NCBI GenBank assembly: GCA_045592405.1
Contig: JAZNUR010000097.1
Location: 7,220 to 71,219, forward strand
Length of the DNA stretch: 64,000 nt
Origin: Oscillospiraceae bacterium
Lineage (GTDB): Bacteria > Bacillota > Clostridia > Oscillospirales > Ruminococcaceae
Reading direction: 5' to 3'
The position numbers were made by a program, and so were the translations under genes. Positions 1 through 64,000 of the stretch are shown one piece after another. Each line of letters opens with the position of its first letter. Within the stretch, counting starts at the first letter, position 1. Below the pieces are notes generated by a model. The model searched no databases and was not told where the DNA came from. It saw nothing but the letters and a program-made list of their open reading frames with translations.

Positions 1-255
1 TGTTCCGAGGACTGCCATCAAAAATGTCCAGACGACAGAAACAATGCAGATTGCAAGGAACATTTCTGTGAAATCAAAGGCAGCAGGAGCTGTTCCGATT
101 CCTTGTCTGAACAGCGATTCCTGCCAGATCATATGCGACGGGTACAGCACATACAGCACACTGCCAAGCAATGTACCGAGCAGTATTGCTATCAGAAACC
201 ATCGCAGCAGTTTATCATTCTTTCCGGAAATTCTGATACTTGTCCCAAAATGCAT
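1..255 (-). CDS. Membrane protein truncated by the window edge, possibly SpoIIM-like
   Basis: Not in the ORF track because there is no stop in the window. ATG at 255-253 is preceded by GAGGAG. The frame stays open for 85 codons to position 1 (MHFGTSIRISGKNDKLLRWFLIAILLGTLLGSVLYV...) and has hydrophobic TM segments. The product name is a weak guess from architecture. Confidence 0.4.
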   Translation of the reverse strand, partial: MHFGTSIRISGKNDKLLRWFLIAILLGTLLGSVLYVLYPSHMIWQESLFRQGIGTAPAAFDFTEMFLAICIVSVVWTFLMAVLGT

Positions 256-312
256 TGCACATCAACTCCTCATCAGAGTTTATGCGGCATCGGGGCAAAT
301 CAGAACTGTATT

Positions 313-1113
313 TTATTTTGAAAGTTCATAAGCACGCTTTGTACAAGCGGTGCAGGCAGCGTCAACCGTTTCCTCAAGTTTACCTGCATAGAGCTTGTCA
401 AGACCTGCAAGCGTTGTTCCGCCCGGAGAAGATACCATACGAATGAGTTCTTCGATTGTATAGCCGGACTCCGTCAGCATCTTAGCAGAACCAATGAGGC
501 TCTGTGCAAACAGGGGTAATGCAGTTTCCTGTGCAATCCCCTCTTTTGCGGCATAGTCCACAAACGCCTTTGCAAAGAGATAGATAAATGCCGGACTACT
601 GCCGTTAACTGCAATAATTTCCTTCATCTTGTCTTCTGGAAGCTCTGCGGTTTCACCGCAAGCATCGAACATACTGCGTACCACTGCAAATTCCTCATCC
701 GTTGTCGGAGTGGATTTTGCAAGAGCGGACGCACCTGCTCCAAGCAAAAGCGGAGTGTTTGGCATGACCAAGATCACCTTCGCATTCGGAATGGTCTTGC
801 TGCGGATGTACTCAGCTGTAATGCCCGCCGCAATCGAAACCAGAACGGTTTCCTCCGTAACTGCCGAGGCAAGATCCTCCAAAACTGCATCAAACATCTG
901 GGGCTTGACTGCAAGGAACACGTATTTACACTTGTTCAACACCTCAATACCGGATGCACATGAAGAAATACCGTACTGCGACAGCCGTTCAAGCTTTTCT
1001 GTATCGGGATCAAAAGCAAAAATCTGCATGGAATTTCCAAGCTCGCTTTCTGCTGCTCCCTTCATGATAGCAAAACCCATATTTCCTGCACCGATAAAAC
1101 CAACTGTTGTCAT
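313..1113 (-). CDS. proC: Pyrroline-5-carboxylate reductase
   Basis: N-terminal Rossmann motif VGFIGAGNMG. The C-terminal SSPGGTT motif is typical of ProC. 266 aa. Confidence 0.9.
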   Translation of the reverse strand: MTTVGFIGAGNMGFAIMKGAAESELGNSMQIFAFDPDTEKLERLSQYGISSCASGIEVLNKCKYVFLAVKPQMFDAVLEDLASAVTEETVLVSIAAGITAEYIRSKTIPNAKVILVMPNTPLLLGAGASALAKSTPTTDEEFAVVRSMFDACGETAELPEDKMKEIIAVNGSSPAFIYLFAKAFVDYAAKEGIAQETALPLFAQSLIGSAKMLTESGYTIEELIRMVSSPGGTTLAGLDKLYAGKLEETVDAACTACTKRAYELSK

Positions 1114-1144
1114 AATCGTTCACCAAACCTTTCTCTTGTATTAT

Positions 1145-1185
1145 ACAACAAAATGCACAAAATTGCAAGACAAAATTGTGCATTT
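1145..1185 (-). terminator. Intrinsic terminator after folT
   Basis: 10-bp arms AAATGCACAA/TTGTGCATTT (1151-1160 and 1176-1185). On the minus strand they are followed by TTTTGTTG. Confidence 0.5.
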
Positions 1186-1213
1186 CGAAAATTTTCATTT
1201 TTAGGTAATTTTA

Positions 1214-1831
1214 CTATGCCCGTTTCAATCCCACACGTGTACGCCGATAGGCAGAAAGTGCAATCGGAAGCATGACGAACAAAAGCGGAAGATCCACAAG
1301 CAATTCCAGCATATTCTTGGTCAGACGTCCTGCAATGGCAACGTGCAGAGCCTCGGAAGGAATGAATCCATAATACAGATTCAGTGCTGTATTCAGCACA
1401 AGGTTGATGATTACCACATCCAGAAGTCTTGCAAGTGCCGCACGCAAAAGCAGCATGATGTCGAACGATTTGCCGCTGCGGCCCGTTACATTCAACGAGC
1501 GTCCGGTATTCTTATGATACAGGCAAACTCCATAAATAACACCCTGCAGTCCGGCAACCAATGTATAGACCGGCAGAAAGGAACCTGTGGGATGCACCAT
1601 GAATCCAACAAAGTCACAGGCAAGACCGGCAACAAAACCAACAGTGGGTCCGAACAGCATACCAATTACGGCAATGGCAAGGAATGCAAAATTCACCTTT
1701 GCAAATCCAATGTCAATTGAAAACATCTCCAGCACCATAGAAATTGCAATAAATATTGCAGTGATACATACAGTCAGGAGATTGCCGAATTCTTTTGCAG
1801 AATCCGAAAACATAGAAAAAAAGCTCTTCAT
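1214..1831 (-). CDS. folT: Folate-family ECF transporter S component
   Basis: 205-aa polytopic membrane protein with FolT-like sequence. It lies directly downstream of a THF riboswitch. RBS AAAGGAGG. Confidence 0.7.
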   Translation of the reverse strand: MKSFFSMFSDSAKEFGNLLTVCITAIFIAISMVLEMFSIDIGFAKVNFAFLAIAVIGMLFGPTVGFVAGLACDFVGFMVHPTGSFLPVYTLVAGLQGVIYGVCLYHKNTGRSLNVTGRSGKSFDIMLLLRAALARLLDVVIINLVLNTALNLYYGFIPSEALHVAIAGRLTKNMLELLVDLPLLFVMLPIALSAYRRTRVGLKRA

Positions 1832-1891
1832 AATATACCTCCTTTATGCGAGCCATGCAGCTTCGTGCATAATTCAAAGGCATATGAGAGC

Positions 1892-2002
1892 TTCAAATTA
1901 TACATTCAGCGGGATGCGAAACCTGTACCGCAAGGATTTCCTTTTCGTCCGGCCAACAACTCCCCGTTTGACCAGCACTTAACGCACAAGCTTCTACTCT
2001 GT
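1892..2002 (-). promoter_or_regulatory. THF (tetrahydrofolate) riboswitch
   Basis: The minus strand reads ACAGAGUAGAAGCUUGUGCGUUAAGUGCUGGUCAAACGGGGAGUUG...ACGAAAAGG...GCGGUACAGGUUUCGCAUCCCGCUG. The blocks AGAGUAG, GCGUUAAGUG, GGGA and GCAUCC(C)GCU match the conserved THF-I core as I remember it from the Eubacterium siraeum element. It sits upstream of folT. Confidence 0.75.
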
Positions 2003-2010
2003 ATGATAAT

Positions 2011-2042
2011 CAGCCGACGGCGTTTTCTACGCCGTCAGCCGG
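2011..2042 (-). terminator. Hairpin after pfkA
   Basis: GACGGCG-N7-CGCCGTC stem immediately after the pfkA stop. The U-tract is weak. Confidence 0.4.
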
Positions 2043-2052
2043 AATATCTGAA

Positions 2053-3018
2053 TTAATACGCTGTTTCAGTCAGAATATCATATCTCTCGTCGATGAAAGG
2101 CTTCTTCATTGCCAGACCTTCCTGCAGATCAATATCAAAAATCTTACCATTCTTCAGACCAACAATTCGATTGCCGATTCCCTGCTCAAGCAAGGATACT
2201 GCATGATAACCCATCTCTGTAGCAACCACTCTGTCACGAACCGTGGGAGAACCTCCTCGCTGAACGTGTCCGAGAATTGTTGCTCTCGACTCAATACCCG
2301 TCATTTCCTGAATGGATCTTGCAATGTTTTCTGCCTGTCCAACACCCTCGGCTACGACAACGATAAAATGATTCTTGCCACCCTTGGAATCACGTGTACG
2401 AACCATTTTCGCTGCAATTGCGTTCAGATCATAAGGACGCTCCAGTGTGATTGCAGCTTCTGCACCAACTGCCATTGCAACATTTACCGCAATAAAGCCT
2501 GCACGTCTGCCCATTACTTCAACAACGGAACAGCGAGCGTGGGACTGTGTGGTATCACGGAGCTTGTCGATCATCTCCATGGCCGTGTTCATAGCTGTAT
2601 CATAACCGATGGTATACTCTGTACACTGAATATCATTATCAATTGTACCGGGAATACCAATGCAGGGAATGCCCACGGAGGACAGGTCACCCGCACCACG
2701 GAAAGAACCGTCGCCGCCGATTACTACCAGACCTTCAATACCGATTTCCTCACAAACTTCCTTACCCTTCATAACGCCATCCATGTTGCGGAATTCAGGA
2801 CAGCGAGCTGTATACAAGCAAGTACCGCCTCTCTGAATGATACCGGAAACACTTCTTGCGGTCATATCTACAAATTCACGGTTGAGCAGACCAACATATC
2901 CTCTCTGGATACCTACTACTTCCATTCCCTTGGACAGTGCAGCACGAGTTACCGCTCTGACAGCGGCGTTCATACCCGGAGCGTCACCGCCGCTGGTCAA
3001 TACGCCAATCTTCTTCAT
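2053..3018 (-). CDS. pfkA: ATP-dependent 6-phosphofructokinase
   Basis: MKKIGVLTSGGDAPGMNAAVRAV N-terminus and GGDGS motif. Start moved to the ATG at 3018, which matches homologue N-termini; the track ORF starts at 3048. Confidence 0.9.
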   Translation of the reverse strand: MKKIGVLTSGGDAPGMNAAVRAVTRAALSKGMEVVGIQRGYVGLLNREFVDMTARSVSGIIQRGGTCLYTARCPEFRNMDGVMKGKEVCEEIGIEGLVVIGGDGSFRGAGDLSSVGIPCIGIPGTIDNDIQCTEYTIGYDTAMNTAMEMIDKLRDTTQSHARCSVVEVMGRRAGFIAVNVAMAVGAEAAITLERPYDLNAIAAKMVRTRDSKGGKNHFIVVVAEGVGQAENIARSIQEMTGIESRATILGHVQRGGSPTVRDRVVATEMGYHAVSLLEQGIGNRIVGLKNGKIFDIDLQEGLAMKKPFIDERYDILTETAY

Positions 3019-3066
3019 ATACATCCATTCTCCATTCTGCAATCGCAAAAATTAAGTTACTATATT

Positions 3067-3095
3067 ATTTTACAACATTTGTGCGGTTCTGTCAA
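3067..3095 (-). promoter_or_regulatory. Sigma-A-type promoter for pfkA
   Basis: Minus strand has TTGACA, a 17-nt spacer, then TAAAAT. Confidence 0.5.
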
Positions 3096-3174
3096 GCCCT
3101 TTTTCGCTTTTATTATGGGAAATCATTTTCATGCTCTGTCCTTCTCTTATGTCTTTCATTCAGCAAGTCATCTT

Positions 3175-6100
3175 TCACCCCATAGAACGCAGTGCAGGAA
3201 TGCATCCGATCTGTTCATACGGAATAACAGCACAGAGTTTCTCATAAAAACGCTCGGAAATCTCAACAGTCATTCTGCGTTTTGGCTTGACATATTTCTT
3301 CTCATTCGTCAGATACAGCACAACTTCGGTATCTCCGTGAAATTGTGAGCATAGTGACTCCACCTGTTCGAGCAAGTGCAAGTCCGCACGTTCCAATTTC
3401 AGGCAAAGCTGCATCTGTCTGAGCATCAGGGGAAGATCATCCTGTGAGCGAATGCTTTCCGCAATCACGGTCACTTCATCATCTTTTTTTGAAACACTGC
3501 CAATCAAATATAGCACACCATCCGCTTTCAGACGCTGTGACGAAATGCTGTATAATTTGGGAAACACCACGGTATCAATTGCTCCGCCCGCATCTTCCAC
3601 AGTGGCAAAACACATTTCCTCACCCTTTTTGGTGCGATGCTTTTTGACGCTCTGTACAATACAGAACAGCCTGACATTCTGTTTGTCCGACACACGCCTG
3701 CCCTTATCCGCTGTCAGTTCCGAAATCGCATCACAATGCAGCAAGGACTGCAGATAACGGAAATGATCCATTGGGTGTCCTGTAATATACATTCCCGTAG
3801 CATCCTTTTCCATTTGCAGACGATGTGTGAGATCATATTCTTCGGCAGGCGGAATGATCAGATCCGACGCTGCAGCGGTATCCATTTCACCAAACAGACT
3901 CATCTGTCCTTCCATTGCCTGATCACTCTGACTGACTGCATCCATCACATATTCATACTGCAGCATCATCTGACGGCGATTACAGTCAAGCCCATCAAGT
4001 GCTCCCGACTGGATCAATGCTTCCAAAGCACGTTTGTTCATCCCCAACTCGGACATCCGTCGGCAAAAATCCACAAACCCCTTGAATGCCCCGTTTCTGC
4101 GGCGTTCCATAGTCATTTTATCAATGAGTCCCTTGCCAAGATTACGGATGGCAAGTAGACCGAATTCCAAATGCCCGTCACGATGGGAAAAACCCCATTC
4201 ACCTGTATTCACGCTCGGAGGACGAATCTCAAGTCCGGCATTGCGGCATTCCTCCATATACGCCAGCAGCTTCGGAGATTCGGATATTACGCTTGTCATA
4301 AGAGCTGCCATATAATCCGCAAAATAATGGACTTTCAGATAGGCTGTCTGATAGGCGATCAGTGCATAGGCAGCCGCATGGGATTTATTGAACGCATAGG
4401 AGGCAAAACTCTCCATCTGGTCAAAGATCTGCTCGGCAATTTCCAGAGGAACGCCATTTGCAACGGCACCGACACAGCCATCATCCTTTCCGGAACCATA
4501 CAGGAAAACCTGACGTTCCTGTTCCATTTCACTTTGGTGTTTCTTTGACATGGCTCGGCGTACAAGATCGGCTCTGCCGTAGGAATAGCCGGCAAGCTTA
4601 CGGCAGATCTGCATTACCTGCTCTTGATACAAAATACATCCATAGGTCACATCAAGAATGTCCTCCAGCATTGGATGCAGATAACGAACGCTTTCCGGAT
4701 TGTGACGATTGTGAATATAAGTGGAAATCGAATCCATCGGCCCCGGTCGATACAGAGCAAGGACTGCAATAATGTCCTCGATATTCTCCGGTTTCAGACG
4801 CATAATCACCTGCCGCATCCCACTGCTTTCGAGCTGGAACACGCCGGATGTATTCCCCTTTGCAAGCTGGCGGAATACCTCTGCATCATCCATTGGAATA
4901 TTATCAATGGAAAAATCCGGTGTATGACGACAGACATCTCTGACGCAGTCACGAATGGTGGTAAGATTTCGCAGTCCGAGAAAATCCATTTTCAAGAGTC
5001 CCAGACGTTCCAGCACATCCTTATCGTACTGTGTCATAATCATCTCGTCATTTTTGATAAGTGGAACATAATCGCTCACGGGAGATGCTGCGATCACAAC
5101 TCCGGCAGCGTGTTTTGTAATATGGCGTGGCATACCTTCGATTTTCATTGCCATATCCAGAAGCCGCCGCACCTGTTCATCACTTTCATACATAGACTTC
5201 AATTCCCTTGTCTGGGAAATTGCCTGTTCGATCGTCAGTTTGCCGTCGATCAGCTTCGCAGTTTTGTCTGCAACCGCATAGGGAATGTTCATTACACGCC
5301 CGACATCTCGCACTGCCGCACGAGCTTTCAGGGTATCGAACGCAATGATCTCAGCAACATGATCACTGCCATAACGCTGCAGGACATAATCCTTGACCGC
5401 CTGTCTGCCCTCGATACAGAAGTCGATATCAAAATCGGGCATACTGACACGCTCAGGATTCAAAAATCGCTCGAAGAGGAGCTTTCCTGCAATCGGATCA
5501 ACACCCGTAATTCCCATACAATAGGCACAAAGACTGCCTGCACCCGAACCTCTGCCCGGTCCGACGGGAATATTCCGTCTTTTTGCGTAGCGGATAAAAT
5601 CCCAGACAATCAGAAAATAATCCACAAAGCCCATCTTTTCGATGACACTGATTTCATAAGCAAGACGCTGTTTCACATCATCCGAGGGGGAATTTCCATA
5701 ACGCATATGCATTCCCTTTACACAAAGGGCACGCAGATAGGCGGAATTGTCCGTTACGCCTTCCTTCACATAATGCGGCAGCTTTCGTTCACCAAACGTG
5801 AACGTCACTTTGCAGCGATCGGCAATCTTTCGGCTGTTGGTGATCGCTTCCGGAAGATTTGGGAAAAGTGCTGCCATTTCCTGTGTGGATTTCAGGTAAA
5901 ATTCATTCGTGGTAAATCCCATTCCATTCGGCTCATCAATGGTTTTGCCAGTCTGCACACAAAGCAGAACTTTTTGCATTGCTGCATCACTTTTGGTAAG
6001 ATAATGAGCGTCATTCGTTGCGACAAGGGGAATTTCCAATTCTCGTGCAAGCCGCAGAAGCTGCGGCATGATCCGGCGTTCTTCTGCAATGCCGTGATCC

Positions 6101-6636
6101 TGTATTTCAAGAAAATAATTATCGTTTCCGAAAATTTCCCGATATCGCATTGCCGCTTCTTTGGCACTATGATAATTACCTTCCAGCAACAGCCGTGGAA
6201 CTTCCCCGGCAATACAGGCTGAAAGGCAAATCAAACCCCTATGGTATTTTTTGAGCAGCTCAAAATCAATTCTCGGCTTTTTATAAAATCCCTCCGTATT
6301 CGAAAGAGAAACAAGCTTGATGAGATTCTGATAGCCCTCATTATTTTCGCAGAGAAGCACCAGATGATAGCTTTTGCCGTCAAGAACAGGATCCTTGTCA
6401 AATCGGGTTCTCTGTGCAACATACACCTCACAGCCGATGATCGGACGAATTCCTGCTTCAAGAGCAGCGTCATAAAATGCAACTGCTGCATAGAGGTTTC
6501 CGTGATCTGTGACAGCAACCGCAGTCTGTCCCTGAGACTTTGCTTGTTCGACGAGCTGCGTCAGCCTGCACGCACCGTCAAGGAGACTGTATTCACTATG
6601 CACATGAAGATGTACAAAGTCATCAGCAGATACCAT
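3175..6636 (-). CDS. dnaE: DNA polymerase III alpha subunit (DnaE type)
   Basis: PHP-domain start FVHLHVHSEYSLLDG, and a pol III alpha core over about 1150 aa. Start set at M14 of the track ORF, giving a 14-nt overlap with the whiA stop. Confidence 0.95.
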   Translation of the reverse strand: MVSADDFVHLHVHSEYSLLDGACRLTQLVEQAKSQGQTAVAVTDHGNLYAAVAFYDAALEAGIRPIIGCEVYVAQRTRFDKDPVLDGKSYHLVLLCENNEGYQNLIKLVSLSNTEGFYKKPRIDFELLKKYHRGLICLSACIAGEVPRLLLEGNYHSAKEAAMRYREIFGNDNYFLEIQDHGIAEERRIMPQLLRLARELEIPLVATNDAHYLTKSDAAMQKVLLCVQTGKTIDEPNGMGFTTNEFYLKSTQEMAALFPNLPEAITNSRKIADRCKVTFTFGERKLPHYVKEGVTDNSAYLRALCVKGMHMRYGNSPSDDVKQRLAYEISVIEKMGFVDYFLIVWDFIRYAKRRNIPVGPGRGSGAGSLCAYCMGITGVDPIAGKLLFERFLNPERVSMPDFDIDFCIEGRQAVKDYVLQRYGSDHVAEIIAFDTLKARAAVRDVGRVMNIPYAVADKTAKLIDGKLTIEQAISQTRELKSMYESDEQVRRLLDMAMKIEGMPRHITKHAAGVVIAASPVSDYVPLIKNDEMIMTQYDKDVLERLGLLKMDFLGLRNLTTIRDCVRDVCRHTPDFSIDNIPMDDAEVFRQLAKGNTSGVFQLESSGMRQVIMRLKPENIEDIIAVLALYRPGPMDSISTYIHNRHNPESVRYLHPMLEDILDVTYGCILYQEQVMQICRKLAGYSYGRADLVRRAMSKKHQSEMEQERQVFLYGSGKDDGCVGAVANGVPLEIAEQIFDQMESFASYAFNKSHAAAYALIAYQTAYLKVHYFADYMAALMTSVISESPKLLAYMEECRNAGLEIRPPSVNTGEWGFSHRDGHLEFGLLAIRNLGKGLIDKMTMERRRNGAFKGFVDFCRRMSELGMNKRALEALIQSGALDGLDCNRRQMMLQYEYVMDAVSQSDQAMEGQMSLFGEMDTAAASDLIIPPAEEYDLTHRLQMEKDATGMYITGHPMDHFRYLQSLLHCDAISELTADKGRRVSDKQNVRLFCIVQSVKKHRTKKGEEMCFATVEDAGGAIDTVVFPKLYSISSQRLKADGVLYLIGSVSKKDDEVTVIAESIRSQDDLPLMLRQMQLCLKLERADLHLLEQVESLCSQFHGDTEVVLYLTNEKKYVKPKRRMTVEISERFYEKLCAVIPYEQIGCIPALRSMG

Positions 6637-7543
6637 TTGACGCCTCCTCCCGATACTTATCCGCAATCGCTGCAAGCTTGCGGAAACGATGATTCACCCC
6701 TGAACGTCCTATGGGCTTGGAAAGCATTTCCCCAAGATCCTGCAGGCTCAGATGCGGATTGTCAAGGCGAAGTTCGGCAAGCTCTCGCAGATCTGCCGAA
6801 AGCTCTTTCATTCCGTCATGACAAATTATTGTGCGAATGTCATCCTGCTGCTTTTCCGATGCGGAAATTACTTTATCAATATTTGCCATATCACAATTGT
6901 TCAGACGATTCACATTATTTTTGACTTCTTTATCTATCTTGATGTCGATCAGTTCCAGTGTGCATCGCTGTGCACCCATAAAAGTCAGCAAATCGCCGAT
7001 TTCCTCACTTACCTTAAGATAGGCAGAGTGGGCATAACGGCGTTTTGTTGTATTCGGATGGACACCGACACTGAGCAGTACATCGCACAGATCACTGCAA
7101 AGCTCTTCTGTCGGTGTTGTAAATTCCAGATGATAGTCCTTATTCGGATCGGTCATGCTGCCGCAGGTCAGAAATACACCCCCAAGAAACATACCGATAC
7201 TGTTTGTCGGAAGATTTCGCATATCTATGCGTCGTGCCTCGTGTATGTGGAAGGTTCTGCGGATTCCGGTTACCGCTTCCTTGCCGCAGATGCGGTAGAT
7301 ATACAGCATAGTACCATCTTTTCTCGGCTTATGTGTGATTTCGAGCGGAATTGCCGCACCGAATACGGTTTTCATCAGCACTGGAAAAACAGAATCGAAT
7401 ATCTCGCTTTCGCTTTTCAAACAGATCTCATCCTTTGTCAGCGTGCGGCAATACAGAAGCATTCCGTATAGACAGGCAAAACGCTTGTCCTGATCATTTA
7501 TGGTGCTGCGAATGCTTTCACGCACATTGTCGGAAAAAGACAT
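6623..7543 (-). CDS. whiA: DNA-binding protein WhiA
   Basis: Degenerate LAGLIDADG-like core (FLGGVFLTCGSMTDPNKDYHLEF) plus a C-terminal HTH (LSLQDLGEMLSKPIGRSGVNHRFRKL). The ATG at 7543 follows GGGGGTGAAAGGA. Confidence 0.9.
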   Translation of the reverse strand: MSFSDNVRESIRSTINDQDKRFACLYGMLLYCRTLTKDEICLKSESEIFDSVFPVLMKTVFGAAIPLEITHKPRKDGTMLYIYRICGKEAVTGIRRTFHIHEARRIDMRNLPTNSIGMFLGGVFLTCGSMTDPNKDYHLEFTTPTEELCSDLCDVLLSVGVHPNTTKRRYAHSAYLKVSEEIGDLLTFMGAQRCTLELIDIKIDKEVKNNVNRLNNCDMANIDKVISASEKQQDDIRTIICHDGMKELSADLRELAELRLDNPHLSLQDLGEMLSKPIGRSGVNHRFRKLAAIADKYREEASNGIC

Positions 7544-7560
7544 TCCTTTCACCCCCGCAT

Positions 7561-8418
7561 TTATCTTGCAATATCCCGGTGCAATTTGTGCACATGGTAT
7601 CCTTTTTCTGTTAATGCGTCGCTCACAAGCTCCGCAAATGTGATGGAACGATGCTTACCGCCCGTGCATCCAAAAGCGATGACAAGCTGACTCTTTCCCT
7701 CCGAAATATAGAGGGGCAGCAGAAATTCCAGCATATCCATAAATTTGGAAAGCAGTTCTCTTGACTGCGGAAACTGCATGACATAATCACGCACACAGCT
7801 CTCACATCCCGTGTGTTCCTTCAGTTCAGGAATATAGAAGGGATTCGGCAGGCATCTGACATCGAGCACGAGGTCTGATTCCGTGGAAACACCGTACTTA
7901 TATCCAAAGGACATCACCTTTATCAGCAGGGAATCGGATTTTTCGGCAAGGAACATTCCCTTGATTTCTTCTTTCAGCTGGGAAACACTCAAATGGGAAG
8001 TTTCCACATAATAATCCGCAATCACTCGCATCTGCTGCAGTTGCTCACGTTCATAGTTGATTGCTTCCTGCAGAGAACCGCATTTATCGCCAAGCGGATG
8101 CTTGCGGCGTGTTTCTTTATAACGCTGGATAAGCACCTCGTCCGAAGCTGCCGTAAATACGACCTTGACATCCACGTTGGAGCCATGCTTCAGATCATAC
8201 CAGCTGCTGTATATATCGGAAAGCATTCCGCCGGAGCGAATGTCCACGGCAATTGCCACTTTAGTGATGCCATTTTCCGCCTGTTCGCAAATCTCCACGA
8301 ACTTCGGGATCAACTGCGGCGGAAGATTATCGATACAATAATAACCGATATCCTCCATAACCTGCATTACCACGGATTTTCCGGAACCGGACATACCGGT
8401 GATCATAACCAGCTGCAT
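7561..8418 (-). CDS. rapZ: RNase adapter / nucleotide-binding protein RapZ (YvcJ)
   Basis: ITGMSGSGKS Walker A and YYCIDNLPP motif. 285 aa. Confidence 0.9.
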   Translation of the reverse strand: MQLVMITGMSGSGKSVVMQVMEDIGYYCIDNLPPQLIPKFVEICEQAENGITKVAIAVDIRSGGMLSDIYSSWYDLKHGSNVDVKVVFTAASDEVLIQRYKETRRKHPLGDKCGSLQEAINYEREQLQQMRVIADYYVETSHLSVSQLKEEIKGMFLAEKSDSLLIKVMSFGYKYGVSTESDLVLDVRCLPNPFYIPELKEHTGCESCVRDYVMQFPQSRELLSKFMDMLEFLLPLYISEGKSQLVIAFGCTGGKHRSITFAELVSDALTEKGYHVHKLHRDIAR

Positions 8419-8458
8419 AATTCACACCCCTTAAAAGCTGTATCAAATCTATGTCAAA

Positions 8459-9358
8459 TTAACCAAGCAGAATCGGCTCAAGCTCCAATACATAGCCGGT
8501 TTTTTCCTGTACCTCTGCTTTCACTTCCTCACAAAGCCGGAGGACATCCGCACAGCTTGCATTGCCCTTGTTGACAACAAAACCACAATGCTTTTCGCTG
8601 ACCTGTGCATCACCGACTGCCCTTCCTTTGAGACCGCATTGATCAATCAGCAAGGAGGCATAGCTCCCCTCCGGACGCTTGAATGTACTGCCCGCACTTG
8701 GAAATTCCAACGGCTGTTTGGTTTTACGCTGTATAAGCAGTTCATCCATCTTCTGATAGATTTCATCCTGATTGCCCGGTGCAAGGGACAATGTAACACT
8801 GACAATCACACCGCCATTTTCGGAAAAAATACTATGACGATAGGAAAGTTCCATCTCAGAAGGCTCCATTGTGCAGAGCTTGCCCTCATCGGAAACGTAC
8901 ATACAGCTGACAACGATATCCTTCATTTCGCTGCCGTAAGCACCGGCGTTCATGTACAAAGCTCCGCCGATGGTTCCGGGAATTCCGCTTAAACACTCCA
9001 TGCCGCTCAGGGAATGCTCTGCCGCAAGACGTGCCGCAGCACCGAGCGATGCTCCCGCCTGACAGGTCATTACATGATCGGAAAGGGTTATCTGTGCAAA
9101 ATCATTGCCAAGATGCAGGATAACCCCACGAAAACCTGCGTCCGCCGCAAGAATATTACTGCCCTTACCCATTATAAAATAAGGGATCTTCATTGTTTTA
9201 CAATATTGCAGCAATGCCTGCAATCCCTGAACGGAAGAAATCTCCACCCAGAAATCCGCAGTTCCGCCAATGCGGAAGGTCGTATGCCGTGACAGATTGA
9301 CATCCGTTTCCAAACGGCAGCCATACTGTTCACATAAATGCTGCAGCTGTTCTTTCAT
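8459..9358 (-). CDS. murB: UDP-N-acetylenolpyruvoylglucosamine reductase
   Basis: FAD-binding N-terminus RHTTFRIGGTADF and the MurB C-terminal domain. RBS GGAGG. Confidence 0.9.
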   Translation of the reverse strand: MKEQLQHLCEQYGCRLETDVNLSRHTTFRIGGTADFWVEISSVQGLQALLQYCKTMKIPYFIMGKGSNILAADAGFRGVILHLGNDFAQITLSDHVMTCQAGASLGAAARLAAEHSLSGMECLSGIPGTIGGALYMNAGAYGSEMKDIVVSCMYVSDEGKLCTMEPSEMELSYRHSIFSENGGVIVSVTLSLAPGNQDEIYQKMDELLIQRKTKQPLEFPSAGSTFKRPEGSYASLLIDQCGLKGRAVGDAQVSEKHCGFVVNKGNASCADVLRLCEEVKAEVQEKTGYVLELEPILLG

Positions 9359-9384
9359 ATAGCTCCTCCAAGTGACTTATACCA

Positions 9385-10344
9385 TTAAAAAACATCGTAG
9401 TTCTTAACTGTTTCGGTAGAATCCATCTGCATACCGAGACGGTTCATCAGTTCCATTGCGGCATTATAACCCATCTTCTTCTGACGGTTATTCATTGCGG
9501 CAACTTCCAGAATGACTGCAAGATTTCTGCCGGGCTTGACGGGAATCGTCAGGGACGGCACCTTTACACCAAGCAGGGATACATACTGGATGTCCATGCC
9601 CATACGGTCATAGATCTTTTCGGGATTCCAAAGCTCCATCTCGACAACGAGGTCGATCTTTTCCGTCATCTTTACCGCACCCATACCGAACAGACGGCGA
9701 GCATTGATGATACCGATGCCACGCAGTTCGAGAAAGTGTCGGATATTTTCGGGAGAGCTGCCGACCAGACTGATATTGGAAACTTTGCGAATCTCTACTG
9801 CATCATCCGCTACAAGACGATGACCACGCTTGACAAGCTCGATTGCTGTTTCGCTCTTGCCGACGCCGCTTTCACCGGTAATGAATATGCCCTCACCGTA
9901 GATTTCGATCAGAACACCGTGACGTGTAATACGGGGAGCAAGATTCAGATTCAAAAATGCAATCAGTCCCGACATAAAGTTCGAAGTACTCTCCTTGCTG
10001 CGAAGAAGCGGCATTTCATATTTTTTGGCAAGCTCCAGCATTTCATCAAAATACGGAAGCTCTCTGGTAATGACCAGAGCCGGAAGCTTCTTGGAAATCA
10101 GCTTTTCCAGACGTTCATATCTTGTTTTTTCGTCAATCGTGGACAGATACGCAAATTCCATTTTTCCGATGATCTGGATGCGTTCGGGATTGAAGTATTC
10201 ATAAAACCCCATCAGCTGCAGACCGGGACGGGTAACGTCATTTTCCTCAATGAGTATTTGGGAAGCTTCGCAAGGCATATGGATCACCTCAAGCTTGAAC
10301 TCATCAATAATCTTATTCAGACCAACCGTAAATTTTTCTGCCAT
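9385..10344 (-). CDS. hprK: HPr kinase/phosphorylase
   Basis: GESGVGKSE P-loop and the HprK signature LVADD...LRG. The ATG at 10344 follows AAGGGGTG; the GTG at 10353 in the track lies inside the RBS. Confidence 0.9.
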   Translation of the reverse strand: MAEKFTVGLNKIIDEFKLEVIHMPCEASQILIEENDVTRPGLQLMGFYEYFNPERIQIIGKMEFAYLSTIDEKTRYERLEKLISKKLPALVITRELPYFDEMLELAKKYEMPLLRSKESTSNFMSGLIAFLNLNLAPRITRHGVLIEIYGEGIFITGESGVGKSETAIELVKRGHRLVADDAVEIRKVSNISLVGSSPENIRHFLELRGIGIINARRLFGMGAVKMTEKIDLVVEMELWNPEKIYDRMGMDIQYVSLLGVKVPSLTIPVKPGRNLAVILEVAAMNNRQKKMGYNAAMELMNRLGMQMDSTETVKNYDVF

Positions 10345-10414
10345 GGTATTCACACCCCTTAATTGTTTTGTATTTTATTTGCTGATAGACACAGCAAATC
10401 ATTTTCGTATTTCC

Positions 10415-11500
10415 TTACGGATCAATAATATAACTGCCATCTATTGCTGCGGACTGAACAGACCCATCTCCCGTAAGCTGCAAAACGCAGGAATATCCGT
10501 CGAGCATCTCTTGGATTTCTGCTTTTCTACCCACGGTTTCCGCATCCACGGTAACCACCACACCGGTCGGTGCAAAGGGTTTTCCCGAAGTAAACAGCTC
10601 CGGATTACCGCCGAGAAGTGATTCGCCGTCAACACTGACATAGAATGCAGTTCCCTCTGCTGCTGACTGCATGGCACTCACAAGATCCGCAAGTGCACCG
10701 CCCCTGTCGGACGTACCTGCACGGGGATCAAGCTGCAGCAGATCATCCGCTGTAAAATTCGGAAACGTCAGTCCTTCACAAAGAATGACAGGAAATCCGG
10801 CATCTGCAACTTCTCGTGAAAGATTCATCAGGTAATCCTCTGTAAGCTCACTGAATGGTGAAAGCAGGGGTTTGCCGTTTGCATCCAGCCATTTGTCGGA
10901 TGTTCCGGCAATTCTGTATGCTGCTTCCGCATAGGTCTGCGGATAAACGGAATCCTCCAATGCGTTGAGGGCTGCAACGGGAATATAGCCGCCATCCGTA
11001 ATGGTGTTGTATATCGTTTCCAAGGGCATTGCGGCGATCACAGCACCACTCATGCTGGCATCCGCAAGGGATGTGCCGTAATATAATCTTCCGCCCTCGG
11101 CTTTCAACGGTACGATCACGTGAGACGTTCCTGCAGGCACCTGGGACAGTGCATCTTCAAGTGACTGCTGGGTGGAAAGTGCGGATTTATCAAGATAAAA
11201 TCCGCAAAGCTTCTCATGTTTTGGTGTTGTAAGCTTTGATGTCTGTTCATCGGTTTCCGAGGTTTCGGAAATAGTGGAAGCCTGCGTTTCGTTGGTTTCC
11301 GACACCGATGAGGGCGTGATAATTCCCTGCTTTTCCAGAAAATCCATCACAGGAGCACCGACACTGTATCCCACAAACACGAGAACGCCCACACCCGCAA
11401 CTGTCAGTGTAACTGCACGGGTGTCACGCAGAAATGCTTTCAGTCGTTCAAACCGTGTTCTGTACCGATAGATCTTGCGTCCTTTCGGTTTGATTTTCAT
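10415..11500 (-). CDS. Membrane-anchored hypothetical protein, possibly with a glycoside-hydrolase-like TIM-barrel ectodomain
   Basis: Basic N-terminus, one TM segment (VTLTVAGVGVLVFVGYSVG), a Ser/Thr/Glu linker, then a globular domain of about 260 aa. I recognise no catalytic motif. Confidence 0.5.
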   Translation of the reverse strand: MKIKPKGRKIYRYRTRFERLKAFLRDTRAVTLTVAGVGVLVFVGYSVGAPVMDFLEKQGIITPSSVSETNETQASTISETSETDEQTSKLTTPKHEKLCGFYLDKSALSTQQSLEDALSQVPAGTSHVIVPLKAEGGRLYYGTSLADASMSGAVIAAMPLETIYNTITDGGYIPVAALNALEDSVYPQTYAEAAYRIAGTSDKWLDANGKPLLSPFSELTEDYLMNLSREVADAGFPVILCEGLTFPNFTADDLLQLDPRAGTSDRGGALADLVSAMQSAAEGTAFYVSVDGESLLGGNPELFTSGKPFAPTGVVVTVDAETVGRKAEIQEMLDGYSCVLQLTGDGSVQSAAIDGSYIIDP

Positions 11501-11547
11501 ATGATTTTGTTTTCTCCTCTCCGAGATACTGTGCGTTTTTTTCTATC

Positions 11548-12192
11548 TTACACAGTAATCGCATGGATCGCCATTGACAGCAATCCGATATATACCAATA
11601 TTGCAGGAAAGCCCCGGAATGCTGCCGGAACCTCAGATGCATACAAACGCTTGCGTACTGCAAGCAAAAACAGGGATGCAAGGACAAAGCCCAAACCAAT
11701 CTGCAAGCCAAACAACAGCGAACCGATCACAGTTCTGCCGTCGAGCAGATGCAGCGATATCCCCATAAAATCCGTCGGCACAAAACTTCCCGTCAGAAAA
11801 CGATCCGGTGCAAAGCAAAGGTGCATTGCACCCATGACGGCACAATTAAATGCAGACAAATGAACATACTTCTTGATAGCGGTAAATTTTTTACCGCAAA
11901 TGACGGATAATACCAGCAGCATTACTATATATATGACAGAAATAACTGCGGTATACAAAATCGGACTAAAAACAGCTTCCGGAATGATCATCGGATGCTG
12001 AAGCGGCGGAATGCTCCAGTAAAGCAAGGTGGTCAGTACACAGCCGAGTATGGAAAAACAGGTCATCATCAGTGACAATACCACCAGATTGGAGCGGCTT
12101 TTTGACGCCGCCATCAATGTGCTTGTACCGAGTGCTCTGGAGAAAATCAGATTATCCGCCAGCAACGATATAAATGATGAAAACAACCACAT
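11548..12192 (-). CDS. Divergent RnfA/NqrE-family membrane protein
   Basis: Collinear with RnfA: DNLIFSRALGTST corresponds to NNxVLxxxLGLCP, FNCAVMG to TNCAVLG, and VPAAFRGFPAILVYIGLLSMAI to VPAPFRGxxIALITAGLMSLAF. RBS AGGTGAG. Confidence 0.7.
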   Translation of the reverse strand: MWLFSSFISLLADNLIFSRALGTSTLMAASKSRSNLVVLSLMMTCFSILGCVLTTLLYWSIPPLQHPMIIPEAVFSPILYTAVISVIYIVMLLVLSVICGKKFTAIKKYVHLSAFNCAVMGAMHLCFAPDRFLTGSFVPTDFMGISLHLLDGRTVIGSLLFGLQIGLGFVLASLFLLAVRKRLYASEVPAAFRGFPAILVYIGLLSMAIHAITV

Positions 12193-12202
12193 ATCCGCTC
12201 AC

Positions 12203-12781
12203 CTACTTCTTAGGAAAGAATTTCCGGTGCAGAGCACACAGAATGCCGAGCAGGATGAACCCTGCCCACGGTGCGGAAAAGCCCTGCAGCAGAATCGGCA
12301 TATCCACTACCCTGCCGCAGATGGTTCCATATGCCAGAATTTCACGAATCAGACCAACCACAACAGCAGTCAGGCAGAATCCGGCTATATGGAAAAACAA
12401 GGCAGGCAGCATCAGACGCTTACGAAGTTTGTAGAAATACAGCTCCGAATGCAGTACCACAAAAGAATTGACTGCAAGCAGCGGCAGATAAATACCAATG
12501 GATGCATATTGCAGATAATCGCACAGCATGGCAACGGGAATGTACACCAAAGCAGCAGTTACCGCATACAGGATGATACGGATCGTATAAGGAATACGTC
12601 GTGGGTAGAATGATGCAATGCTCACGGACAAAAACGTAATACAGGAAAATGCAAGTGAGAGAATCAAGGCCTTGGGAAGCGTATTACAGCACACTACAAT
12701 GGGGGCAATGACCATACCTTCCGCAAGAACGGCATTACGTCGGAAAAGTCCATCAATCACGGAAAACTTATTCTGTTTCAT
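12203..12781 (-). CDS. Divergent RnfE/NqrD-family membrane protein
   Basis: RNAVLAEGMVIAP corresponds to NNxALxQxLGLCP, GIYLPLLAVNSFVV to GIFIPLIVTNCIVV, and LIREILAYGTI to LREIxGxGT. Start set at M41 of the track ORF, giving a 14-nt overlap with the upstream gene. Confidence 0.65.
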   Translation of the reverse strand: MKQNKFSVIDGLFRRNAVLAEGMVIAPIVVCCNTLPKALILSLAFSCITFLSVSIASFYPRRIPYTIRIILYAVTAALVYIPVAMLCDYLQYASIGIYLPLLAVNSFVVLHSELYFYKLRKRLMLPALFFHIAGFCLTAVVVGLIREILAYGTICGRVVDMPILLQGFSAPWAGFILLGILCALHRKFFPKK

Positions 12782-13763
12782 GCTCTGCCTCCGTTTCTCC
12801 GATGATTGCTTCAGCGTCCGTATCAGCTGTCCTCTGCTTATCTGCAAGTTCCATTGCATCAAGCTTTCTGCCGATACGTTCCTCAATTTCAGCCAGACCA
12901 TACCAGATAGGATAAGTCAGTACGACGGAAACAACCGGTGCGTACTCAAGTCCGTACCGAACCACCAGATAAAACGTAAATGCTCCTGTCAGCATACTGC
13001 CAAATAATACGGAAAGTCGTCCTTTGGGCATTGCCATAATATCTCCGACAAGGAACACCGTCGAGAAAAGAACCATATTGACAGATGCATACTGCCAGAT
13101 AGGAGTTCTGTCAAACATCGCCAGAAAACTCATTCCAAACAGAAATCCGACTGTTGACCAATATGATACAGAACGTCGCACCAACAGAATGACGAGCACA
13201 ACCAAAAGCAACAGGATGCATCCTGTTCCCATAGGACTGTGCACTGCACCGATCAGCAGATCAAGAAGATCCGTTCTGAGCATCCCCTCCGCATTGAACA
13301 CGCTGCTTAAAGAGCTTTGCAATATTACATCTTCGCTGTCAAACAATGGCAGGTGATTTCCAGCCTGCGGAAAACGCAGAATCTCATCCTTCCAGCAAAG
13401 CACCGCAAACAGATAACCGACTGCAGCAGGCGGGAACAGGTGGTTTCCACGGCTGCCAAACACATGAATACCTACTGCAACCGTGAATACTGTACTGATA
13501 ATAACAACGGCATAGGGTACCGTTGCCGGAAACATCAGCACCATAATGACAGCAGCAGCAATATTTGACAAATCTGCCTTTTTATAGGATTTATTCTGCA
13601 AAAACAGACAGAAGAAATCAACAAGTACTGTTGTAACCACTGCAAGCCCGAGCACTGCCGCTGCACGGATTCCGTAATAGAATACGCTGACCAGACAAAC
13701 TGCAATCAGTGCTATCCAGTATTCCGGACTGCGAAGGCGACGTCCCGTTGCTACTGTATTCAA
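12768..13763 (-). CDS. Divergent RnfD/NqrB-family membrane protein
   Basis: VFGSRGNHLFPPAAVGYL corresponds to LYGGLGQNPFNPAMIGYV. LFSTVFLVGDIMAMPKGRLSVLFGSMLTG corresponds to LSGATMLGAFFILTDPVT..RGRLIFG. Acidic C-terminal tail. 4-nt overlap with the rpe stop. Confidence 0.65.
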   Translation of the reverse strand: MNTVATGRRLRSPEYWIALIAVCLVSVFYYGIRAAAVLGLAVVTTVLVDFFCLFLQNKSYKKADLSNIAAAVIMVLMFPATVPYAVVIISTVFTVAVGIHVFGSRGNHLFPPAAVGYLFAVLCWKDEILRFPQAGNHLPLFDSEDVILQSSLSSVFNAEGMLRTDLLDLLIGAVHSPMGTGCILLLLVVLVILLVRRSVSYWSTVGFLFGMSFLAMFDRTPIWQYASVNMVLFSTVFLVGDIMAMPKGRLSVLFGSMLTGAFTFYLVVRYGLEYAPVVSVVLTYPIWYGLAEIEERIGRKLDAMELADKQRTADTDAEAIIGETEAEHETE

Positions 13764-14422
13764 CCTTCCGTAACCTCCTGTGTGCGATAACGCAGACCTT
13801 CCACAACCGGTTCAAGGTCTTCATGACGGAATAGATAACTGCCCACCACAAATACATTCGCTCCTGCTTCCCATACAATAGGAGCTGTTTCTGCGTTAAT
13901 TCCTCCGTCAACTTCAATCAAAAGCGGAATGCTGCGGCTGTCCGCCTCTCGACGAATGGCTGCAATCTTTTCTGTCATCTCGGGAATATAACCCTGTCCG
14001 CCGAATCCGGGTTCCACAGTCATGACAAGCACCATATCGACCTTGTCCAAAAATGGGAACACTGCTTCCGCCGGTGTTGCCGGTTTTACAGAAATACCTG
14101 CCTTGCAGCCTGCGGCATGAATTGCGTCGATCGTTTTATGAGGATCGCTCACACTTTCATAATGAAATGTGATCATGTCCGCCCCTGCATCCGCAAAAGC
14201 ATCCACATACTTTATGGGATCGGTGATCATAAGATGTACATCTTTATACATGGATGTTGCACCCGAAATGACTTTCAAAATCGGTATGCCAAACGAAATA
14301 TTATTGACAAACACACCGTCCATCACATCAAAATGCAGCATATCTGCTTTCGCATTTTCCAATTTATGAATCACATCTTCAAGATGCAGCAAATCCGCAT
14401 TGAGGATGGATGCAGAAATCAT
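13760..14422 (-). CDS. rpe: Ribulose-phosphate 3-epimerase
   Basis: ISASILNADL N-terminus, HFDVMDG, and the VMTVEPGFGGQ motif. Start is the ATG at 14422. An alternative TTG at 14431 sits closer to the GGAGG RBS. Confidence 0.9.
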   Translation of the reverse strand: MISASILNADLLHLEDVIHKLENAKADMLHFDVMDGVFVNNISFGIPILKVISGATSMYKDVHLMITDPIKYVDAFADAGADMITFHYESVSDPHKTIDAIHAAGCKAGISVKPATPAEAVFPFLDKVDMVLVMTVEPGFGGQGYIPEMTEKIAAIRREADSRSIPLLIEVDGGINAETAPIVWEAGANVFVVGSYLFRHEDLEPVVEGLRYRTQEVTEG

Positions 14423-14482
14423 ATTTTCCAAATTGCACCTCCGCAAGTATCTCGTGTCCACTGTGCATAACTCTACTATTAT

Positions 14483-14511
14483 ATTATACCGAATTATACG
14501 TCTGCCGTCAA
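14483..14511 (-). promoter_or_regulatory. Sigma-A-type promoter for the rpe operon
   Basis: Minus strand has TTGACG, a 17-nt spacer, then TATAAT. Confidence 0.5.
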
Positions 14512-14589
14512 TAGCTCCGAACGCATTTTTCTGAATTTATTTTTTCTGTATCCTCTCGTGAAAATTCTATAGACATCTTGAAAAAGTAC

Positions 14590-14618
14590 TGGACATATCT
14601 ACAAAATTCGTGTATAAT
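14590..14618 (+). promoter_or_regulatory. Sigma-A-type promoter for the FGGY kinase gene
   Basis: TGGACA, a 17-nt spacer, then TATAAT. Confidence 0.45.
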
Positions 14619-14697
14619 GATAGTATATCGGCTGTTTCTTCCATAATCAGCCAAATACAGAGATGAACAGACTTTTTTCTGGATAAAGGAGACAATC

Positions 14698-16161
14698 ATG
14701 AGTAAAAGGGTACTTGCTTTGGATATTGGAGCTGCGGGCGGCCGTATTATGGTCGCCGCATATGACGGTAAAAAACTAAAACTGCAGGAAATACATCGTT
14801 TTCCGAACGAACCTGTTCTATGTGCGGGACATCTTTACTGGGATATCCTTCGGCTGATGCATGAGATCAAATCCGGCCTGCGAAAGGCAAATGCCATCGG
14901 CGGTTTTGACTGTATTGGTATCAATGCCTGGGAAAAGGATTATGGTCTGATTGACAAACGTGGAGCGATCCTTGCCAATCCGTTTCACTATGCAGACAAG
15001 CGTACTGTTGGTATCGAAGAAGATGCAAGAAAGTTCCTATCTGATGAGGCATTGCATCTGTTATCCGTCCACCGCAGCACCAAGGACTGCACAATGTTCC
15101 AGCTGCTTGAACAGGCGATCCACACTCCCGATATACTGGAGCTGGCACAGGCGTTTCTCCCTATTTCCGATCTGATCGCCTATCTGCTGACAGGTGACAT
15201 TTCTACGGAGCGTACCATTGCGGACACAACGCAGCTGTTTGATTCTACGACGGGCGGCTGGTGCTGGAAAAAAATACAGCAGCTCAAACTTCCCGAACAC
15301 ATCTTCCCGACTGTCATGGAAACCGGCAGACAGAAAGGAATGCTTTCCGAAGAAATCTGCAATGAGCTTAGTATTCCTGCGGTTCCTGTCATTGCCGTTT
15401 GCGGCAACGGTACACAATGTGCTGCAACGGCTGTTCCTGCTGCAAATGGAATCCCCTTTGCATTCATCAGCTGCGGAGCGTATTCACGTTTCGGTACAGA
15501 AATCACCAAACCCTTATCCGGCGATATTCTTGCTTCTGTAAATCTTAGCATGGAGGCAGGATTTGGTGATACAATGATGCTGCACAAAAATCTGATGGGA
15601 CTGCGGATGCTGCAGGAGATTCGCCGCATTATGATTCGTCGTGGAAAAACCTATTCCTATTCGGAATTTGAAAAGCTGGCAATGCAGGCAGAATCTGCGG
15701 TTCGTTTTATTGATACGGACGCTCCTGCATTTTCTACGGTTGGTGATATTCCCACAAGAATCCGTGCGTGGTGTATCGAAAGCGGACAACCGGAACCTTC
15801 GGATATTGCTGAAGTCCTGCGGTGTATTTATGAGAGCCTTGCCTGCAAATTCAGGGATACGCTCGACGAAATGCGTTGCTGTACCGGCAAGCAGTTCGGC
15901 TGCATTTATATGCTCGGCGGCAGCAAGGATATGCTGCTCTGTCAGCTGACAGCGGATGTATGCGGTATTCCGGTTTATACCGGTCCTGCTGAAGCCGCAG
16001 CTTACGGAAATGCAGCAATGCAGCTGATTGCGGGTGGAGAGCTTCCCGATATGCAGTCGGCAAGAAACGTGATTGCAGCATCCATTACCATGAAGCAATA
16101 TACACCCAATCCACAGAATGCCTTTATTTATGAGAATTACAGAAAGGTGTTCCATTCATAA
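14698..16161 (+). CDS. FGGY-family sugar kinase, rhamnulokinase-like
   Basis: N-terminus VLALDIGAAGGRIMVAAYDGKKLKLQEIHRFPNEP closely parallels RhaB N-termini. 487 aa. RBS AAGGAG. Confidence 0.8.
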   Translation: MSKRVLALDIGAAGGRIMVAAYDGKKLKLQEIHRFPNEPVLCAGHLYWDILRLMHEIKSGLRKANAIGGFDCIGINAWEKDYGLIDKRGAILANPFHYADKRTVGIEEDARKFLSDEALHLLSVHRSTKDCTMFQLLEQAIHTPDILELAQAFLPISDLIAYLLTGDISTERTIADTTQLFDSTTGGWCWKKIQQLKLPEHIFPTVMETGRQKGMLSEEICNELSIPAVPVIAVCGNGTQCAATAVPAANGIPFAFISCGAYSRFGTEITKPLSGDILASVNLSMEAGFGDTMMLHKNLMGLRMLQEIRRIMIRRGKTYSYSEFEKLAMQAESAVRFIDTDAPAFSTVGDIPTRIRAWCIESGQPEPSDIAEVLRCIYESLACKFRDTLDEMRCCTGKQFGCIYMLGGSKDMLLCQLTADVCGIPVYTGPAEAAAYGNAAMQLIAGGELPDMQSARNVIAASITMKQYTPNPQNAFIYENYRKVFHS

Positions 16162-16225
16162 ACCGAACAATCTTCACATAGAATGGCAGTACAGTGTACT
16201 GCCATTTTTTGCGGAGGTGTTGCAA

Positions 16226-17734
16226 ATGCAGAGAAATATTGCAAAGGATACGTTTCTTCTCACAGTCATACAAATGCTGCTGGATGGGCTGGCGTTGCTT
16301 CTGAATGCATTCATGACCAATACCCTCGGTACGGAGGCAATCGGGGTACTTGCATTGACAGGTTCATTCTTTTCTCTTGCATCTGTTACCGCAAGCGGCA
16401 ATGTGTTCCTGTGTGCAAGCCGTTTTATTTCGGAGGAGATGGGAAAAAACAACAGCAATCCCTCCCGTGTGCTTGGTTACTGCATTGGTATCAGTCTTGC
16501 TCTGAGTATGCTTGTTGCAGCAATTCTCGTCGTCTTTGCTCCATTCTTCAGTGTTCGTTTTCTCAAATCCGCTGCACTGGCATCCCCCATACGTTTGATG
16601 GCGTTCTCACTCCCTTTGCTGACAATTACCGCTTGTCTGCGTGGATATTTCAATGCGAGCTGCCACACGGGAATCTGTGCAATTTCCGATACTGTGGGAT
16701 TTATCATCCGCTGTGTACTCATGGTTGGAATCGTTTGGTGGATCACGCCGAGCACCAATGCCGGAATCTGTATGATGACGGCTTTGTGCACAATTGCAGG
16801 TTCACTTGCAACACTTGTTTATCTGCTTTGGAGTTATCGCAGCAGGCGAGCCGCAAACACAGGGAACGTTTCCATTTCCCTGCTGCGTTATGTCCAGCTT
16901 GCTTTTCCTGTGATGGCAGGGAGCATACTCACTTCATTTCTAAGTTCCGCAAATGACGCCCTCGTCCCCCTGACGCTGCAGCAGGCTGGGAATACCACAT
17001 CGGACGCATTGAGTCAGTTCGGCATTTTCGAAGCGATCATCATTCCGACGCTGTTCTTTCCCTCCACGATTTTATGTTCGCTGTCCGGAATCCTTGTGAC
17101 GGAGACTGCAAGAGAATCAGCAGCGTGCAACAAAATCCGTATTACCATGCTCTCCGAAAAGGTCATACGACAGACCATTGTTTTTGCAGTGTTTGTGACT
17201 GCAATGCTGATTTTGTTCGGCAATAAAATCGGTCTTTTGCTCGGCGGCGGAGAAATCGCCGGAAAAATGATCGTGCTGCTGGCTCCTGTCGTTCCCTTCA
17301 TATATCTTGAAATTGTACTGGAAAGCATTATCAAAGGCATCGGAGCACAGGCGTTTTCATCCCTCAACTATCTTGCGGAATACTTCATCCGCATTTCCGT
17401 GGTGCTGATTTTTATACCGCTGTTCGGATTTTATGGTATCGTTCTCTCTTATTATGCAAGCAATGTTTGCGGCAACATCGCAAGACTTTTCATGATCGTC
17501 CGAAAAACCGATCTGCGGCCACGGTGGGAGAAATTATTGGGAATTCCACTCTTTTCCGTAGTGTTTGCCATTGAGATCCTCAATCTGCTGTTCGCTGTGA
17601 TTCACGTATCACCGCATTCATGCATCCCCGTTATGTGCGTATACGCTCTGCTCTGCGGCGGTATTTATCTGATCGTGCAGAGAATTCTGTTTTCACTCGG
17701 AAACGTTAACTGCAAAAGTCCGAAATCCATTTGA
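16226..17734 (+). CDS. MOP-superfamily (MATE/Wzx/MurJ/SpoVB-like) polytopic flippase or exporter
   Basis: About 500 aa with roughly 12-14 TM segments and a MATE/polysaccharide-biosynthesis-like N-terminus. The ATG at 16226 follows GGAGGTG; the track start at 16118 overlaps the kinase gene. Confidence 0.6.
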   Translation: MQRNIAKDTFLLTVIQMLLDGLALLLNAFMTNTLGTEAIGVLALTGSFFSLASVTASGNVFLCASRFISEEMGKNNSNPSRVLGYCIGISLALSMLVAAILVVFAPFFSVRFLKSAALASPIRLMAFSLPLLTITACLRGYFNASCHTGICAISDTVGFIIRCVLMVGIVWWITPSTNAGICMMTALCTIAGSLATLVYLLWSYRSRRAANTGNVSISLLRYVQLAFPVMAGSILTSFLSSANDALVPLTLQQAGNTTSDALSQFGIFEAIIIPTLFFPSTILCSLSGILVTETARESAACNKIRITMLSEKVIRQTIVFAVFVTAMLILFGNKIGLLLGGGEIAGKMIVLLAPVVPFIYLEIVLESIIKGIGAQAFSSLNYLAEYFIRISVVLIFIPLFGFYGIVLSYYASNVCGNIARLFMIVRKTDLRPRWEKLLGIPLFSVVFAIEILNLLFAVIHVSPHSCIPVMCVYALLCGGIYLIVQRILFSLGNVNCKSPKSI

Positions 17735-17750
17735 TCTCGGACTTTTTCTT
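17715..17750 (+). terminator. Intrinsic terminator after the flippase gene
   Basis: AAAAGTCCGA...TCGGACTTTT stem followed by a T-run. It overlaps the stop codon. Confidence 0.5.
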
Positions 17751-17751
17751 T

Positions 17752-17771
17752 ATTTAGATAAATTTCTAAAT
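17752..17771. promoter_or_regulatory. Operator palindrome 1 (ATTTAGA-N6-TCTAAAT)
   Basis: Perfect 7-bp inverted arms just upstream of the -35 element of the yhfC-sdpR-sdpI promoter. Confidence 0.55.
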
Positions 17772-17776
17772 ACCTA

Positions 17777-17805
17777 TTGACAAATAAATCGTGCTGTGCT
17801 ATAAT
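17777..17805 (+). promoter_or_regulatory. Sigma-A-type promoter of the YhfC-SdpR-SdpI operon
   Basis: TTGACA (17777-17782), a 17-nt spacer, then TGcTATAAT (-10 at 17800-17805). Confidence 0.65.
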
Positions 17806-17829
17806 GTATTTAGACAAACGTCTAAATAC
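17806..17829. promoter_or_regulatory. Operator palindrome 2 (GTATTTAGAC-N4-GTCTAAATAC)
   Basis: Perfect 10-bp arms abutting the -10 element and covering the expected transcription start. Same ATTTAGA-N6-TCTAAAT core as operator 1. Confidence 0.6.
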
Positions 17830-17849
17830 AAAGTTACGGAGGAATTTTT

Positions 17850-18692
17850 ATGGTAAGCACAGCATCCATTATCTGCATCTGCATTGCACTTGCACTGACA
17901 ACAATTATACCAGCCGCACTGGTGATCTGGTACTGCATCAAAAACAAACACCAGAATCTATGGCTTGCGGCACTGCTGGGTGCAGCGGGATTTTTTGTAC
18001 CCCAGATACTGATTCGTGTTCCCATCCTGAACCTGCTTTCCTTGAGTAAGGGATTCCTGGCATTTGCCGAAAATTACTACATCATTTATGCGGTGATTCT
18101 TGCGGCAACTGCAGCAGGTTTTGAGCTGACAGGACGTTACGGTGCTGCAAAAATTCTAAATAAAAATGGTCTTACATTCCGAAAGGCAGCTGCGGCAGGA
18201 CTTGCACACGGCTGTATAGAATCGGTGGTCATTGTTGGACTTGCAAATGTGAATAATCTTCTGTATGCAGTCATGATCAACACAGGTTCATTTGACACCA
18301 TGATAAATGAAGCTGCAGCGACAGCGGGTGTGGATGTCAGTCAGTATGAAGTTCTGAAACAAACATTGATAGACTCCCCTGCACCGATGTTTCTGCTCGG
18401 TGCATATGAGCGTGGCATGACGATCATCTCTCATCTGTTTATGAGCATTCTGGTTTTTTATTTCATGGCAAAGCATCGGACTGCACTTGGTCTGCTTTTC
18501 TGTTTTCTTTTTCATATGTCAATCGACCTCATTGCCGCCATCGGACAGGGACTTACTACACCGTATCTCGGTGAGGTACTGGACACGAATACCATGTATG
18601 TATTCTTGGAAGGAATTGTCACAGTTGCGGCGATTGTAAGCTTGTGCGGTATTCTCAAAATTCGCAAGAAATGGAGTGATATACATGAGTGA
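17850..18692 (+). CDS. YhfC-family intramembrane metalloprotease-like protein
   Basis: 280-aa polytopic membrane protein whose sequence resembles the YhfC family. RBS GGAGG. Confidence 0.65.
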   Translation: MVSTASIICICIALALTTIIPAALVIWYCIKNKHQNLWLAALLGAAGFFVPQILIRVPILNLLSLSKGFLAFAENYYIIYAVILAATAAGFELTGRYGAAKILNKNGLTFRKAAAAGLAHGCIESVVIVGLANVNNLLYAVMINTGSFDTMINEAAATAGVDVSQYEVLKQTLIDSPAPMFLLGAYERGMTIISHLFMSILVFYFMAKHRTALGLLFCFLFHMSIDLIAAIGQGLTTPYLGEVLDTNTMYVFLEGIVTVAAIVSLCGILKIRKKWSDIHE

Positions 18693-18966
18693 TGTATGGG
18701 GTGCAATGGCGGATGGAACAAGACGTGAGATTCTCACGCTTCTGCAAAAGCAGGATCTGACTGCGGGTGAGATCGGGGAACATTTTGATGTTTCGGGAGC
18801 GACGATGTCGCATCATCTGAAAATTTTAAAAGAAGCAGAGCTTGTCCGCACACAGCGGCAAGCACAGAAAATCATCTACAGCCTGAACACCACGGTATTT
18901 CAGGAGTTTCTGAAATCCATGATGGGTATGTTCGGGACACAGGAGGAACATCATGAAGAAGAGTAA
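18685..18966 (+). CDS. ArsR/SmtB-family (SdpR-like) transcriptional repressor
   Basis: ALADxTRRxIL-type winged helix: MADGTRREILTLLQKQDLTAGEIGEHFDVSGATMSHHLKILKEAELV. Overlaps the yhfC stop and the sdpI start. Confidence 0.8.
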   Translation: MSDVWGAMADGTRREILTLLQKQDLTAGEIGEHFDVSGATMSHHLKILKEAELVRTQRQAQKIIYSLNTTVFQEFLKSMMGMFGTQEEHHEEE

Positions 18967-19621
18967 ATTTATGATCATCAGCTTTGTATTATCCATCCTC
19001 AATCTCATTGCATCGCTCATTTACATTCCCACACTGCCGGATATTGTACCGACGCATTTCAATGCAAGCTTTGAGGTGGACAGCGTTGGTTCAAAGTGGT
19101 TCGGAGTGATTCTGGCGGTTTTGCCGCTGCTCGTATCATTCGGCATCCTGCTGGAACTCAAACTTCGCAAAAAGGACTACCCGAACCGCAAGGTATTACA
19201 GATCTTCATGCTGATTATTTCTGTTTTTTTCATCTGCATGAACTGGTTCATGCTGCTCACCATGCAGGGTGAAGCGGTCATCGGTGCAAAATACGAACAT
19301 ATGCCGCATCCGGGATACCTGCTGATCATTGCATTCGGGCTGCTGTTCATTGCCATGGGTAATTATATGCCGACCATCTCACAGAACAAGACACTCGGCA
19401 TCAAGATCTCGTGGACGCTCAATAACGAACAGTGCTGGAAACTGACACACCGTTTTGGTGGAAAGGTATTCGTCATTGCAGGGTTCGTGCTTCTCCTCTT
19501 TGCTATCATTGGTATGTTCACAGGCATTACTACGGAATGGCTGCTGCTGGTGTTCCTTGTCATCATGACCGCAGTCATTGTGATTATTTCGGTATATGCG
19601 TATCAGCATAGGAATGACTGA
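18953..19621 (+). CDS. SdpI-family immunity/signal-transduction membrane protein (DUF1648 + SdpI)
   Basis: N-terminal LPDIVPTHFN (DUF1648-like) and C-terminal NKTLGIKISWTLNNEQCWKLTHRFGGKVF (SdpI-like). 222 aa. Confidence 0.75.
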   Translation: MKKSKFMIISFVLSILNLIASLIYIPTLPDIVPTHFNASFEVDSVGSKWFGVILAVLPLLVSFGILLELKLRKKDYPNRKVLQIFMLIISVFFICMNWFMLLTMQGEAVIGAKYEHMPHPGYLLIIAFGLLFIAMGNYMPTISQNKTLGIKISWTLNNEQCWKLTHRFGGKVFVIAGFVLLLFAIIGMFTGITTEWLLLVFLVIMTAVIVIISVYAYQHRND

Positions 19622-19628
19622 TATAACG

Positions 19629-19654
19629 AAAGCCCCTCGGTTGAGGGGCTTTTT
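19629..19654. terminator. Bidirectional terminator between sdpI(+) and GH3(-)
   Basis: AAAGCCCCTC-GGTT-GAGGGGCTTT with flanking A and T runs. Confidence 0.7.
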
Positions 19655-19688
19655 GCTATTCCTGTACATAATAGATGAACAAAATGGA

Positions 19689-22472
19689 TTATTTTGTAAC
19701 ACGCAAACTTCTGATGCAGCAATTATTCCCGAAAGACAGACGAATATCATGACATTCTCCTGTTTGCAGCGGAATCTCATATGCGGAAAAATCCGTATAG
19801 CCGTCAGCCGATTGCACGGCAATCTCTGCAAGAGGTGTATTCGCATCATCCAGAAATACCAGAAGCTTAGCGGGATCAACCGGTGCTGAAGCACGGATAA
19901 TCAGACTTTTGGCGTTTGTCAGATCAACATTCTGATACCGCAGCATACACGTCCATTCCGTACCTCGGATATGAGTTTCACCGCTTACGGGATCGGTATA
20001 GATCTCCGTTGCATCTTCCACATCATAAAGCTGAGCATCCGTTTCCTTTGTAAAATCACGGGGCGGTACAGTTTCGCCCGAAACCGCAATAGTTTTTGCA
20101 AAGCGGATATCTGCGGAGGATGCACCGATCATGATTTCATAATCACCGCTTTCAAGACAGAATCGTTCACGGGATACATCGTAAAATTCCAGTTCTCGCA
20201 GTGGTACGGAAATATCACAGCGAACGGTTTCGCCTGCTTTAATATGAATGCGGCGGAATCCGCAGAGCTGGCGGAGCGGACGGGGAATCCGTTTTGACAA
20301 GGCATGGCAGTACACCTGCACAACTTCATCTCCGTCAATTTCCGAAGCATTTGTTACATCGACGGATACCTGAATTTCCATATTTTTCACTTCATATGAC
20401 GGAGCGTTATATATAAACCGGCTGTAGCTCAAACCATAGCCAAATGGATACTGCGGCACACCGTCAAACCAGCGATAGGTCATCTTGTTTTTCATCACAT
20501 CGTAATCCTTGATGTCAGGCAGATCATCATCACAGGCATACCATGTCTGGGGGCATCTGCCTGCAGGATTGTTCCTGCCAAACAGGGTTTGCACTACCGC
20601 ATTGCCAAGCTCGGGCCCTGCATGGCAGGTGTAAAGTACGGCAGCCGGATGACCCGATGTAAACGGAAGCACAAAGGGATAACTGGATATTATAAGTAAT
20701 ATGAAATTGTCACATTCTCCGGACAGACGCTGCACGGCTTCCCGCTGTACGGGCGGAAGCTCTATGGTTCGTCGGTCATAGCATTCCCTCGCCACCTGAA
20801 GTGGATCGTTTCCTGCACAGTAGATCACCGTATCCGCATTCCTTGCGATTTCTGCAAGACGTTCCGAACCTCGGCTCACCGTACAAACACGGAACATTAC
20901 ACTTTTATCGGGACGGGATCTGCGGCGGACAATCAGCCGATTCTCAGCATCGAGTGTGAACTGCTTTCCATGCAGATAATCGGAAATCACCTGCTTCCCC
21001 GTCAAGCTGTGGGTATCCACATGAAGTGTTTCGGAGGTAAACCATGCATAGACAGTGGTATTACCGTATTCCGGAACGTCATTTCCGGCAACTCTCAGAA
21101 TCCTGCCATCACTGACACTCTTTAAATTCACCCAACGGTGTTCATGGTCATGCAGGCAGTAATAAAACTGTTCGGCAGTTTCCGCATCGGCATCGGCGTA
21201 AAATGCACCGTCCTGCCCAAGTCGCAGGAATTTTCCATTCGGTGCCTCAATCGTGACGATATCCCATCCCTCATCCGTCAATAGCTTGCAGCCTGCTTCC
21301 TCCAAACCTTTCTTTACGGAAATATAGTAGGAGGAAGTTCCTGTATACCAGTCAAGCAAGTTGCAATCAGCATAGGCACCGAGCAAAGCCACGGTTCCTG
21401 TCTTTTCTGGATCAAGGGGCAGAATTCCGTTATTCTCCAGCAGTATCATGCCTTCCTTCGCGGCACGCAGATTCAATGCCCGATCCGCCTGCGTATTTAC
21501 ATCGGCACGGGTAAGGTGGTCAAAAGGCGTGCTTTTATCAAAATGCCCAAGCTGCACTCTGGCTTTTAAAATATTCCCGATGGCACGATCCAGATCGGAT
21601 TCTGTAATCAGTCCCTGTGCAAGTGCTTTTCTTGCAGCTGAATGTACATTTTCCTCCACATCCGTCATACAGTCCGTTCCTGCTTTCAGGCACGCCTGCA
21701 ACGCTTTTGCGTGAGAGTCAAATGACTTGTGAAGGGTGACGTTCTGCGAAAAATCTCCGCCATCTGTTACGACAAATCCAAGTCCCCATTTCTTTTTCAG
21801 GACATTTTCAATATCATGGTTCATCACTGCCGGTGCATGACAAATGTCATTGTACGCTGTCATAATACTCTCCGCACCGCCCCTCTCAATGGAAGGTCTG
21901 AAAGCTGCATAGTAATGTTCAAATTTCAGACGAGGATTGAGATTTGCAGAATCACTCCCCCTATCTTCCTCATGATTATTGGCACAAAAGTGCTTCAGCG
22001 TCGGAATCGTGGCATAGACCTTGCCCTCTCCACGCAATCCCATAGTATAGGCGATGGTCATTTCACCCGTCAGAAACGGATCCTCACCGTAGCATTCCTC
22101 GTTTCTTCCCCATCTCGGATCACGTGAAAGATCAACAGTCGGTCCCCATACCATCAGACCGCCTTTTTTACGTTCATTGTAGTAAGCTCTCGCTTCCCTG
22201 CCGGCAGTTTTACCGATTTCCAACATCATTTCGGGATCAAAGCTTGCCGCCATACCAATGGGCTGCGGAAACACCGTGGAAGGATTTTCGTCCTCACGAT
22301 TCACAAGTCCACGGGCTATTTCATGACCAATATACCATTCCTCGACTCCCAGACGCTCTACGGGCAGCTGATGTGTGGAAAGCATACCGATTTTTTCATC
22401 CAATGTCAGCCTTGACAGCAGATCCAATGCACGTTCGTCCGCCGTCAGCTCCGGATTTTGATACGGAAACAT
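19689..22472 (-). CDS. GH3 beta-glucosidase/beta-xylosidase-type glycoside hydrolase, no signal peptide
   Basis: LTLDEKIGML, KHFCANNHE and GFVVTDGGD (nucleophile region), with an FnIII-like domain and extra C-terminal beta-sandwich region. Start set at MFPYQNPEL (ATG at 22472). Confidence 0.85.
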   Translation of the reverse strand: MFPYQNPELTADERALDLLSRLTLDEKIGMLSTHQLPVERLGVEEWYIGHEIARGLVNREDENPSTVFPQPIGMAASFDPEMMLEIGKTAGREARAYYNERKKGGLMVWGPTVDLSRDPRWGRNEECYGEDPFLTGEMTIAYTMGLRGEGKVYATIPTLKHFCANNHEEDRGSDSANLNPRLKFEHYYAAFRPSIERGGAESIMTAYNDICHAPAVMNHDIENVLKKKWGLGFVVTDGGDFSQNVTLHKSFDSHAKALQACLKAGTDCMTDVEENVHSAARKALAQGLITESDLDRAIGNILKARVQLGHFDKSTPFDHLTRADVNTQADRALNLRAAKEGMILLENNGILPLDPEKTGTVALLGAYADCNLLDWYTGTSSYYISVKKGLEEAGCKLLTDEGWDIVTIEAPNGKFLRLGQDGAFYADADAETAEQFYYCLHDHEHRWVNLKSVSDGRILRVAGNDVPEYGNTTVYAWFTSETLHVDTHSLTGKQVISDYLHGKQFTLDAENRLIVRRRSRPDKSVMFRVCTVSRGSERLAEIARNADTVIYCAGNDPLQVARECYDRRTIELPPVQREAVQRLSGECDNFILLIISSYPFVLPFTSGHPAAVLYTCHAGPELGNAVVQTLFGRNNPAGRCPQTWYACDDDLPDIKDYDVMKNKMTYRWFDGVPQYPFGYGLSYSRFIYNAPSYEVKNMEIQVSVDVTNASEIDGDEVVQVYCHALSKRIPRPLRQLCGFRRIHIKAGETVRCDISVPLRELEFYDVSRERFCLESGDYEIMIGASSADIRFAKTIAVSGETVPPRDFTKETDAQLYDVEDATEIYTDPVSGETHIRGTEWTCMLRYQNVDLTNAKSLIIRASAPVDPAKLLVFLDDANTPLAEIAVQSADGYTDFSAYEIPLQTGECHDIRLSFGNNCCIRSLRVTK

Positions 22473-22493
22473 AGATACACCCCTTTTTATAGC

Positions 22494-22538
22494 AAAAACC
22501 ACGCAGGTAAGGGGTATTTCCGCCCCTTTGCGTGGTTT
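22494..22538 (-). promoter_or_regulatory. Terminator-like hairpin with U5 tract inside the GH3 5' leader
   Basis: Minus-strand RNA reads AAACCACGCAAAGGGG-CGGAAAUA-CCCCUU(ACC)UGCGUGGUUU followed by UUGC. That gives 10 + 6 bp around a 3-nt bulge. It lies between the predicted -10 element and the RBS AAAGGGG. Confidence 0.5.
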
Positions 22539-22559
22539 CTGAATCATTTTATATACCAT

Positions 22560-22588
22560 ATTATAACATACAATTCCATTGTTGTCAA
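22560..22588 (-). promoter_or_regulatory. Sigma-A-type promoter for the GH3 gene
   Basis: Minus strand has TTGACA, a 17-nt spacer, then TATAAT. Confidence 0.55.
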
Positions 22589-22628
22589 TTACCATTTTCT
22601 GCCTGATTGTATTCTGTTTTCTGCTGTC

Positions 22629-22657
22629 TTGACATTTTCAGAGAAGTAATGTAAAAT
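22629..22657 (+). promoter_or_regulatory. Sigma-A-type promoter for luxS
   Basis: TTGACA, a 17-nt spacer, then TAAAAT. Confidence 0.45.
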
Positions 22658-22741
22658 AGAAGTAACACTAACCCCATAATTCTTATTCAATCGGGGCATG
22701 GGGATTCTTACAACACTGTCATCCTGAAAGGAATGGAAATC

Positions 22742-23212
22742 ATGAAGAAAATTGCAAGCTTTACCATTGACCACGACATTCTTGGAAAAGGTATGTACAC
22801 TTCCAGAATCGACGGCGATGTCGTAACCTATGATATCCGTATGAAGCTGCCGAACAATGCGGAAAATGATTATCTGACACCGCCTGCGGCACACACTTTT
22901 GAGCATCTGTTTGCAACCTATGTCCGCAACACAGAATATAGCAAGGATATCGTTTATGTAGGCCCCATGGGCTGTCTGACGGGATTTTATTTTCTTGTGC
23001 GTGATACCCTGACTCCGGAAACCGTGATTCGTCTGACACAGGAATGTTTTGCATTCATTGCGGATTTTAACGGCGAGATCCCCGGCAACAAGCGTGTGGA
23101 ATGCGGCAACTACAGGATGCACGATCTTTTTGGTGCAAAGGAAATTGCAAAAGATATGTGCAAAGTGCTTGACGGTTGGACAGTCGATAGGCTTGTATAT
23201 CCCTCCAAATAA
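22742..23212 (+). CDS. luxS: S-ribosylhomocysteine lyase
   Basis: HTFEHLFA metal-binding motif and LuxS-like sequence throughout. The ATG at 22742 follows GAAAGGAA. Confidence 0.9.
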   Translation: MKKIASFTIDHDILGKGMYTSRIDGDVVTYDIRMKLPNNAENDYLTPPAAHTFEHLFATYVRNTEYSKDIVYVGPMGCLTGFYFLVRDTLTPETVIRLTQECFAFIADFNGEIPGNKRVECGNYRMHDLFGAKEIAKDMCKVLDGWTVDRLVYPSK

Positions 23213-23216
23213 GCAA

Positions 23217-23245
23217 AATCACCCCCGCTGTCAGCGGGGGTGATT
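23217..23245. terminator. Hairpin between luxS(+) and the membrane-protein gene(-)
   Basis: 14-bp arms AATCACCCCCGCTG/CAGCGGGGGTGATT. The U-tract is present only on the minus-strand side. Confidence 0.55.
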
Positions 23246-23254
23246 GCAAATGCT

Positions 23255-23827
23255 TTAATGCTTGCCCAGTATTCTTGGTTTCAGAGAACGGCAATAGATT
23301 TCACGCATTCCGTCCAATCCAAAATCATACATGAGGAAGAATGGGTTAATGGCTCCAAGCATGATGATACTGCCATATTTACCAAAATCCTCAAATGCTT
23401 CCAGCAGATCCTGCAGTCCGAACAGATACACATTGACATAAAAATATGCCACCATACAACCGTTAAACACAAGCAGCTTTACTGCCATCTGCAAGAATTT
23501 CGGGTGGATTCGGTTAAGGTACTTGAACAGAATCGGATAATGTCCGAAAAACATGATGAAAATTAATGCTGCTTCCTTATCATAGGTCACGAACATGGAA
23601 AGCAGACCAACCGCCATATAGGTAAGCAATGCCCAAGGAGTATTGACCTCGGTCACCACGATCAGCATCAGAATACCTGCGATCATCGGAAGCACAAGGT
23701 ACAGTAAAGGGAATACACCCGTCATGAACATGGCAAGCAGGCAGAAGGAGGATACAATTCCGCCCAATGCGACTCGATAGCTGATGTTTTTCAAGAGCAT
23801 CCCCCTTTTCGGATATTTTCTATTCAT
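23255..23827 (-). CDS. Hypothetical polytopic membrane protein
   Basis: 190 aa with about 5 TM segments. No motif I can name. Confidence 0.5.
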   Translation of the reverse strand: MNRKYPKRGMLLKNISYRVALGGIVSSFCLLAMFMTGVFPLLYLVLPMIAGILMLIVVTEVNTPWALLTYMAVGLLSMFVTYDKEAALIFIMFFGHYPILFKYLNRIHPKFLQMAVKLLVFNGCMVAYFYVNVYLFGLQDLLEAFEDFGKYGSIIMLGAINPFFLMYDFGLDGMREIYCRSLKPRILGKH

Positions 23828-23859
23828 ATTGTAGCATTTTCTGTTGATTTTGTCAAGCG

Positions 23860-23882
23860 TTTTTCAGCATTTTGCTGAAAAA
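23860..23882. promoter_or_regulatory. Palindrome TTTTTCAGC-N5-GCTGAAAAA in a divergent intergenic region
   Basis: Perfect 9-bp arms between the divergent membrane-protein and EamA genes. Function unknown. Confidence 0.3.
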
Positions 23883-23911
23883 TGGTAATTCCACGAGAAA
23901 GGAGTCATCCC

Positions 23912-24793
23912 ATGAAATCCAAATATAAGGGCATTTTGCTGATCATTTTATCCGCATTTTTCTTTGCACTTATGAATATGTTTGTTAAGCTTTCGGGAGA
24001 TCTGCCTTCCATCCAGAAAAGCTTCTTCCGTAATTTTATTGCATTCCTGATTGCAATTGCAATTCTGTGTAAAGAAAAGAACAGTTTTCATTTTCAAAAA
24101 GAAACTTTAGGATATCTGCTGCTGCGATCAATTTTCGGCACGGTCGGAATCCTCTGCAATTTCTATGCGATCGACCATCTGGTGCTGTCGGACGCTTCCA
24201 TGCTCAACAAGATGTCCCCCTTCTTTACCATCCTATTCTCCTGGCTCCTACTGAAGGAAAAACTGCGTCCGATGCAGGGAGCAGCAGTACTGACGGCGTT
24301 TATCGGCAGTCTTTTCATCATCAAACCTTCTTTGGATTTTACTGATTTCAAAGGATCGGCAGCCGGTTTCCTCGGCGGTATCTGTGCAGGGGCGGCATAC
24401 TGCATGGTTCGTATCCTCGGACAAAAGGGAGTACCCAAAACATTTATTGTTGCATTCTTTTCCGGATTTTCCTGCATTGTGACACTACCATTCCTGATTC
24501 TGGATTTTCACCCAATGACATGGATGCAGTTGATGACGCTGATTGGTGCAGGGGCGGCAGCCGCAGGCGGACAATTTGCTATTACTTCGGCTTACTGCCA
24601 TGCACCTGCTAAAGAAATTTCCGTGTATGATTATTCGCAGATCATTTTTGCTACGGCACTGGGATTTCTGTTTTTTCAGGAAATACCCGACGGATGGAGC
24701 TTTCTTGGGTATACGATCATTATTTTTGCAGCAATCTGGATGTTCTGGTATAATAATCATCATATTGAAAAAAAAGAAAATGCCACAATATAG
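23912..24793 (+). CDS. EamA/DMT-family transporter
   Basis: Ten-TM architecture built from two EamA repeats. The ATG at 23912 follows AAAGGAG. Confidence 0.8.
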   Translation: MKSKYKGILLIILSAFFFALMNMFVKLSGDLPSIQKSFFRNFIAFLIAIAILCKEKNSFHFQKETLGYLLLRSIFGTVGILCNFYAIDHLVLSDASMLNKMSPFFTILFSWLLLKEKLRPMQGAAVLTAFIGSLFIIKPSLDFTDFKGSAAGFLGGICAGAAYCMVRILGQKGVPKTFIVAFFSGFSCIVTLPFLILDFHPMTWMQLMTLIGAGAAAAGGQFAITSAYCHAPAKEISVYDYSQIIFATALGFLFFQEIPDGWSFLGYTIIIFAAIWMFWYNNHHIEKKENATI

Positions 24794-24910
24794 AGTTTGT
24801 TTCCAAAGAATGGTAAACTCATATTTTGCGGCATATTTCTTTCTTTTGTGTAATCTCCCAGTTCCCTTCTCTAACATTTTGTTAGAGAAATATAATGAAA
24901 TTCGGATGGT

Positions 24911-25861
24911 TTACAGATATTGTAAAAGTTCATCACGGACTGTATCCAGACGGACATCTGTAAATCCGAAATCCATTTCCTTGTAACTCCATGCACAGCG
25001 TGCAATTCCATGCTTTTCAAACACGCTATGAATGGTTTTGTACCACTTGAGAGTATCCTCAGGAGAAATACGATCAATAATGCCGTATTCTCCACAATAA
25101 AGAGTGGTATTATTGCTCTTCGCTGCTTCAATGGCAGGGGCAAACAATTTCTCAAAGTAGTCAGGGGTAATATCGCATTCCTCAAACGCAAAGCGATCTT
25201 CGGGATTGATTGTCGGTGCCCATGTTGCACCCTGATGTGTGAACTCAAGCGGTTCATAACAGTGGAAGTTATACAGGGTGTTATTATCATAGGGGGCATC
25301 CAGATCCTTAACGGCTGGTGCACTATTATTATTGTAACTGCCAACCAGAATGAGTATATCGGGTGCAATGGTACGAATTCTGCGAATGCAGGTGTTGGAA
25401 ATTCTGTTCCATGCTTCAATATAGCAGGGATCCGTTACCTCATTAAGAAGTTCAAATACGACGGATTCTGTGAGGTTTCCGTAACGCTTCGCCATCTCCT
25501 CCCACAAGCGATAAAAACGCTCCTGAAGCACCTCGCTTGCAAAGAAACCCTCTTCCTTTTCTCCGAAATCAAATGAGAAACCGGCTGTTTTATGAAGATC
25601 AAGGACGGTTTTCAGTCCATATTTTTCGCACATTTTCAGTGCCCAGTCAATTCTTTCAAAACCTTCTTCATTGAAACTGCCATTTTCGTTTTCGATGATA
25701 TTGTAATCAAAAGGAATTCTTACATGATCCAATCCCCATGCTGCAATTTTTTCAAAATCTTCCTCTATAATAAAGTGATGCAATCTCTCTTTACTGTAAT
25801 CACATTGCGACAGCCAGCCGCCAAGATTGATCCCCCTGTTAAATCCTTTGCTTTTTAACAT
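24911..25861 (-). CDS. GH5 endoglucanase/cellodextrinase-type glycoside hydrolase, no signal peptide
   Basis: GINLGGWL, FELLNEV (acid/base NE) and YCGEYG (nucleophile E). Start set at MLKSKG, which follows AAGGCGGA. Confidence 0.85.
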   Translation of the reverse strand: MLKSKGFNRGINLGGWLSQCDYSKERLHHFIIEEDFEKIAAWGLDHVRIPFDYNIIENENGSFNEEGFERIDWALKMCEKYGLKTVLDLHKTAGFSFDFGEKEEGFFASEVLQERFYRLWEEMAKRYGNLTESVVFELLNEVTDPCYIEAWNRISNTCIRRIRTIAPDILILVGSYNNNSAPAVKDLDAPYDNNTLYNFHCYEPLEFTHQGATWAPTINPEDRFAFEECDITPDYFEKLFAPAIEAAKSNNTTLYCGEYGIIDRISPEDTLKWYKTIHSVFEKHGIARCAWSYKEMDFGFTDVRLDTVRDELLQYL

Positions 25862-26152
25862 TTTATTTCCGCCTTTCCGAAGGTTCGAATATTTCAATAG
25901 ATTCAGTATATCATAAGGAGTTTTTAGATTATATCAAATTCTTGCTGTTTCTATCAAAATTCTATCCAATAAAATTTTGAACTAATCGCAATTCAATGAC
26001 AAAAATGACAAACTTTTGATATTTATCGCTTAAAAATCATGCTATTATTTTATCATAAGAAAGCATATCTATTTCAGTTTGTCGGATATTTTATCAATTC
26101 TTCTTGTTTTTTTCAGTTGTTTGATGTAAAATATAAGTAAGGAGATGATAGT

Positions 26153-26884
26153 ATGGACATAGAAAAGAAGCTTTCTCATGTAGAATTTCTGAATAGGGAG
26201 TATAATGTTTCACACCTGTCGTATGACAGGGAGATTGCATTTTTCCAAAGCATCAAACTTGGAAATCTCGATGAAGTAAGAAAGCTATACAAACCGCTGG
26301 CAAGTGAGCAGATGGGACGACTCAGTGAAGACTCACTGCGTAATCTGAAATACCATCTGGTCATAACAGTCGCTCTGATTACCCGTTACTGTATTGAGGG
26401 CGGCATGGAAATGGAAACAGCCTATAATCTGAGTGATATTTACATTCAGAGTATCGACAAGTGCCATCATGAAAAAGAAATCCATATGCTCCATCGTGAG
26501 CTTGTGGAGGACTATGCCCAGCGAATGATGATACTTCATAAAGAAACGTTGTATCCCAAACCAATTATTATTGTGCTGGATTACATTTACGACAATCTAC
26601 ATACAAAAATCACATTGGATACGCTTGCAGAAACAGCCGGGTTGAGCCCGTCCTACCTTTCACGTTTATTCCGCAGGGAAGTTGGTCTGACGATTTCAGA
26701 GTATATCATGAAGAAGAGGTTAGAAACAGCGGAGAATATGCTGAAATATTCAGACCATTCCTGCATTGACATTTCGAATTATCTTTGTTTTAGTTCGGAA
26801 AGTCATTTTATCCAGACGTTCAGAAAGCATACGGGCTATACCCCAAAAACTTATCGCCAGAAATTCTTCAGAAAAAAAGAGTGA
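26153..26884 (+). CDS. AraC-family transcriptional regulator
   Basis: C-terminal double HTH ([21 protein letters not shown] ... [21 protein letters not shown]). RBS AAGGAG. Confidence 0.85.
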
Positions 26885-26916
26885 TGAAACCATTTTATCC
26901 CAAAAGGAGGATTATC

Positions 26917-29118
26917 ATGAAAAGGCAGTTCCGAAATTCATTAGCAGCTGCAATTGCTGCTTGCATCGGCGTGAATGCACTTTGTGTTGTAGCTGCTCTG
27001 CAGGGCGATGTTGACAACAATGGTAGGATTGAAGCCAACGATGTAAAAACGGTTCAGAACTTTGTTCTGGGCAAGAGGGTTTCGCTTTCCGGTGCAGGAG
27101 ATGTCAACAATGATGGAAAAGTTAACGGTTTTGACCTTGCGATTCTGAAAAGAAAAGCAAATGAACCAGCTACACCGGAAAGTTCCATTAAGGATTATGG
27201 CACGGCACCGAACACGTCCGCTACTATGTACGATAACTTCAGAACAGGCAAGTCCGAGTATTTCTTCGCATCCGATGGATGGACAAACGGTAATCCGTTT
27301 GACTGCGGATGGGTTGAAGAAAATACTAAGTTTGAGGATGGTGCACTGACACTGTCAATCGACAAGGACACAACCGGCAAGTACAATTACACCGGTGCAG
27401 AGTACAGAACAACAGATCACTACCACTATGGTTATTATGAGACTTCCATGCAGGCGATCAAGAATGACGGTGTCGTTTCCTCATTCTTCACCTACACTGG
27501 TCCTTCCGAAGATAATCCGTGGGATGAGATTGACATTGAGATCCTTGGTAAGGACACCACAAAGGTGCAGCTCAACTACTACACTAACGGCGTAGGTAAT
27601 CACGAATTCATGTATGATTTGGGCTTTGACGCTTCCGAGGGTTATCATACCTATGGTTTTGACTGGCAGCCCGATCACATCACATGGTATGTTGACGGTA
27701 AGGAAGTTTACACGGCTCGTGAAAATATTCCGAAGACGCCCGGCAGAATTATGATGAACACATGGCCCGGTATTGGTGTTAATGAGTGGCTTAAGCCCTT
27801 CAATGGCAAAACTCCTCTGACTGCAAGATACCAGTGGGTAACCTACGACAAGTCCCCTGCTGCACAGGATCCTGTTACACCCACAGATCCGCCTGCTTCT
27901 ACAGACGGCGTTCAGTTCACAGCACCTACCGGCGGCGGTATGGGTGTTACCGAGAACTTTGAGGGCACAGGTACTGACTGGACAGGTCGTGGTACAGTTA
28001 AGTACGGCTTCACCTCTGATTTTGTACACGCTGGCAGCAAGTCCATGTATGTAACAAATCGTACAGCATCCTGGCACGGTATTGCAGTTACAGGCAGTGA
28101 TCTGGAGGCAGGTGCAACCTATGATATCACAGCTTACGTTGCATACAGAAACGACCAGTTCTCCACTGCAAACTTCGGTATGGGTCTGCAGTATGATTTG
28201 AATGGCGAAACAAAGTACGACGCTGTTGCAGACGCAACCTGCTCCTCCGGTCAGTGGTCCGCACTGAAGAACAACTCCTTTACAATTCCTGCCGGTGCAA
28301 CCAATATTTCTCTTTATGTTCAGTCCGAATATAAGGAAAATGCCGGTGCTGGTGATCTGCTCTCCTTCTTCCTCGATGACATAGTTCTCGTAAAGAAGAG
28401 CAGCGGAAACAACAATAACGACAATCCGGGCAATACTACAAACAATATCAAGGATTATGGTACTGCTCCCAATACATCAGCTACGATGTATGACAATTTC
28501 CGTACCAACAGCACAAAGTTCTTCTTTGCATCCGATGGATGGACGAACGGCAACCCGTTTGACTGCGTATGGACAAAGAACAACACAAAGCTTGATAATG
28601 GCTATCTGTCGCTGACAATTGACAAGGATTATTCCGGCAAGTACAATTACACCGGTGCTGAGTACAGAACAACAGATCACTACCACTATGGTTATTATGA
28701 GACTTCCATGCAGGCAATCAAGAATGACGGTGTTGTTTCCTCATTCTTCACCTACACAGGTCCTTCAGAAGATAATCCGTGGGATGAGATCGACATTGAG
28801 ATCCTTGGTAAGGATACCACAAAGGTGCAGCTGAACTACTACACCAACGGTGTCGGCAATCACGAATTCATGTACGATCTCGGCTTTGACGCTTCCGAAG
28901 GCTTCCACACCTATGGATTTGACTGGCAGCCCGATCACATCACATGGTATGTTGACGGCAAGGCGATTTACACGGCTCGTGATAATATTCCGAAGACTCC
29001 CAGCAGAATTATGATGAATGCATGGCCCGGTATTGGTGTTAACGAGTGGCTCAAGCCGTTCAATGGCAAAACTCCGCTGACTGCAAGATACCAGTGGGTA
29101 ACTTATAACAAGAAGTAA
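26917..29118 (+). CDS. Cellulosomal enzyme: signal peptide, N-terminal dockerin, GH16, CBM4/9-like module, second GH16
   Basis: Dockerin repeats [14 protein letters not shown] and [14 protein letters not shown]. There are two GH16 modules, each with the EIDIEILG catalytic motif (lichenase/laminarinase type), and a central CBM4_9-like module. The ATG at 26917 follows AAAGGAGG. Confidence 0.9.
27187..27852 (+). repeat. Intragenic direct repeat copy 1 (GH16 module)
   Basis: Aligns with 28447-29112 at a constant 1260-nt offset. For example, 27400-27455 is identical to 28660-28715. Confidence 0.9.
28447..29112 (+). repeat. Intragenic direct repeat copy 2 (GH16 module)
   Basis: See copy 1. The first ~190 nt are more diverged, with mismatches clustered there rather than evenly spread. 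Confidence 0.9.
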
Positions 29119-29162
29119 TCAAAATAGTTCTCTTCATGTTCCCTTATATTGAAATTTGATGA

Positions 29163-29193
29163 GCAAAAACCCCGCTAAAAGCGGGGTTTTTGC
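29163..29193. terminator. Bidirectional terminator between the GH16 gene(+) and the anti-sigma gene(-)
   Basis: GCAAAAACCCCGC-TAAAA-GCGGGGTTTTTGC. Confidence 0.75.
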
Positions 29194-29233
29194 TTTATAT
29201 TGAAATGATAGTGAATCAAATGGATACGCTGAT

Positions 29234-30904
29234 TTAATCTTCCCAGAACATAGCTTCGATTTTTCTGCAATATTCCGCATCAATTTCATACCAATAACTT
29301 GAAACCGGGTTTCTTACAGGCATTATGAACACATCATTCTTCCCGATTCCATATACTGACAAGATTTCCTTCATTTCTTCAATGGTTGCACCATTTGCCA
29401 TCAGACCTTTAATTTCATCATCTGTTTTCAGCCGATTGGTTCCGGAAAGCACACCACAGCGATATGAGTTTCCTGACATCTGCCATACATAGATCTCAAG
29501 ACCTTTGAATGTGCCTAAATTAAAGTACTCGGGATATTTCTCATAAAGTGGGTGAAGTTTAGGATCATCAGGTTTCTGAATTTCCTTCGGTTCAGTATAG
29601 TAATGAATCCCGAATCTGTCAAGATCGGAAATGGAAGCTCTGCCGCTTTGCAGTGCGGATTTGATATCCTCCTGACTGCCATCGGAATAATGCACGATGA
29701 CATAATGACTGTAAATTGCGGGGAAGTAATATTCATTCTTGTCATCCTCGTGAATTTTCTCAAGTGCGTCATCAACTGGTAATCCTTCTTCTTTCGCACG
29801 GTTAACGATCTTCACGATTGTTGTATTTGTGGCGGTTGTTTCTTTTGGCTCCGTCAAATAGCTGATGCGAAATCTGTCAAGATCAGCAATTGTTGCTCTG
29901 CCTGCTTTCAGTGCGGACTTGATATCCTCCTGTGTGCCGTCGGTGTAATACACGATGACATAATGACTGTAGATACCGCCGAGGAAATACTTATTCTCAT
30001 TATCCTCGTGGATCTTTTCCAGTGCAGAAGGAACAGGCAGTCCATCCTCCATTGCATGATCAACGATATCCGCAATCGTTTTGTTTATCGTAGGAACCGG
30101 AGGCTTTGTTGTGGTCGATTGCAGCGGATGGCTGCACACGGGGAAGGAGGTTTCTCCGGCGGTGGTTGTTGTGGTGGACTGCAATGGATCACTGCACAGA
30201 CCTGTCTGTACAAAATCGGTTTCTGTTGTCAAAGGTGCAGTAGTTCCTTCTGTCGAAGTTTCACTCGTTTCCTTCGGCTCAGTCCAGTAATGGATACCGA
30301 ATCTGTCAAGATCGGCAATCGTTGCTCTGCCGCTTTGCAATGCGGACTTGATATCCTCCTGACTACCGTCGGAATAATGCACAATGACATAATGACTGTA
30401 GATACCGCTGAGGAAATATTCGTTCTTCTCATCCTCATGGATCTTCTCAAGTTCCTCTGCAATCACCAAATCTTCATCCTTGGTACGGTCAACGATCTTC
30501 AAGATATAGGCATCCTCCTTCGACCACTCCTTTTGAATTTTGTGTTCCGTAGCAGCTGCTGTTGTTTGTACCTGACTTGTCTGCTCTGCAAACTCAGGGT
30601 TTGGCGTGGAATTCGCACTGCGTTGCAGCACCACAGCACCTCCCGTCAGTCCAAGTGCAATGACAAGACACGCTGCAACCGTCGCTGCCGTGTGAATCCA
30701 CGCAGGCTTTCGGGTAACAGTGACGCTGAATGATTCACCTGACATCTCTCCACTTTCGTTTTTCTGTATGATTCGCTGCTGTGTCATCGCATAGATATGT
30801 TCTTTAGTTGCATCATCCACGGGGTGGCTTATTTGTGCAATCTGCTCTGCGGTTTTTTCATCTGCACTTCGCAGAATGTTATCAACTCGTTGTTTATCCT
30901 TCAT
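29234..30904 (-). CDS. Putative anti-sigma factor / transmembrane sensor with three tandem 79-aa ectodomain repeats
   Basis: Begins 13 nt downstream of the ECF sigma gene. It has a cytoplasmic N-terminus of about 65 aa, one TM segment (aa 67-94), repeats at aa 134-212, 277-355 and 363-441 (...LEKIHEDxxNxYF..IYSHYVIVHYSDGSQEDIKSALQSGRATIADLDRFGIHY.TEPKE), and a distinct C-terminal domain of about 110 aa. Confidence 0.6.
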   Translation of the reverse strand: MKDKQRVDNILRSADEKTAEQIAQISHPVDDATKEHIYAMTQQRIIQKNESGEMSGESFSVTVTRKPAWIHTAATVAACLVIALGLTGGAVVLQRSANSTPNPEFAEQTSQVQTTAAATEHKIQKEWSKEDAYILKIVDRTKDEDLVIAEELEKIHEDEKNEYFLSGIYSHYVIVHYSDGSQEDIKSALQSGRATIADLDRFGIHYWTEPKETSETSTEGTTAPLTTETDFVQTGLCSDPLQSTTTTTAGETSFPVCSHPLQSTTTKPPVPTINKTIADIVDHAMEDGLPVPSALEKIHEDNENKYFLGGIYSHYVIVYYTDGTQEDIKSALKAGRATIADLDRFRISYLTEPKETTATNTTIVKIVNRAKEEGLPVDDALEKIHEDDKNEYYFPAIYSHYVIVHYSDGSQEDIKSALQSGRASISDLDRFGIHYYTEPKEIQKPDDPKLHPLYEKYPEYFNLGTFKGLEIYVWQMSGNSYRCGVLSGTNRLKTDDEIKGLMANGATIEEMKEILSVYGIGKNDVFIMPVRNPVSSYWYEIDAEYCRKIEAMFWED

Positions 30905-30917
30905 GCTGCATCCTCCT

Positions 30918-31472
30918 TTACCAAATCAATTGTAATTCGGAAAGTTCCTGTTTCAGTCGTTTCACTGCTCGACTGCATCGTTTTCGCACCGCAGTCGGAG
31001 ATAGTCCCACAATTTTTGCGATGTCTCCGGATTTTCGGTTGTAGTAGTATTTCTGAATCAAAATACTGCTGTCAGGCTCACCAAGATCTTCGATCTTTTG
31101 CAGCAGGATTCTGCGAAGCTCCGCATCCTCAGCGGATTCTTCCACCTGCTGTCCCGAAGGCAGATCGCCAATGCAGTCGAACGATACATTCCGCATTTTC
31201 TGGGGATATAGTGTACGAAGGGTATTGAGTGCTTTGTGTCTGGCAGTCGTTCCGATATATGCTTTCAGCGAATCCATACGAATATCCTCGAAACGGAATA
31301 TTACCTCGGCAAAGGTATCGGCAACGCATTCCTCCACATCCTCGTGGCTTCCACAGTTGATCAGGGTGTGGTATACAATTGAATACACATAATTGAAATA
31401 TTGGTCGTACAGTGCCCTGTGTCCTGCATCCGGTGATGTTTGTATCAATTCCCGGATCTCATGATTTGTCAT
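30918..31472 (-). CDS. ECF-type sigma-70 family RNA polymerase sigma factor
   Basis: Has sigma regions 2 and 4 (region 4 HTH: SGDIAKIVGLSPTAVRKRCSRAVKRLK). The ATG at 31472 follows AAAGGAGGG. Confidence 0.85.
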   Translation of the reverse strand: MTNHEIRELIQTSPDAGHRALYDQYFNYVYSIVYHTLINCGSHEDVEECVADTFAEVIFRFEDIRMDSLKAYIGTTARHKALNTLRTLYPQKMRNVSFDCIGDLPSGQQVEESAEDAELRRILLQKIEDLGEPDSSILIQKYYYNRKSGDIAKIVGLSPTAVRKRCSRAVKRLKQELSELQLIW

Positions 31473-31550
31473 AACACACCCTCCTTTCCTCATTAATCAT
31501 GTAAAGCAAAACTTATGCATAACCGCTTTCACTTATACAGACACCGAAAA

Positions 31551-31577
31551 TTTTCAATTTGTGACACAAATTGAAAA
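31551..31577. promoter_or_regulatory. 27-nt perfect palindrome (13-bp arms around one central base)
   Basis: TTTTCAATTTGTG-A-CACAAATTGAAAA, upstream of the ECF sigma gene. Its right arm overlaps the U-tract of the KAP terminator. Confidence 0.4.
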
Positions 31578-31611
31578 AAATTCTGCAGCAATGGTAATTC
31601 ATCACTGCAGA
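31574..31611 (-). terminator. Intrinsic terminator after the KAP NTPase gene
   Basis: TCTGCAG-N16-CTGCAGA stem. On the minus strand it is followed by A then a U7 tract. Confidence 0.55.
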
Positions 31612-31622
31612 GGAAACTGTAA

Positions 31623-33407
31623 TCAATCTGTGCTGCCTAAAATGCCGCTGTTGTATAAAAAACGAAGTGTATATTCCAGCGTATGTTTGCCAGCGGTGAG
31701 CACAACGGTAATGCGGGGATGTTCACCATCATGGTAAAAATATCCCAGTGCTCCATATTTCTGTTTTTCCTTTTCTGTTTTAATGTTGTAAAAATAATCA
31801 CTGATACCATCAAACATATTTTCAGGAACAAGTCGTGTATAAACTGTCAGATTCGGGCTCGGTTTCCGATGATTCCATGTGATCGTAAACGGTACATCGT
31901 TTTGTCCCCAACCGGAAATTTCAAATGCAGTGGTTTCTATGGCAAGATTCTCTTTGGTTGACGTGAGAATTCTGCTCCAAGCATCAGGGTTCTCTATGGA
32001 CTTTACCCTGTCCCTGATCTTTCGACAAAGCTGCTTGAGAAGTTCAGCATAAGGTATCCTCTGCATTTCCTCACGATCTTCAAGCGGAACGAGCATATCC
32101 TGTGTTTCAATCAGAATATTTGCAAGTTCTTCCGTTTTCGCATCATCCGGATTCTCCGTATCCGAATCAAATTCCTCACCATAAAATACTTGTAAAACTG
32201 CCGTCAGTCCATTGACAATGGCAGTATTCTCCTCCGGATTATCCTGCAGAAGTTCTGTAAATTCCCGGTACATCTCCTGTGCCTCGCAATTGACGGCAAT
32301 ATGTGTCATCTGTTCGTGGAGCTCAGGCATTTCAAGCTGCAGCAGAAGCACTGCATAACGCTTCAGGCTTGTTTCAGGAGTTATGATCATATTTTCAGTG
32401 GTTGATCTGGCAAGATCTATGCACTTGTATAGCTGCAAAAGATTGAAACTGCGTTTGATGGTACGTGGATTACGCACCTCAAACTTTGTCAGAAGATCGA
32501 CATACTGCTGCAGGAAATCGGTTTCTTCTTTCAAAAGGGGCGTAATATAGCTTTGAATGTCATACGCCTGCACGGGCAGTGCAAACGGAACCTGAATGAT
32601 CTTATCAAAAAACTTGCGTGCTTTTTCTTCACTGAAATCTTCGCCATATTTGCTACGCAACCCACGTTCTACCACATCCTGATCCACTGCAAGGATGAAT
32701 ACACAGTTTTCATAATCCGCAAAATTTTTCATTCCCTCAAGCAGTTCCAGAGCAACACGGGGTTCCAGTCGGTCGAGGTCATCCACAAATACATAAATAC
32801 GCTCAAGCCCTGTAACTTTCAGTATTTCATTGAGAAGTGTATTGATCTTATCACGAAGTTCCGTTACATAGGAAGTGACAGGTATCTGCGACTGTGAAAA
32901 TTTAGGTGTATTATCCGGATTTTTAAGCTCCCCGACAAATTCGACCATAAATTCCACAATGGGTGAAATTTGCTTGACCGCAGCCTTCCCAAGTCCCAAA
33001 GCTGCCCTTGCAACCAGATCGGATGTTGTATCTATTTTGGATATCAGCTTTTCCTTTGTTTGTTCATCCTTAATTCCAGCATTTTCAGCAAGTTTTTTCA
33101 TATTGTTCAGCATCATATGCATCAGATCAACAATGAGTTTTTCTCCGTCATTAAATACGGAAAATTGCCATGTATTAAACCAAATACTGAAATTTTCTAT
33201 GTTAATCCCGCCCAGATTCTGTGAGAGCTCCTTGCGGATCAGCTCCATGGCAGAGGTCTTTCCTGTTCCCCAGTCGCCCTGGATCGCAAGCGTCATGGGC
33301 GTGCTGCAATACTGAACGAAATTTGCAATTCCCTTATATCTTTTTCCCATGCCAAGACTGTCTGTCTCGGCAGGAACATCATTGATTTGTACTACATTAT
33401 TGTTCAT
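31623..33407 (-). CDS. KAP-family P-loop NTPase
   Basis: Walker A is GDWGTGKTS and Walker B is IYVFVDDLDRLEP, with a KAP-like helical region and a C-terminal extension of about 150 aa that I cannot assign. Start set at MNNNVVQ (33407), which follows AGGAGCC. Confidence 0.8.
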   Translation of the reverse strand: MNNNVVQINDVPAETDSLGMGKRYKGIANFVQYCSTPMTLAIQGDWGTGKTSAMELIRKELSQNLGGINIENFSIWFNTWQFSVFNDGEKLIVDLMHMMLNNMKKLAENAGIKDEQTKEKLISKIDTTSDLVARAALGLGKAAVKQISPIVEFMVEFVGELKNPDNTPKFSQSQIPVTSYVTELRDKINTLLNEILKVTGLERIYVFVDDLDRLEPRVALELLEGMKNFADYENCVFILAVDQDVVERGLRSKYGEDFSEEKARKFFDKIIQVPFALPVQAYDIQSYITPLLKEETDFLQQYVDLLTKFEVRNPRTIKRSFNLLQLYKCIDLARSTTENMIITPETSLKRYAVLLLQLEMPELHEQMTHIAVNCEAQEMYREFTELLQDNPEENTAIVNGLTAVLQVFYGEEFDSDTENPDDAKTEELANILIETQDMLVPLEDREEMQRIPYAELLKQLCRKIRDRVKSIENPDAWSRILTSTKENLAIETTAFEISGWGQNDVPFTITWNHRKPSPNLTVYTRLVPENMFDGISDYFYNIKTEKEKQKYGALGYFYHDGEHPRITVVLTAGKHTLEYTLRFLYNSGILGSTD

Positions 33408-33459
33408 TTTCAGGCTCCTGTTCAAATAATAACGACATAACACTGTATTGTGCAATATA

Positions 33460-33488
33460 ATGATACCATATTTCGACAAAATATGCAA
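33460..33488 (-). promoter_or_regulatory. Possible promoter for the KAP NTPase gene
   Basis: Minus strand has TTGCAT, a 17-nt spacer, then TATCAT. Confidence 0.35.
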
Positions 33489-33549
33489 TAGAAACATGGA
33501 ATTTTGAAATCAGAAAAATTAGATTTGCAAATAAAATTTTCAAAAAGTA

Positions 33550-33578
33550 TTGACAAAATGGGCTCAAAATGCTATACT
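33550..33578 (+). promoter_or_regulatory. Sigma-A-type promoter of the T-box leader
   Basis: TTGACA, a 17-nt spacer, then TGcTATACT. Confidence 0.6.
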
Positions 33579-33589
33579 GAAAATAACAA

Positions 33590-33875
33590 TAGAATATGAA
33601 ACCGTTGAAGCGGAGATAACGGTAATTATGATTCTACAGAGAGTTCGGGCAGCTGAGAGCCGAATGTACCCCAGATTATCAAATGGACCGCTGAGGGCGT
33701 AGTGAAATGTATGATACAGAGTATTCTGCGACGTGTGGGCATACGTTAGTTGCCGGGGATATGTTGGTATCCCGCAAAGTGCACAGCATCATGCTGTGAA
33801 TCAAGGTGGCACCACGGATAAGTTTTATTCGTCCTTGACAGGTAGAGTATCTTTCTGTCAGGGGCTTTTTGTTTT
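33590..33875 (+). promoter_or_regulatory. T-box leader with Trp (UGG) specifier
   Basis: Stem I carries GA/K-turn halves AUGA and GUGA, plus AGAGAG and GCUGAGAG motifs. The specifier-loop UGG at 33684-33686 is followed by A. The T-box sequence is AAUCAAGGUGGCACCACGG (33799-33817), in which UGGC is complementary to a GCCA acceptor end. A terminator hairpin at 33833-33864 is followed by CTTTTTGTTTT. Confidence 0.8.
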
Positions 33876-34000
33876 GTCCATGACGGAGAATGAACAACGT
33901 TTCATGGGAGGAATAACATGGTTCTGTTGACAAAACGATGGCGATGCTTTGAGATGTTCGCTGAATGAATGTAATACAATTGAAAAATGGAGGTTTTAAT

Positions 34001-35218
34001 ATGAAACACAATGGTTATGAGTTTGATAATTACTTTAAGAATCACCCTGATATGAATGGATTTTTCGGTAAATACGGCGGTGCTTATGTCTCCGAGGAAC
34101 TGAAGAAGGCAATGGTGGAAATTACAGAGGCATATTTCACAATTGCAAAATCCAGTAAATTCATTGGTGACCTGAGAAGAATCCGCAGGGAGTTCCAGGG
34201 CAGACCGACTCCTGTTTCCCATCTTGAGCGTCTTTCCGGAAGTCTCGGTAATGTCCAGCTATACGTTAAGCGTGAGGATCTCAACCATACAGGTGCTCAT
34301 AAGCTCAATCACTGCATGGGCGAGGCACTCCTTGCCAAGTATATGGGCAAGAAGAAGGTCATTGCTGAAACCGGTGCAGGACAGCATGGTGTGGCACTGG
34401 CAACGGCTGCAGCTTATTTCGGTCTGGAATGCGACATCTACATGGGCAGTGTGGATATTAAGAAACAGGCTCCGAACGTTGCAAGAATGAAGATCCTCGG
34501 TGCAAATGTAGTGGAGGTTACTCACGGTCTGGCAACCCTCAAGGAAGCGGTTGACGCAGCATTTGAAGCATATACCAAGGAATATAAGGATGCCATTTAT
34601 TGTATCGGCTCCGTACTCGGACCGCATCCGTTCCCGATGATGGTACGTGACTTCCAGAGTGTTGTCGGTATTGAGGCAAGAGATCAGTTTCTGGAAATGA
34701 CGGGTGAACTTCCCGACGCCGTTGTTGCTTGTGTAGGCGGCGGTTCCAATGCAATGGGTATGTTCTCCGGATTCCTCAACGATCCTGTTGATATCTATGG
34801 TGTAGAGCCTCTTGGCAGGGGTACTACGCTGGGCGATCATGCTGCAAGCCTGAAGTATGGAACGGAAGGTATCATGCACGGCTTTAACAGCATTATGCTC
34901 AAGGATGAAAATGGAGAACCTGCTCCGGTTTATTCTGTAGCAAGCGGTCTGGATTACCCTTCTTCCGGTCCTGAGCACGCTTATCTGCGTGATCTTGGCA
35001 GAGTTAAATATGATGTAGTGGATGACGAAGAAACCATCGATGCTTTCTTTAAGCTTTCCAGAATGGAGGGCATCATTCCTGCAATCGAAAGTTCCCATGC
35101 TGTTGCATTCGGTATGCGTCTTGCAAAGCAGATGGAACGTGGTTCCATCCTCATTTGTTTGTCCGGCAGAGGCGACAAGGATATGGATTATATCATTGAA
35201 AACTATGGTATTCGTTAA
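34001..35218 (+). CDS. trpB: Tryptophan synthase beta chain, stand-alone
   Basis: HTGAHKLN (PLP lysine), [14 protein letters not shown] and SGRGDKD motifs. The ATG at 34001 follows TGGAGG. No trpA follows. Confidence 0.9.
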
Positions 35219-35228
35219 AGTGATATTA

Positions 35229-35258
35229 AAAACGGCTAATCGCATGATTAGCCGTTTT
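35229..35258. terminator. Terminator between trpB(+) and the DHH gene(-)
   Basis: AAAACGGCTAATC-GCAT-GATTAGCCGTTTT. Confidence 0.7.
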
Positions 35259-35263
35259 ATGTT

Positions 35264-36244
35264 TTATTGGTATTTTTTTAATGCCCTCTCGAACAGTCTG
35301 CGTATCTCATGATTCCGAAGGGATTCTTCCTCAGAAAACTTTTCGGTATCCACAAAACCTCCTGCCATTCTTGCGTGGCCTCCCCCGCTTCCAACGGATG
35401 ATAAAGCGTCACTTGTGACTTTGCCTGCATGAAGGTGTGGTAATTCTGATCTTACCGAAAATTTATAACCATCATCTCTGACATCATAAACGACACTGAA
35501 TTCAATGATATCCAATGCAAGGATAAAGTCGGAAATCATTGCAACCAGACCATCATCACACGCAAACGGAATACAGGCGTATCCCACATTTCCAAACACC
35601 TGAATGTTTTCGATGGCACTGCCGTATGCTTTGAGATCCGCAAATTCCATGGTGTTGAGTTTCATACGATCAAGGATGGAATTGTCAGCATAAGGAAAAA
35701 GCTTTGCATACATTTCCACATCAAGCTGTGTGAGTCCACGGGAGAAATCAGCAGTATCCATTTTTATGCCATATACAAGTGCGGATGCCACATTCTGCTC
35801 GGGTTCCACGTGATTATCAAAATAATACTCCGCTATGATCGAGGCACACGCCCCTGCAGCACGAACATCCTTATAAAGATAATCGCATTTCTGAACTGCT
35901 GGATGGTGGTCGATGCACGCAATTTCATCCCCTATGAGATCTGTCAAATTTGCATTGTATTTCTGAGAATCCACCGTGATGATCTTATCTGTTTCCTTCA
36001 TATCAGTGAGGTCATGTATGGATACCATTTCGATTCCGAAATTTTTCATCATCGCCTGAGCTGCCAGTTTTTCCGCTGTGCCATCATGACAGATCACAGA
36101 ATGGATCCCGAAATATTCCAGCAGTTTCTGTAATCCGAATGCGGACGCTATTGCATCGGGATCGGGATAATTGTGTGTCTGTATATAGATTCTTTCTCCG
36201 TTTTCACAGGACAGAATTTTGATAAGCTTTCGCAGATCTTTCAT
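35264..36244 (-). CDS. DHH/DHHA1-family phosphoesterase (NrnA-like)
   Basis: DPDAIAS, IDHHP and GGGHARMAGG motifs. Confidence 0.85.
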   Translation of the reverse strand: MKDLRKLIKILSCENGERIYIQTHNYPDPDAIASAFGLQKLLEYFGIHSVICHDGTAEKLAAQAMMKNFGIEMVSIHDLTDMKETDKIITVDSQKYNANLTDLIGDEIACIDHHPAVQKCDYLYKDVRAAGACASIIAEYYFDNHVEPEQNVASALVYGIKMDTADFSRGLTQLDVEMYAKLFPYADNSILDRMKLNTMEFADLKAYGSAIENIQVFGNVGYACIPFACDDGLVAMISDFILALDIIEFSVVYDVRDDGYKFSVRSELPHLHAGKVTSDALSSVGSGGGHARMAGGFVDTEKFSEEESLRNHEIRRLFERALKKYQ

Positions 36245-36290
36245 TTCGCCAGTTCCTTTCAGGGATTTTTCAGGGTTCCCCCATTAATGC

Positions 36291-36317
36291 TGTTGCCCCG
36301 CTTATGGCGGGGCAACA
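36291..36317 (-). terminator. Hairpin after the GH9 gene
   Basis: TGTTGCCCCGC-TTATG-GCGGGGCAACA. The U-tract is poor. Confidence 0.45.
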
Positions 36318-36329
36318 ATAATATGATGA

Positions 36330-38690
36330 CTATTTTTCAAAGAACAGCTTTTTCATTGCTGCAAGATCATATGCGTCAATGTGGTCATCTTCGCACAAAT
36401 CACCGTTCTCCCATGCTGTTAGGTCACCGGCATTGAGCAGGTAACGCTGCATCATGATAATATCGGTAATTGTGAATTCACCATCATCATTCACATCGCC
36501 CTTTACAGTTTCCGGTACTGCTGCTTCTTCCTTTTCGACCAAAGACAGCAGATAAGTCAAAGGAGAGTTCCAATAGATGGTGATCTCATTTGTGGAGTAA
36601 CTCTCAGAGTGATCCACAAAGCACTTTGCGGGAGGAGTGTTTGCCAGATATGCCTTTGCAGCACTATCTTCCAAACTGGAGTTAACACCGCCTACCAGCA
36701 TACCGCCCATTGCCTTGCCAACTGCCATGGAAGGTCTGTGATGCGGATTCTCCGGAGATACGGTACCAAAACCTGTTACATAGCACACAGCATTCGGATT
36801 CTTACCAAGGAGGTAGTTCAGCTGTGCAGCAGCAGCAGTTTTGTAGTTCTCATCACCGGTCAGATCATAAGCAAGAGCAAGAATGATACCGGAATTTGCT
36901 ACTGTCATATTACTTCCCCAATTAAACTTGGAAATAGCCACGCCATACGGGCTGCTCTTGGAAGTTTTTACAAACTTGTCAGCCTGAGAAAGCACATTGC
37001 TCTTTGCGGTTGCATAGGCACTTGAGGATTTATCAATGCCATCCATTGTCAGAAGTGCAATGTTTCCATAGTCGCCTACCAATGCCCAGTCCAGACCTTC
37101 CTTTGTGGACATACCGCCAAGGTTTGTCAAATAGGTCAGGTAGCTTTCTTCACCGGTAGCACGGTACATCTGTGCTGCTGCCCAGTAACGTTCGTCACGG
37201 TCAGAGGTATCTTCATAAGAACCGGTGGTAACTTCCTCCGGATTTTTGAAGATAATATTCGGATTTGCTTCAAGGAACTTCCATGCATTTTTTGCTGCTG
37301 TCAGGCAGGTGTTTGCAAAATTCGCATCAATTTCCTTGTAGAACTCATATGCCAGTGCCATGGATGCACAGAAATCTGCTGTTGCAGTCGTGGAAATCGG
37401 AGTTACGATCAATGCACCTGTTTCCTTTTCGGGCATGATATAACCCGGGAAATTTGCACAGGACACCTTATGATATACACCGCCGGAAGATGCCTGCATC
37501 TTCAGCATCCACTCCAGCTCATAACGTGTTTCGTCGAGAATATCAGGAATACCGTTTCCGCTTTCGGGGATTCCAAGATTATCGCCATAAAGCTCCGGAT
37601 TCTCCTCATATGCATAGAGCAGGTCTGCTACGGATTTTGCAGCAGGTACGATATATCTGCCATAGTCACCTGCGTCATGCCATCCGCCGTTTACATCAAT
37701 TGTCTGATTTGTTCCGAGAATGGTTGCCTTAGAAGTGTGGCAGGCTGCATGACCGAATTCTGCATCCTTCACCTCGCAGCCGCATCTCTGGAGGTACAGC
37801 ATCTTGACAGAATCATCAAGGAGCTTTTGGTACACATCATCTGCGATTGTGAAGGTGTAGGAGTTATCTAAACCATCACAGGAAATGTAGTAAGTACCGG
37901 GCGTGGTAACAGAAGAAAAGTCACCCAGGAAATTGGTTTCACCGGCACTTGAATTCTGGGTTTCACCATAAAGTTCACCCTTATGTACCACTGCTTTGGT
38001 TTCCGCATTGATTACGGAGAATTCCTTTGCGTTTTTAACCTCACGGAATGTTGCGATCTTCTCGTCCTCTGTCTTATAGCCCACCTGATTGGTCATAATA
38101 TTGGGGGCATAAGGCATGGATGAACTGTAATTTACGTTGCTGTCATCAATCAGCTCCAGAACCACATTATCCAGATAAATCGTATGTGCCGGAAGTTCCT
38201 GTTTCTGATTGCCGCAGTTGAACACGAGCTTTGCCATAACATCTGTTTCAGCTTCCATCGTGAATGTGTAATCCACCTTCTGCGGTGATGTTGTCAGGTC
38301 AAGACCTTTCCAGGTGTATGCCTGATATGTGCCACCATTCTGCTGAATCATTCCCTCAACAAAACGAGGCGTACTGCAGGAAATTTCATAGCTCAGACGA
38401 TATACACCGTTCTGGTAGAGCGGTACGATATCGTAGTACATCTGAACTGCATACGTTACAGTTCCAAGGCTGTTGACTTTTAATGCAAGACGGCCGTTTT
38501 CTGTAGAAAGCGAGCAATTTCCGCCGCTTTCCTTATAGGTTCCCCATCCTGATGTTCCGCCGTCAAACGTGCTGTTGCTGATCATGTTTTGTGCTGCACT
38601 TACCGACACTGTCCCCTCTGACAGCGGAAGCAGCGACATTGTCATAGCACAGACCACGGATAATGCGAGTGCTTTACATTTTGCTTTCAT
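36330..38690 (-). CDS. Cellulosomal GH9 endoglucanase: signal peptide, CBM4/9, Ig-like module, GH9, C-terminal dockerin
   Basis: GGWHDAGDYGRY is a GH9 motif. An N-terminal CBM4_9-like module is followed by a CelD-N Ig-like module. The C-terminal dockerin reads GDVNDDGEFTITD...ENGDLCEDDHIDAYD. The ATG at 38690 follows AGAGGAGG; the track start at 38849 lacks a signal peptide. Confidence 0.9.
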   Translation of the reverse strand: MKAKCKALALSVVCAMTMSLLPLSEGTVSVSAAQNMISNSTFDGGTSGWGTYKESGGNCSLSTENGRLALKVNSLGTVTYAVQMYYDIVPLYQNGVYRLSYEISCSTPRFVEGMIQQNGGTYQAYTWKGLDLTTSPQKVDYTFTMEAETDVMAKLVFNCGNQKQELPAHTIYLDNVVLELIDDSNVNYSSSMPYAPNIMTNQVGYKTEDEKIATFREVKNAKEFSVINAETKAVVHKGELYGETQNSSAGETNFLGDFSSVTTPGTYYISCDGLDNSYTFTIADDVYQKLLDDSVKMLYLQRCGCEVKDAEFGHAACHTSKATILGTNQTIDVNGGWHDAGDYGRYIVPAAKSVADLLYAYEENPELYGDNLGIPESGNGIPDILDETRYELEWMLKMQASSGGVYHKVSCANFPGYIMPEKETGALIVTPISTTATADFCASMALAYEFYKEIDANFANTCLTAAKNAWKFLEANPNIIFKNPEEVTTGSYEDTSDRDERYWAAAQMYRATGEESYLTYLTNLGGMSTKEGLDWALVGDYGNIALLTMDGIDKSSSAYATAKSNVLSQADKFVKTSKSSPYGVAISKFNWGSNMTVANSGIILALAYDLTGDENYKTAAAAQLNYLLGKNPNAVCYVTGFGTVSPENPHHRPSMAVGKAMGGMLVGGVNSSLEDSAAKAYLANTPPAKCFVDHSESYSTNEITIYWNSPLTYLLSLVEKEEAAVPETVKGDVNDDGEFTITDIIMMQRYLLNAGDLTAWENGDLCEDDHIDAYDLAAMKKLFFEK

Positions 38691-38905
38691 TATATTCCTC
38701 CTCTTTAGGCTTGCAGTCTGCTCCGCAGAAAATTCCACTTCATGCCCAATGGATATCTGCGGTGCATTTGAATGTGTGAAAACAACTTCTGACCAAATTG
38801 TTTTCATGGATGTCATACAAATGCACGACATCGCTTTGTATGCATTCATATTTACATTATACAGTATTCGTAAATAAAACTCGTTAATTTTTTGTATACT
38901 TTATA

Positions 38906-39346
38906 TTACAAAAATATTTTTTCATACATTTTTGCAAAAATATTACCTTCCATCATGTAGACAGCAGGAATCGGGATCCTCATGCCATCGGTAAAGATTA
39001 AAAGCTGTTCATATTCATCCACCCTCCTTACACAGCCGCAGACTGTTTCATACAAACCGCCTGCCTTTCGTTCATCGGGAATGAAGTATGTGACGGTAAT
39101 CATGGGATGTTCTGCAATATGTTCCATTAAAATCTGCATACGCTCGTCGAGTTCCGCACAGGCATCCTCCGTCAGCACACGTTGATGATCGGTCAGTCTT
39201 GCGGTTTCCGAGACGGCAGAATCATATCCCGTGAGTGCGGCAAACGGTGCAAACTGTGCTGCACGTCCCATACGGGACATATGCGGTCGTTTCATGGAAA
39301 CATGATGTGGTTTGGTGATAATATCATTGTATTGTGCTGCAAGCAT
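38906..39346 (-). CDS. YolD-like protein
   Basis: The MSRMGRAAQFAPFAALTGYD motif is typical of the YolD family. It lies directly downstream of a Y-family polymerase gene, as with B. subtilis uvrX-yolD and yqjW-yqjX. Confidence 0.7.
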   Translation of the reverse strand: MLAAQYNDIITKPHHVSMKRPHMSRMGRAAQFAPFAALTGYDSAVSETARLTDHQRVLTEDACAELDERMQILMEHIAEHPMITVTYFIPDERKAGGLYETVCGCVRRVDEYEQLLIFTDGMRIPIPAVYMMEGNIFAKMYEKIFL

Positions 39347-39377
39347 GGTGTTCCCTCCTACTCTCCAATTTTATCGT

Positions 39378-40883
39378 TTACGCTCTGTGCCCTCCGACCT
39401 GTCCGTTTCTCTCGATCGTTGTTGCACCATCCATAAAGTTCATCCCCTTGAGAATGGCATTCTTCCCATATTTCTTCTTGATCTGCAGTAAGGCTTTCTG
39501 CATTTCCTTCTCTTTGGCAAGCCGATCCGTTTCTGCCTCCTGCTGCTGTACGAGTGTTTCATAATCCGTAAAAAAATCCAGCTGTACATCCGTTTCCGTC
39601 ACAGTGCTTTCCAAAGCAATGTGATTTGCCACCACATACATCCGCCGCACGGTAAGACTTCTGTCTACAATACGGTCATACAGTTCCAGTACCTTATCGG
39701 TAATCAGCTTCGTAGAGGATGTCTGTTTTCCGAGATTGATGGAACCATGTGCAGATTTTGGAACTTTTCTGCCATAATGGTCAGTGGTGATTGTTCCCCG
39801 ATACAGCCGCAGTTTTTCGGGATCTGCCAGATTATCAATGTCGTAACCCACTGTCAGCACCATCTGATCGGTAACAAGTCCCTTATCCACCAGATCCAGC
39901 ACCAGCAGATCCGTCATTTCCTGCACGATCAGTCTTGCCTTTGTGAAATCATAGGGGCACTGCAGCACCTGTCCCGAACTAAGGCTTTGATTCTCAGGTC
40001 TGTATGCCTTGATATCCGCTATGGTACAGTTCTCCCATCCCCATGCGTGATCAATCAGCAGCTCTGCATTGACACCGAACATCCGATACAGCAAATCCTC
40101 ATGGTACAGCGAACAGCGGGCAATATCTCCCATCGTATAGATTCCCTTTGCCTGCAGCTTTCGTGCATACCCGTTTCCGATTCTCCAGAAATCCGTCAAC
40201 GGACGATGCTCCCAAAGCTTGCGACGATAGGACATTTCATCCAGCTGTGCAATACGGACGCCGTTTTCATCCGCAGGCATCTTCTTTGCCACGATATCCA
40301 TAGCAATCTTACAAAGATACAGATTTGTGCCAATACCGGCAGTCGCCGTAATTCCTGTTTCATGCAGAACGTCGAGGATCATTTTCCTCGCAAGCTCCTG
40401 TGCCGTCATTCCATAGGTTTTCAGGTAAGCACTTGCATCTATGAACACTTCATCAACGGAATACACATGAATATCCTCCGGAGCAATGTACCGAAGATAT
40501 ATTTGGTAGATCTGCGTGCTCACTTCCATATAACGTGCCATCTGCGGCGGTGCTACGATATAATCAAGGGCAAGCGACGGATTACTCTGCAAAGTTGGAG
40601 CATCGGTGGAGCTTCCGGCAAAAGTGTGCTGCGGTGCATTCCATCTTCGCTGTGCATTGACTACTTCCACCCGTTCCATCACTTCAAACAATCTCGCCCG
40701 ACCGCCGATGCCGTAGGATTTCAGCGAGGGAGAAACCGCAAGACATATGGTCTTTTCAGTGCGTCCGGAATCTGCAACAACAAGATTGGTCGTCAATGGA
40801 TCAAGACCACGTTCTACGCATTCCACAGAGGCATAAAAGGATTTTAAATCAATGGCAATGTATGCATATTCTTCCCTTTTCAT
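39378..40883 (-). CDS. Y-family (UmuC/DinB-like) translesion DNA polymerase
   Basis: IAIDLKSFYASVECVERGLDP N-terminus, with palm/finger/little-finger organisation. The ATG at 40883 follows GGAGGGAA. Confidence 0.9.
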   Translation of the reverse strand: MKREEYAYIAIDLKSFYASVECVERGLDPLTTNLVVADSGRTEKTICLAVSPSLKSYGIGGRARLFEVMERVEVVNAQRRWNAPQHTFAGSSTDAPTLQSNPSLALDYIVAPPQMARYMEVSTQIYQIYLRYIAPEDIHVYSVDEVFIDASAYLKTYGMTAQELARKMILDVLHETGITATAGIGTNLYLCKIAMDIVAKKMPADENGVRIAQLDEMSYRRKLWEHRPLTDFWRIGNGYARKLQAKGIYTMGDIARCSLYHEDLLYRMFGVNAELLIDHAWGWENCTIADIKAYRPENQSLSSGQVLQCPYDFTKARLIVQEMTDLLVLDLVDKGLVTDQMVLTVGYDIDNLADPEKLRLYRGTITTDHYGRKVPKSAHGSINLGKQTSSTKLITDKVLELYDRIVDRSLTVRRMYVVANHIALESTVTETDVQLDFFTDYETLVQQQEAETDRLAKEKEMQKALLQIKKKYGKNAILKGMNFMDGATTIERNGQVGGHRA

Positions 40884-40900
40884 GACGTTCCCTCCAAAAC

Positions 40901-40914
40901 CGAAAATTTGTTCT
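40901..40914. promoter_or_regulatory. Candidate LexA (Cheo-type) box
   Basis: The minus strand reads AGAACAAATTTTCG, versus the consensus CGAACnnnnGTTCG (GAAC-N4-TTTC, one half-site mismatch). It lies 6 nt downstream of the -10 element. Confidence 0.45.
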
Positions 40915-40920
40915 GTTTTT

Positions 40921-40949
40921 ATTATAACACAGAAAATCAAAAAAATCAA
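40921..40949 (-). promoter_or_regulatory. Sigma-A-type promoter for the polymerase-yolD operon
   Basis: Minus strand has TTGATT, a 17-nt spacer, then TGtTATAAT. Confidence 0.5.
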
Positions 40950-41098
40950 GGGGGAATTTCAGGAAAATCAGAAACGAACAGATTTGTCAATTTACCACAG
41001 TCTGTACAAAAGAACCCCCGTGCAGAATCGTTACAATTCCGCATGGGGGCTGTGTATCCATAGAAATATCATCCTTGCGATAGGGAGTGTCGCTTACA

Positions 41099-41413
41099 TC
41101 AGCTGCAAATGCCATCTTCGATGATTTCTTCCGTTATCTCCTTTTCAAACTTATGTGTCACGGTTCCGTCACGCAATATGAGAACGGTTGGCAGTACCGT
41201 TACGCCGAAACGTTCAGCGAGTTCTCCGTCCGTATCCACATTGATAGAATAGGCGGAAATATACGCCTCATACCGATCGGAAAGCACATCAAGCTTGGGT
41301 TCAAGTGCACGGCATGGTGCACACCACGGGGCGTAAAAATCAAGAAGAACGATCTTTCGGAAGCTCTCATCCAGTAGTTCCTCCATATGTGAAGCAGTTG
41401 TGTGGAACAACAC
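41099..41413 (-). CDS. trxA: Thioredoxin (WCAPC active site)
   Basis: The active site reads FYAPWCAPCR. Start is uncertain: the GTG at 41413 has RBS AGAGGG 6 nt upstream, and the ATG at 41386 is the alternative. The track start at 41542 lies upstream of the predicted promoters. Confidence 0.75.
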   Translation of the reverse strand: MLFHTTASHMEELLDESFRKIVLLDFYAPWCAPCRALEPKLDVLSDRYEAYISAYSINVDTDGELAERFGVTVLPTVLILRDGTVTHKFEKEITEEIIEDGICS

Positions 41414-41446
41414 ATGATTCCCTCTTTTCTTACTGTATTTGTAATT

Positions 41447-41475
41447 AGTATAACACAAACTATTGTATGCGTCAA
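41447..41475 (-). promoter_or_regulatory. Sigma-A-type promoter for trxA
   Basis: Minus strand has TTGACG, a 17-nt spacer, then TGtTATACT. Confidence 0.45.
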
Positions 41476-41490
41476 GGGATGTAAAAACAT

Positions 41491-41519
41491 TTGACAAGCT
41501 GCAGCTTTTGTGGTATAAT
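41491..41519 (+). promoter_or_regulatory. Sigma-A-type promoter of the que operon
   Basis: TTGACA, a 17-nt spacer, then TGgTATAAT. Confidence 0.6.
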
Positions 41520-41531
41520 AAATAGGCAGAA

Positions 41532-41572
41532 AGACAGTTCACGGCTTATACCTGTCTTAAAAGAAAACCGTG
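41532..41572 (+). promoter_or_regulatory. preQ1-I riboswitch aptamer (candidate)
   Basis: AGACAG-UUC-ACGGC-UUAUAC-CUGUCU-UAAAAGAAAA-CCGUG. P1 is AGACAG/CUGUCU and L1 is UUC, as in the B. subtilis queC element. An A-rich tail is followed by CCGUG, which can pair with the loop CACGG to form the P2 pseudoknot. Confidence 0.65.
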
Positions 41573-41573
41573 C

Positions 41574-41607
41574 ACTGTGTTCTGCCTGTCAGTACACAGT
41601 TTTTTTA
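41574..41607 (+). terminator. Expression-platform terminator of the preQ1 leader
   Basis: ACTGTGT-N13-ACACAGT followed by a T7 run, immediately 3' of the aptamer and 29 nt before the queD ATG. Confidence 0.6.
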
Positions 41608-41635
41608 TGCGATTTTGGCTTTGGAGGAATATAAG

Positions 41636-42055
41636 ATGTATACATTAACCACAACTGCAGCCTTTGACAGTGCACATTTTTTGCACGGCTATGACGGCAA
41701 ATGTGCCAATATCCACGGTCACCGCTGGACGCTGCAGGTTACCATCGCCAGCGATTCCCTGCAAAATGGCGGTCAGCAGGATGGCATGGTGATAGATTTC
41801 AGCGATCTGAAGAAACAGGTTCGCAGTCTTGCGGATGCGTGGGATCATGCACTGATCTATCAGGAGAATTCCCTGAAAACTGCGACAGTTGCCGCACTGC
41901 AGGAGGAAAATTTCCATATGATTGCTGTGCCATTCCGCCCGACAGCGGAGCATATGGCAAAGTTCTTTTTTGAGGAACTGAAAAGTAAGGGCGTACCTGT
42001 AAAGAATGTTTTGGTGTATGAAACACCCGAAAACTGTGCGGGTTATGAGGAGTGA
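41636..42055 (+). CDS. queD: 6-carboxy-5,6,7,8-tetrahydropterin synthase
   Basis: CANIHGHRW motif. 139 aa. RBS GGAGGAA. Confidence 0.9.
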   Translation: MYTLTTTAAFDSAHFLHGYDGKCANIHGHRWTLQVTIASDSLQNGGQQDGMVIDFSDLKKQVRSLADAWDHALIYQENSLKTATVAALQEENFHMIAVPFRPTAEHMAKFFFEELKSKGVPVKNVLVYETPENCAGYEE

Positions 42056-42059
42056 GGAA

Positions 42060-42725
42060 ATGGCGAAATTTAAGATTGCGGAACACTTTGTCAGCATCAA
42101 CGGAGAAGCGGCACACGCCGGCGAACTTGCTGTATTCATACGATTTGTCGGATGCAATCTCAATTGCAGTTATTGTGACACCGCATGGGCGAACAAAGCG
42201 GGAACACCCTTTACTACATATACCACCGAGGAACTCTGTGATTATGTGAAAGAAAGCGGTGTGCACAATGTCACTCTGACGGGCGGAGAACCGCTTTTGC
42301 AGTCCGAATTATCACAACTGCTTGCCGCATTGCATCGCTTGGGTGTAAGAACTGAAATCGAAACCAACGGCAGTCTTCCGATTGCGGAGTATGCAAAAGC
42401 AGCATACCGACCATCCTTCACGCTGGATTATAAATGTCCTTCCAGTGGAATGGAATCTGAGATGGATGTAAGCAATTACCTCTATCTCACAGATAGGGAT
42501 TGTGTGAAATTTGTGGTGGGCTGCAGCAATGATCTGGAGTGTGCAAGGAAAATAATTGATACCTACCATCTTGCGGAACGCTGCCGTGTTTATTTCAGTC
42601 CCGTATTTGGAAAAATTGATCCGAAAGACATTGTGGAATTCATGCAGAAATACACCATGAACGGTGTGCGGCTGCAGCTGCAGCTGCATAAATTTATCTG
42701 GGATCCACAAGAAAGAGGTGTGTAA
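42060..42725 (+). CDS. queE: 7-carboxy-7-deazaguanine synthase (radical SAM)
   Basis: The radical-SAM cluster motif is CNLNCSYC, and LTGGEPLL is also present. Confidence 0.9.
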
Positions 42726-42726
42726 T

Positions 42727-43302
42727 ATGGCGATTGATCAGGAGAAGCTTGCCTTTCATATCAGAGGCATTCTTGAAGCGATCGGAGAAGATCCAAAGCG
42801 GGAAGGTTTACTGGAAACTCCTGAACGGACTGCAAGAATGTATGCAGAAATGCTGGAAGGCTGCAATTATACAAATGCAGAAATTGCCGAAATGTTCGGA
42901 AAAACCTTTACGCAGACAGCCGGCACACAACAGGATATCGTTGTTATGCGGGACATTGAAATATTCAGTTTCTGCGAACATCACATGGCTTTAATGTATG
43001 ACATGAAGGTGACTGTCGCCTATATCCCCAACGGCAAGGTCATTGGATTGAGTAAAATGGCACGCATTGCAGAAATGGCTGCAAAACGTCTGCAGCTGCA
43101 GGAACGCATCGGTTCCGACATTGCCGAAATCATGCAGATGGCAACGGGAAGCGAAGATGTAGCGGTATTCATTCGCGGCAAACATAGCTGCATGACGGCA
43201 AGGGGCATCAAGAATACACCTGCTGTCACGGATACGCAGACGCTTCGGGGAAAATTTGCAGCGGATGCATCCCTTCTGCAGAGAGTGGGGATTTTGCATT
43301 GA
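42727..43302 (+). CDS. folE: GTP cyclohydrolase I
   Basis: [12 protein letters not shown] and FCEHHM motifs. Confidence 0.9.
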
Positions 43303-43976
43303 GGGAAATAGAACTGCTATTGACAAAGCCCCGTGAATCCTATTTTGTAACGGGAATGATGATGTGTACGGCGGGATTTCTGGAAGCCTATACCTATATT
43401 TTAAAAGGCGGTGTATTTGCCAATGCCCAGACAGGTAATATGGCACTTCTTGCGTTGGCGGCAGCGGATGGTGACTTGCTGCGTGCAATTTTCTGCATTA
43501 TTCCTATTGTTTCCTACATTATAGGTATCTGGCTGACATTGTGTATGCCCAAACGGCTGCAAAAAGGAATCCGTCGGGAAACGATATTTGTTCTGGCGGA
43601 GATACTGATTTTTACAGCAATCGGATTTCTTCCGTCAAGTGTCCCCTTTGCGGTTTCTACCATTGCGGTATCATTCATCTGTGCCATGCAGTACAATACT
43701 TTTACCAATGCACACGGAATCCCCATGGCAACAACATTCTGTACCAATAATCTGCGGCAGGCAGTTATTAATTTCTATCATGCGATCCATCAATCAGATG
43801 CGGACGCCAATCGTAAGGCGTGGTTCTTTGTGAGGCATTTGACCTGTTTTCTCATAGGCGGTATCGCTGGTGGTTTCCTGTGCAAATGGCTTACCGAACG
43901 TGCTATTTGGGTGAATGCGGCTGCATTGATTCCGGTAGCCGGTGTGATGATCTGGGCGGACCTGAAAAATAAGTGA
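43299..43976 (+). CDS. YoaK/DUF1275-family membrane protein
   Basis: N-terminal [23 protein letters not shown] is typical of DUF1275. About 6 TM segments. 4-nt overlap with the folE stop. Confidence 0.7.
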
Positions 43977-44008
43977 GCAGAATTATTTGAAAATCAAAGG
44001 AGAATTAC

Positions 44009-44695
44009 ATGAAAAAAGCTTTAGTGTTAGCAAGCGGCGGTGTGGACAGTACCACTTGTCTTGCTCTTGCAATAAAAGAATATGGGAAGGAAAACGTTGT
44101 TGCTTTGTCGATGTACTATGGACAGAAGCATAGCAAAGAACTGGAAGCTGCAAGAGCGATTGCTGCGTATTATGATGTAGCATATAAAGAGCTGGATTTA
44201 TCCCTGATATTTTCAGATTCCAAATGCTCATTGCTGTCGCATTCCGATGAAGAAATTCCCACGGATAGTTATGCTGAACAGCTCTCAAAATCGGATGGTA
44301 AACCCGTTTCTACCTATGTTCCATTCCGAAATGGACTCTTTCTTGCCTCTGCGGCAAGTATCGCATTGTCAAACGACTGCACTGAAATTTACTACGGTGC
44401 ACACAGTGACGATGCGGCAGGCAGTGCCTATCCGGACTGCAGTGAAACATTCAATATGGCGATGTCCGCTGCAATTTTCGAAGGAAGCGGACAGTGTCTG
44501 CGGGTGCACGCTCCCTTTGTGAGCATGACAAAGTCAGAAGTTGTGAAAACAGGATTGGAACTCCATGCTCCATATCATCTGACATGGAGCTGCTATGAGG
44601 GCAAGGACAAGCCGTGCGGAAAGTGCGGAACCTGCATTGACCGTGCAAGAGCCTTTGCAGAAAACGGTGTGTTCGACCCAATTATCAATGAATAA
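44009..44695 (+). CDS. queC: 7-cyano-7-deazaguanine synthase
   Basis: LASGGVDSTTC PP-loop and a C-terminal Zn cysteine cluster CGKCGTC. Confidence 0.9.
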   Translation: MKKALVLASGGVDSTTCLALAIKEYGKENVVALSMYYGQKHSKELEAARAIAAYYDVAYKELDLSLIFSDSKCSLLSHSDEEIPTDSYAEQLSKSDGKPVSTYVPFRNGLFLASAASIALSNDCTEIYYGAHSDDAAGSAYPDCSETFNMAMSAAIFEGSGQCLRVHAPFVSMTKSEVVKTGLELHAPYHLTWSCYEGKDKPCGKCGTCIDRARAFAENGVFDPIINE

Positions 44696-44707
44696 AGGAG
44701 AATCATT

Positions 44708-45202
44708 ATGAGCCGCAACAAAGAAGAAATGCAGAATATTACTCTGCTCGGAAACCAGAATGTAAAGTACGCACAGAATTATGCACCTGAAGTTTTGGAA
44801 ACTTTTGATAACAAGCATCCCGACAGAGATTATTTTGTAAAATTCAATTGCCCCGAATTCACAAGTCTGTGCCCGATCACGGGACAGCCGGATTTTGCAA
44901 CCATCTATATTTCCTATGTTCCGGATATCAAGATGGTGGAGAGCAAATCGCTCAAGCTCTATCTGTTCAGCTTCCGCAATCACGGCGATTTTCATGAGGA
45001 CTGCGTGAACATTATCATGAACGATCTGATCCGACTGATGGATCCGAAATACATTGAAGTCTGGGGAAAATTTCTCCCCCGTGGCGGTATTTCCATTGAT
45101 CCGTACTGCAATTACGGCAGAAAAGGTACAGTCTGGGAACAAGTGGCATTCGATCGCCTTGCCAAGCACGATATGTATCCCGAAATGATCAACAACCGAT
45201 AA
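44708..45202 (+). CDS. queF: NADPH-dependent 7-cyano-7-deazaguanine reductase
   Basis: [14 protein letters not shown] catalytic-Cys motif. 164 aa (unimodular type). Confidence 0.9.
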
Positions 45203-45207
45203 AACGA

Positions 45208-45243
45208 ACGGCTCACCATAAAAATTGGTGAGCCGTTTTATTT
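45208..45243. terminator. Terminator between queF(+) and the S1 gene(-)
   Basis: AACGGCTCACCA-N6-TGGTGAGCCGTT followed by TTATTTAT. Confidence 0.7.
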
Positions 45244-45247
45244 ATCT

Positions 45248-46183
45248 TTACATAGTTCCGTCAAATACTGTTTCTATGTATTTGCCGGAATCCTCCGGTG
45301 TATAGATCCAGCGGTCAATATGGGAACCCTTGTAAAAATAGCGGATGGGTTCAGGTTTGCTTTCTTCTTCACAGATATCCACCATGATCAGCTTTACTTT
45401 TAGCTTTTCGGGAATCAGAGCCTTGATGTAGACACTGATACGCTGTCCTACCTGCACGGGATGACGAAGTTCGGCAAGTCCCGCAAGGTTTGGCATCAGT
45501 TCAATAAATACACCATATTTCTCGACGGAGCGGACAATGCCGCAGGTGGTTTCTCCCACATGGAATAATTGGGCATTTTCCTCCCAAGTTCCCAGAAGCT
45601 CCTTATGCGACAGACAGATCCGCTTGCCTTGCACTGCCTTAATAATGACTCTTACACTCTGTCCGACGGTGAAGCGATCGGAAGGATGTGAGATTCTTGA
45701 AACAGAAATAGCGTCAATCGGTACCATGGACACAATACCGCATCCAATATCCACAAATGCTCCGAATGGTTCAAGATGCGTTACTCTTGCATCAATAATA
45801 TCTCCTGGAGATAATTTTGTCAAAAACTGCTCGCTGCACTGTTCCTGCACAACCCTTCTGGAAAGAATCGCAACGGGGGTGCCGGATTCGTCGTTTTCAA
45901 TGCGAAGCACACGGAAACAAACCGGTTTTCCGACACGGGCGATCAGGGCAATATCTCTGAGTTCACCCTCTGCAATGCCGACTGCACCTTCTTCACGTGG
46001 AATCATGCCTTTGATACAAGGCAAACTTACCCACAAATTATGGTTGCTGTCACACATCGTAACTTTTGCTTCCAGAATGCGTCCGCTTGCCTGTGCCTGC
46101 AGCAAACCCTGTACACTTGAAATCGCAGCTGTATTCTCTGGAGAATCCAGCAGTGCCCCTTCCGGATAGAATAATGTCATCAT
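45248..46183 (-). CDS. Protein with multiple S1 RNA-binding domains
   Basis: Repeated S1 OB-fold signatures (GDIIDARVTHLEPFGAFVDIG; GETTCGIVRSVEKYGVFIEL). 311 aa. Confidence 0.8.
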   Translation of the reverse strand: MMTLFYPEGALLDSPENTAAISSVQGLLQAQASGRILEAKVTMCDSNHNLWVSLPCIKGMIPREEGAVGIAEGELRDIALIARVGKPVCFRVLRIENDESGTPVAILSRRVVQEQCSEQFLTKLSPGDIIDARVTHLEPFGAFVDIGCGIVSMVPIDAISVSRISHPSDRFTVGQSVRVIIKAVQGKRICLSHKELLGTWEENAQLFHVGETTCGIVRSVEKYGVFIELMPNLAGLAELRHPVQVGQRISVYIKALIPEKLKVKLIMVDICEEESKPEPIRYFYKGSHIDRWIYTPEDSGKYIETVFDGTM

Positions 46184-46209
46184 ATTTTGACCTCCGATAT
46201 ATTATTTGA

Positions 46210-46283
46210 GGAACATTATGCCCCCATCACAGCGTATGCGGCTGTAACTTGGAATATGCTGCAGCAGGTGAACATAATGTTCC
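46210..46283 (-). other. Long-range inverted repeat (structured 5' leader of the S1-domain gene)
   Basis: Perfect 11-bp arms GGAACATTATG (46210-46220) and CATAATGTTCC (46273-46283) enclose 52 nt that contain smaller stems. The element ends about 20 nt before the RBS CGGAGG. Confidence 0.4.
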
Positions 46284-46361
46284 GATACTTCCCTTCATCA
46301 CTCTTCTATTTTATGCTACCATATTTTTACAGGCTTGTCAAGTGAATTATCTGTCGTATTT

Positions 46362-46709
46362 TCACGATTTCCGTACTTTCACAGCACCGGCTGCATGAAT
46401 GATTGCTTCCGCTGCACCAGCAGTATCTGCGTCACACAGTACAAGCAGCTCCGCAGATTTGCGGTACATGGGTTCCGGCAGTACATCGTCACTCATATCC
46501 GATACCATGACTGCTGTTGCGTAATTTGCCATCCGTAAATTCGCAGGCAGTATTGTATACTTTTGTTTTCCGGTAAAAGATTCTGCTGCTCTTCCGATCG
46601 GCTGCACGAATGTCCGGTGCACACCGCGGACACTGCGGCGTATTCTTCCGGCAGCAAGTTCCGCCAGTTCCACAGCCTCAAATTCTCCCCGAATTCTGCA
46701 TAGTTCCAT
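46362..46709 (-). CDS. Hypothetical protein
   Basis: 115-aa ORF. The ATG at 46709 follows AGGTGAGG. No recognisable motif. Confidence 0.4.
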   Translation of the reverse strand: MELCRIRGEFEAVELAELAAGRIRRSVRGVHRTFVQPIGRAAESFTGKQKYTILPANLRMANYATAVMVSDMSDDVLPEPMYRKSAELLVLCDADTAGAAEAIIHAAGAVKVRKS

Positions 46710-46894
46710 ACTTTTTTCCTCACCTAACACCTTTTTTTCATCACCCTGCATAGGATAATGGGTTCTTTTTTATCATTATTGAACAAATTCTAAAAAATAT
46801 GATAACTAAATATTGCCTTTTTTTCAGAAATGCGTTATAATATAGAATGGCGACAAATGCATTTGCACATAATGCAGGAAAGGACTGTTTTGAC

Positions 46895-47086
46895 ATGGAT
46901 ATCAGACTGCAGGACAGATTGCTGATGAAAAAACAGCACCCTTGCGGCTCCAGAGAAATGGAAGTATTAAGAGCCGGCATGGACTTTCGTCTTCGCTGCA
47001 CAGGCTGCGGCAGAGAATTTATGGTGCCAAGGCATAAAATCGAAAAATATATCAAACAGGTCATTCATAAGGATGAAATTGATTAA
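46895..47086 (+). CDS. DUF951-family small protein
   Basis: LLMKKQHPCGS...RLRCTGCGREFMVPR pattern with four Cys. 63 aa when started at MDIRL, which follows AGGAAAGGA. Confidence 0.6.
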   Translation: MDIRLQDRLLMKKQHPCGSREMEVLRAGMDFRLRCTGCGREFMVPRHKIEKYIKQVIHKDEID

Positions 47087-47125
47087 ATCTTTCCCGAAAA
47101 TGAAAACAGAAAGGTGATTCCCGTT

Positions 47126-48205
47126 ATGTTCGAAAAGCTTTTGCAGATGGAACAGAAATATGAAGATATCAACACCCAGCTCTCCGATCCCGATGTTATC
47201 AATGATCGTGATAAGTACACGGCGTTTATGAAGGAATACAAAAACCTTACACCAATCGTTGAGGCATTTCGGGGCTATAAGGCAACACAGGCGGAGTTGG
47301 ATGAAGCAAAAGAACTGCTCGCTGACGGCTCACTGGACGCAGAACTCAAGGAAATGGCACAGCTTCAGCTGGAAGAGGCAAAGGAGCAGCTCGAAGAACA
47401 GATGCAGGAACTCAAGATCCTGCTCCTTCCTAAAGATCCGAATGATGACAAAAACGTTATTATTGAAATTCGTGGCGGTGCCGGCGGTGAAGAGGCTTCC
47501 CTTTTTGCAAATTCCCTTTATCGTATGTATAGTATGTATGCGGAATCCCATCGCTGGAAGCAGGAGATCCTCAATGCCAATCCTACTGAACTTGGCGGCT
47601 ACAAGGAAATCAGCTTTTCCATTGAGGGTGGAGGTGCCTATTCCCGTATGAAATATGAAAGCGGTGTACACCGTGTACAGCGTGTTCCCGAAACCGAATC
47701 ACAGGGACGTATTCACACGTCCACAGTTACAGTGGCAGTTCTTCCGGAAGCTGACGAGGTTGAACTGGAAATTAACCCTGCCGATCTCAAGATCGACGTA
47801 TTCCGTGCCAGTGGTGCGGGCGGTCAGCATATTAATAAAACCGAATCTGCGGTGCGTATCACTCACCTTCCCACGGGCGTGATCGTGGAATGTCAGGATG
47901 AACGCAGCCAGCATAAAAATAAAGACAAGGCGATGAAAGTCCTGCGTGCAAGATTATTTGAAACCTTGCAGCAGGAACAGACGGACAAGATCGCATCTGA
48001 AAGAAAGATGCAGGTTGGTACGGGTGATCGTTCTGAACGTATCCGCACATACAATTATCCACAGGGACGTATGACGGATCATCGCATCGGACTGACGCTG
48101 TATCGTTTGGAAAGCATTCTTAACGGCGATCTCGATGAAATTTTTGACGCTCTTGCCACTGCCGATCAGGCGGCAAAGCTTGCAGGACAGGATCATGATG
48201 ACTAA
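47126..48205 (+). CDS. prfA: Peptide chain release factor 1
   Basis: The GGQ motif is [19 protein letters not shown], and the PxT tripeptide region is [14 protein letters not shown]. Start set at MFEKLL. Confidence 0.95.
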
Positions 48206-49211
48206 ATTTTTACAGAGCACAACCGAAGAAATACAGATAGCCGCAGAACTTATCCGCAATGGAGAGCTTGTTGCATTCCCTACGGAAACGGTTTACGGAC
48301 TTGGTGCAGATGCCAGAAATGAAAATTCCGTCAGGAACATTTTCGCTGCTAAAGGCAGACCTGCTGATAATCCATTGATCGTACACATCAGTGATCTTAC
48401 AATGATGCAGGATATTGCTGCGAATGTTCCTCCAATTGCCAAGAAGCTTGCAGCGGCATTCTGGCCGGGGCCGCTGACAATGGTTCTCCCAAAACGTGAT
48501 TGCATTCCGTCAGTAACTTCCGGAGGCTTGGATACTGTCGGCATTCGTATGCCGTCACATCCTGTTGCTTTGGAATTGATCAAACAGTCGGGATGCCCGA
48601 TTGCCGCACCGTCCGCTAATTTGTCCGGTTCTCCGAGTCCCACTACTGCAGAACACGTAATGGATGACATGAATGGCAGAATTTCCGCTGTGATTGACGG
48701 CGGACTATGTGAAGTTGGTGTCGAATCGACGGTCATTTGCTTTGATGATGCGGAAACGATTCATATTCTGCGTCCTGGAATGATCTCTCCTGAGGATCTG
48801 TCACCGTATGCTGAACGTGTTTATGTGGACGAAGCCATTTTTAAACAGATTGATCCGAGTGCAGTCGTTGCATCCCCCGGTATGAAATATCGTCACTATG
48901 CTCCGGATACTGTAATTATTCCTGTAGATGCACCGGATTTTCAAGCTTTTACAGAATTTGTACTTTCCCACTATGAAGAAGGTACGTATTGTCTGCTTTT
49001 TGATTCTGATCCGGATATTCCGGGTGTTCCATTTCTGCGTTACGGCGACGTTGCTAAGGAACAGGCACGTTATCTGTTCCTGCGTTTCCGTCAGCTGGAT
49101 GAGCAGAAAGCGAAAATAGTATATGTTCGTATGCCAAAGAAAAGCGGTGCGGATCTTTCCGTTTACAACCGTCTGATGCGTGCGGCAGGATTTGAGGTGA
49201 TAACGCTATGA
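48195..49211 (+). CDS. tsaC: L-threonylcarbamoyladenylate synthase (Sua5/YwlC type with a C-terminal Sua5 domain)
   Basis: [13 protein letters not shown] and [11 protein letters not shown] motifs. 11-nt overlap with the prfA stop. Confidence 0.9.
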
Positions 49212-49849
49212 GCCATGACAAACAAACATGGGTTGTCGGTCTGACCGGTCAGACCGGTGCCGGTAAAAGTACGGTTTCCGGAATTTTTGTGGAAAATGGA
49301 TTTACACTGATTGATGCTGATCACATTTCCAGAAAAATTGTAGAGCCGGGTATGCCCTGTCTTGAAGAGTTGTTTGATTATTTCGGCGATCCGATCCGAA
49401 ATACGGACAACACACTTAACCGCAAGGCTCTGGCGAAACTCGCTTTTACCAATAAGCGTAATCTGGAAAGTCTCAATAGTATTTGTCATCCTTTTATTAC
49501 CGAGGAAATTCTGGCAAAAATCAGCTATTTTTCCGCAGCAGGCCATAAATTCATACTTCTTGATGCACCTACACTTTTTGAAAGTCAGGCAGCGGATTTC
49601 TGCGATCTGATCATTTCCGTGGTTGCCAAGCCGGAACTGCGATGCGAGCGTATTATGAAGCGTGATGCATTGACCAGAGAAGAAGCTCACGATCGCATGA
49701 ATGCTCAGCTTGATGAGGATTTCTTTATTGGTCATTCGGATTATGTGATCCATAACAACGAGGACTGCAAACAGCTTTTTGAATTAACTGCGGAAGTTGT
49801 GGATAAAATCAAGGTTTACTATCATACTAAATATCATACATCGAATTAA
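49208..49849 (+). CDS. coaE: Dephospho-CoA kinase
   Basis: VGLTGQTGAGKST P-loop. 4-nt overlap with tsaC. Confidence 0.9.
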   Translation: MSHDKQTWVVGLTGQTGAGKSTVSGIFVENGFTLIDADHISRKIVEPGMPCLEELFDYFGDPIRNTDNTLNRKALAKLAFTNKRNLESLNSICHPFITEEILAKISYFSAAGHKFILLDAPTLFESQAADFCDLIISVVAKPELRCERIMKRDALTREEAHDRMNAQLDEDFFIGHSDYVIHNNEDCKQLFELTAEVVDKIKVYYHTKYHTSN

Positions 49850-49870
49850 TCGTTTGTCTGAATAACGTAA

Positions 49871-49893
49871 ATACCCCACCTTTGGTGGGGTAT
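49871..49893 (+). terminator. Hairpin after coaE
   Basis: ATACCCCACC-TTT-GGTGGGGTAT. There is no clear U-tract. Confidence 0.4.
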
Positions 49894-49943
49894 CCTATTC
49901 AAATCATTTCAGACAACACACATTTTTGAAAGGCGGTTATATT

Positions 49944-51347
49944 ATGGAAAAGGAAAAATCAATTGCTCAGCAGAAAAAAGAAGCTCTGCTTTCAAAATCC
50001 AAACACGCTGTGATGCGTATGGAAGATACGGAACTGGCTGCTTGTGATGCATTCTGCGAGGATTATAAGGTATTTCTGGACAGGGCAAAGACGGAGCGTG
50101 AGGCTGTCAATTTTGTAGAATCTGCTCTGATGGAAAATGGGTTCCGAAAGTTCACTCCCGGTATGGAGCTGAAAGCAGGCGATAAAATTTATGTGAACAA
50201 TCGTGGTAAGGCTATTATTATGGCTACCATCGGTACGGAGCCGATTACAAACGGTGTGCGTCTGAATGCGGCACACATTGATTCTCCAAGACTTGACATG
50301 AAACAGCATCCGCTGTATGAGGATACGGAAATTGCATTTTTCAAAACGCACTATTATGGCGGAATCAAGAAGTACCAGTGGACTGCAATGCCGCTTTCTC
50401 TGCATGGTGTTGTTGTCCGCAGTGATGGCAGCACAGTGGAAGTATGCATAGGCGAGGACGAAAATGATCCAGTATTCTGTATCACCGATCTCCTCCCCCA
50501 TCTTGCGGCAAATCAGATGAAACGTACACTGAACGAGGGCATCAAAGGAGAAGAACTGAACATTGTTGTAGGTTCACGCCCTTTCAAGGATGACAGTGAG
50601 AGCAATCTTGTCAAGCTTGCGATCATGGATATTCTGAATGAAAAATACGGTATCATTGAAGATGATTTCATTTCCGCAGAACTTGAGGCGGTTCCTGCGT
50701 TCAAAGCGAAGGATGTTGGATTTGACCGCAGCATGATCGGTGCCTATGGTCATGATGATCGTGTATGTGCTTACACTGCATTTGCAGCGGCTCTCAAATG
50801 CACCGCTCCCCGCTTTACAGGTGTTACGATTCTGACGGACAAGGAAGAAACAGGCAGTGATGGCAACACGGGACTGTGTTCCGCCTACCTCAAATATTTT
50901 ATGTATGACCTCGCAGAATGCTTTGGTGCAAACGGCAGAACCGTAATGTCAGCATCAAAATGCCTGTCCGCTGATGTAAATGCAGCTTATGATCCGACCT
51001 TCTCCGATGTTCTGGAACGAAACAACTGTGCATACTTCAATCATGGTGTATGCGTAACAAAATTCACTGGTGCAAGGGGCAAGTCCGGTACTTCTGACGC
51101 ATCCGCTGAGTTTGTTGGTGAAATTCGTCGTCTCTTTGATGCAAACTATGTAATTTGGCAGACGGGTGAACTCGGCAAGGTAGATATGGGCGGCGGCGGT
51201 ACAGTTGCTGCGTATCTTGCAAATCTTAATATTGACACGATAGATGTGGGAGTACCTGTACTTTCGATGCACGCTCCCTATGAAATGGTTGCGAAAACGG
51301 ACGTTTATGCTGCTTACAAGGCGTTTGTGGCATTTTTGGAGAGTTAA
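49944..51347 (+). CDS. M18-family aminopeptidase
   Basis: Aspartyl-aminopeptidase-like sequence (AHIDSPRLD, GAYGHDDRVC, DKEETGSDG, SMHAPYE). The ATG at 49944 follows GAAAGGCGG. Confidence 0.85.
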   Translation: MEKEKSIAQQKKEALLSKSKHAVMRMEDTELAACDAFCEDYKVFLDRAKTEREAVNFVESALMENGFRKFTPGMELKAGDKIYVNNRGKAIIMATIGTEPITNGVRLNAAHIDSPRLDMKQHPLYEDTEIAFFKTHYYGGIKKYQWTAMPLSLHGVVVRSDGSTVEVCIGEDENDPVFCITDLLPHLAANQMKRTLNEGIKGEELNIVVGSRPFKDDSESNLVKLAIMDILNEKYGIIEDDFISAELEAVPAFKAKDVGFDRSMIGAYGHDDRVCAYTAFAAALKCTAPRFTGVTILTDKEETGSDGNTGLCSAYLKYFMYDLAECFGANGRTVMSASKCLSADVNAAYDPTFSDVLERNNCAYFNHGVCVTKFTGARGKSGTSDASAEFVGEIRRLFDANYVIWQTGELGKVDMGGGGTVAAYLANLNIDTIDVGVPVLSMHAPYEMVAKTDVYAAYKAFVAFLES

Positions 51348-51353
51348 GGCGAT

Positions 51354-51554
51354 ATGCGGTATTTAGAACGATTTGATATGAAAATCATTTCTGCAAATGC
51401 AGAGGATCTGTATGTGATGATCAAGCATTTCAGCGAGGATCATGATATTTCCTTCAGTGATGCTAAGGATATTATCCTGACTTCCGTAATCGGAAGTCTT
51501 GGTGTTGAACAGAATATCGCAGAAATTGCAAAAAAGATGGACAGATTATCGTAA
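51354..51554 (+). CDS. Small hypothetical protein
   Basis: 66-aa ORF packed tightly between the aminopeptidase gene and xth. No motif recognised. Confidence 0.3.
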   Translation: MRYLERFDMKIISANAEDLYVMIKHFSEDHDISFSDAKDIILTSVIGSLGVEQNIAEIAKKMDRLS

Positions 51555-51571
51555 AGGAGATCGAAGATGCA

Positions 51572-52324
51572 ATGAAACTGATTTCATGGAATGTCAACGG
51601 ATTTCGTGCGTGTCTGACAAAAGGTTTTGAGGAAAGTTTCAAGCAATTGGATGCAGATATTTTCTGCATCCAGGAAACGAAAATGCAGCCCGAACAGGTT
51701 ACGACTTCCTTTGAGGGCTATCTTCAGTATTTCAACAGTGCGGTGAAAAAAGGGTATTCCGGTACAGCAGTTTTCACTAAAAACGAACCCATTTCCGTAA
51801 CGTTCAACTTTGAGAGGCACATGGATGAAGGTCGTGCCATTGTGTGTGAGTATGACAAGTTCTTTCTGGTGAATCTCTATGTTCCGAATGCTCAAAGGGA
51901 GCTTGCACGCATTGATTACCGTATGCAGTGGGAAGATGATCTGCGGGCATTCCTTTCGGAGCTTGACAAGAAGAAACCGATCATCCTGTGCGGTGATCTG
52001 AACGTTGCACATAAGGAGATCGACCTGAAAAACCCGAAAACCAATGTGGGGAATGCCGGTTTCTCGGACGAAGAACGCGGCAAGTTCGGAGAGCTTCTGG
52101 AAAGCGGTTTTACAGACTCTTTCCGTTATCTGTATCCGGACCTGAAGGATGCTTATACATGGTGGTCGTATATGTTCAAATCCAGAGAACGTAATGTGGG
52201 ATGGAGAATTGACTACTTCCTCGTTTCAACCCGCATTGCGGACAAAATCGTTGATGCGAAAATCTATCCCGATATTCTGGGAAGTGACCATTGTCCGGTG
52301 GGGCTGGAAATTGCAATGGATTAA
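51572..52324 (+). CDS. xth: Exodeoxyribonuclease III
   Basis: MKLISWNVNGFRA, FCIQETK and SDHCPV motifs. Confidence 0.9.
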   Translation: MKLISWNVNGFRACLTKGFEESFKQLDADIFCIQETKMQPEQVTTSFEGYLQYFNSAVKKGYSGTAVFTKNEPISVTFNFERHMDEGRAIVCEYDKFFLVNLYVPNAQRELARIDYRMQWEDDLRAFLSELDKKKPIILCGDLNVAHKEIDLKNPKTNVGNAGFSDEERGKFGELLESGFTDSFRYLYPDLKDAYTWWSYMFKSRERNVGWRIDYFLVSTRIADKIVDAKIYPDILGSDHCPVGLEIAMD

Positions 52325-52325
52325 C

Positions 52326-52359
52326 AAAAACCCGTTTCTGAGCACAGAAACGGGTTTTT
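52326..52359. terminator. Bidirectional terminator between xth(+) and the ACP gene(-)
   Basis: AAAAACCCGTTTCTG-AGCA-CAGAAACGGGTTTTT. Confidence 0.8.
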
Positions 52360-52361
52360 GA

Positions 52362-52604
52362 TTACTTTGCTCTTTCCATGAGAATATCTAGCATCTCACC
52401 AACATTTTTCATACCGCTTACCTCACGCATTGTAAAACGCATACGGAATGCCTTTTCCACCGCTGCAATCAAATTGATATGCTCAAGGCTGTCCCAATCC
52501 TCAATATCCTTTGCGGATGTTGCATCTGTCAGAACGATCTCGTCATCATCGAACACGTCCCGAAATACCTCTGTGAGCTTTGCTTTTACCTGTTCTCTGT
52601 TCAT
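52362..52604 (-). CDS. Acyl/peptidyl carrier protein (DltC/ACP-like)
   Basis: 80 aa, with the phosphopantetheine attachment site in EDWDSLEHINLIAAVE. Confidence 0.8.
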   Translation of the reverse strand: MNREQVKAKLTEVFRDVFDDDEIVLTDATSAKDIEDWDSLEHINLIAAVEKAFRMRFTMREVSGMKNVGEMLDILMERAK

Positions 52605-52620
52605 AGTTATTGTCCTCCTG

Positions 52621-54429
52621 TTATTTTGATGCGGTCATTGCGGATACGGCAATGACTTCATTTTTTTGTGTATATCCTTCGGTATCCAGCTTCCAGATGC
52701 TGTTTCCATCCTCATCCTTTGAAATCTGTGTAAAGCCGAATGTTCCAAACAGCTCGGCTACCATTGCATTTTTCTTGGTGGGAAAGTAATAGCCGTAAAT
52801 TTCTTTAATACCCTGCTTACGGCATTCCATGACGAGGGAATCCAGCATTGCAAACTCCATATCCCGCTTGAGCACACGGCAGCTCATCAGCCACAGTTCC
52901 ACACGAAGTGCTGCCTCTTCCTTTCTGCCTATTACAACGGATACGATACCATTGTCGCCAAATTTATCCTCAAGCCTTCCATAAAGGCGGATATGCTGCT
53001 TGCTCTCTGCTACAGATTCCATTTCTGCCTGCGTATAACGCTTTGTTGTTACATTGAACTGATTGCTCTTATTGGTCAATTGGGTAATTCTGGGAAGATG
53101 CACAGGATCAAAATCACGGATTTCGGCTTTCATATCAAGGCTCAACAAGAAATCCTTATAATTTGCAAATTTCTGCTGTGCTGCCTGACGCTGTGCGTTT
53201 GCCTGATACATTGCGTTACGCTTTGCATCATCCCCCGAAAGTGTCGTCACTTCAAAATAACCGCTTCTATCCAGAGCCAGCATACATTCCTCAACGGAAT
53301 CAAAGGAAATTACGGCGGTATCCGGCAGCTGTGCCTGTACAATGGCACGTTCGGCAGGGTTATCATCCACAAAAACAAAGCTTTCCGGCAGAAGCGTAAG
53401 TTCCTGTGCCATATCGGCGATGTTCATGGATTTCGGCTCCCAATTGGCTTTGATGCAGACAAAGTCCTCGGGTTTCAGTACACCATCGGGGTGTTCCAGA
53501 CCGGAGATGGCGTTTTCGTAATCATTCTTGGAACAAACTGTCAGAAGCACTCCCAGATCCTTATGTGCCTTCAGATAACCCTGCAGCTGTGCATATGCTT
53601 GACCGACGGAGGTTTCCTGTCCGATTTCAATTCCTGCCTGTCCGTCATCGCCGATAACACCGCCCCAAAGGGTATTGTCCAGATCCAAAGCAAGTACTTT
53701 TTTATTTTTTCCCATGAGAGAACAAACAATGTTGGAAAGATTATAAGCAAACTCCGGGATAGCGGGAACGCAGAGGGCATATTTATAGAGATGCCAGTAG
53801 GACGGTTCCAGCCATTTTTCCAGTCCGTAGGAAGCGGAAAGGTAATTAATGTCGTGAATATAAAAATTACTATGCTTTTTGGCATATTCATAGAAACGGC
53901 AATTAAGCTGCGTCAGGAAATCAATTCTTCCATGTATGCACCCAACCTCACGGTTGCCAAGCAGTCGTGTCAGCGGCATTTCAAAATTATTCTGGATGAT
54001 GGGACACTGATATACCTGCATTAAACGATCCCACATCTGAGAAAAATGTGAGTACGCCTGTTCCAGCTTATGTTCCACTACTTCTGCACTGTCACCGATC
54101 TGCGGATATTCCTGTACATTTCGTGAAGATGTGTGGATGAAGATCAGTTCCGGCTTAAACTCCTCCAGAGAGGGATTCTCAAACATGGCGTCGTTCCAGT
54201 ACTGGGCATATTCCGATTGCCAGAACTCGGGGACAATGCCACGGTTTCGAAGAAAAAGTTCCAGCATCAAGATAATATCACTTGTTGTGGAACCACCCAG
54301 AACAGCGATACGAAGCTTTACCGCACCGCTTTCCTGTTCTTTAAGAGTACGCAGCAGCTTTCGGCGTTTCTGCAAAAGCAGTGCACTGTCAAACGGATAA
54401 CATAGTTCCTGCAGCATAAAATCCTCCAT
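52621..54429 (-). CDS. FkbH-like HAD-IIIC phosphatase/acyltransferase
   Basis: The HAD motif I is LALDLDNTLWGGVIGDDG. CSKND is present, and the C-terminal GNAT-like domain carries LMSCRVLKRDME (FkbH-type catalytic Cys region). An N-terminal domain of about 270 aa is unassigned. The ATG at 54429 follows GGGGAAGGGG. Confidence 0.75.
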   Translation of the reverse strand: MEDFMLQELCYPFDSALLLQKRRKLLRTLKEQESGAVKLRIAVLGGSTTSDIILMLELFLRNRGIVPEFWQSEYAQYWNDAMFENPSLEEFKPELIFIHTSSRNVQEYPQIGDSAEVVEHKLEQAYSHFSQMWDRLMQVYQCPIIQNNFEMPLTRLLGNREVGCIHGRIDFLTQLNCRFYEYAKKHSNFYIHDINYLSASYGLEKWLEPSYWHLYKYALCVPAIPEFAYNLSNIVCSLMGKNKKVLALDLDNTLWGGVIGDDGQAGIEIGQETSVGQAYAQLQGYLKAHKDLGVLLTVCSKNDYENAISGLEHPDGVLKPEDFVCIKANWEPKSMNIADMAQELTLLPESFVFVDDNPAERAIVQAQLPDTAVISFDSVEECMLALDRSGYFEVTTLSGDDAKRNAMYQANAQRQAAQQKFANYKDFLLSLDMKAEIRDFDPVHLPRITQLTNKSNQFNVTTKRYTQAEMESVAESKQHIRLYGRLEDKFGDNGIVSVVIGRKEEAALRVELWLMSCRVLKRDMEFAMLDSLVMECRKQGIKEIYGYYFPTKKNAMVAELFGTFGFTQISKDEDGNSIWKLDTEGYTQKNEVIAVSAMTASK

Positions 54430-54472
54430 AAAAATTGCCCCTTCCCCTGCCAGGCAAGGAAAGGGGCAGTCA

Positions 54473-55888
54473 TCAATGCATAATTTTCTGTAACTTTTTG
54501 GAATTACCGCCTGTTGCACTGTACGTGTTCATTGCAAAGAGCACATCGGTAACGCCATGTTCCTTTACAAAGTCAATCACACCGGGCTTGAAATACCGCA
54601 TATCTACAACCCAGATCTCTGAGAAGGACTGGGTAAGACAAGGTACAAGGGCATTTCCGTAGCTGTCCTTGATGATCATCAGCTTTCTGCCGTTGGTACA
54701 GTCGGTTGTAACATGGGTGATGCGTTCATCACCGCCCATGAATACGAGATACCAGCTGGAATTTGCGACATTATCAAGATTGATCAGCAGATTGCCCTGA
54801 CGTTCGTTTGTCATGTCTGTGTTATAATATGTCGTTGTATACTGATTTTTCGGTTTATAGTAAATAAACGGTTCGGGATTGTCCTTGAATACCGCATGAT
54901 TAGTATAACCATAAAGCGTTCCGACATATCCATCCTTTTGTACAGTTTCATATTCGGAAAGTTCTGCAAACGGAACACCCGCAGTTTCCGCAAACGCCTG
55001 TGCTGCGTAGTATGCACCAAGCGGCTGCCAGTGGTGATCAGTTCTGGAATAAATTGCCTCTTTTTTATGCTCTCCCAGAATGGAGTAAGCATCCACAGGC
55101 TGCACACCATTGAAGAAGCTGTTAATATGGTTGATATTTTCCAGCTCACTTGCAGTGGATGATGCATATTTCTTCGGGAGATAATAGGAAACCGCTGTCG
55201 GTGCAACAAGAGAATAGACATTCACACCTTCACCAAGTTCCGCTTTATACTGATTCAGTGTTTCTGCATATTTCTGACCGTTTGCAAAACCACCGCCGTA
55301 TAGCATGATACCACGATCCTTAACAATGAGGATATTATTGGCGATCTCGCCTTCATAATCCTCCTCTTCTTCAAGTTCGGTGGTGGCTTCCGTGGTTTCG
55401 GTCATCTCAGTCGTTTCAGTTGGACTTGTTTCCTGTGTGGAATCCTCCGTTGCAAGTGTTGTTTCCTCAGTCGGCTCAGTTTCGGAAGGTTCCGTTGTTT
55501 CTTCGGGTTTATTCTCGATGGTCGGAATGTTTCCGATGATGATAACGCCATCATCATAGGGAATGCCGAGATTCGCACGAAAATCGGATATCATAGCCTT
55601 GAAGGTGCTTCGCATCGGTACAGTGTCATTATAGAACTGTGCGAACTGAGAAGTGAAGGTACCGTCAAGGTAGGAGGAAATTGAAAATTTCGGACATTTT
55701 GTCAAGTCACGGTTTTCTTCCTCAGATTTTGTCGGCCTTTCTGCAAGCACCATGAACACAGCAATTACAGCCATGCAAATAAGCAGTGCCATAACGTTAA
55801 AACTATGTGTCCAGTGGTCAACCATACGTTTTTTATTGATTTTACGTTTTCTGGGTGCAGCAGCACGATTCTGTTTCTGATTCATCAT
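54473..55888 (-). CDS. DHHW-family (AlgX/AlgJ/DltD-like) extracytoplasmic acyltransferase
   Basis: N-terminal TM anchor, a Thr/Glu-rich linker, and the SRTDHHWQPLGAYYA signature. Confidence 0.8.
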   Translation of the reverse strand: MMNQKQNRAAAPRKRKINKKRMVDHWTHSFNVMALLICMAVIAVFMVLAERPTKSEEENRDLTKCPKFSISSYLDGTFTSQFAQFYNDTVPMRSTFKAMISDFRANLGIPYDDGVIIIGNIPTIENKPEETTEPSETEPTEETTLATEDSTQETSPTETTEMTETTEATTELEEEEDYEGEIANNILIVKDRGIMLYGGGFANGQKYAETLNQYKAELGEGVNVYSLVAPTAVSYYLPKKYASSTASELENINHINSFFNGVQPVDAYSILGEHKKEAIYSRTDHHWQPLGAYYAAQAFAETAGVPFAELSEYETVQKDGYVGTLYGYTNHAVFKDNPEPFIYYKPKNQYTTTYYNTDMTNERQGNLLINLDNVANSSWYLVFMGGDERITHVTTDCTNGRKLMIIKDSYGNALVPCLTQSFSEIWVVDMRYFKPGVIDFVKEHGVTDVLFAMNTYSATGGNSKKLQKIMH

Positions 55889-55897
55889 CCCACCCCC

Positions 55898-57298
55898 TTA
55901 AAACCTGTAATACAGGAATGCCTTGGTTGTGGCATCCACCAGAAGGATACTGCTCAAAAGAAGAAGCACGACACTGACGATTGTTCCTGTAAAAGAAACT
56001 GCCATCTTTGCACGCAGTGAGCGATCGGATAATTTCTTGGGTATCTCCAAAATCGGAAATGTGCAGATAATCGCTACAATAATCAAGAAGAGATTATTGC
56101 AGAACGAAGCCTGCTCGTAGATGCCAAAGAAACCATTGGAATTGAATAGTGTCAGATTCTTCAGGAAAAGTCCCAATTCGCCCAGATCTTCAAAGTAGAA
56201 AATACCGAATCCTATGATAATGACAAGCTTATTATAGATATGTCTGATCCACAAAGGAATGGCACGCATTTTCTTCTTGCCGATTTTTGTTTCGATCATG
56301 ATAAACATACCATAATACAAGCCCCAGATCACGTAATTCCAGCTTGCACCGTGCCAGATTCCGGTACAGAGCCATACCATGAACAGACTCAGGTATTTAT
56401 TGCGGACGCCAAAGAACGAAAGCGGCAACAGATAATCTCTGAAGAATGACCCAAGAGAAATGTGCCATCTCTGCCAGAATTCCGTAATATCTTTGCAAAG
56501 GAACGGATGATTAAAGTTTTCATCAAAGTGGAAACCGAAGATTCTGCCCAGTCCGATTGCCATATCGGAGTAGCCGGAAAAGTCAAAATAGATATACAGC
56601 GAATAAATAATCACACCATACCATGTTCCGACAACGGTCAGCGTTTCCATTCCCGAACCGAGAGAATCGTCAACAATACGGAACAGCTGATCTGCCAGTA
56701 TCACTTTTTTTGCCAGACCGATCACAAATCTTGTCAGACCACAGCTGAGATCTTCGAGGGTAGTATGCCTGTCATTGATTTCCTCGGCAATGGTGCTGTA
56801 ACGGACGATCGGACCTGCAATCAGCTGTGGGAACAACGAAACGTAGAGCAGGAAATTCAACATATTGCGTTGCGGTTCCACCTTTTCCCAGTAACAGTCA
56901 ATGACATAGGACATGACTTGGAATGTGTAAAAGCTGATTCCGACAAGCTGTGCAATCTGCGGTACGGGAAATTCAGCACCAAAGATGGCATTGATATTTT
57001 CCATCAGAAAGCCGCTGTACTTGAATACACCGATCATGCCAATATTATAAACAAGACTTAAGCCAAGTATCGCTTTGCCGGCTTTGTTTTTATAGCGTGC
57101 AACACCAAGTCCGAAAAAGTAGTTGAGAAATGCACTCAGCAGTAAAAATACAATGCGTGTCGGTTCGCCCCACGCATAGAAAATCAACGAAAAAATAACC
57201 AGTATCAAATTTCGATACCGGATCTGCTTTACCGCTGCATAACTGATCAGGCACAGCGGCAGAAATAAGTAAATGAAAATTAAGCTGGAAAAAATCAT
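55898..57298 (-). CDS. MBOAT-family membrane O-acyltransferase (AlgI/DltB-like)
   Basis: 466-aa polytopic protein with MIFSSLIFIYLFLP N-terminus, FWQRWHISL, and the conserved His region WHGASWNY. Start set at M30 of the track ORF. Confidence 0.85.
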   Translation of the reverse strand: MIFSSLIFIYLFLPLCLISYAAVKQIRYRNLILVIFSLIFYAWGEPTRIVFLLLSAFLNYFFGLGVARYKNKAGKAILGLSLVYNIGMIGVFKYSGFLMENINAIFGAEFPVPQIAQLVGISFYTFQVMSYVIDCYWEKVEPQRNMLNFLLYVSLFPQLIAGPIVRYSTIAEEINDRHTTLEDLSCGLTRFVIGLAKKVILADQLFRIVDDSLGSGMETLTVVGTWYGVIIYSLYIYFDFSGYSDMAIGLGRIFGFHFDENFNHPFLCKDITEFWQRWHISLGSFFRDYLLPLSFFGVRNKYLSLFMVWLCTGIWHGASWNYVIWGLYYGMFIMIETKIGKKKMRAIPLWIRHIYNKLVIIIGFGIFYFEDLGELGLFLKNLTLFNSNGFFGIYEQASFCNNLFLIIVAIICTFPILEIPKKLSDRSLRAKMAVSFTGTIVSVVLLLLSSILLVDATTKAFLYYRF

Positions 57299-57428
57299 TT
57301 TGTACTGCCTCTTGTTCTTTTCTCTATTTTTAGATTTTGTGGAAAACTTGTTTGAAAATGTGCGTTTTTCTACCAAAAAAACCATGGGTTTTGCAACATT
57401 TTGCCTTCAGTTTCATCCCACTATCATT

Positions 57429-57457
57429 ATTATACGTCATTCTTTTTGGATTTTCAA
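57429..57457 (-). promoter_or_regulatory. Sigma-A-type promoter for the MBOAT operon
   Basis: Minus strand has TTGAAA, a 17-nt spacer, then TATAAT, about 125 nt upstream of the ATG. Confidence 0.45.
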
Positions 57458-57541
57458 TAGTAAAATTGAAACTTTAAAATTTTTCAGAAATTTCGTCGAT
57501 TTATACAAAAAGTTGCAAAATCTGACAGTATTTTTCAATAC

Positions 57542-57577
57542 TTTAAAACGCCGCACCTCAATGTCACAGGTGCGGCG
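57542..57577 (-). terminator. Intrinsic terminator after pdxK
   Basis: CGCCGCACCT-N9-AGGTGCGGCG. On the minus strand it is followed by TTTTAAAG. Confidence 0.6.
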
Positions 57578-57586
57578 AAATCTCTG

Positions 57587-58429
57587 TTAAAAACCGGAAT
57601 ATAGTCTTCGGAACAGATATGGAAAGGCTGCTTCATAATGTACACCATACCATCTTGCGTCGTCTGCAACTGCGGTTGCACGGATACTTTCCAAGGTGAA
57701 GTCTTCTGCAAGTCTTGCAGACTGTTCGAGTGACATTCCGCAAAGCAGACCACCGACACAGGTGCTTGCAAATACATCCCCCGTGCCATGAAACTGCTGG
57801 GGGAATTTTTTATGAAAATAAGAGAAATACTGCTTGCGGACAGCATCGTATCCCATGAATCCGACTTCGCTTTCCGCAAAGCTGACACCGGTAAGGATTA
57901 CCATTTTTGTTCCAAAATCGGAAAGCTTCAGCAGAATATCACGAACATAGCTTTCGTCATAGCCGTCGTTGGGGTACGGTACTCCCAATAGACACGCTGC
58001 TTCTGTCATGTTCGGCACAATGATATCCGCTACTTTGCACAATTGTTGCATATGTCGTGGAAACTCGTCGGAAAAGCCACTGTACAGTCTACCGAAGTCC
58101 CCAAGTACCGGATCCACAAAAACAGATGTTTCGGCATTTCGGAACTGTGAGATGATGTTCTGCACGATCGCTACCTGTTCCACCGATCCGAGATAGCCGG
58201 TATAGATCGCATCAAATTCGATCCTCTGCTGTTTCCATTGGTCGGCAATGGACTGCATCTGTGCTGTCAGATCAAGAAATGTATAATCATTGAATGCAGT
58301 ATGTGTGGACAGTACTGCTGTGGGAAGAATTACAGTTTCAATCCCCATTGCTGACAGAATCGGCAATGCAGCTGTAACGGAGCATTTCCCTGCACAGGAG
58401 ATATCCTGAATTGTCAGAATTCGTTTCAT
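57587..58429 (-). CDS. pdxK: Pyridoxal/pyridoxamine kinase
   Basis: ILTIQDISCAGKCS N-terminus and a ribokinase-fold C-terminal GTGDVFAS motif. Confidence 0.85.
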   Translation of the reverse strand: MKRILTIQDISCAGKCSVTAALPILSAMGIETVILPTAVLSTHTAFNDYTFLDLTAQMQSIADQWKQQRIEFDAIYTGYLGSVEQVAIVQNIISQFRNAETSVFVDPVLGDFGRLYSGFSDEFPRHMQQLCKVADIIVPNMTEAACLLGVPYPNDGYDESYVRDILLKLSDFGTKMVILTGVSFAESEVGFMGYDAVRKQYFSYFHKKFPQQFHGTGDVFASTCVGGLLCGMSLEQSARLAEDFTLESIRATAVADDARWYGVHYEAAFPYLFRRLYSGF

Positions 58430-58512
58430 GGTATGCCTCCTTTTTCGACTCTATTATTATAGATGATTTCTGTACGAAAGTCAATGGTTTTCTGACAGAA
58501 ACGCAAAAATAT

Positions 58513-58541
58513 TTGACATTCTTCGTAATTCCTGTTATAAT
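58513..58541 (+). promoter_or_regulatory. Sigma-A-type promoter for the ABC-F gene
   Basis: TTGACA, a 17-nt spacer, then TATAAT. Confidence 0.55.
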
Positions 58542-58571
58542 TAAATTTAGTGTAAATAAGGGGTGAGAACG

Positions 58572-60485
58572 ATGCTTTTAAAAGCAGTTAACATTCATAA
58601 AATATATAATGGCATTCCGTTGATTTCCAATGTCAATTTGCAGATTGACGATCAGGACAGAATCGGTTTGATTGGTGCGAACGGCTGTGGTAAATCCACG
58701 CTGCTGAAGATTCTGCTTGGTGAGGTTCTTCCCGATCGTGAGACGGAGAACGAAGGTATCATTATCCGTGGTTCAAGAACTTCCGTGGGATATCTGGCAC
58801 AGTCCGCTGCACTGGACTCAGAAAAGACAGTCTGGGAGGAGATGCGTGGTGTTTTCGCAGCACTTCTGGAAACTCAGGAGAAAATGCGGGAAGCGGAACA
58901 GCAAATGCAAAGCGGCAATATGGAAATTGCTGCGGAATATGACCGCATGATGGCGTGGTTTGAGGCAAATGACGGCTATCAGATCGACGTGAAAATCAAG
59001 ACGGTACTGCACGGCATGGGATTCACCGAACCGGAATTTCATCGGGAAGTGTCAAGCTTCAGCGGCGGTGAGAAAACCAGACTTGCCATCACCAAGCTTT
59101 TGCTGGAAGCTCCGAATCTTCTGGTTCTTGATGAACCTACAAACCATCTGGATTTTGAAACGATACAATGGCTGGAGGAATACTTGCAGAGTTACAAGGG
59201 GGCATTGCTGATCGTTTCCCATGATCGTTACTTTCTTGATAAACTTGCAACCTCTATCTGTGAAATTGAACGTGGTAAACTGACAAGATTCAAAGGAAAT
59301 TATTCCTCCTATACCGTGCAGAAAGCAGCTGCTGTGGAACGACAGGAAAAGGAATATGCTCTGCAGCAAAAGGAAATTGCCAAGCTTGAGGATTACGTTG
59401 CAAGAAACTTAGTACGTGCATCCACTTCCAAAAGTGCACAGAGCCGTCAGAAACAGCTTGACCGCATGGAACGAATTGAAAAGCCCGTTACGCATGAAAA
59501 ACGAGCAAATCTGAAATTCTCCTATGAAGTGGAACCCCCTCTGGATGTGTTGGAGGTAAGGGATGCGGATATTTCCGTAGGTGAAGGGCTTGACAGAAAA
59601 ACACTGCTTCGGAATATCAGCTTTGCGATCCGCAGGGGTGAAAAGCTGGGCATTGTCGGAGTAAATGGCATCGGCAAATCGACGCTGCTCAAGGAAATTA
59701 TGAATCTGCTTCCCCATCAGGGACTCATCCGATTCAACAAGAATGTAAAGCTTGCGTATTTTGATCAGGAGAGTACAAATCTGAATCCGGATAACACTGT
59801 AATCGACGAGCTGCATGACAGATTCCCCGCAATGCTGGATGGCGAAATACGAGGCATTCTCGGGCAAGTTCGCATTACAGGTGAAAATGTATTCAAGCGG
59901 ATTTCTGCATTGAGCGGCGGCGAACGTGCGAGAGTGTGCTTTGCACTCCTCATGCTTGAACACGCAAATGTGATGCTCCTTGACGAACCGACGAACCATA
60001 TTGATCTTCCAATGAAGGAAGTGCTGGAGGAGGCTTTGGATGCCTATACCGGAACACTGCTGTTTGTTTCCCATGACCGTTACTTCCTCAAACGGCTTGC
60101 AACACAGATTCTGGAGCTGACAGAAAATGCTGCGATTCTGCATCCCTACGGTTTTGAGCAATATCTGGAAGAAAAGGCAAAACTCAAATCCGCTGCTCTT
60201 GCAGCGGCACAGCAAGCTGTTGTACAAACAAAACCGAAGGCAGCAGCACCACATCGTTCAAAGGCTCAGCGTAGTGCGGATGCAGCAAGACGCAATCGCA
60301 TCAGAGAACTCGAACAGACAATTGAACAACTGGATCAGAAGATTTCTGAACTCGAAACAAATCTTACACTTCCGGAGATCTGTACGGATTATCAGAAAAT
60401 GCATGATGTTTGTGCGGAGTTGGAACAGGCAAAAATTCAGTCAGAAGAATGCTTTTTGGAATTGTGCGAGCTGGAAGATGTTTAA
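58572..60485 (+). CDS. ABC-F family ATPase (two ABC domains, no TM domain)
   Basis: GANGCGKST and GVNGIGKST Walker A motifs, LSGGEK and LSGGER signatures, an inter-domain linker, and a C-terminal coiled-coil. Confidence 0.9.
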   Translation: MLLKAVNIHKIYNGIPLISNVNLQIDDQDRIGLIGANGCGKSTLLKILLGEVLPDRETENEGIIIRGSRTSVGYLAQSAALDSEKTVWEEMRGVFAALLETQEKMREAEQQMQSGNMEIAAEYDRMMAWFEANDGYQIDVKIKTVLHGMGFTEPEFHREVSSFSGGEKTRLAITKLLLEAPNLLVLDEPTNHLDFETIQWLEEYLQSYKGALLIVSHDRYFLDKLATSICEIERGKLTRFKGNYSSYTVQKAAAVERQEKEYALQQKEIAKLEDYVARNLVRASTSKSAQSRQKQLDRMERIEKPVTHEKRANLKFSYEVEPPLDVLEVRDADISVGEGLDRKTLLRNISFAIRRGEKLGIVGVNGIGKSTLLKEIMNLLPHQGLIRFNKNVKLAYFDQESTNLNPDNTVIDELHDRFPAMLDGEIRGILGQVRITGENVFKRISALSGGERARVCFALLMLEHANVMLLDEPTNHIDLPMKEVLEEALDAYTGTLLFVSHDRYFLKRLATQILELTENAAILHPYGFEQYLEEKAKLKSAALAAAQQAVVQTKPKAAAPHRSKAQRSADAARRNRIRELEQTIEQLDQKISELETNLTLPEICTDYQKMHDVCAELEQAKIQSEECFLELCELEDV

Positions 60486-60685
60486 ATAATACACTTTTTG
60501 TGTTATTTTGTACACCTATTTTGTGCAATAGTGACAGCGGATCATACTTCTTTGTTTTTAAATTTGTGCGTTTTGCATATTGCACTTTTTAAAAAAATCG
60601 TGTATGATTATAGTAACACAGGAATTTGGATGAAATTCCAAAATATACCTGTTAACGAATGGAAATGCAGAAAAGAGGAGTATTT

Positions 60686-61492
60686 ATGAAAATGAAGAAG
60701 TATTTTGCTGCACTGATAGCAGTTACACTGATGTGCGGTGCTTTTACGGCGTGCAATGGCGGGACAGAATCTCAGCCGGAATCCGTTGCTGAAACCCAAG
60801 CTACAACAGAAGCAACCACTGAGGCAACGACAGAAGCAGAGCCTGAAGAAGTAACACAAGCAACTGAGCCCCAGCTTGAGCAGAAGGTAGTTCCGCAGCC
60901 CGGTCAGGCTTATCTTGCGATTGCTGATTCCCAGTGGTGGATTCAGTACATGGGCAAGGAAGAAAATATGCTGGCTTACAATGCAGGTGTTGCAGATATT
61001 ACCGGAAATGGTTCCTATACTGTCAGCGTAACTGCTGATACCAACGGCTTCCGTTACGACACAACAGGCGATGTAAACGGTGAAGTTACTCCCAGCGGTG
61101 TGGTATTTACAGCTGTTATCATCAAGGATGGCGAAACAGTTTGTCCCGACGCCATCATTACCATTGACAGCATCGTGATTGACGGTGAAGAAATCGAAAT
61201 GGTGAAGAAGAATGTTACCAATACCGAAGAAGGCTGCATTCGTTCCAACATTTACAATTCCTATGTAAATACATTGCCGGGTGATGCAAGAACTGCAGAT
61301 GGTCCGCTGTTCAAGGATTCCGATGCCAGCCAGCCTCTTGTGGACAATACCGATGATTACTCCGCACAGATCATTGATCCGTCTTCTTACAATGCTTGGA
61401 CAACTGTTGAAGTCAACTTCACAGTTTCGGGTATGGATGACGCAGGTGCAGGTCAGCCCGCTGCTGAGGGCGAAGGTCCCATCGTAGAATAA
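60686..61492 (+). CDS. Secreted lipoprotein, function unknown
   Basis: Signal peptide with lipobox (LMCGAFTAC), a TEATTEATTEAEPEE linker, and RBS AGAGGAG. Preferred over the 413-aa antisense ORF in the track. Confidence 0.6.
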   Translation: MKMKKYFAALIAVTLMCGAFTACNGGTESQPESVAETQATTEATTEATTEAEPEEVTQATEPQLEQKVVPQPGQAYLAIADSQWWIQYMGKEENMLAYNAGVADITGNGSYTVSVTADTNGFRYDTTGDVNGEVTPSGVVFTAVIIKDGETVCPDAIITIDSIVIDGEEIEMVKKNVTNTEEGCIRSNIYNSYVNTLPGDARTADGPLFKDSDASQPLVDNTDDYSAQIIDPSSYNAWTTVEVNFTVSGMDDAGAGQPAAEGEGPIVE

Positions 61493-61504
61493 TTTGTTTT
61501 CTGT

Positions 61505-61534
61505 AAACGCCGGCAGGATTTTGCCGGCGTTTTT
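61505..61534 (+). terminator. Intrinsic terminator after the lipoprotein gene
   Basis: AAACGCCGGCA-N6-TGCCGGCGTTT followed by TT. Confidence 0.7.
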
Positions 61535-61549
61535 GATAAGGAGGTTCTC

Positions 61550-61750
61550 ATGGCTGTAAAATTGAATGAAAATCAAGAAATCGTCAATCAGGTTAAGGAA
61601 GGTTTGAAGCAAACCGGCGGATACTGTCCGTGCAGACTTGAACGAACTGACGAGAACAAATGCATTTGTAAAGAATTTCGTGAACAGATCGCTGATCCGA
61701 ATTTTGAGGGTTACTGTCATTGTATGCTGTATTACAAGGATAACAAATGA
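61550..61750 (+). CDS. Mini protein resembling the ferredoxin-thioredoxin reductase catalytic subunit
   Basis: 66 aa carrying a CPC...CIC...CHC cysteine pattern (GGYCPCRLERTDENKCICKEFREQIADPNFEGYCHCMLY). RBS AAGGAGG. Confidence 0.6.
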   Translation: MAVKLNENQEIVNQVKEGLKQTGGYCPCRLERTDENKCICKEFREQIADPNFEGYCHCMLYYKDNK

Positions 61751-61998
61751 TAAATCATACGTTTTTGTAATTCGAATTCGACATGAAATAGATGAAATTT
61801 CTGTTTTCAATATGTTTCCCACACTATTTTCAAAAATGGGTGGGGACATTCAAACAGGAATATTGTATATTTATTTATAGTACTTAATGTATTTATTCTA
61901 CATATTTTCGTAATGCGTTAATGCGTCAAGGGTGGTCAACTCTTTCGAGCAATCCATTTTTGACAAAGAGACACCGCATTCAGCAGAAAGGATGAGTT

Positions 61999-64000
61999 AT
62001 GAAAAAACATCGTATCAAGGCACTTGTAATCAGTGCATTCCTTGCAGTACAGCTAGGTGGAATCCCTGCATCCGCTTTGTATGTGGATCATCAACCCCTG
62101 CATTCAACCAGAAGCAAAATGGCGATGCTTGCAGAGGGGGCACAACGTAATTATGTCAACTTTTATGGAGGAATCTCTGAAAAGGCAAAAAATGCCGTCC
62201 TGCCCGAACGGTATGATTTACGTGAACAGGGACTTGTGACAGCGGTAAAGGATCAGTGGGATTATGGCACTTGCTGGTCATTTTCTGCTCTTGCCTCTCT
62301 CGAAAGCTCTATGATCGCAGAAGATCCCACGGTTGATCTTTCTGAATGGATTCTTGCCTATGCTACCTATTGTGATGAATTCGGATTTCCTTGGGAACCT
62401 GATGATGAGAATAAGCATAACCTGTTTTACGAAGGAGGCTTATACCACTACACTTCTGCTATGCTGATGAGCGGTGTGGGAAGTGTGAACGAAGCATATC
62501 AGGACTATTGGTATGGCAACTCTGAGATCGAGGGATGCGGTTATACAGCAGATGACTGGCGTAATGCACGTTATTGTCAGGCAACGAATTGTATTAAGAT
62601 GCCGTACTGGCAGAATGCTTCTGATTTTAAAGATCAAATTAAGGCTGTCAAGAATGCAATTTATGAGGGACATGTTCTTTCGATCAACTATGAGCACGAT
62701 GAATTCTATTTTGATCCTGATAAAAACAGTTATTGTTATACTTACGGTGGCAGTGGTGAAGCGGTTGGCAGTAACAAAACCGGAGATGAATTTGCTCATT
62801 CTGTTGCAATTGTAGGATGGGACGATAATTTCCCTGCGGAAAACTTTATCCATCAGCCTTCTTCAGACGGTGCATGGCTCTGTAAGAACAGCTGGGGAAC
62901 TGAATGGGGAGATTATGGATATTTTTGGATTTCCTACGAGGATGAGAGTATATGGGACGTTTTCTATTTAGAAGCTGGTCCTGTCAGCAAATACGAAGAT
63001 ATCGCACAGTATGATTTGTATGGTTTTTCCAGTTCTGTAATGCTGGGTGACGATGATGATGGAAATGAATCCATTTATGGAGCGAATGTATTCACTGCAG
63101 AAGAGGATTGTTATGTAACTGCTGTCATGCTCTGCACAGCCATGGTGGACGAGGATTACGAAATCATTGTATACAGTGGATTAACCGATGAAAACAATCC
63201 AAGTTCCGGTACCCCCTCCCCTGTGACTTCCGGCCATTTATCAGAAGTAGGTTATCATACCATTGATTTGGAAGAACCCGTTTTTGTTGCGGCCGGTGAT
63301 TCCTATGCAGTAACAGTTAAATACAGTGGTGAAGTTGGGTATCATCTGGCATGTACAGGTACGAATTGTGGCACCATTTGCTACAACGATGGATCCGAGG
63401 AAATCACAAAGGATGTGTTGTTCGATCTGCTTTCTGACACACGAAAGTCGGGACAAAGCTTTTGCAGCTTAGACGGAAACACTTGGGATGATCTTTATGA
63501 TGTGGGGTATAGTTTCGAAGAGAGCGAATATGAACTCGGACAGGATGACATCGACTGGTATCTTAATGATATGGGAAAGTATCCGACAAAATTCAGATAT
63601 GAGGGTATTAATGCCAATATCTGTCTGAAATCCTTCACACAACCTGCAAACAAGGTGATTTTCTCTGAAGAAGATGATGAAATTCCGATTGGTACAGAAA
63701 TTTCTTTGTCCAGCCGTATTGATGGAGATATATACTACTGTGTGAATGGTGGAGAAGCACTTTTGTATACTGAGCCGATTACATTCACCGGCGAAGATAT
63801 GTTCCTGAGTGCATATATAGACGGCAGCGATTCTGACGAACCTTGCAGTATGCATTACAAGGCAGAAAAACCCATGCTTTCAAGTTTGCTCTTTATTGAA
63901 CCGAGTGATGAAAGTGATTACCTTTCATATATTGCATTACAAAATGGTATATATGAATTCCCATCCTATGAACAAACGGAAACAGTAACATTGCTTCCGA
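61999..64000 (+). CDS. Secreted papain-family (C1A) cysteine peptidase with C-terminal extension, truncated by the window edge
   Basis: Not in the ORF track because there is no stop. I checked codon by codon that the frame is open from the ATG at 61999 to 64000. It has a signal peptide MKKHRIKALVISAFLAVQLGGIPASA, the catalytic Cys in DQWDYGTCWSFSA, His in AHSVAIVGWDD, Asn/Trp in KNSWGTEWG, and a later IYYCVNGGE..YTEPITF chitobiase-C-like module. Confidence 0.8.
   Translation, partial: MKKHRIKALVISAFLAVQLGGIPASALYVDHQPLHSTRSKMAMLAEGAQRNYVNFYGGISEKAKNAVLPERYDLREQGLVTAVKDQWDYGTCWSFSALASLESSMIAEDPTVDLSEWILAYATYCDEFGFPWEPDDENKHNLFYEGGLYHYTSAMLMSGVGSVNEAYQDYWYGNSEIEGCGYTADDWRNARYCQATNCIKMPYWQNASDFKDQIKAVKNAIYEGHVLSINYEHDEFYFDPDKNSYCYTYGGSGEAVGSNKTGDEFAHSVAIVGWDDNFPAENFIHQPSSDGAWLCKNSWGTEWGDYGYFWISYEDESIWDVFYLEAGPVSKYEDIAQYDLYGFSSSVMLGDDDDGNESIYGANVFTAEEDCYVTAVMLCTAMVDEDYEIIVYSGLTDENNPSSGTPSPVTSGHLSEVGYHTIDLEEPVFVAAGDSYAVTVKYSGEVGYHLACTGTNCGTICYNDGSEEITKDVLFDLLSDTRKSGQSFCSLDGNTWDDLYDVGYSFEESEYELGQDDIDWYLNDMGKYPTKFRYEGINANICLKSFTQPANKVIFSEEDDEIPIGTEISLSSRIDGDIYYCVNGGEALLYTEPITFTGEDMFLSAYIDGSDSDEPCSMHYKAEKPMLSSLLFIEPSDESDYLSYIALQNGIYEFPSYEQTETVTLLP

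Follow-up and report, generated by a model that had tools for sequence, protein, structure and literature searches.

A conserved clostridial operon joins an FkbH-like loader and a carrier protein to MBOAT and DHHW proteins in a possible relay for wall-polymer acylation

Introduction

The D-alanylation of teichoic acids by the Dlt pathway involves DltA, DltC, DltB, DltX and DltD. The loader of this pathway is an adenylating ligase, and the microprotein DltX carries an FxYxxF motif, which has been defined and assigned an acyl-shuttle role in DltX and PatA (PMC12148441). The other MBOAT/SGNH pathways have neither carrier protein nor loader and draw on acetyl-CoA (PMC12148441, 2025), which is likewise the donor for PatA-type MBOATs whose FxYxxF tail is fused (PMC12148441). 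These pathways include PatA1/PatB1, which performs SCWP O-acetylation in B. cereus, as well as PatA/PatB, AlgI/AlgJ/AlgX, WssH/WssI and CcsH/CcsI.

Glyceryl-ACP loaders of the FkbH/OzmB/ZmaN type belong to polyketide pathways, among them those of methoxymalonyl-ACP, hydroxymalonyl-ACP and tetronates. The OzmB route proceeds from phosphoglyceryl-S-enzyme via glyceryl-S-enzyme to glyceryl-ACP, and the intermediate of the FkbH family is an S-enzyme thioester (reviewed in PMC9057759).

Here, we describe an operon in a 64,000-nt window, the whole stretch of DNA that was analysed, from an Oscillospiraceae bacterium (contig JAZNUR010000097.1). It encodes proteins of both kinds. A sequence-only reading of the window knew of no characterised example of this combination, and we likewise found no characterised pathway or paper with MBOAT, DHHW, FkbH and ACP together in the literature searched.

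Results

The operon consists of four tightly packed minus-strand genes, encoding an MBOAT protein (55898-57298; 466 aa, with an ORF extendable to 57385), a DHHW-family SGNH-like transferase (54473-55888; 471 aa), a three-domain FkbH/HAD-IIIC protein (52621-54417; 598 aa) and a stand-alone carrier protein (ACP, 52362-52604; 80 aa). The sequence-only reading had placed all four genes correctly, as it had their intergenic gaps of 9, 43 and 16 nt, the second of which becomes 55 nt if the FkbH-like gene starts at 54417. Housekeeping genes flank the operon in the window, where no glycan-synthesis genes adjoin it, and no acyl-tailoring, ketosynthase or adenylating genes were found in the cluster.

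The genes had also been placed between one promoter-like element and one bidirectional terminator, and both sites were found. A sigma-70-like promoter candidate (57429-57457, minus strand; TTGAAA, 17-nt spacer, TATAAT; 11 of 12 matches) lies upstream of the MBOAT gene, about 130 nt from its start; since promoter-like sites in this region were not enriched over shuffled sequence, its position is its sole support. At the opposite end, a palindromic terminator, not assigned to either strand (52325-52360; 16-bp stem, with an A-run on one flank and a T-run on the other), is common to the operon and the convergent xth gene. However, the interior is not free of hairpins, as the gap that separates the DHHW and FkbH genes contains a perfect 15-bp, GC-rich hairpin (54436-54468, minus strand), followed by a AAUUUUUAUGG T-run (dG -32.5 kcal/mol, z = -3.45; 0 of 200 shuffles folded equally well). 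Hairpins of different sequence occupy the equivalent position in loci L004-L008, L011, L020, L021, L035, L037 and L041. The element may be a leaky terminator or an RNA-stability element.

A profile search matched the first gene product to Pfam MBOAT at 94 bits, and a phmmer alignment to DltB (6BUG) placed its His279 and His316 on the catalytic His289 and His336, in agreement with its earlier description as an MBOAT membrane acyltransferase. As in Dlt, the protein aligns over the DltB catalytic core and an FxYxxF motif is present; unlike in Dlt, this motif is fused to the MBOAT, forming its C-terminal hexapeptide FLYYRF (55901-55918, minus strand), in which Tyr463 is the putative acyl carrier. 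Among the orthologues, GxWHG is kept in 65 of 65 and all terminate in FLYxx[F/Y/W]; the alphaproteobacterial counterparts end in FLYQGF (S. meliloti) and FIYAGF (Tistrella). The NCBIfam DltB model TIGR04091 scored 161.7 bits, under its cut-off of 375.

The second gene product matched Pfam DHHW at 161.5 bits in the profile search and also ALGX, so that the outer enzyme is of the DHHW/ALGX type and not DltD. The TM anchor (N-terminal) and the Thr/Glu-rich linker (about residues 127-180) described beforehand are present, together with a catalytic domain. The catalytic motifs are D284-H-H-W, Ser409 (KDS409Y) and D429xR431. They are shared with B. cereus PatB1, which matched at 8e-13 with the KDS(Y/F), DxR(Y/H) and TDHHW blocks aligned; the roles of the KDS, DxR and DHHW blocks in PatB1 have been reported (PMC9487903). 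A far closer match, PDB 4NZK (1.2e-79), is the uncharacterised DHHW protein EUBSIR_00411 of [Eubacterium] siraeum, whose gene, in gut metagenome contigs, forms part of an operon of the order DHHW-DHHW-FkbH-ACP.

A fused-tail MBOAT with an AlgX/DHHW-type partner is the arrangement found in PatA1/PatB1 and its relatives. Because fused-tail PatA-type MBOATs use acetyl-CoA, the MBOAT of the operon could do so too, and this possible donor counts against a carrier-fed relay. It would suit a reading in which two separate modules are merely co-located, with the MBOAT-DHHW pair as an ordinary O-acetyltransferase of the PatA1/PatB1 kind, fed by acetyl-CoA, and with the glyceryl-ACP made by FkbH and ACP going to a different acceptor in the cytoplasm (a precursor, lipid or metabolite, for instance). 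Separate modules are favored by the DHHW family, for which SCWP O-acetylation is the only known role, and by the internal hairpin, which splits the operon between MBOAT-DHHW and FkbH-ACP; the hairpin also weighs against the relay.

The third gene product matched Pfam FkbH_N, the HAD-IIIC model (65.4 bits, cut-off 35.75) and, well above the curated cut-off of 146.65, NCBIfam FkbH TIGR01686 (281 bits; model positions 3-320 of 323), so that its assignment as an FkbH/HAD-IIIC protein was borne out. A length of 602 aa, as originally read, is possible from an alternative start at 54429, but the start at 54417 is more likely, with GGAGG 5 nt upstream and a 598-aa product identical to database protein P0001. 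The domain order is FkbH_N, HAD-IIIC phosphatase and GNAT-fold transferase; the HAD-IIIC residues are D245, D247, K297 and D351/D352, and Cys513, which we infer to be the acyl-enzyme cysteine, lies in LMSCRVLKR within the GNAT-fold domain. Loss of the FkbH catalytic residues on proper alignment would have refuted the sequence-only reading. The DLDNT, SKN, DD and LMSCRV blocks, containing the Asp nucleophile, Lys, DD and SCR cysteine, aligned with ZmaN from the zwittermicin cluster of B. thuringiensis, a Streptomyces HAD-IIIC protein and a PKS-embedded FkbH domain. Across 59 homologues (31-100% identity), D245 is invariant and C513 is kept in at least 90%, and both the nucleophile-Asp motif and the Cys motif were found in 80 of 80 orthologues. 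In an AF2 model (pLDDT 93.6), the N-terminal and HAD domains match PDB 3SLR, the N-terminal part of Bacteroides fragilis BF1531 (1.7e-44), which is without the cysteine-bearing GNAT-fold domain; the C-terminal domain of the model has the GNAT fold and carries the cysteine. The GNAT fold binds pantetheine.

The 80-aa carrier protein was recognised weakly by Pfam PP-binding (18.5 bits, under the 20.8 cut-off) and only by sub-threshold generic ACP models of NCBIfam, but it matched a solved putative ACP, PDB 2LML, at 1.8e-19, and the DSL serine attributed to it is present: Ser39 in EDWDSLEH (codon 52488-52490) is the predicted phosphopantetheine site. The WDS[L/I] motif is kept in 79 of 79 orthologues, and WDS also occurs in the FkbH-adjoining ACPs of S. 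meliloti, Tistrella and a Methylosinus tetronate-type cluster. Among the PDB matches up to E = 1, 2LML was best and generic ACPs came next, with no D-alanyl carrier protein. The ACP is thus not DltC-like, and its lack of specific similarity to DltC is a further point against the relay. None of the three structural-genomics relatives, 4NZK, 3SLR and 2LML, has an assigned function.

The Dlt system itself was rejected as an identity for the locus, which is without DltA, DltD and DltX and has an MBOAT that falls under the DltB cut-off. No AMP-binding (DltA-type) protein was found in the four genes, their flanks or the syntenic loci examined, consistent with the initial claim that the cluster lacks a DltA-like ligase.

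Conservation was assessed in 80 species-level genomes, in which the proteins show 58-96% identity and the flanks are unrelated. The operon is conserved across gut and rumen Clostridia, with the ACP directly after FkbH in 78 of 78 testable loci, while in 63 of 67 loci the MBOAT and 1-4 DHHW genes lie upstream of FkbH in the same orientation; the four genes are accordingly co-conserved, and, in contrast to PatA1/PatB1-type pairs, the MBOAT and DHHW are locked to FkbH and ACP in these 63 loci. The number of DHHW genes per locus ranges from 1 to 4 among orthologous loci. In [E.] siraeum the operon is DHHW-DHHW-FkbH-ACP, and the MBOAT either follows 2.3 kb downstream, beyond a sigma factor, or is absent within 8 kb; this displacement also speaks against the relay. 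FkbH-ACP was found with other partners in three Lachnospiraceae loci and Subdoligranulum, and remoter FkbH_N and ACP pairs adjoin cytoplasmic GNAT, KASIII or WcbI genes. Given its occurrence with non-MBOAT partners, FkbH-ACP is a portable donor module and not MBOAT-bound, a point likewise against the relay.

An MBOAT, a membrane-anchored Ser...DxxH protein, an ACP and an FkbH protein are also encoded together in Tistrella and on pSymB of Sinorhizobium meliloti, the latter version being present on 39 S. meliloti plasmids, that of strain 1021 among them, and on a single S. kummerowiae plasmid. This alphaproteobacterial association is an independent recurrence with a non-homologous SGNH-like partner.

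These distributions bear on the separate modules in both directions. The FkbH-ACP pairs without an MBOAT in other genomes and the non-adjacent MBOAT of [E.] siraeum add to the MBOAT's fused shuttle tail, typical of acetyl-CoA-using PatA-type enzymes, in their favor. On the other hand, no candidate cytoplasmic transferase was found in the window or in 63 syntenic loci, the gene order holds across the sampled divergence despite unrelated flanks, Alphaproteobacteria show the same association, and DHHW stays with FkbH-ACP even where the MBOAT is displaced. We therefore regard two separate modules as unlikely, though not to be dismissed.

With regard to the group carried, the retention of all HAD phosphatase motifs implies, by inference, a donor carrying a second phosphate, of which 1,3-bisphosphoglycerate is the obvious one. 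From family membership, which is the basis for both donor and product, the FkbH-like enzyme probably loads the ACP with a glycerate unit from glycolysis. The DxDxT, K, DD and SCR-Cys motifs, the dedicated adjoining WDS-type ACP and the long FkbH_N form, as in tetronate-type clusters such as that of Methylosinus with its long three-domain FkbH, are all features of FkbH/OzmB/ZmaN loaders. To our knowledge, no study has tested what non-PKS FkbH-like enzymes accept as substrate, which counts against the glyceryl relay and leaves room for a real relay that transfers a group other than glycerate, either from another phosphorylated acyl donor or after conversion of glyceryl-ACP elsewhere, for example to a lactyl, hydroxymalonyl or O-methyl derivative. 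Polyketide pathways do modify FkbH-derived units, and a SAM methyltransferase and/or a VOC/glyoxalase-family protein is encoded in related alphaproteobacterial clusters and some gut loci. However, neither the window operon nor most orthologous loci contain a tailoring gene, and the HAD motifs point to a doubly phosphorylated donor; a non-glycerate group seems to us a rather slim prospect.

The acceptor could instead be a membrane lipid or surface protein, with the DHHW enzyme serving as an esterase or transferring acyl groups to lipid or protein. Lipids and proteins are general MBOAT substrates, the operon lacks adjoining glycan-synthesis genes, and in Paroceanicella FkbH-ACP adjoins an MprF-like lipid-modifying gene. 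By contrast, DHHW belongs to the AlgX/PatB1 branch of SGNH-like enzymes, in which the known members acylate polysaccharides, the S. meliloti version abuts the rkp capsule export genes, and 1-4 DHHW paralogues per locus fit several glycan acceptors, making a lipid or protein acceptor improbable in our view.

Discussion

From the gene content, catalytic motifs, fold and conserved gene order that we observed, we propose that the operon is a self-contained relay that places a small hydroxy-acyl (glyceroyl) group on an extracytoplasmic wall polymer, a reading to which we give about an even chance. The family assignment and the catalytic motifs of each of the four proteins were confirmed, and none of the refutation tests that were run went against the carrier-dependent surface-acylation relay first suggested from sequence; the donor, the glyceryl identity of the product, the ACP-MBOAT hand-off and the acceptor remain inferences, and there is biochemical evidence for no step.

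In the cytoplasm, if family membership is a guide, the FkbH-like enzyme would take the acyl group of 1,3-bisphosphoglycerate onto Cys513, the HAD domain (Asp245) would strip the 3-phosphate, and the GNAT-fold domain would hand glyceryl to the phosphopantetheine on ACP Ser39. Synteny and analogy with DltC/DltB suggest that glyceryl-S-ACP may then dock at the cytoplasmic face of the MBOAT, whose His316 and His279 would serve to transfer the acyl group through the membrane to Tyr463 of the FLYYRF tail. As judged from PatA/PatB, DltX/DltD and PatB1, the group could pass from the tail to Ser409 of the DHHW enzyme, which would esterify a hydroxyl of wall polysaccharide, teichoic acid or peptidoglycan to give an O-glyceroyl ester. 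Glycerate esters do occur on bacterial polysaccharides, for example on gellan (PMC7009714).

The proposed relay resembles Dlt in that genes for an MBOAT and a membrane-anchored SGNH-type transferase accompany that of a small phosphopantetheinyl carrier, but the loader is FkbH/HAD-IIIC and not an adenylating ligase, and the group predicted to be transferred, glyceroyl, is neutral, whereas the D-alanyl of Dlt is cationic. With bacterial MBOAT-SGNH envelope systems in general it shares the catalytic His, the FxYxxF hexapeptide and an extracytoplasmic SGNH-like partner with a Ser/His/Asp active site; acylation of an envelope polymer is an inference. Unlike FkbH/OzmB/ZmaN pathways, the operon has no downstream PKS, ketosynthase, dehydrogenase or methyltransferase, and its ACP product would feed a membrane acyltransferase for envelope decoration and not an assembly line. 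The novelty lies in the addition of an FkbH loader and its carrier protein to known membrane machinery for wall-polymer acylation. If the proposed relay is correct, it would constitute a second carrier-protein-fed pathway of envelope acylation, beside the D-alanylation of teichoic acids.

A conserved four-gene operon

The sequence-only reading had described a cluster of four minus-strand genes separated by gaps of 9, 43 and 16 nt, and our analysis confirmed both the cluster, whose ORFs all lie within 52362-57298, and the gaps. The genes encode an MBOAT protein of 466 aa (55898-57298), a DHHW protein of 471 aa (54473-55888), an FkbH-like protein ending at 52621, and a carrier protein (ACP) of 80 aa (52362-52604). 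For the FkbH-like gene, a start at 54417 is more likely, since a GGAGG lies 5 nt upstream and the resulting 598-aa product is 100% identical to a database protein (P0001); the protein shares 96% identity with a homologue from an uncultured Oscillospiraceae (L004). An in-frame extension of the MBOAT to 57385 is possible (57299-57385; 29 hydrophilic, Lys-rich codons, MVFLVEKRTFSNKFSTKSKNREKNKRQYK), and it is probably not translated, judging from the AAGAGG that precedes the ATG at 57298 and from the fit of the shorter form to orthologue lengths.

Sequence scanning located a minus-strand promoter-like site, TTGAAA-17-TATAAT (57457-57429), and a palindromic terminator with a 16-bp stem (52325-52360), although the scan that found such promoter- and terminator-like sites found them no commoner here than in shuffled sequence. 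A further terminator-like hairpin with a T-run, overlooked in the first reading, occupies the minus-strand gap that separates the DHHW stop codon from the start of FkbH (54468-54436; perfect 15-bp GC-rich stem, folding energy -32.5 kcal/mol, z = -3.45). Hairpins of unlike sequence are present at the equivalent gap in many close relatives, the loci L004-L008, L011, L020, L021, L035, L037 and L041, whereas in other relatives this gap is just 12-30 nt and lacks a hairpin. Such a hairpin could determine how much of the membrane components is made relative to the cytoplasmic ones, or shield a processed 3' end. An Rfam scan of 51500-58600 found no riboswitch or leader RNA; its matches to Yfr19 and U4 were sub-threshold and were taken as chance. 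Genes classed as housekeeping flank the operon: to one side lie those for RF1, Sua5, CoaE, an M18 aminopeptidase and Xth, to the other an ABC-F gene and one resembling pyridoxal/HMP kinases. No glycan-synthesis genes were found among the flanking genes inspected.

Relatives of the loader form 14,282 clusters at 50% identity (E <=1e-3). Using clade-specific peptide patterns on one genome per GTDB species, we obtained 491 loci and analysed the best 80 of these (58-96% identity), nearly all of which came from gut and rumen Oscillospiraceae or Ruminococcus; the fetched set includes the complete genome of Ruminococcus callidus ATCC 27760 (NZ_CP186925.1, locus at about 2,232,000-2,237,200). Consistent with the co-conservation on which the earlier proposal depended, an ACP gene follows FkbH in 78/78 testable loci (tblastn), and MBOAT and DHHW genes lie upstream on the same strand in 63/67 loci with enough upstream DNA. 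The genes flanking these loci are wholly unlike from genome to genome, indicating that the four genes behave as a self-contained unit. Fifty loci carry one DHHW copy, five carry two, seven carry three and one carries four, and the multiple paralogues suggest several acceptors or positions of modification.

The FkbH-like loader and its carrier protein

The third gene product matches Pfam FkbH_N, the NCBIfam FkbH model TIGR01686 over approximately its full length (281 bits against a cut-off of 146.65), and HAD-IIIC. A B. thuringiensis plasmid homologue is surrounded by genes for a hybrid NRPS/PKS, an LLM oxidoreductase, an ABC exporter, HAD-IIIC, an NRPS, a thioesterase and a further NRPS, a gene set that we take to be the zwittermicin cluster, which would make this homologue ZmaN. 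ZmaN has been shown to form glyceryl-ACP. We aligned the window protein (MAFFT) with ZmaN, a Streptomyces ACP-linked HAD-IIIC protein, the FkbH domain of a 5663-aa megasynthase and nine diverse representatives. The FkbH catalytic residues, whose absence would have undermined the original assignment, were all shared: DLDNT (Asp245, Asp247), SKN (Lys297), DD (351/352) and LMSC513RV. Among 59 aligned sequences of 31-100% identity, Asp245 never varies and at least 90% keep Cys513, and both DLDNTLWGG and [L/I]MSCRVLKR occur in 80/80 orthologues.

Residues 1-373 correspond to PDB 3SLR (Bacteroides fragilis BF1531, N-terminal part), and the AlphaFold model of the full protein (pLDDT 93.6) reproduces 3SLR with its first two domains (TM 0.91). 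In this model, Cys513 falls in a C-terminal GNAT-fold domain (Foldseek E ~1e-7 to RimI and Ard1); the GNAT fold binds pantetheine. In the OzmB precedent, 1,3-bisphosphoglycerate is converted through phosphoglyceryl-S-enzyme and glyceryl-S-enzyme to glyceryl-ACP (reviewed in PMC9057759). Taking the motif alignments, this precedent and the modelled fold together, the protein meets all sequence criteria for an FkbH-type loader, with its substrate inferred rather than shown.

The fourth gene product reaches neither the Pfam nor the NCBIfam threshold; it contains EDWDS39LEH and resembles 2LML, a solved putative ACP (1.8e-19). WDS is kept in 79/79 ACP orthologues and also occurs in the Methylosinus ACP whose gene adjoins that of a tetronate-type FkbH. 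The window ACP has no specific resemblance to DltC.

The MBOAT shuttle motif and the DHHW partner

The first gene product matches Pfam MBOAT (94 bits), and its sole NCBIfam match is the DltB model at 161.7 bits, far under the 375-bit cut-off; its solved relatives are DltB structures only. Its His279 and His316 align with His289 and His336 of DltB, which are active-site residues (PMC11035591), and GxWHG is kept in 65/65 orthologues. In the region corresponding to the DltC contact of DltB (helix HC, Lys312), the window protein has VRNK versus MRNK in DltB, a comparison that is uninformative because no acetyl-CoA-type MBOATs were included. The protein ends in FLYYRF, and every orthologue ends in FLYxx[F/Y/W]. 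In the Dlt pathway, DltB transfers D-Ala from DltC to the tyrosine of a C-terminal FxYxxF motif in the microprotein DltX, which passes it on to the DltD serine (PMC12148441). PatA/PatB draws on acetyl-CoA, and there the MBOAT itself ends in the same hexapeptide, an arrangement inferred also for the alginate, cellulose and SCWP systems (PMC12148441).

The second gene product, which has a hydrophobic N-terminal anchor followed by a Thr/Glu-rich linker, matches Pfam DHHW (161.5 bits) and ALGX, the uncharacterised [Eubacterium] siraeum structure 4NZK (1.2e-79) and B. cereus PatB1 (8e-13). Three blocks, KDS409Y with the nucleophile, the oxyanion block D429-x-R431-Y and T-D284-H-H-W, align with PatB1, for which the roles of these blocks have been described (PMC9487903); TDHHW is kept in 89/95 DHHW copies. 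The gene for 4NZK (EUBSIR_00411) itself sits in a DHHW(4NZK)-DHHW-FkbH-ACP operon (7512-12270 of the human gut metagenome contig L088, and also L089-L166) on contigs that encode the exact 4NZK sequence, from which context 4NZK is probably the outer transferase of this acylation system. The gene upstream of 4NZK, for a 442-aa membrane protein, was considered as a divergent MBOAT and rejected: the protein matches DUF308 and does not resemble the MBOAT of the window.

Variant loci and other partners of FkbH-ACP

Three loci of a Lachnospiraceae variant lack MBOAT and DHHW; downstream of FkbH-ACP they encode a polytopic membrane protein of 513 aa without a Pfam match, then GtrA, DUF6044, a radical-SAM/SPASM protein and a GDSL lipase. 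This arrangement (L081 8004-16803; also L073, L080 and L082) may be an alternative route placing the same acyl unit on a surface glycan. In Subdoligranulum, the genes after FkbH-ACP encode an SDR and a protein with weak GNAT resemblance. Two [E.] siraeum strain variants carry an MBOAT (43% identical to that of the window) and a further DHHW-like gene 2.3 kb downstream, and the displaced MBOAT is preceded by genes for an ECF-type sigma factor and a DUF4358 protein.

In some genomes, namely the [E.] siraeum strain variants L134 (12550-16702) and L117 and the locus L001 (3432-5183), the MBOAT gene directly follows genes for such a sigma factor and a putative anti-sigma or DUF4358/DUF4367 protein. 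This placement hints that the acylation genes are under envelope-stress control in those genomes; no such regulator adjoins the window operon.

More distant FkbH_N/ACP pairs (37-45% identity) belong to loci for glycans or lipids, where their neighbours are GNATs, KASIII, SDR, MaoC, WcbI, glycosyltransferases and glyoxalase/VOC proteins. On the evidence of these exceptional loci with other partners, FkbH-ACP has the look of an acyl-donor module that is portable and changes its partner transferase; in the clade of the window, this partner is MBOAT plus DHHW.

We also observed that a VOC/glyoxalase protein recurs beside FkbH-ACP in unrelated genomes (L170 1509-1928; L174 7734-8126; L169 2345-2812; L175 9283-9750), accompanied by a SAM methyltransferase in L168 and L175. 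Methylmalonyl-CoA epimerase is a VOC enzyme, and by analogy the protein might epimerise or otherwise modify the ACP-bound unit; a VOC/glyoxalase gene is absent from the window operon. On a Paroceanicella profunda plasmid (L175 11311-15227), genes for an ACP, HAD-IIIC, a methyltransferase, VOC and a hypothetical protein lie directly upstream of an MprF-like lipid aminoacylase/flippase and an AcvB/VirJ hydrolase, a neighbourhood which suggests that the target there is a lipid, not a glycan.

Recurrence in Alphaproteobacteria

On Sinorhizobium pSymB, genes for an MBOAT, a TM-anchored protein of 409 aa, an ACP and an FkbH-like protein stand in a row, identity being 32% for the MBOAT, 33% for the ACP and 32% for the FkbH-like protein. 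The block forms a core pSymB cluster next to rkp genes for capsule export (L087 4491-9692; L169 3195-8230; NC_003078.1 631205-636404 in strain 1021), is shared at 95-100% nucleotide identity by 39 S. meliloti plasmids (including those of 1021, 2011, Rm41 and SM11) and one S. kummerowiae plasmid, and lies a few kb from capsule biosynthesis/export genes, RkpR among them. On Tistrella mobilis pTM1, genes for a TM-anchored hypothetical protein and an MBOAT are divergent from ACP and HAD-IIIC genes, with a SAM methyltransferase gene in between. The MBOATs end in FLYQGF in S. meliloti and FIYAGF in Tistrella.

Neither alphaproteobacterial partner protein has a Pfam match or significant similarity to DHHW, and BLASTP, Pfam and PDB searches found nothing significant between the S. 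meliloti 409-aa protein and DHHW, FkbH_N or the Tistrella 340-aa protein. Both carry a TM anchor, a block reading G-G-S-T or G-P-S-S and, towards the C-terminus, DxxH; on the anchor and motifs alone we read them as putative DltD/SGNH-like enzymes. Several records annotate the S. meliloti gene as a 'TonB-dependent receptor', which looks like a mis-annotation in view of its single TM anchor, GGSTT block and C-terminal DPGH. In this independent recurrence the outer enzyme has been exchanged and the MBOAT-ACP-FkbH association kept, which is the strongest computational argument for functional coupling of the MBOAT to the carrier protein.

One alternative is that the operon holds two independent modules, with MBOAT and DHHW using acetyl-CoA. 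Three observations lend this some support: the operon-internal hairpin, the separate position of the MBOAT gene in [E.] siraeum and the portability of FkbH-ACP. Against it stand synteny in 63/67 loci, the fact that the operon encodes no alternative transferase, and the recurrence across phyla, and we consider it unlikely.

Comparison with known systems and the proposed relay

By its histidines, shuttle motif and SGNH-like partner, the window system is a member of the MBOAT-SGNH class, and its loader qualifies for the FkbH family by curated cut-off and motifs. Like Dlt, it includes a carrier protein, with an FkbH loader replacing the adenylating ligase; like PatA, it has the shuttle fused to the MBOAT; and its outer enzyme is of the AlgX/DHHW type. 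Set against the published pathway model (PMC12148441), its motifs and gene content make it, at the level of sequence, a hybrid of a PatA-like fused shuttle, an AlgX/DHHW outer enzyme and a Dlt-like carrier protein. The system is not Dlt, and the earlier statement that the cluster has no DltA-like ligase held: DltA, DltD and DltX are absent, the MBOAT does not reach the DltB cut-off and the ACP is unlike DltC. Dlt has been treated as the sole carrier-protein-fed MBOAT/SGNH pathway, the others being said to lack a carrier protein and to use acyl-CoA (PMC12148441). Full-text searches turned up no account of the FkbH/MBOAT/carrier-protein combination, in line with the first reading; most subscription journals were not covered, and a prior report is possible.

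In the relay that we propose, 1,3-bisphosphoglycerate would be converted to glyceryl-S-ACP, from which the acyl unit would pass at MBOAT His316 to Tyr463 and then to DHHW Ser409, which would form an O-glyceroyl ester on a wall polymer; the acceptor is unidentified. We regard this scheme as evenly balanced between right and wrong, a judgement that already includes the further uncertainty of the glyceryl identity. The glyceryl assignment rests on FkbH family membership, retention of all phosphatase motifs and the absence of tailoring enzymes from the cluster, and a donor with a second phosphate is inferred from those retained motifs. It remains possible, though rather improbable, that the relay is real and carries a different or further modified acyl group, and we think it very unlikely that the acceptor is a lipid or a protein. 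Gellan carries a real bacterial glycerate ester, at C2 of glucose (PMC7009714), and no gene assigned to that modification was found in the literature.

More broadly, and only tentatively, at somewhat below even confidence, the glyceryl relay may be the founding case of a second, widespread carrier-protein-dependent MBOAT-SGNH class. In this class, FkbH would take glyceryl straight from glycolysis as 1,3-bisphosphoglycerate and an MBOAT tyrosine shuttle would deliver it as O-glyceroyl esters to wall polymers of Oscillospiraceae that are abundant in gut and rumen, such as [Eubacterium] siraeum and Ruminococcus callidus, and to capsule or envelope polymers of Sinorhizobium meliloti, with FkbH-ACP serving as a general, unrecognised donor module for glycan decoration. 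Envelope acyl decorations such as O-acetyl and D-alanyl groups control resistance to lysozyme and antimicrobial peptides, autolysis, phage adsorption and immune recognition. The system is found in prevalent human-gut and rumen commensals and an analogous pSymB cluster is present in the genetically tractable S. meliloti 1021, so the hypothesis is directly testable. If true, it would establish a second carrier-protein-fed system with a loader drawn from polyketide biochemistry, assign roles to 4NZK, 3SLR and 2LML, three structural-genomics structures that are still orphans, broaden known bacterial surface chemistry to glycerate esters, and link envelope decoration directly to glycolytic flux.
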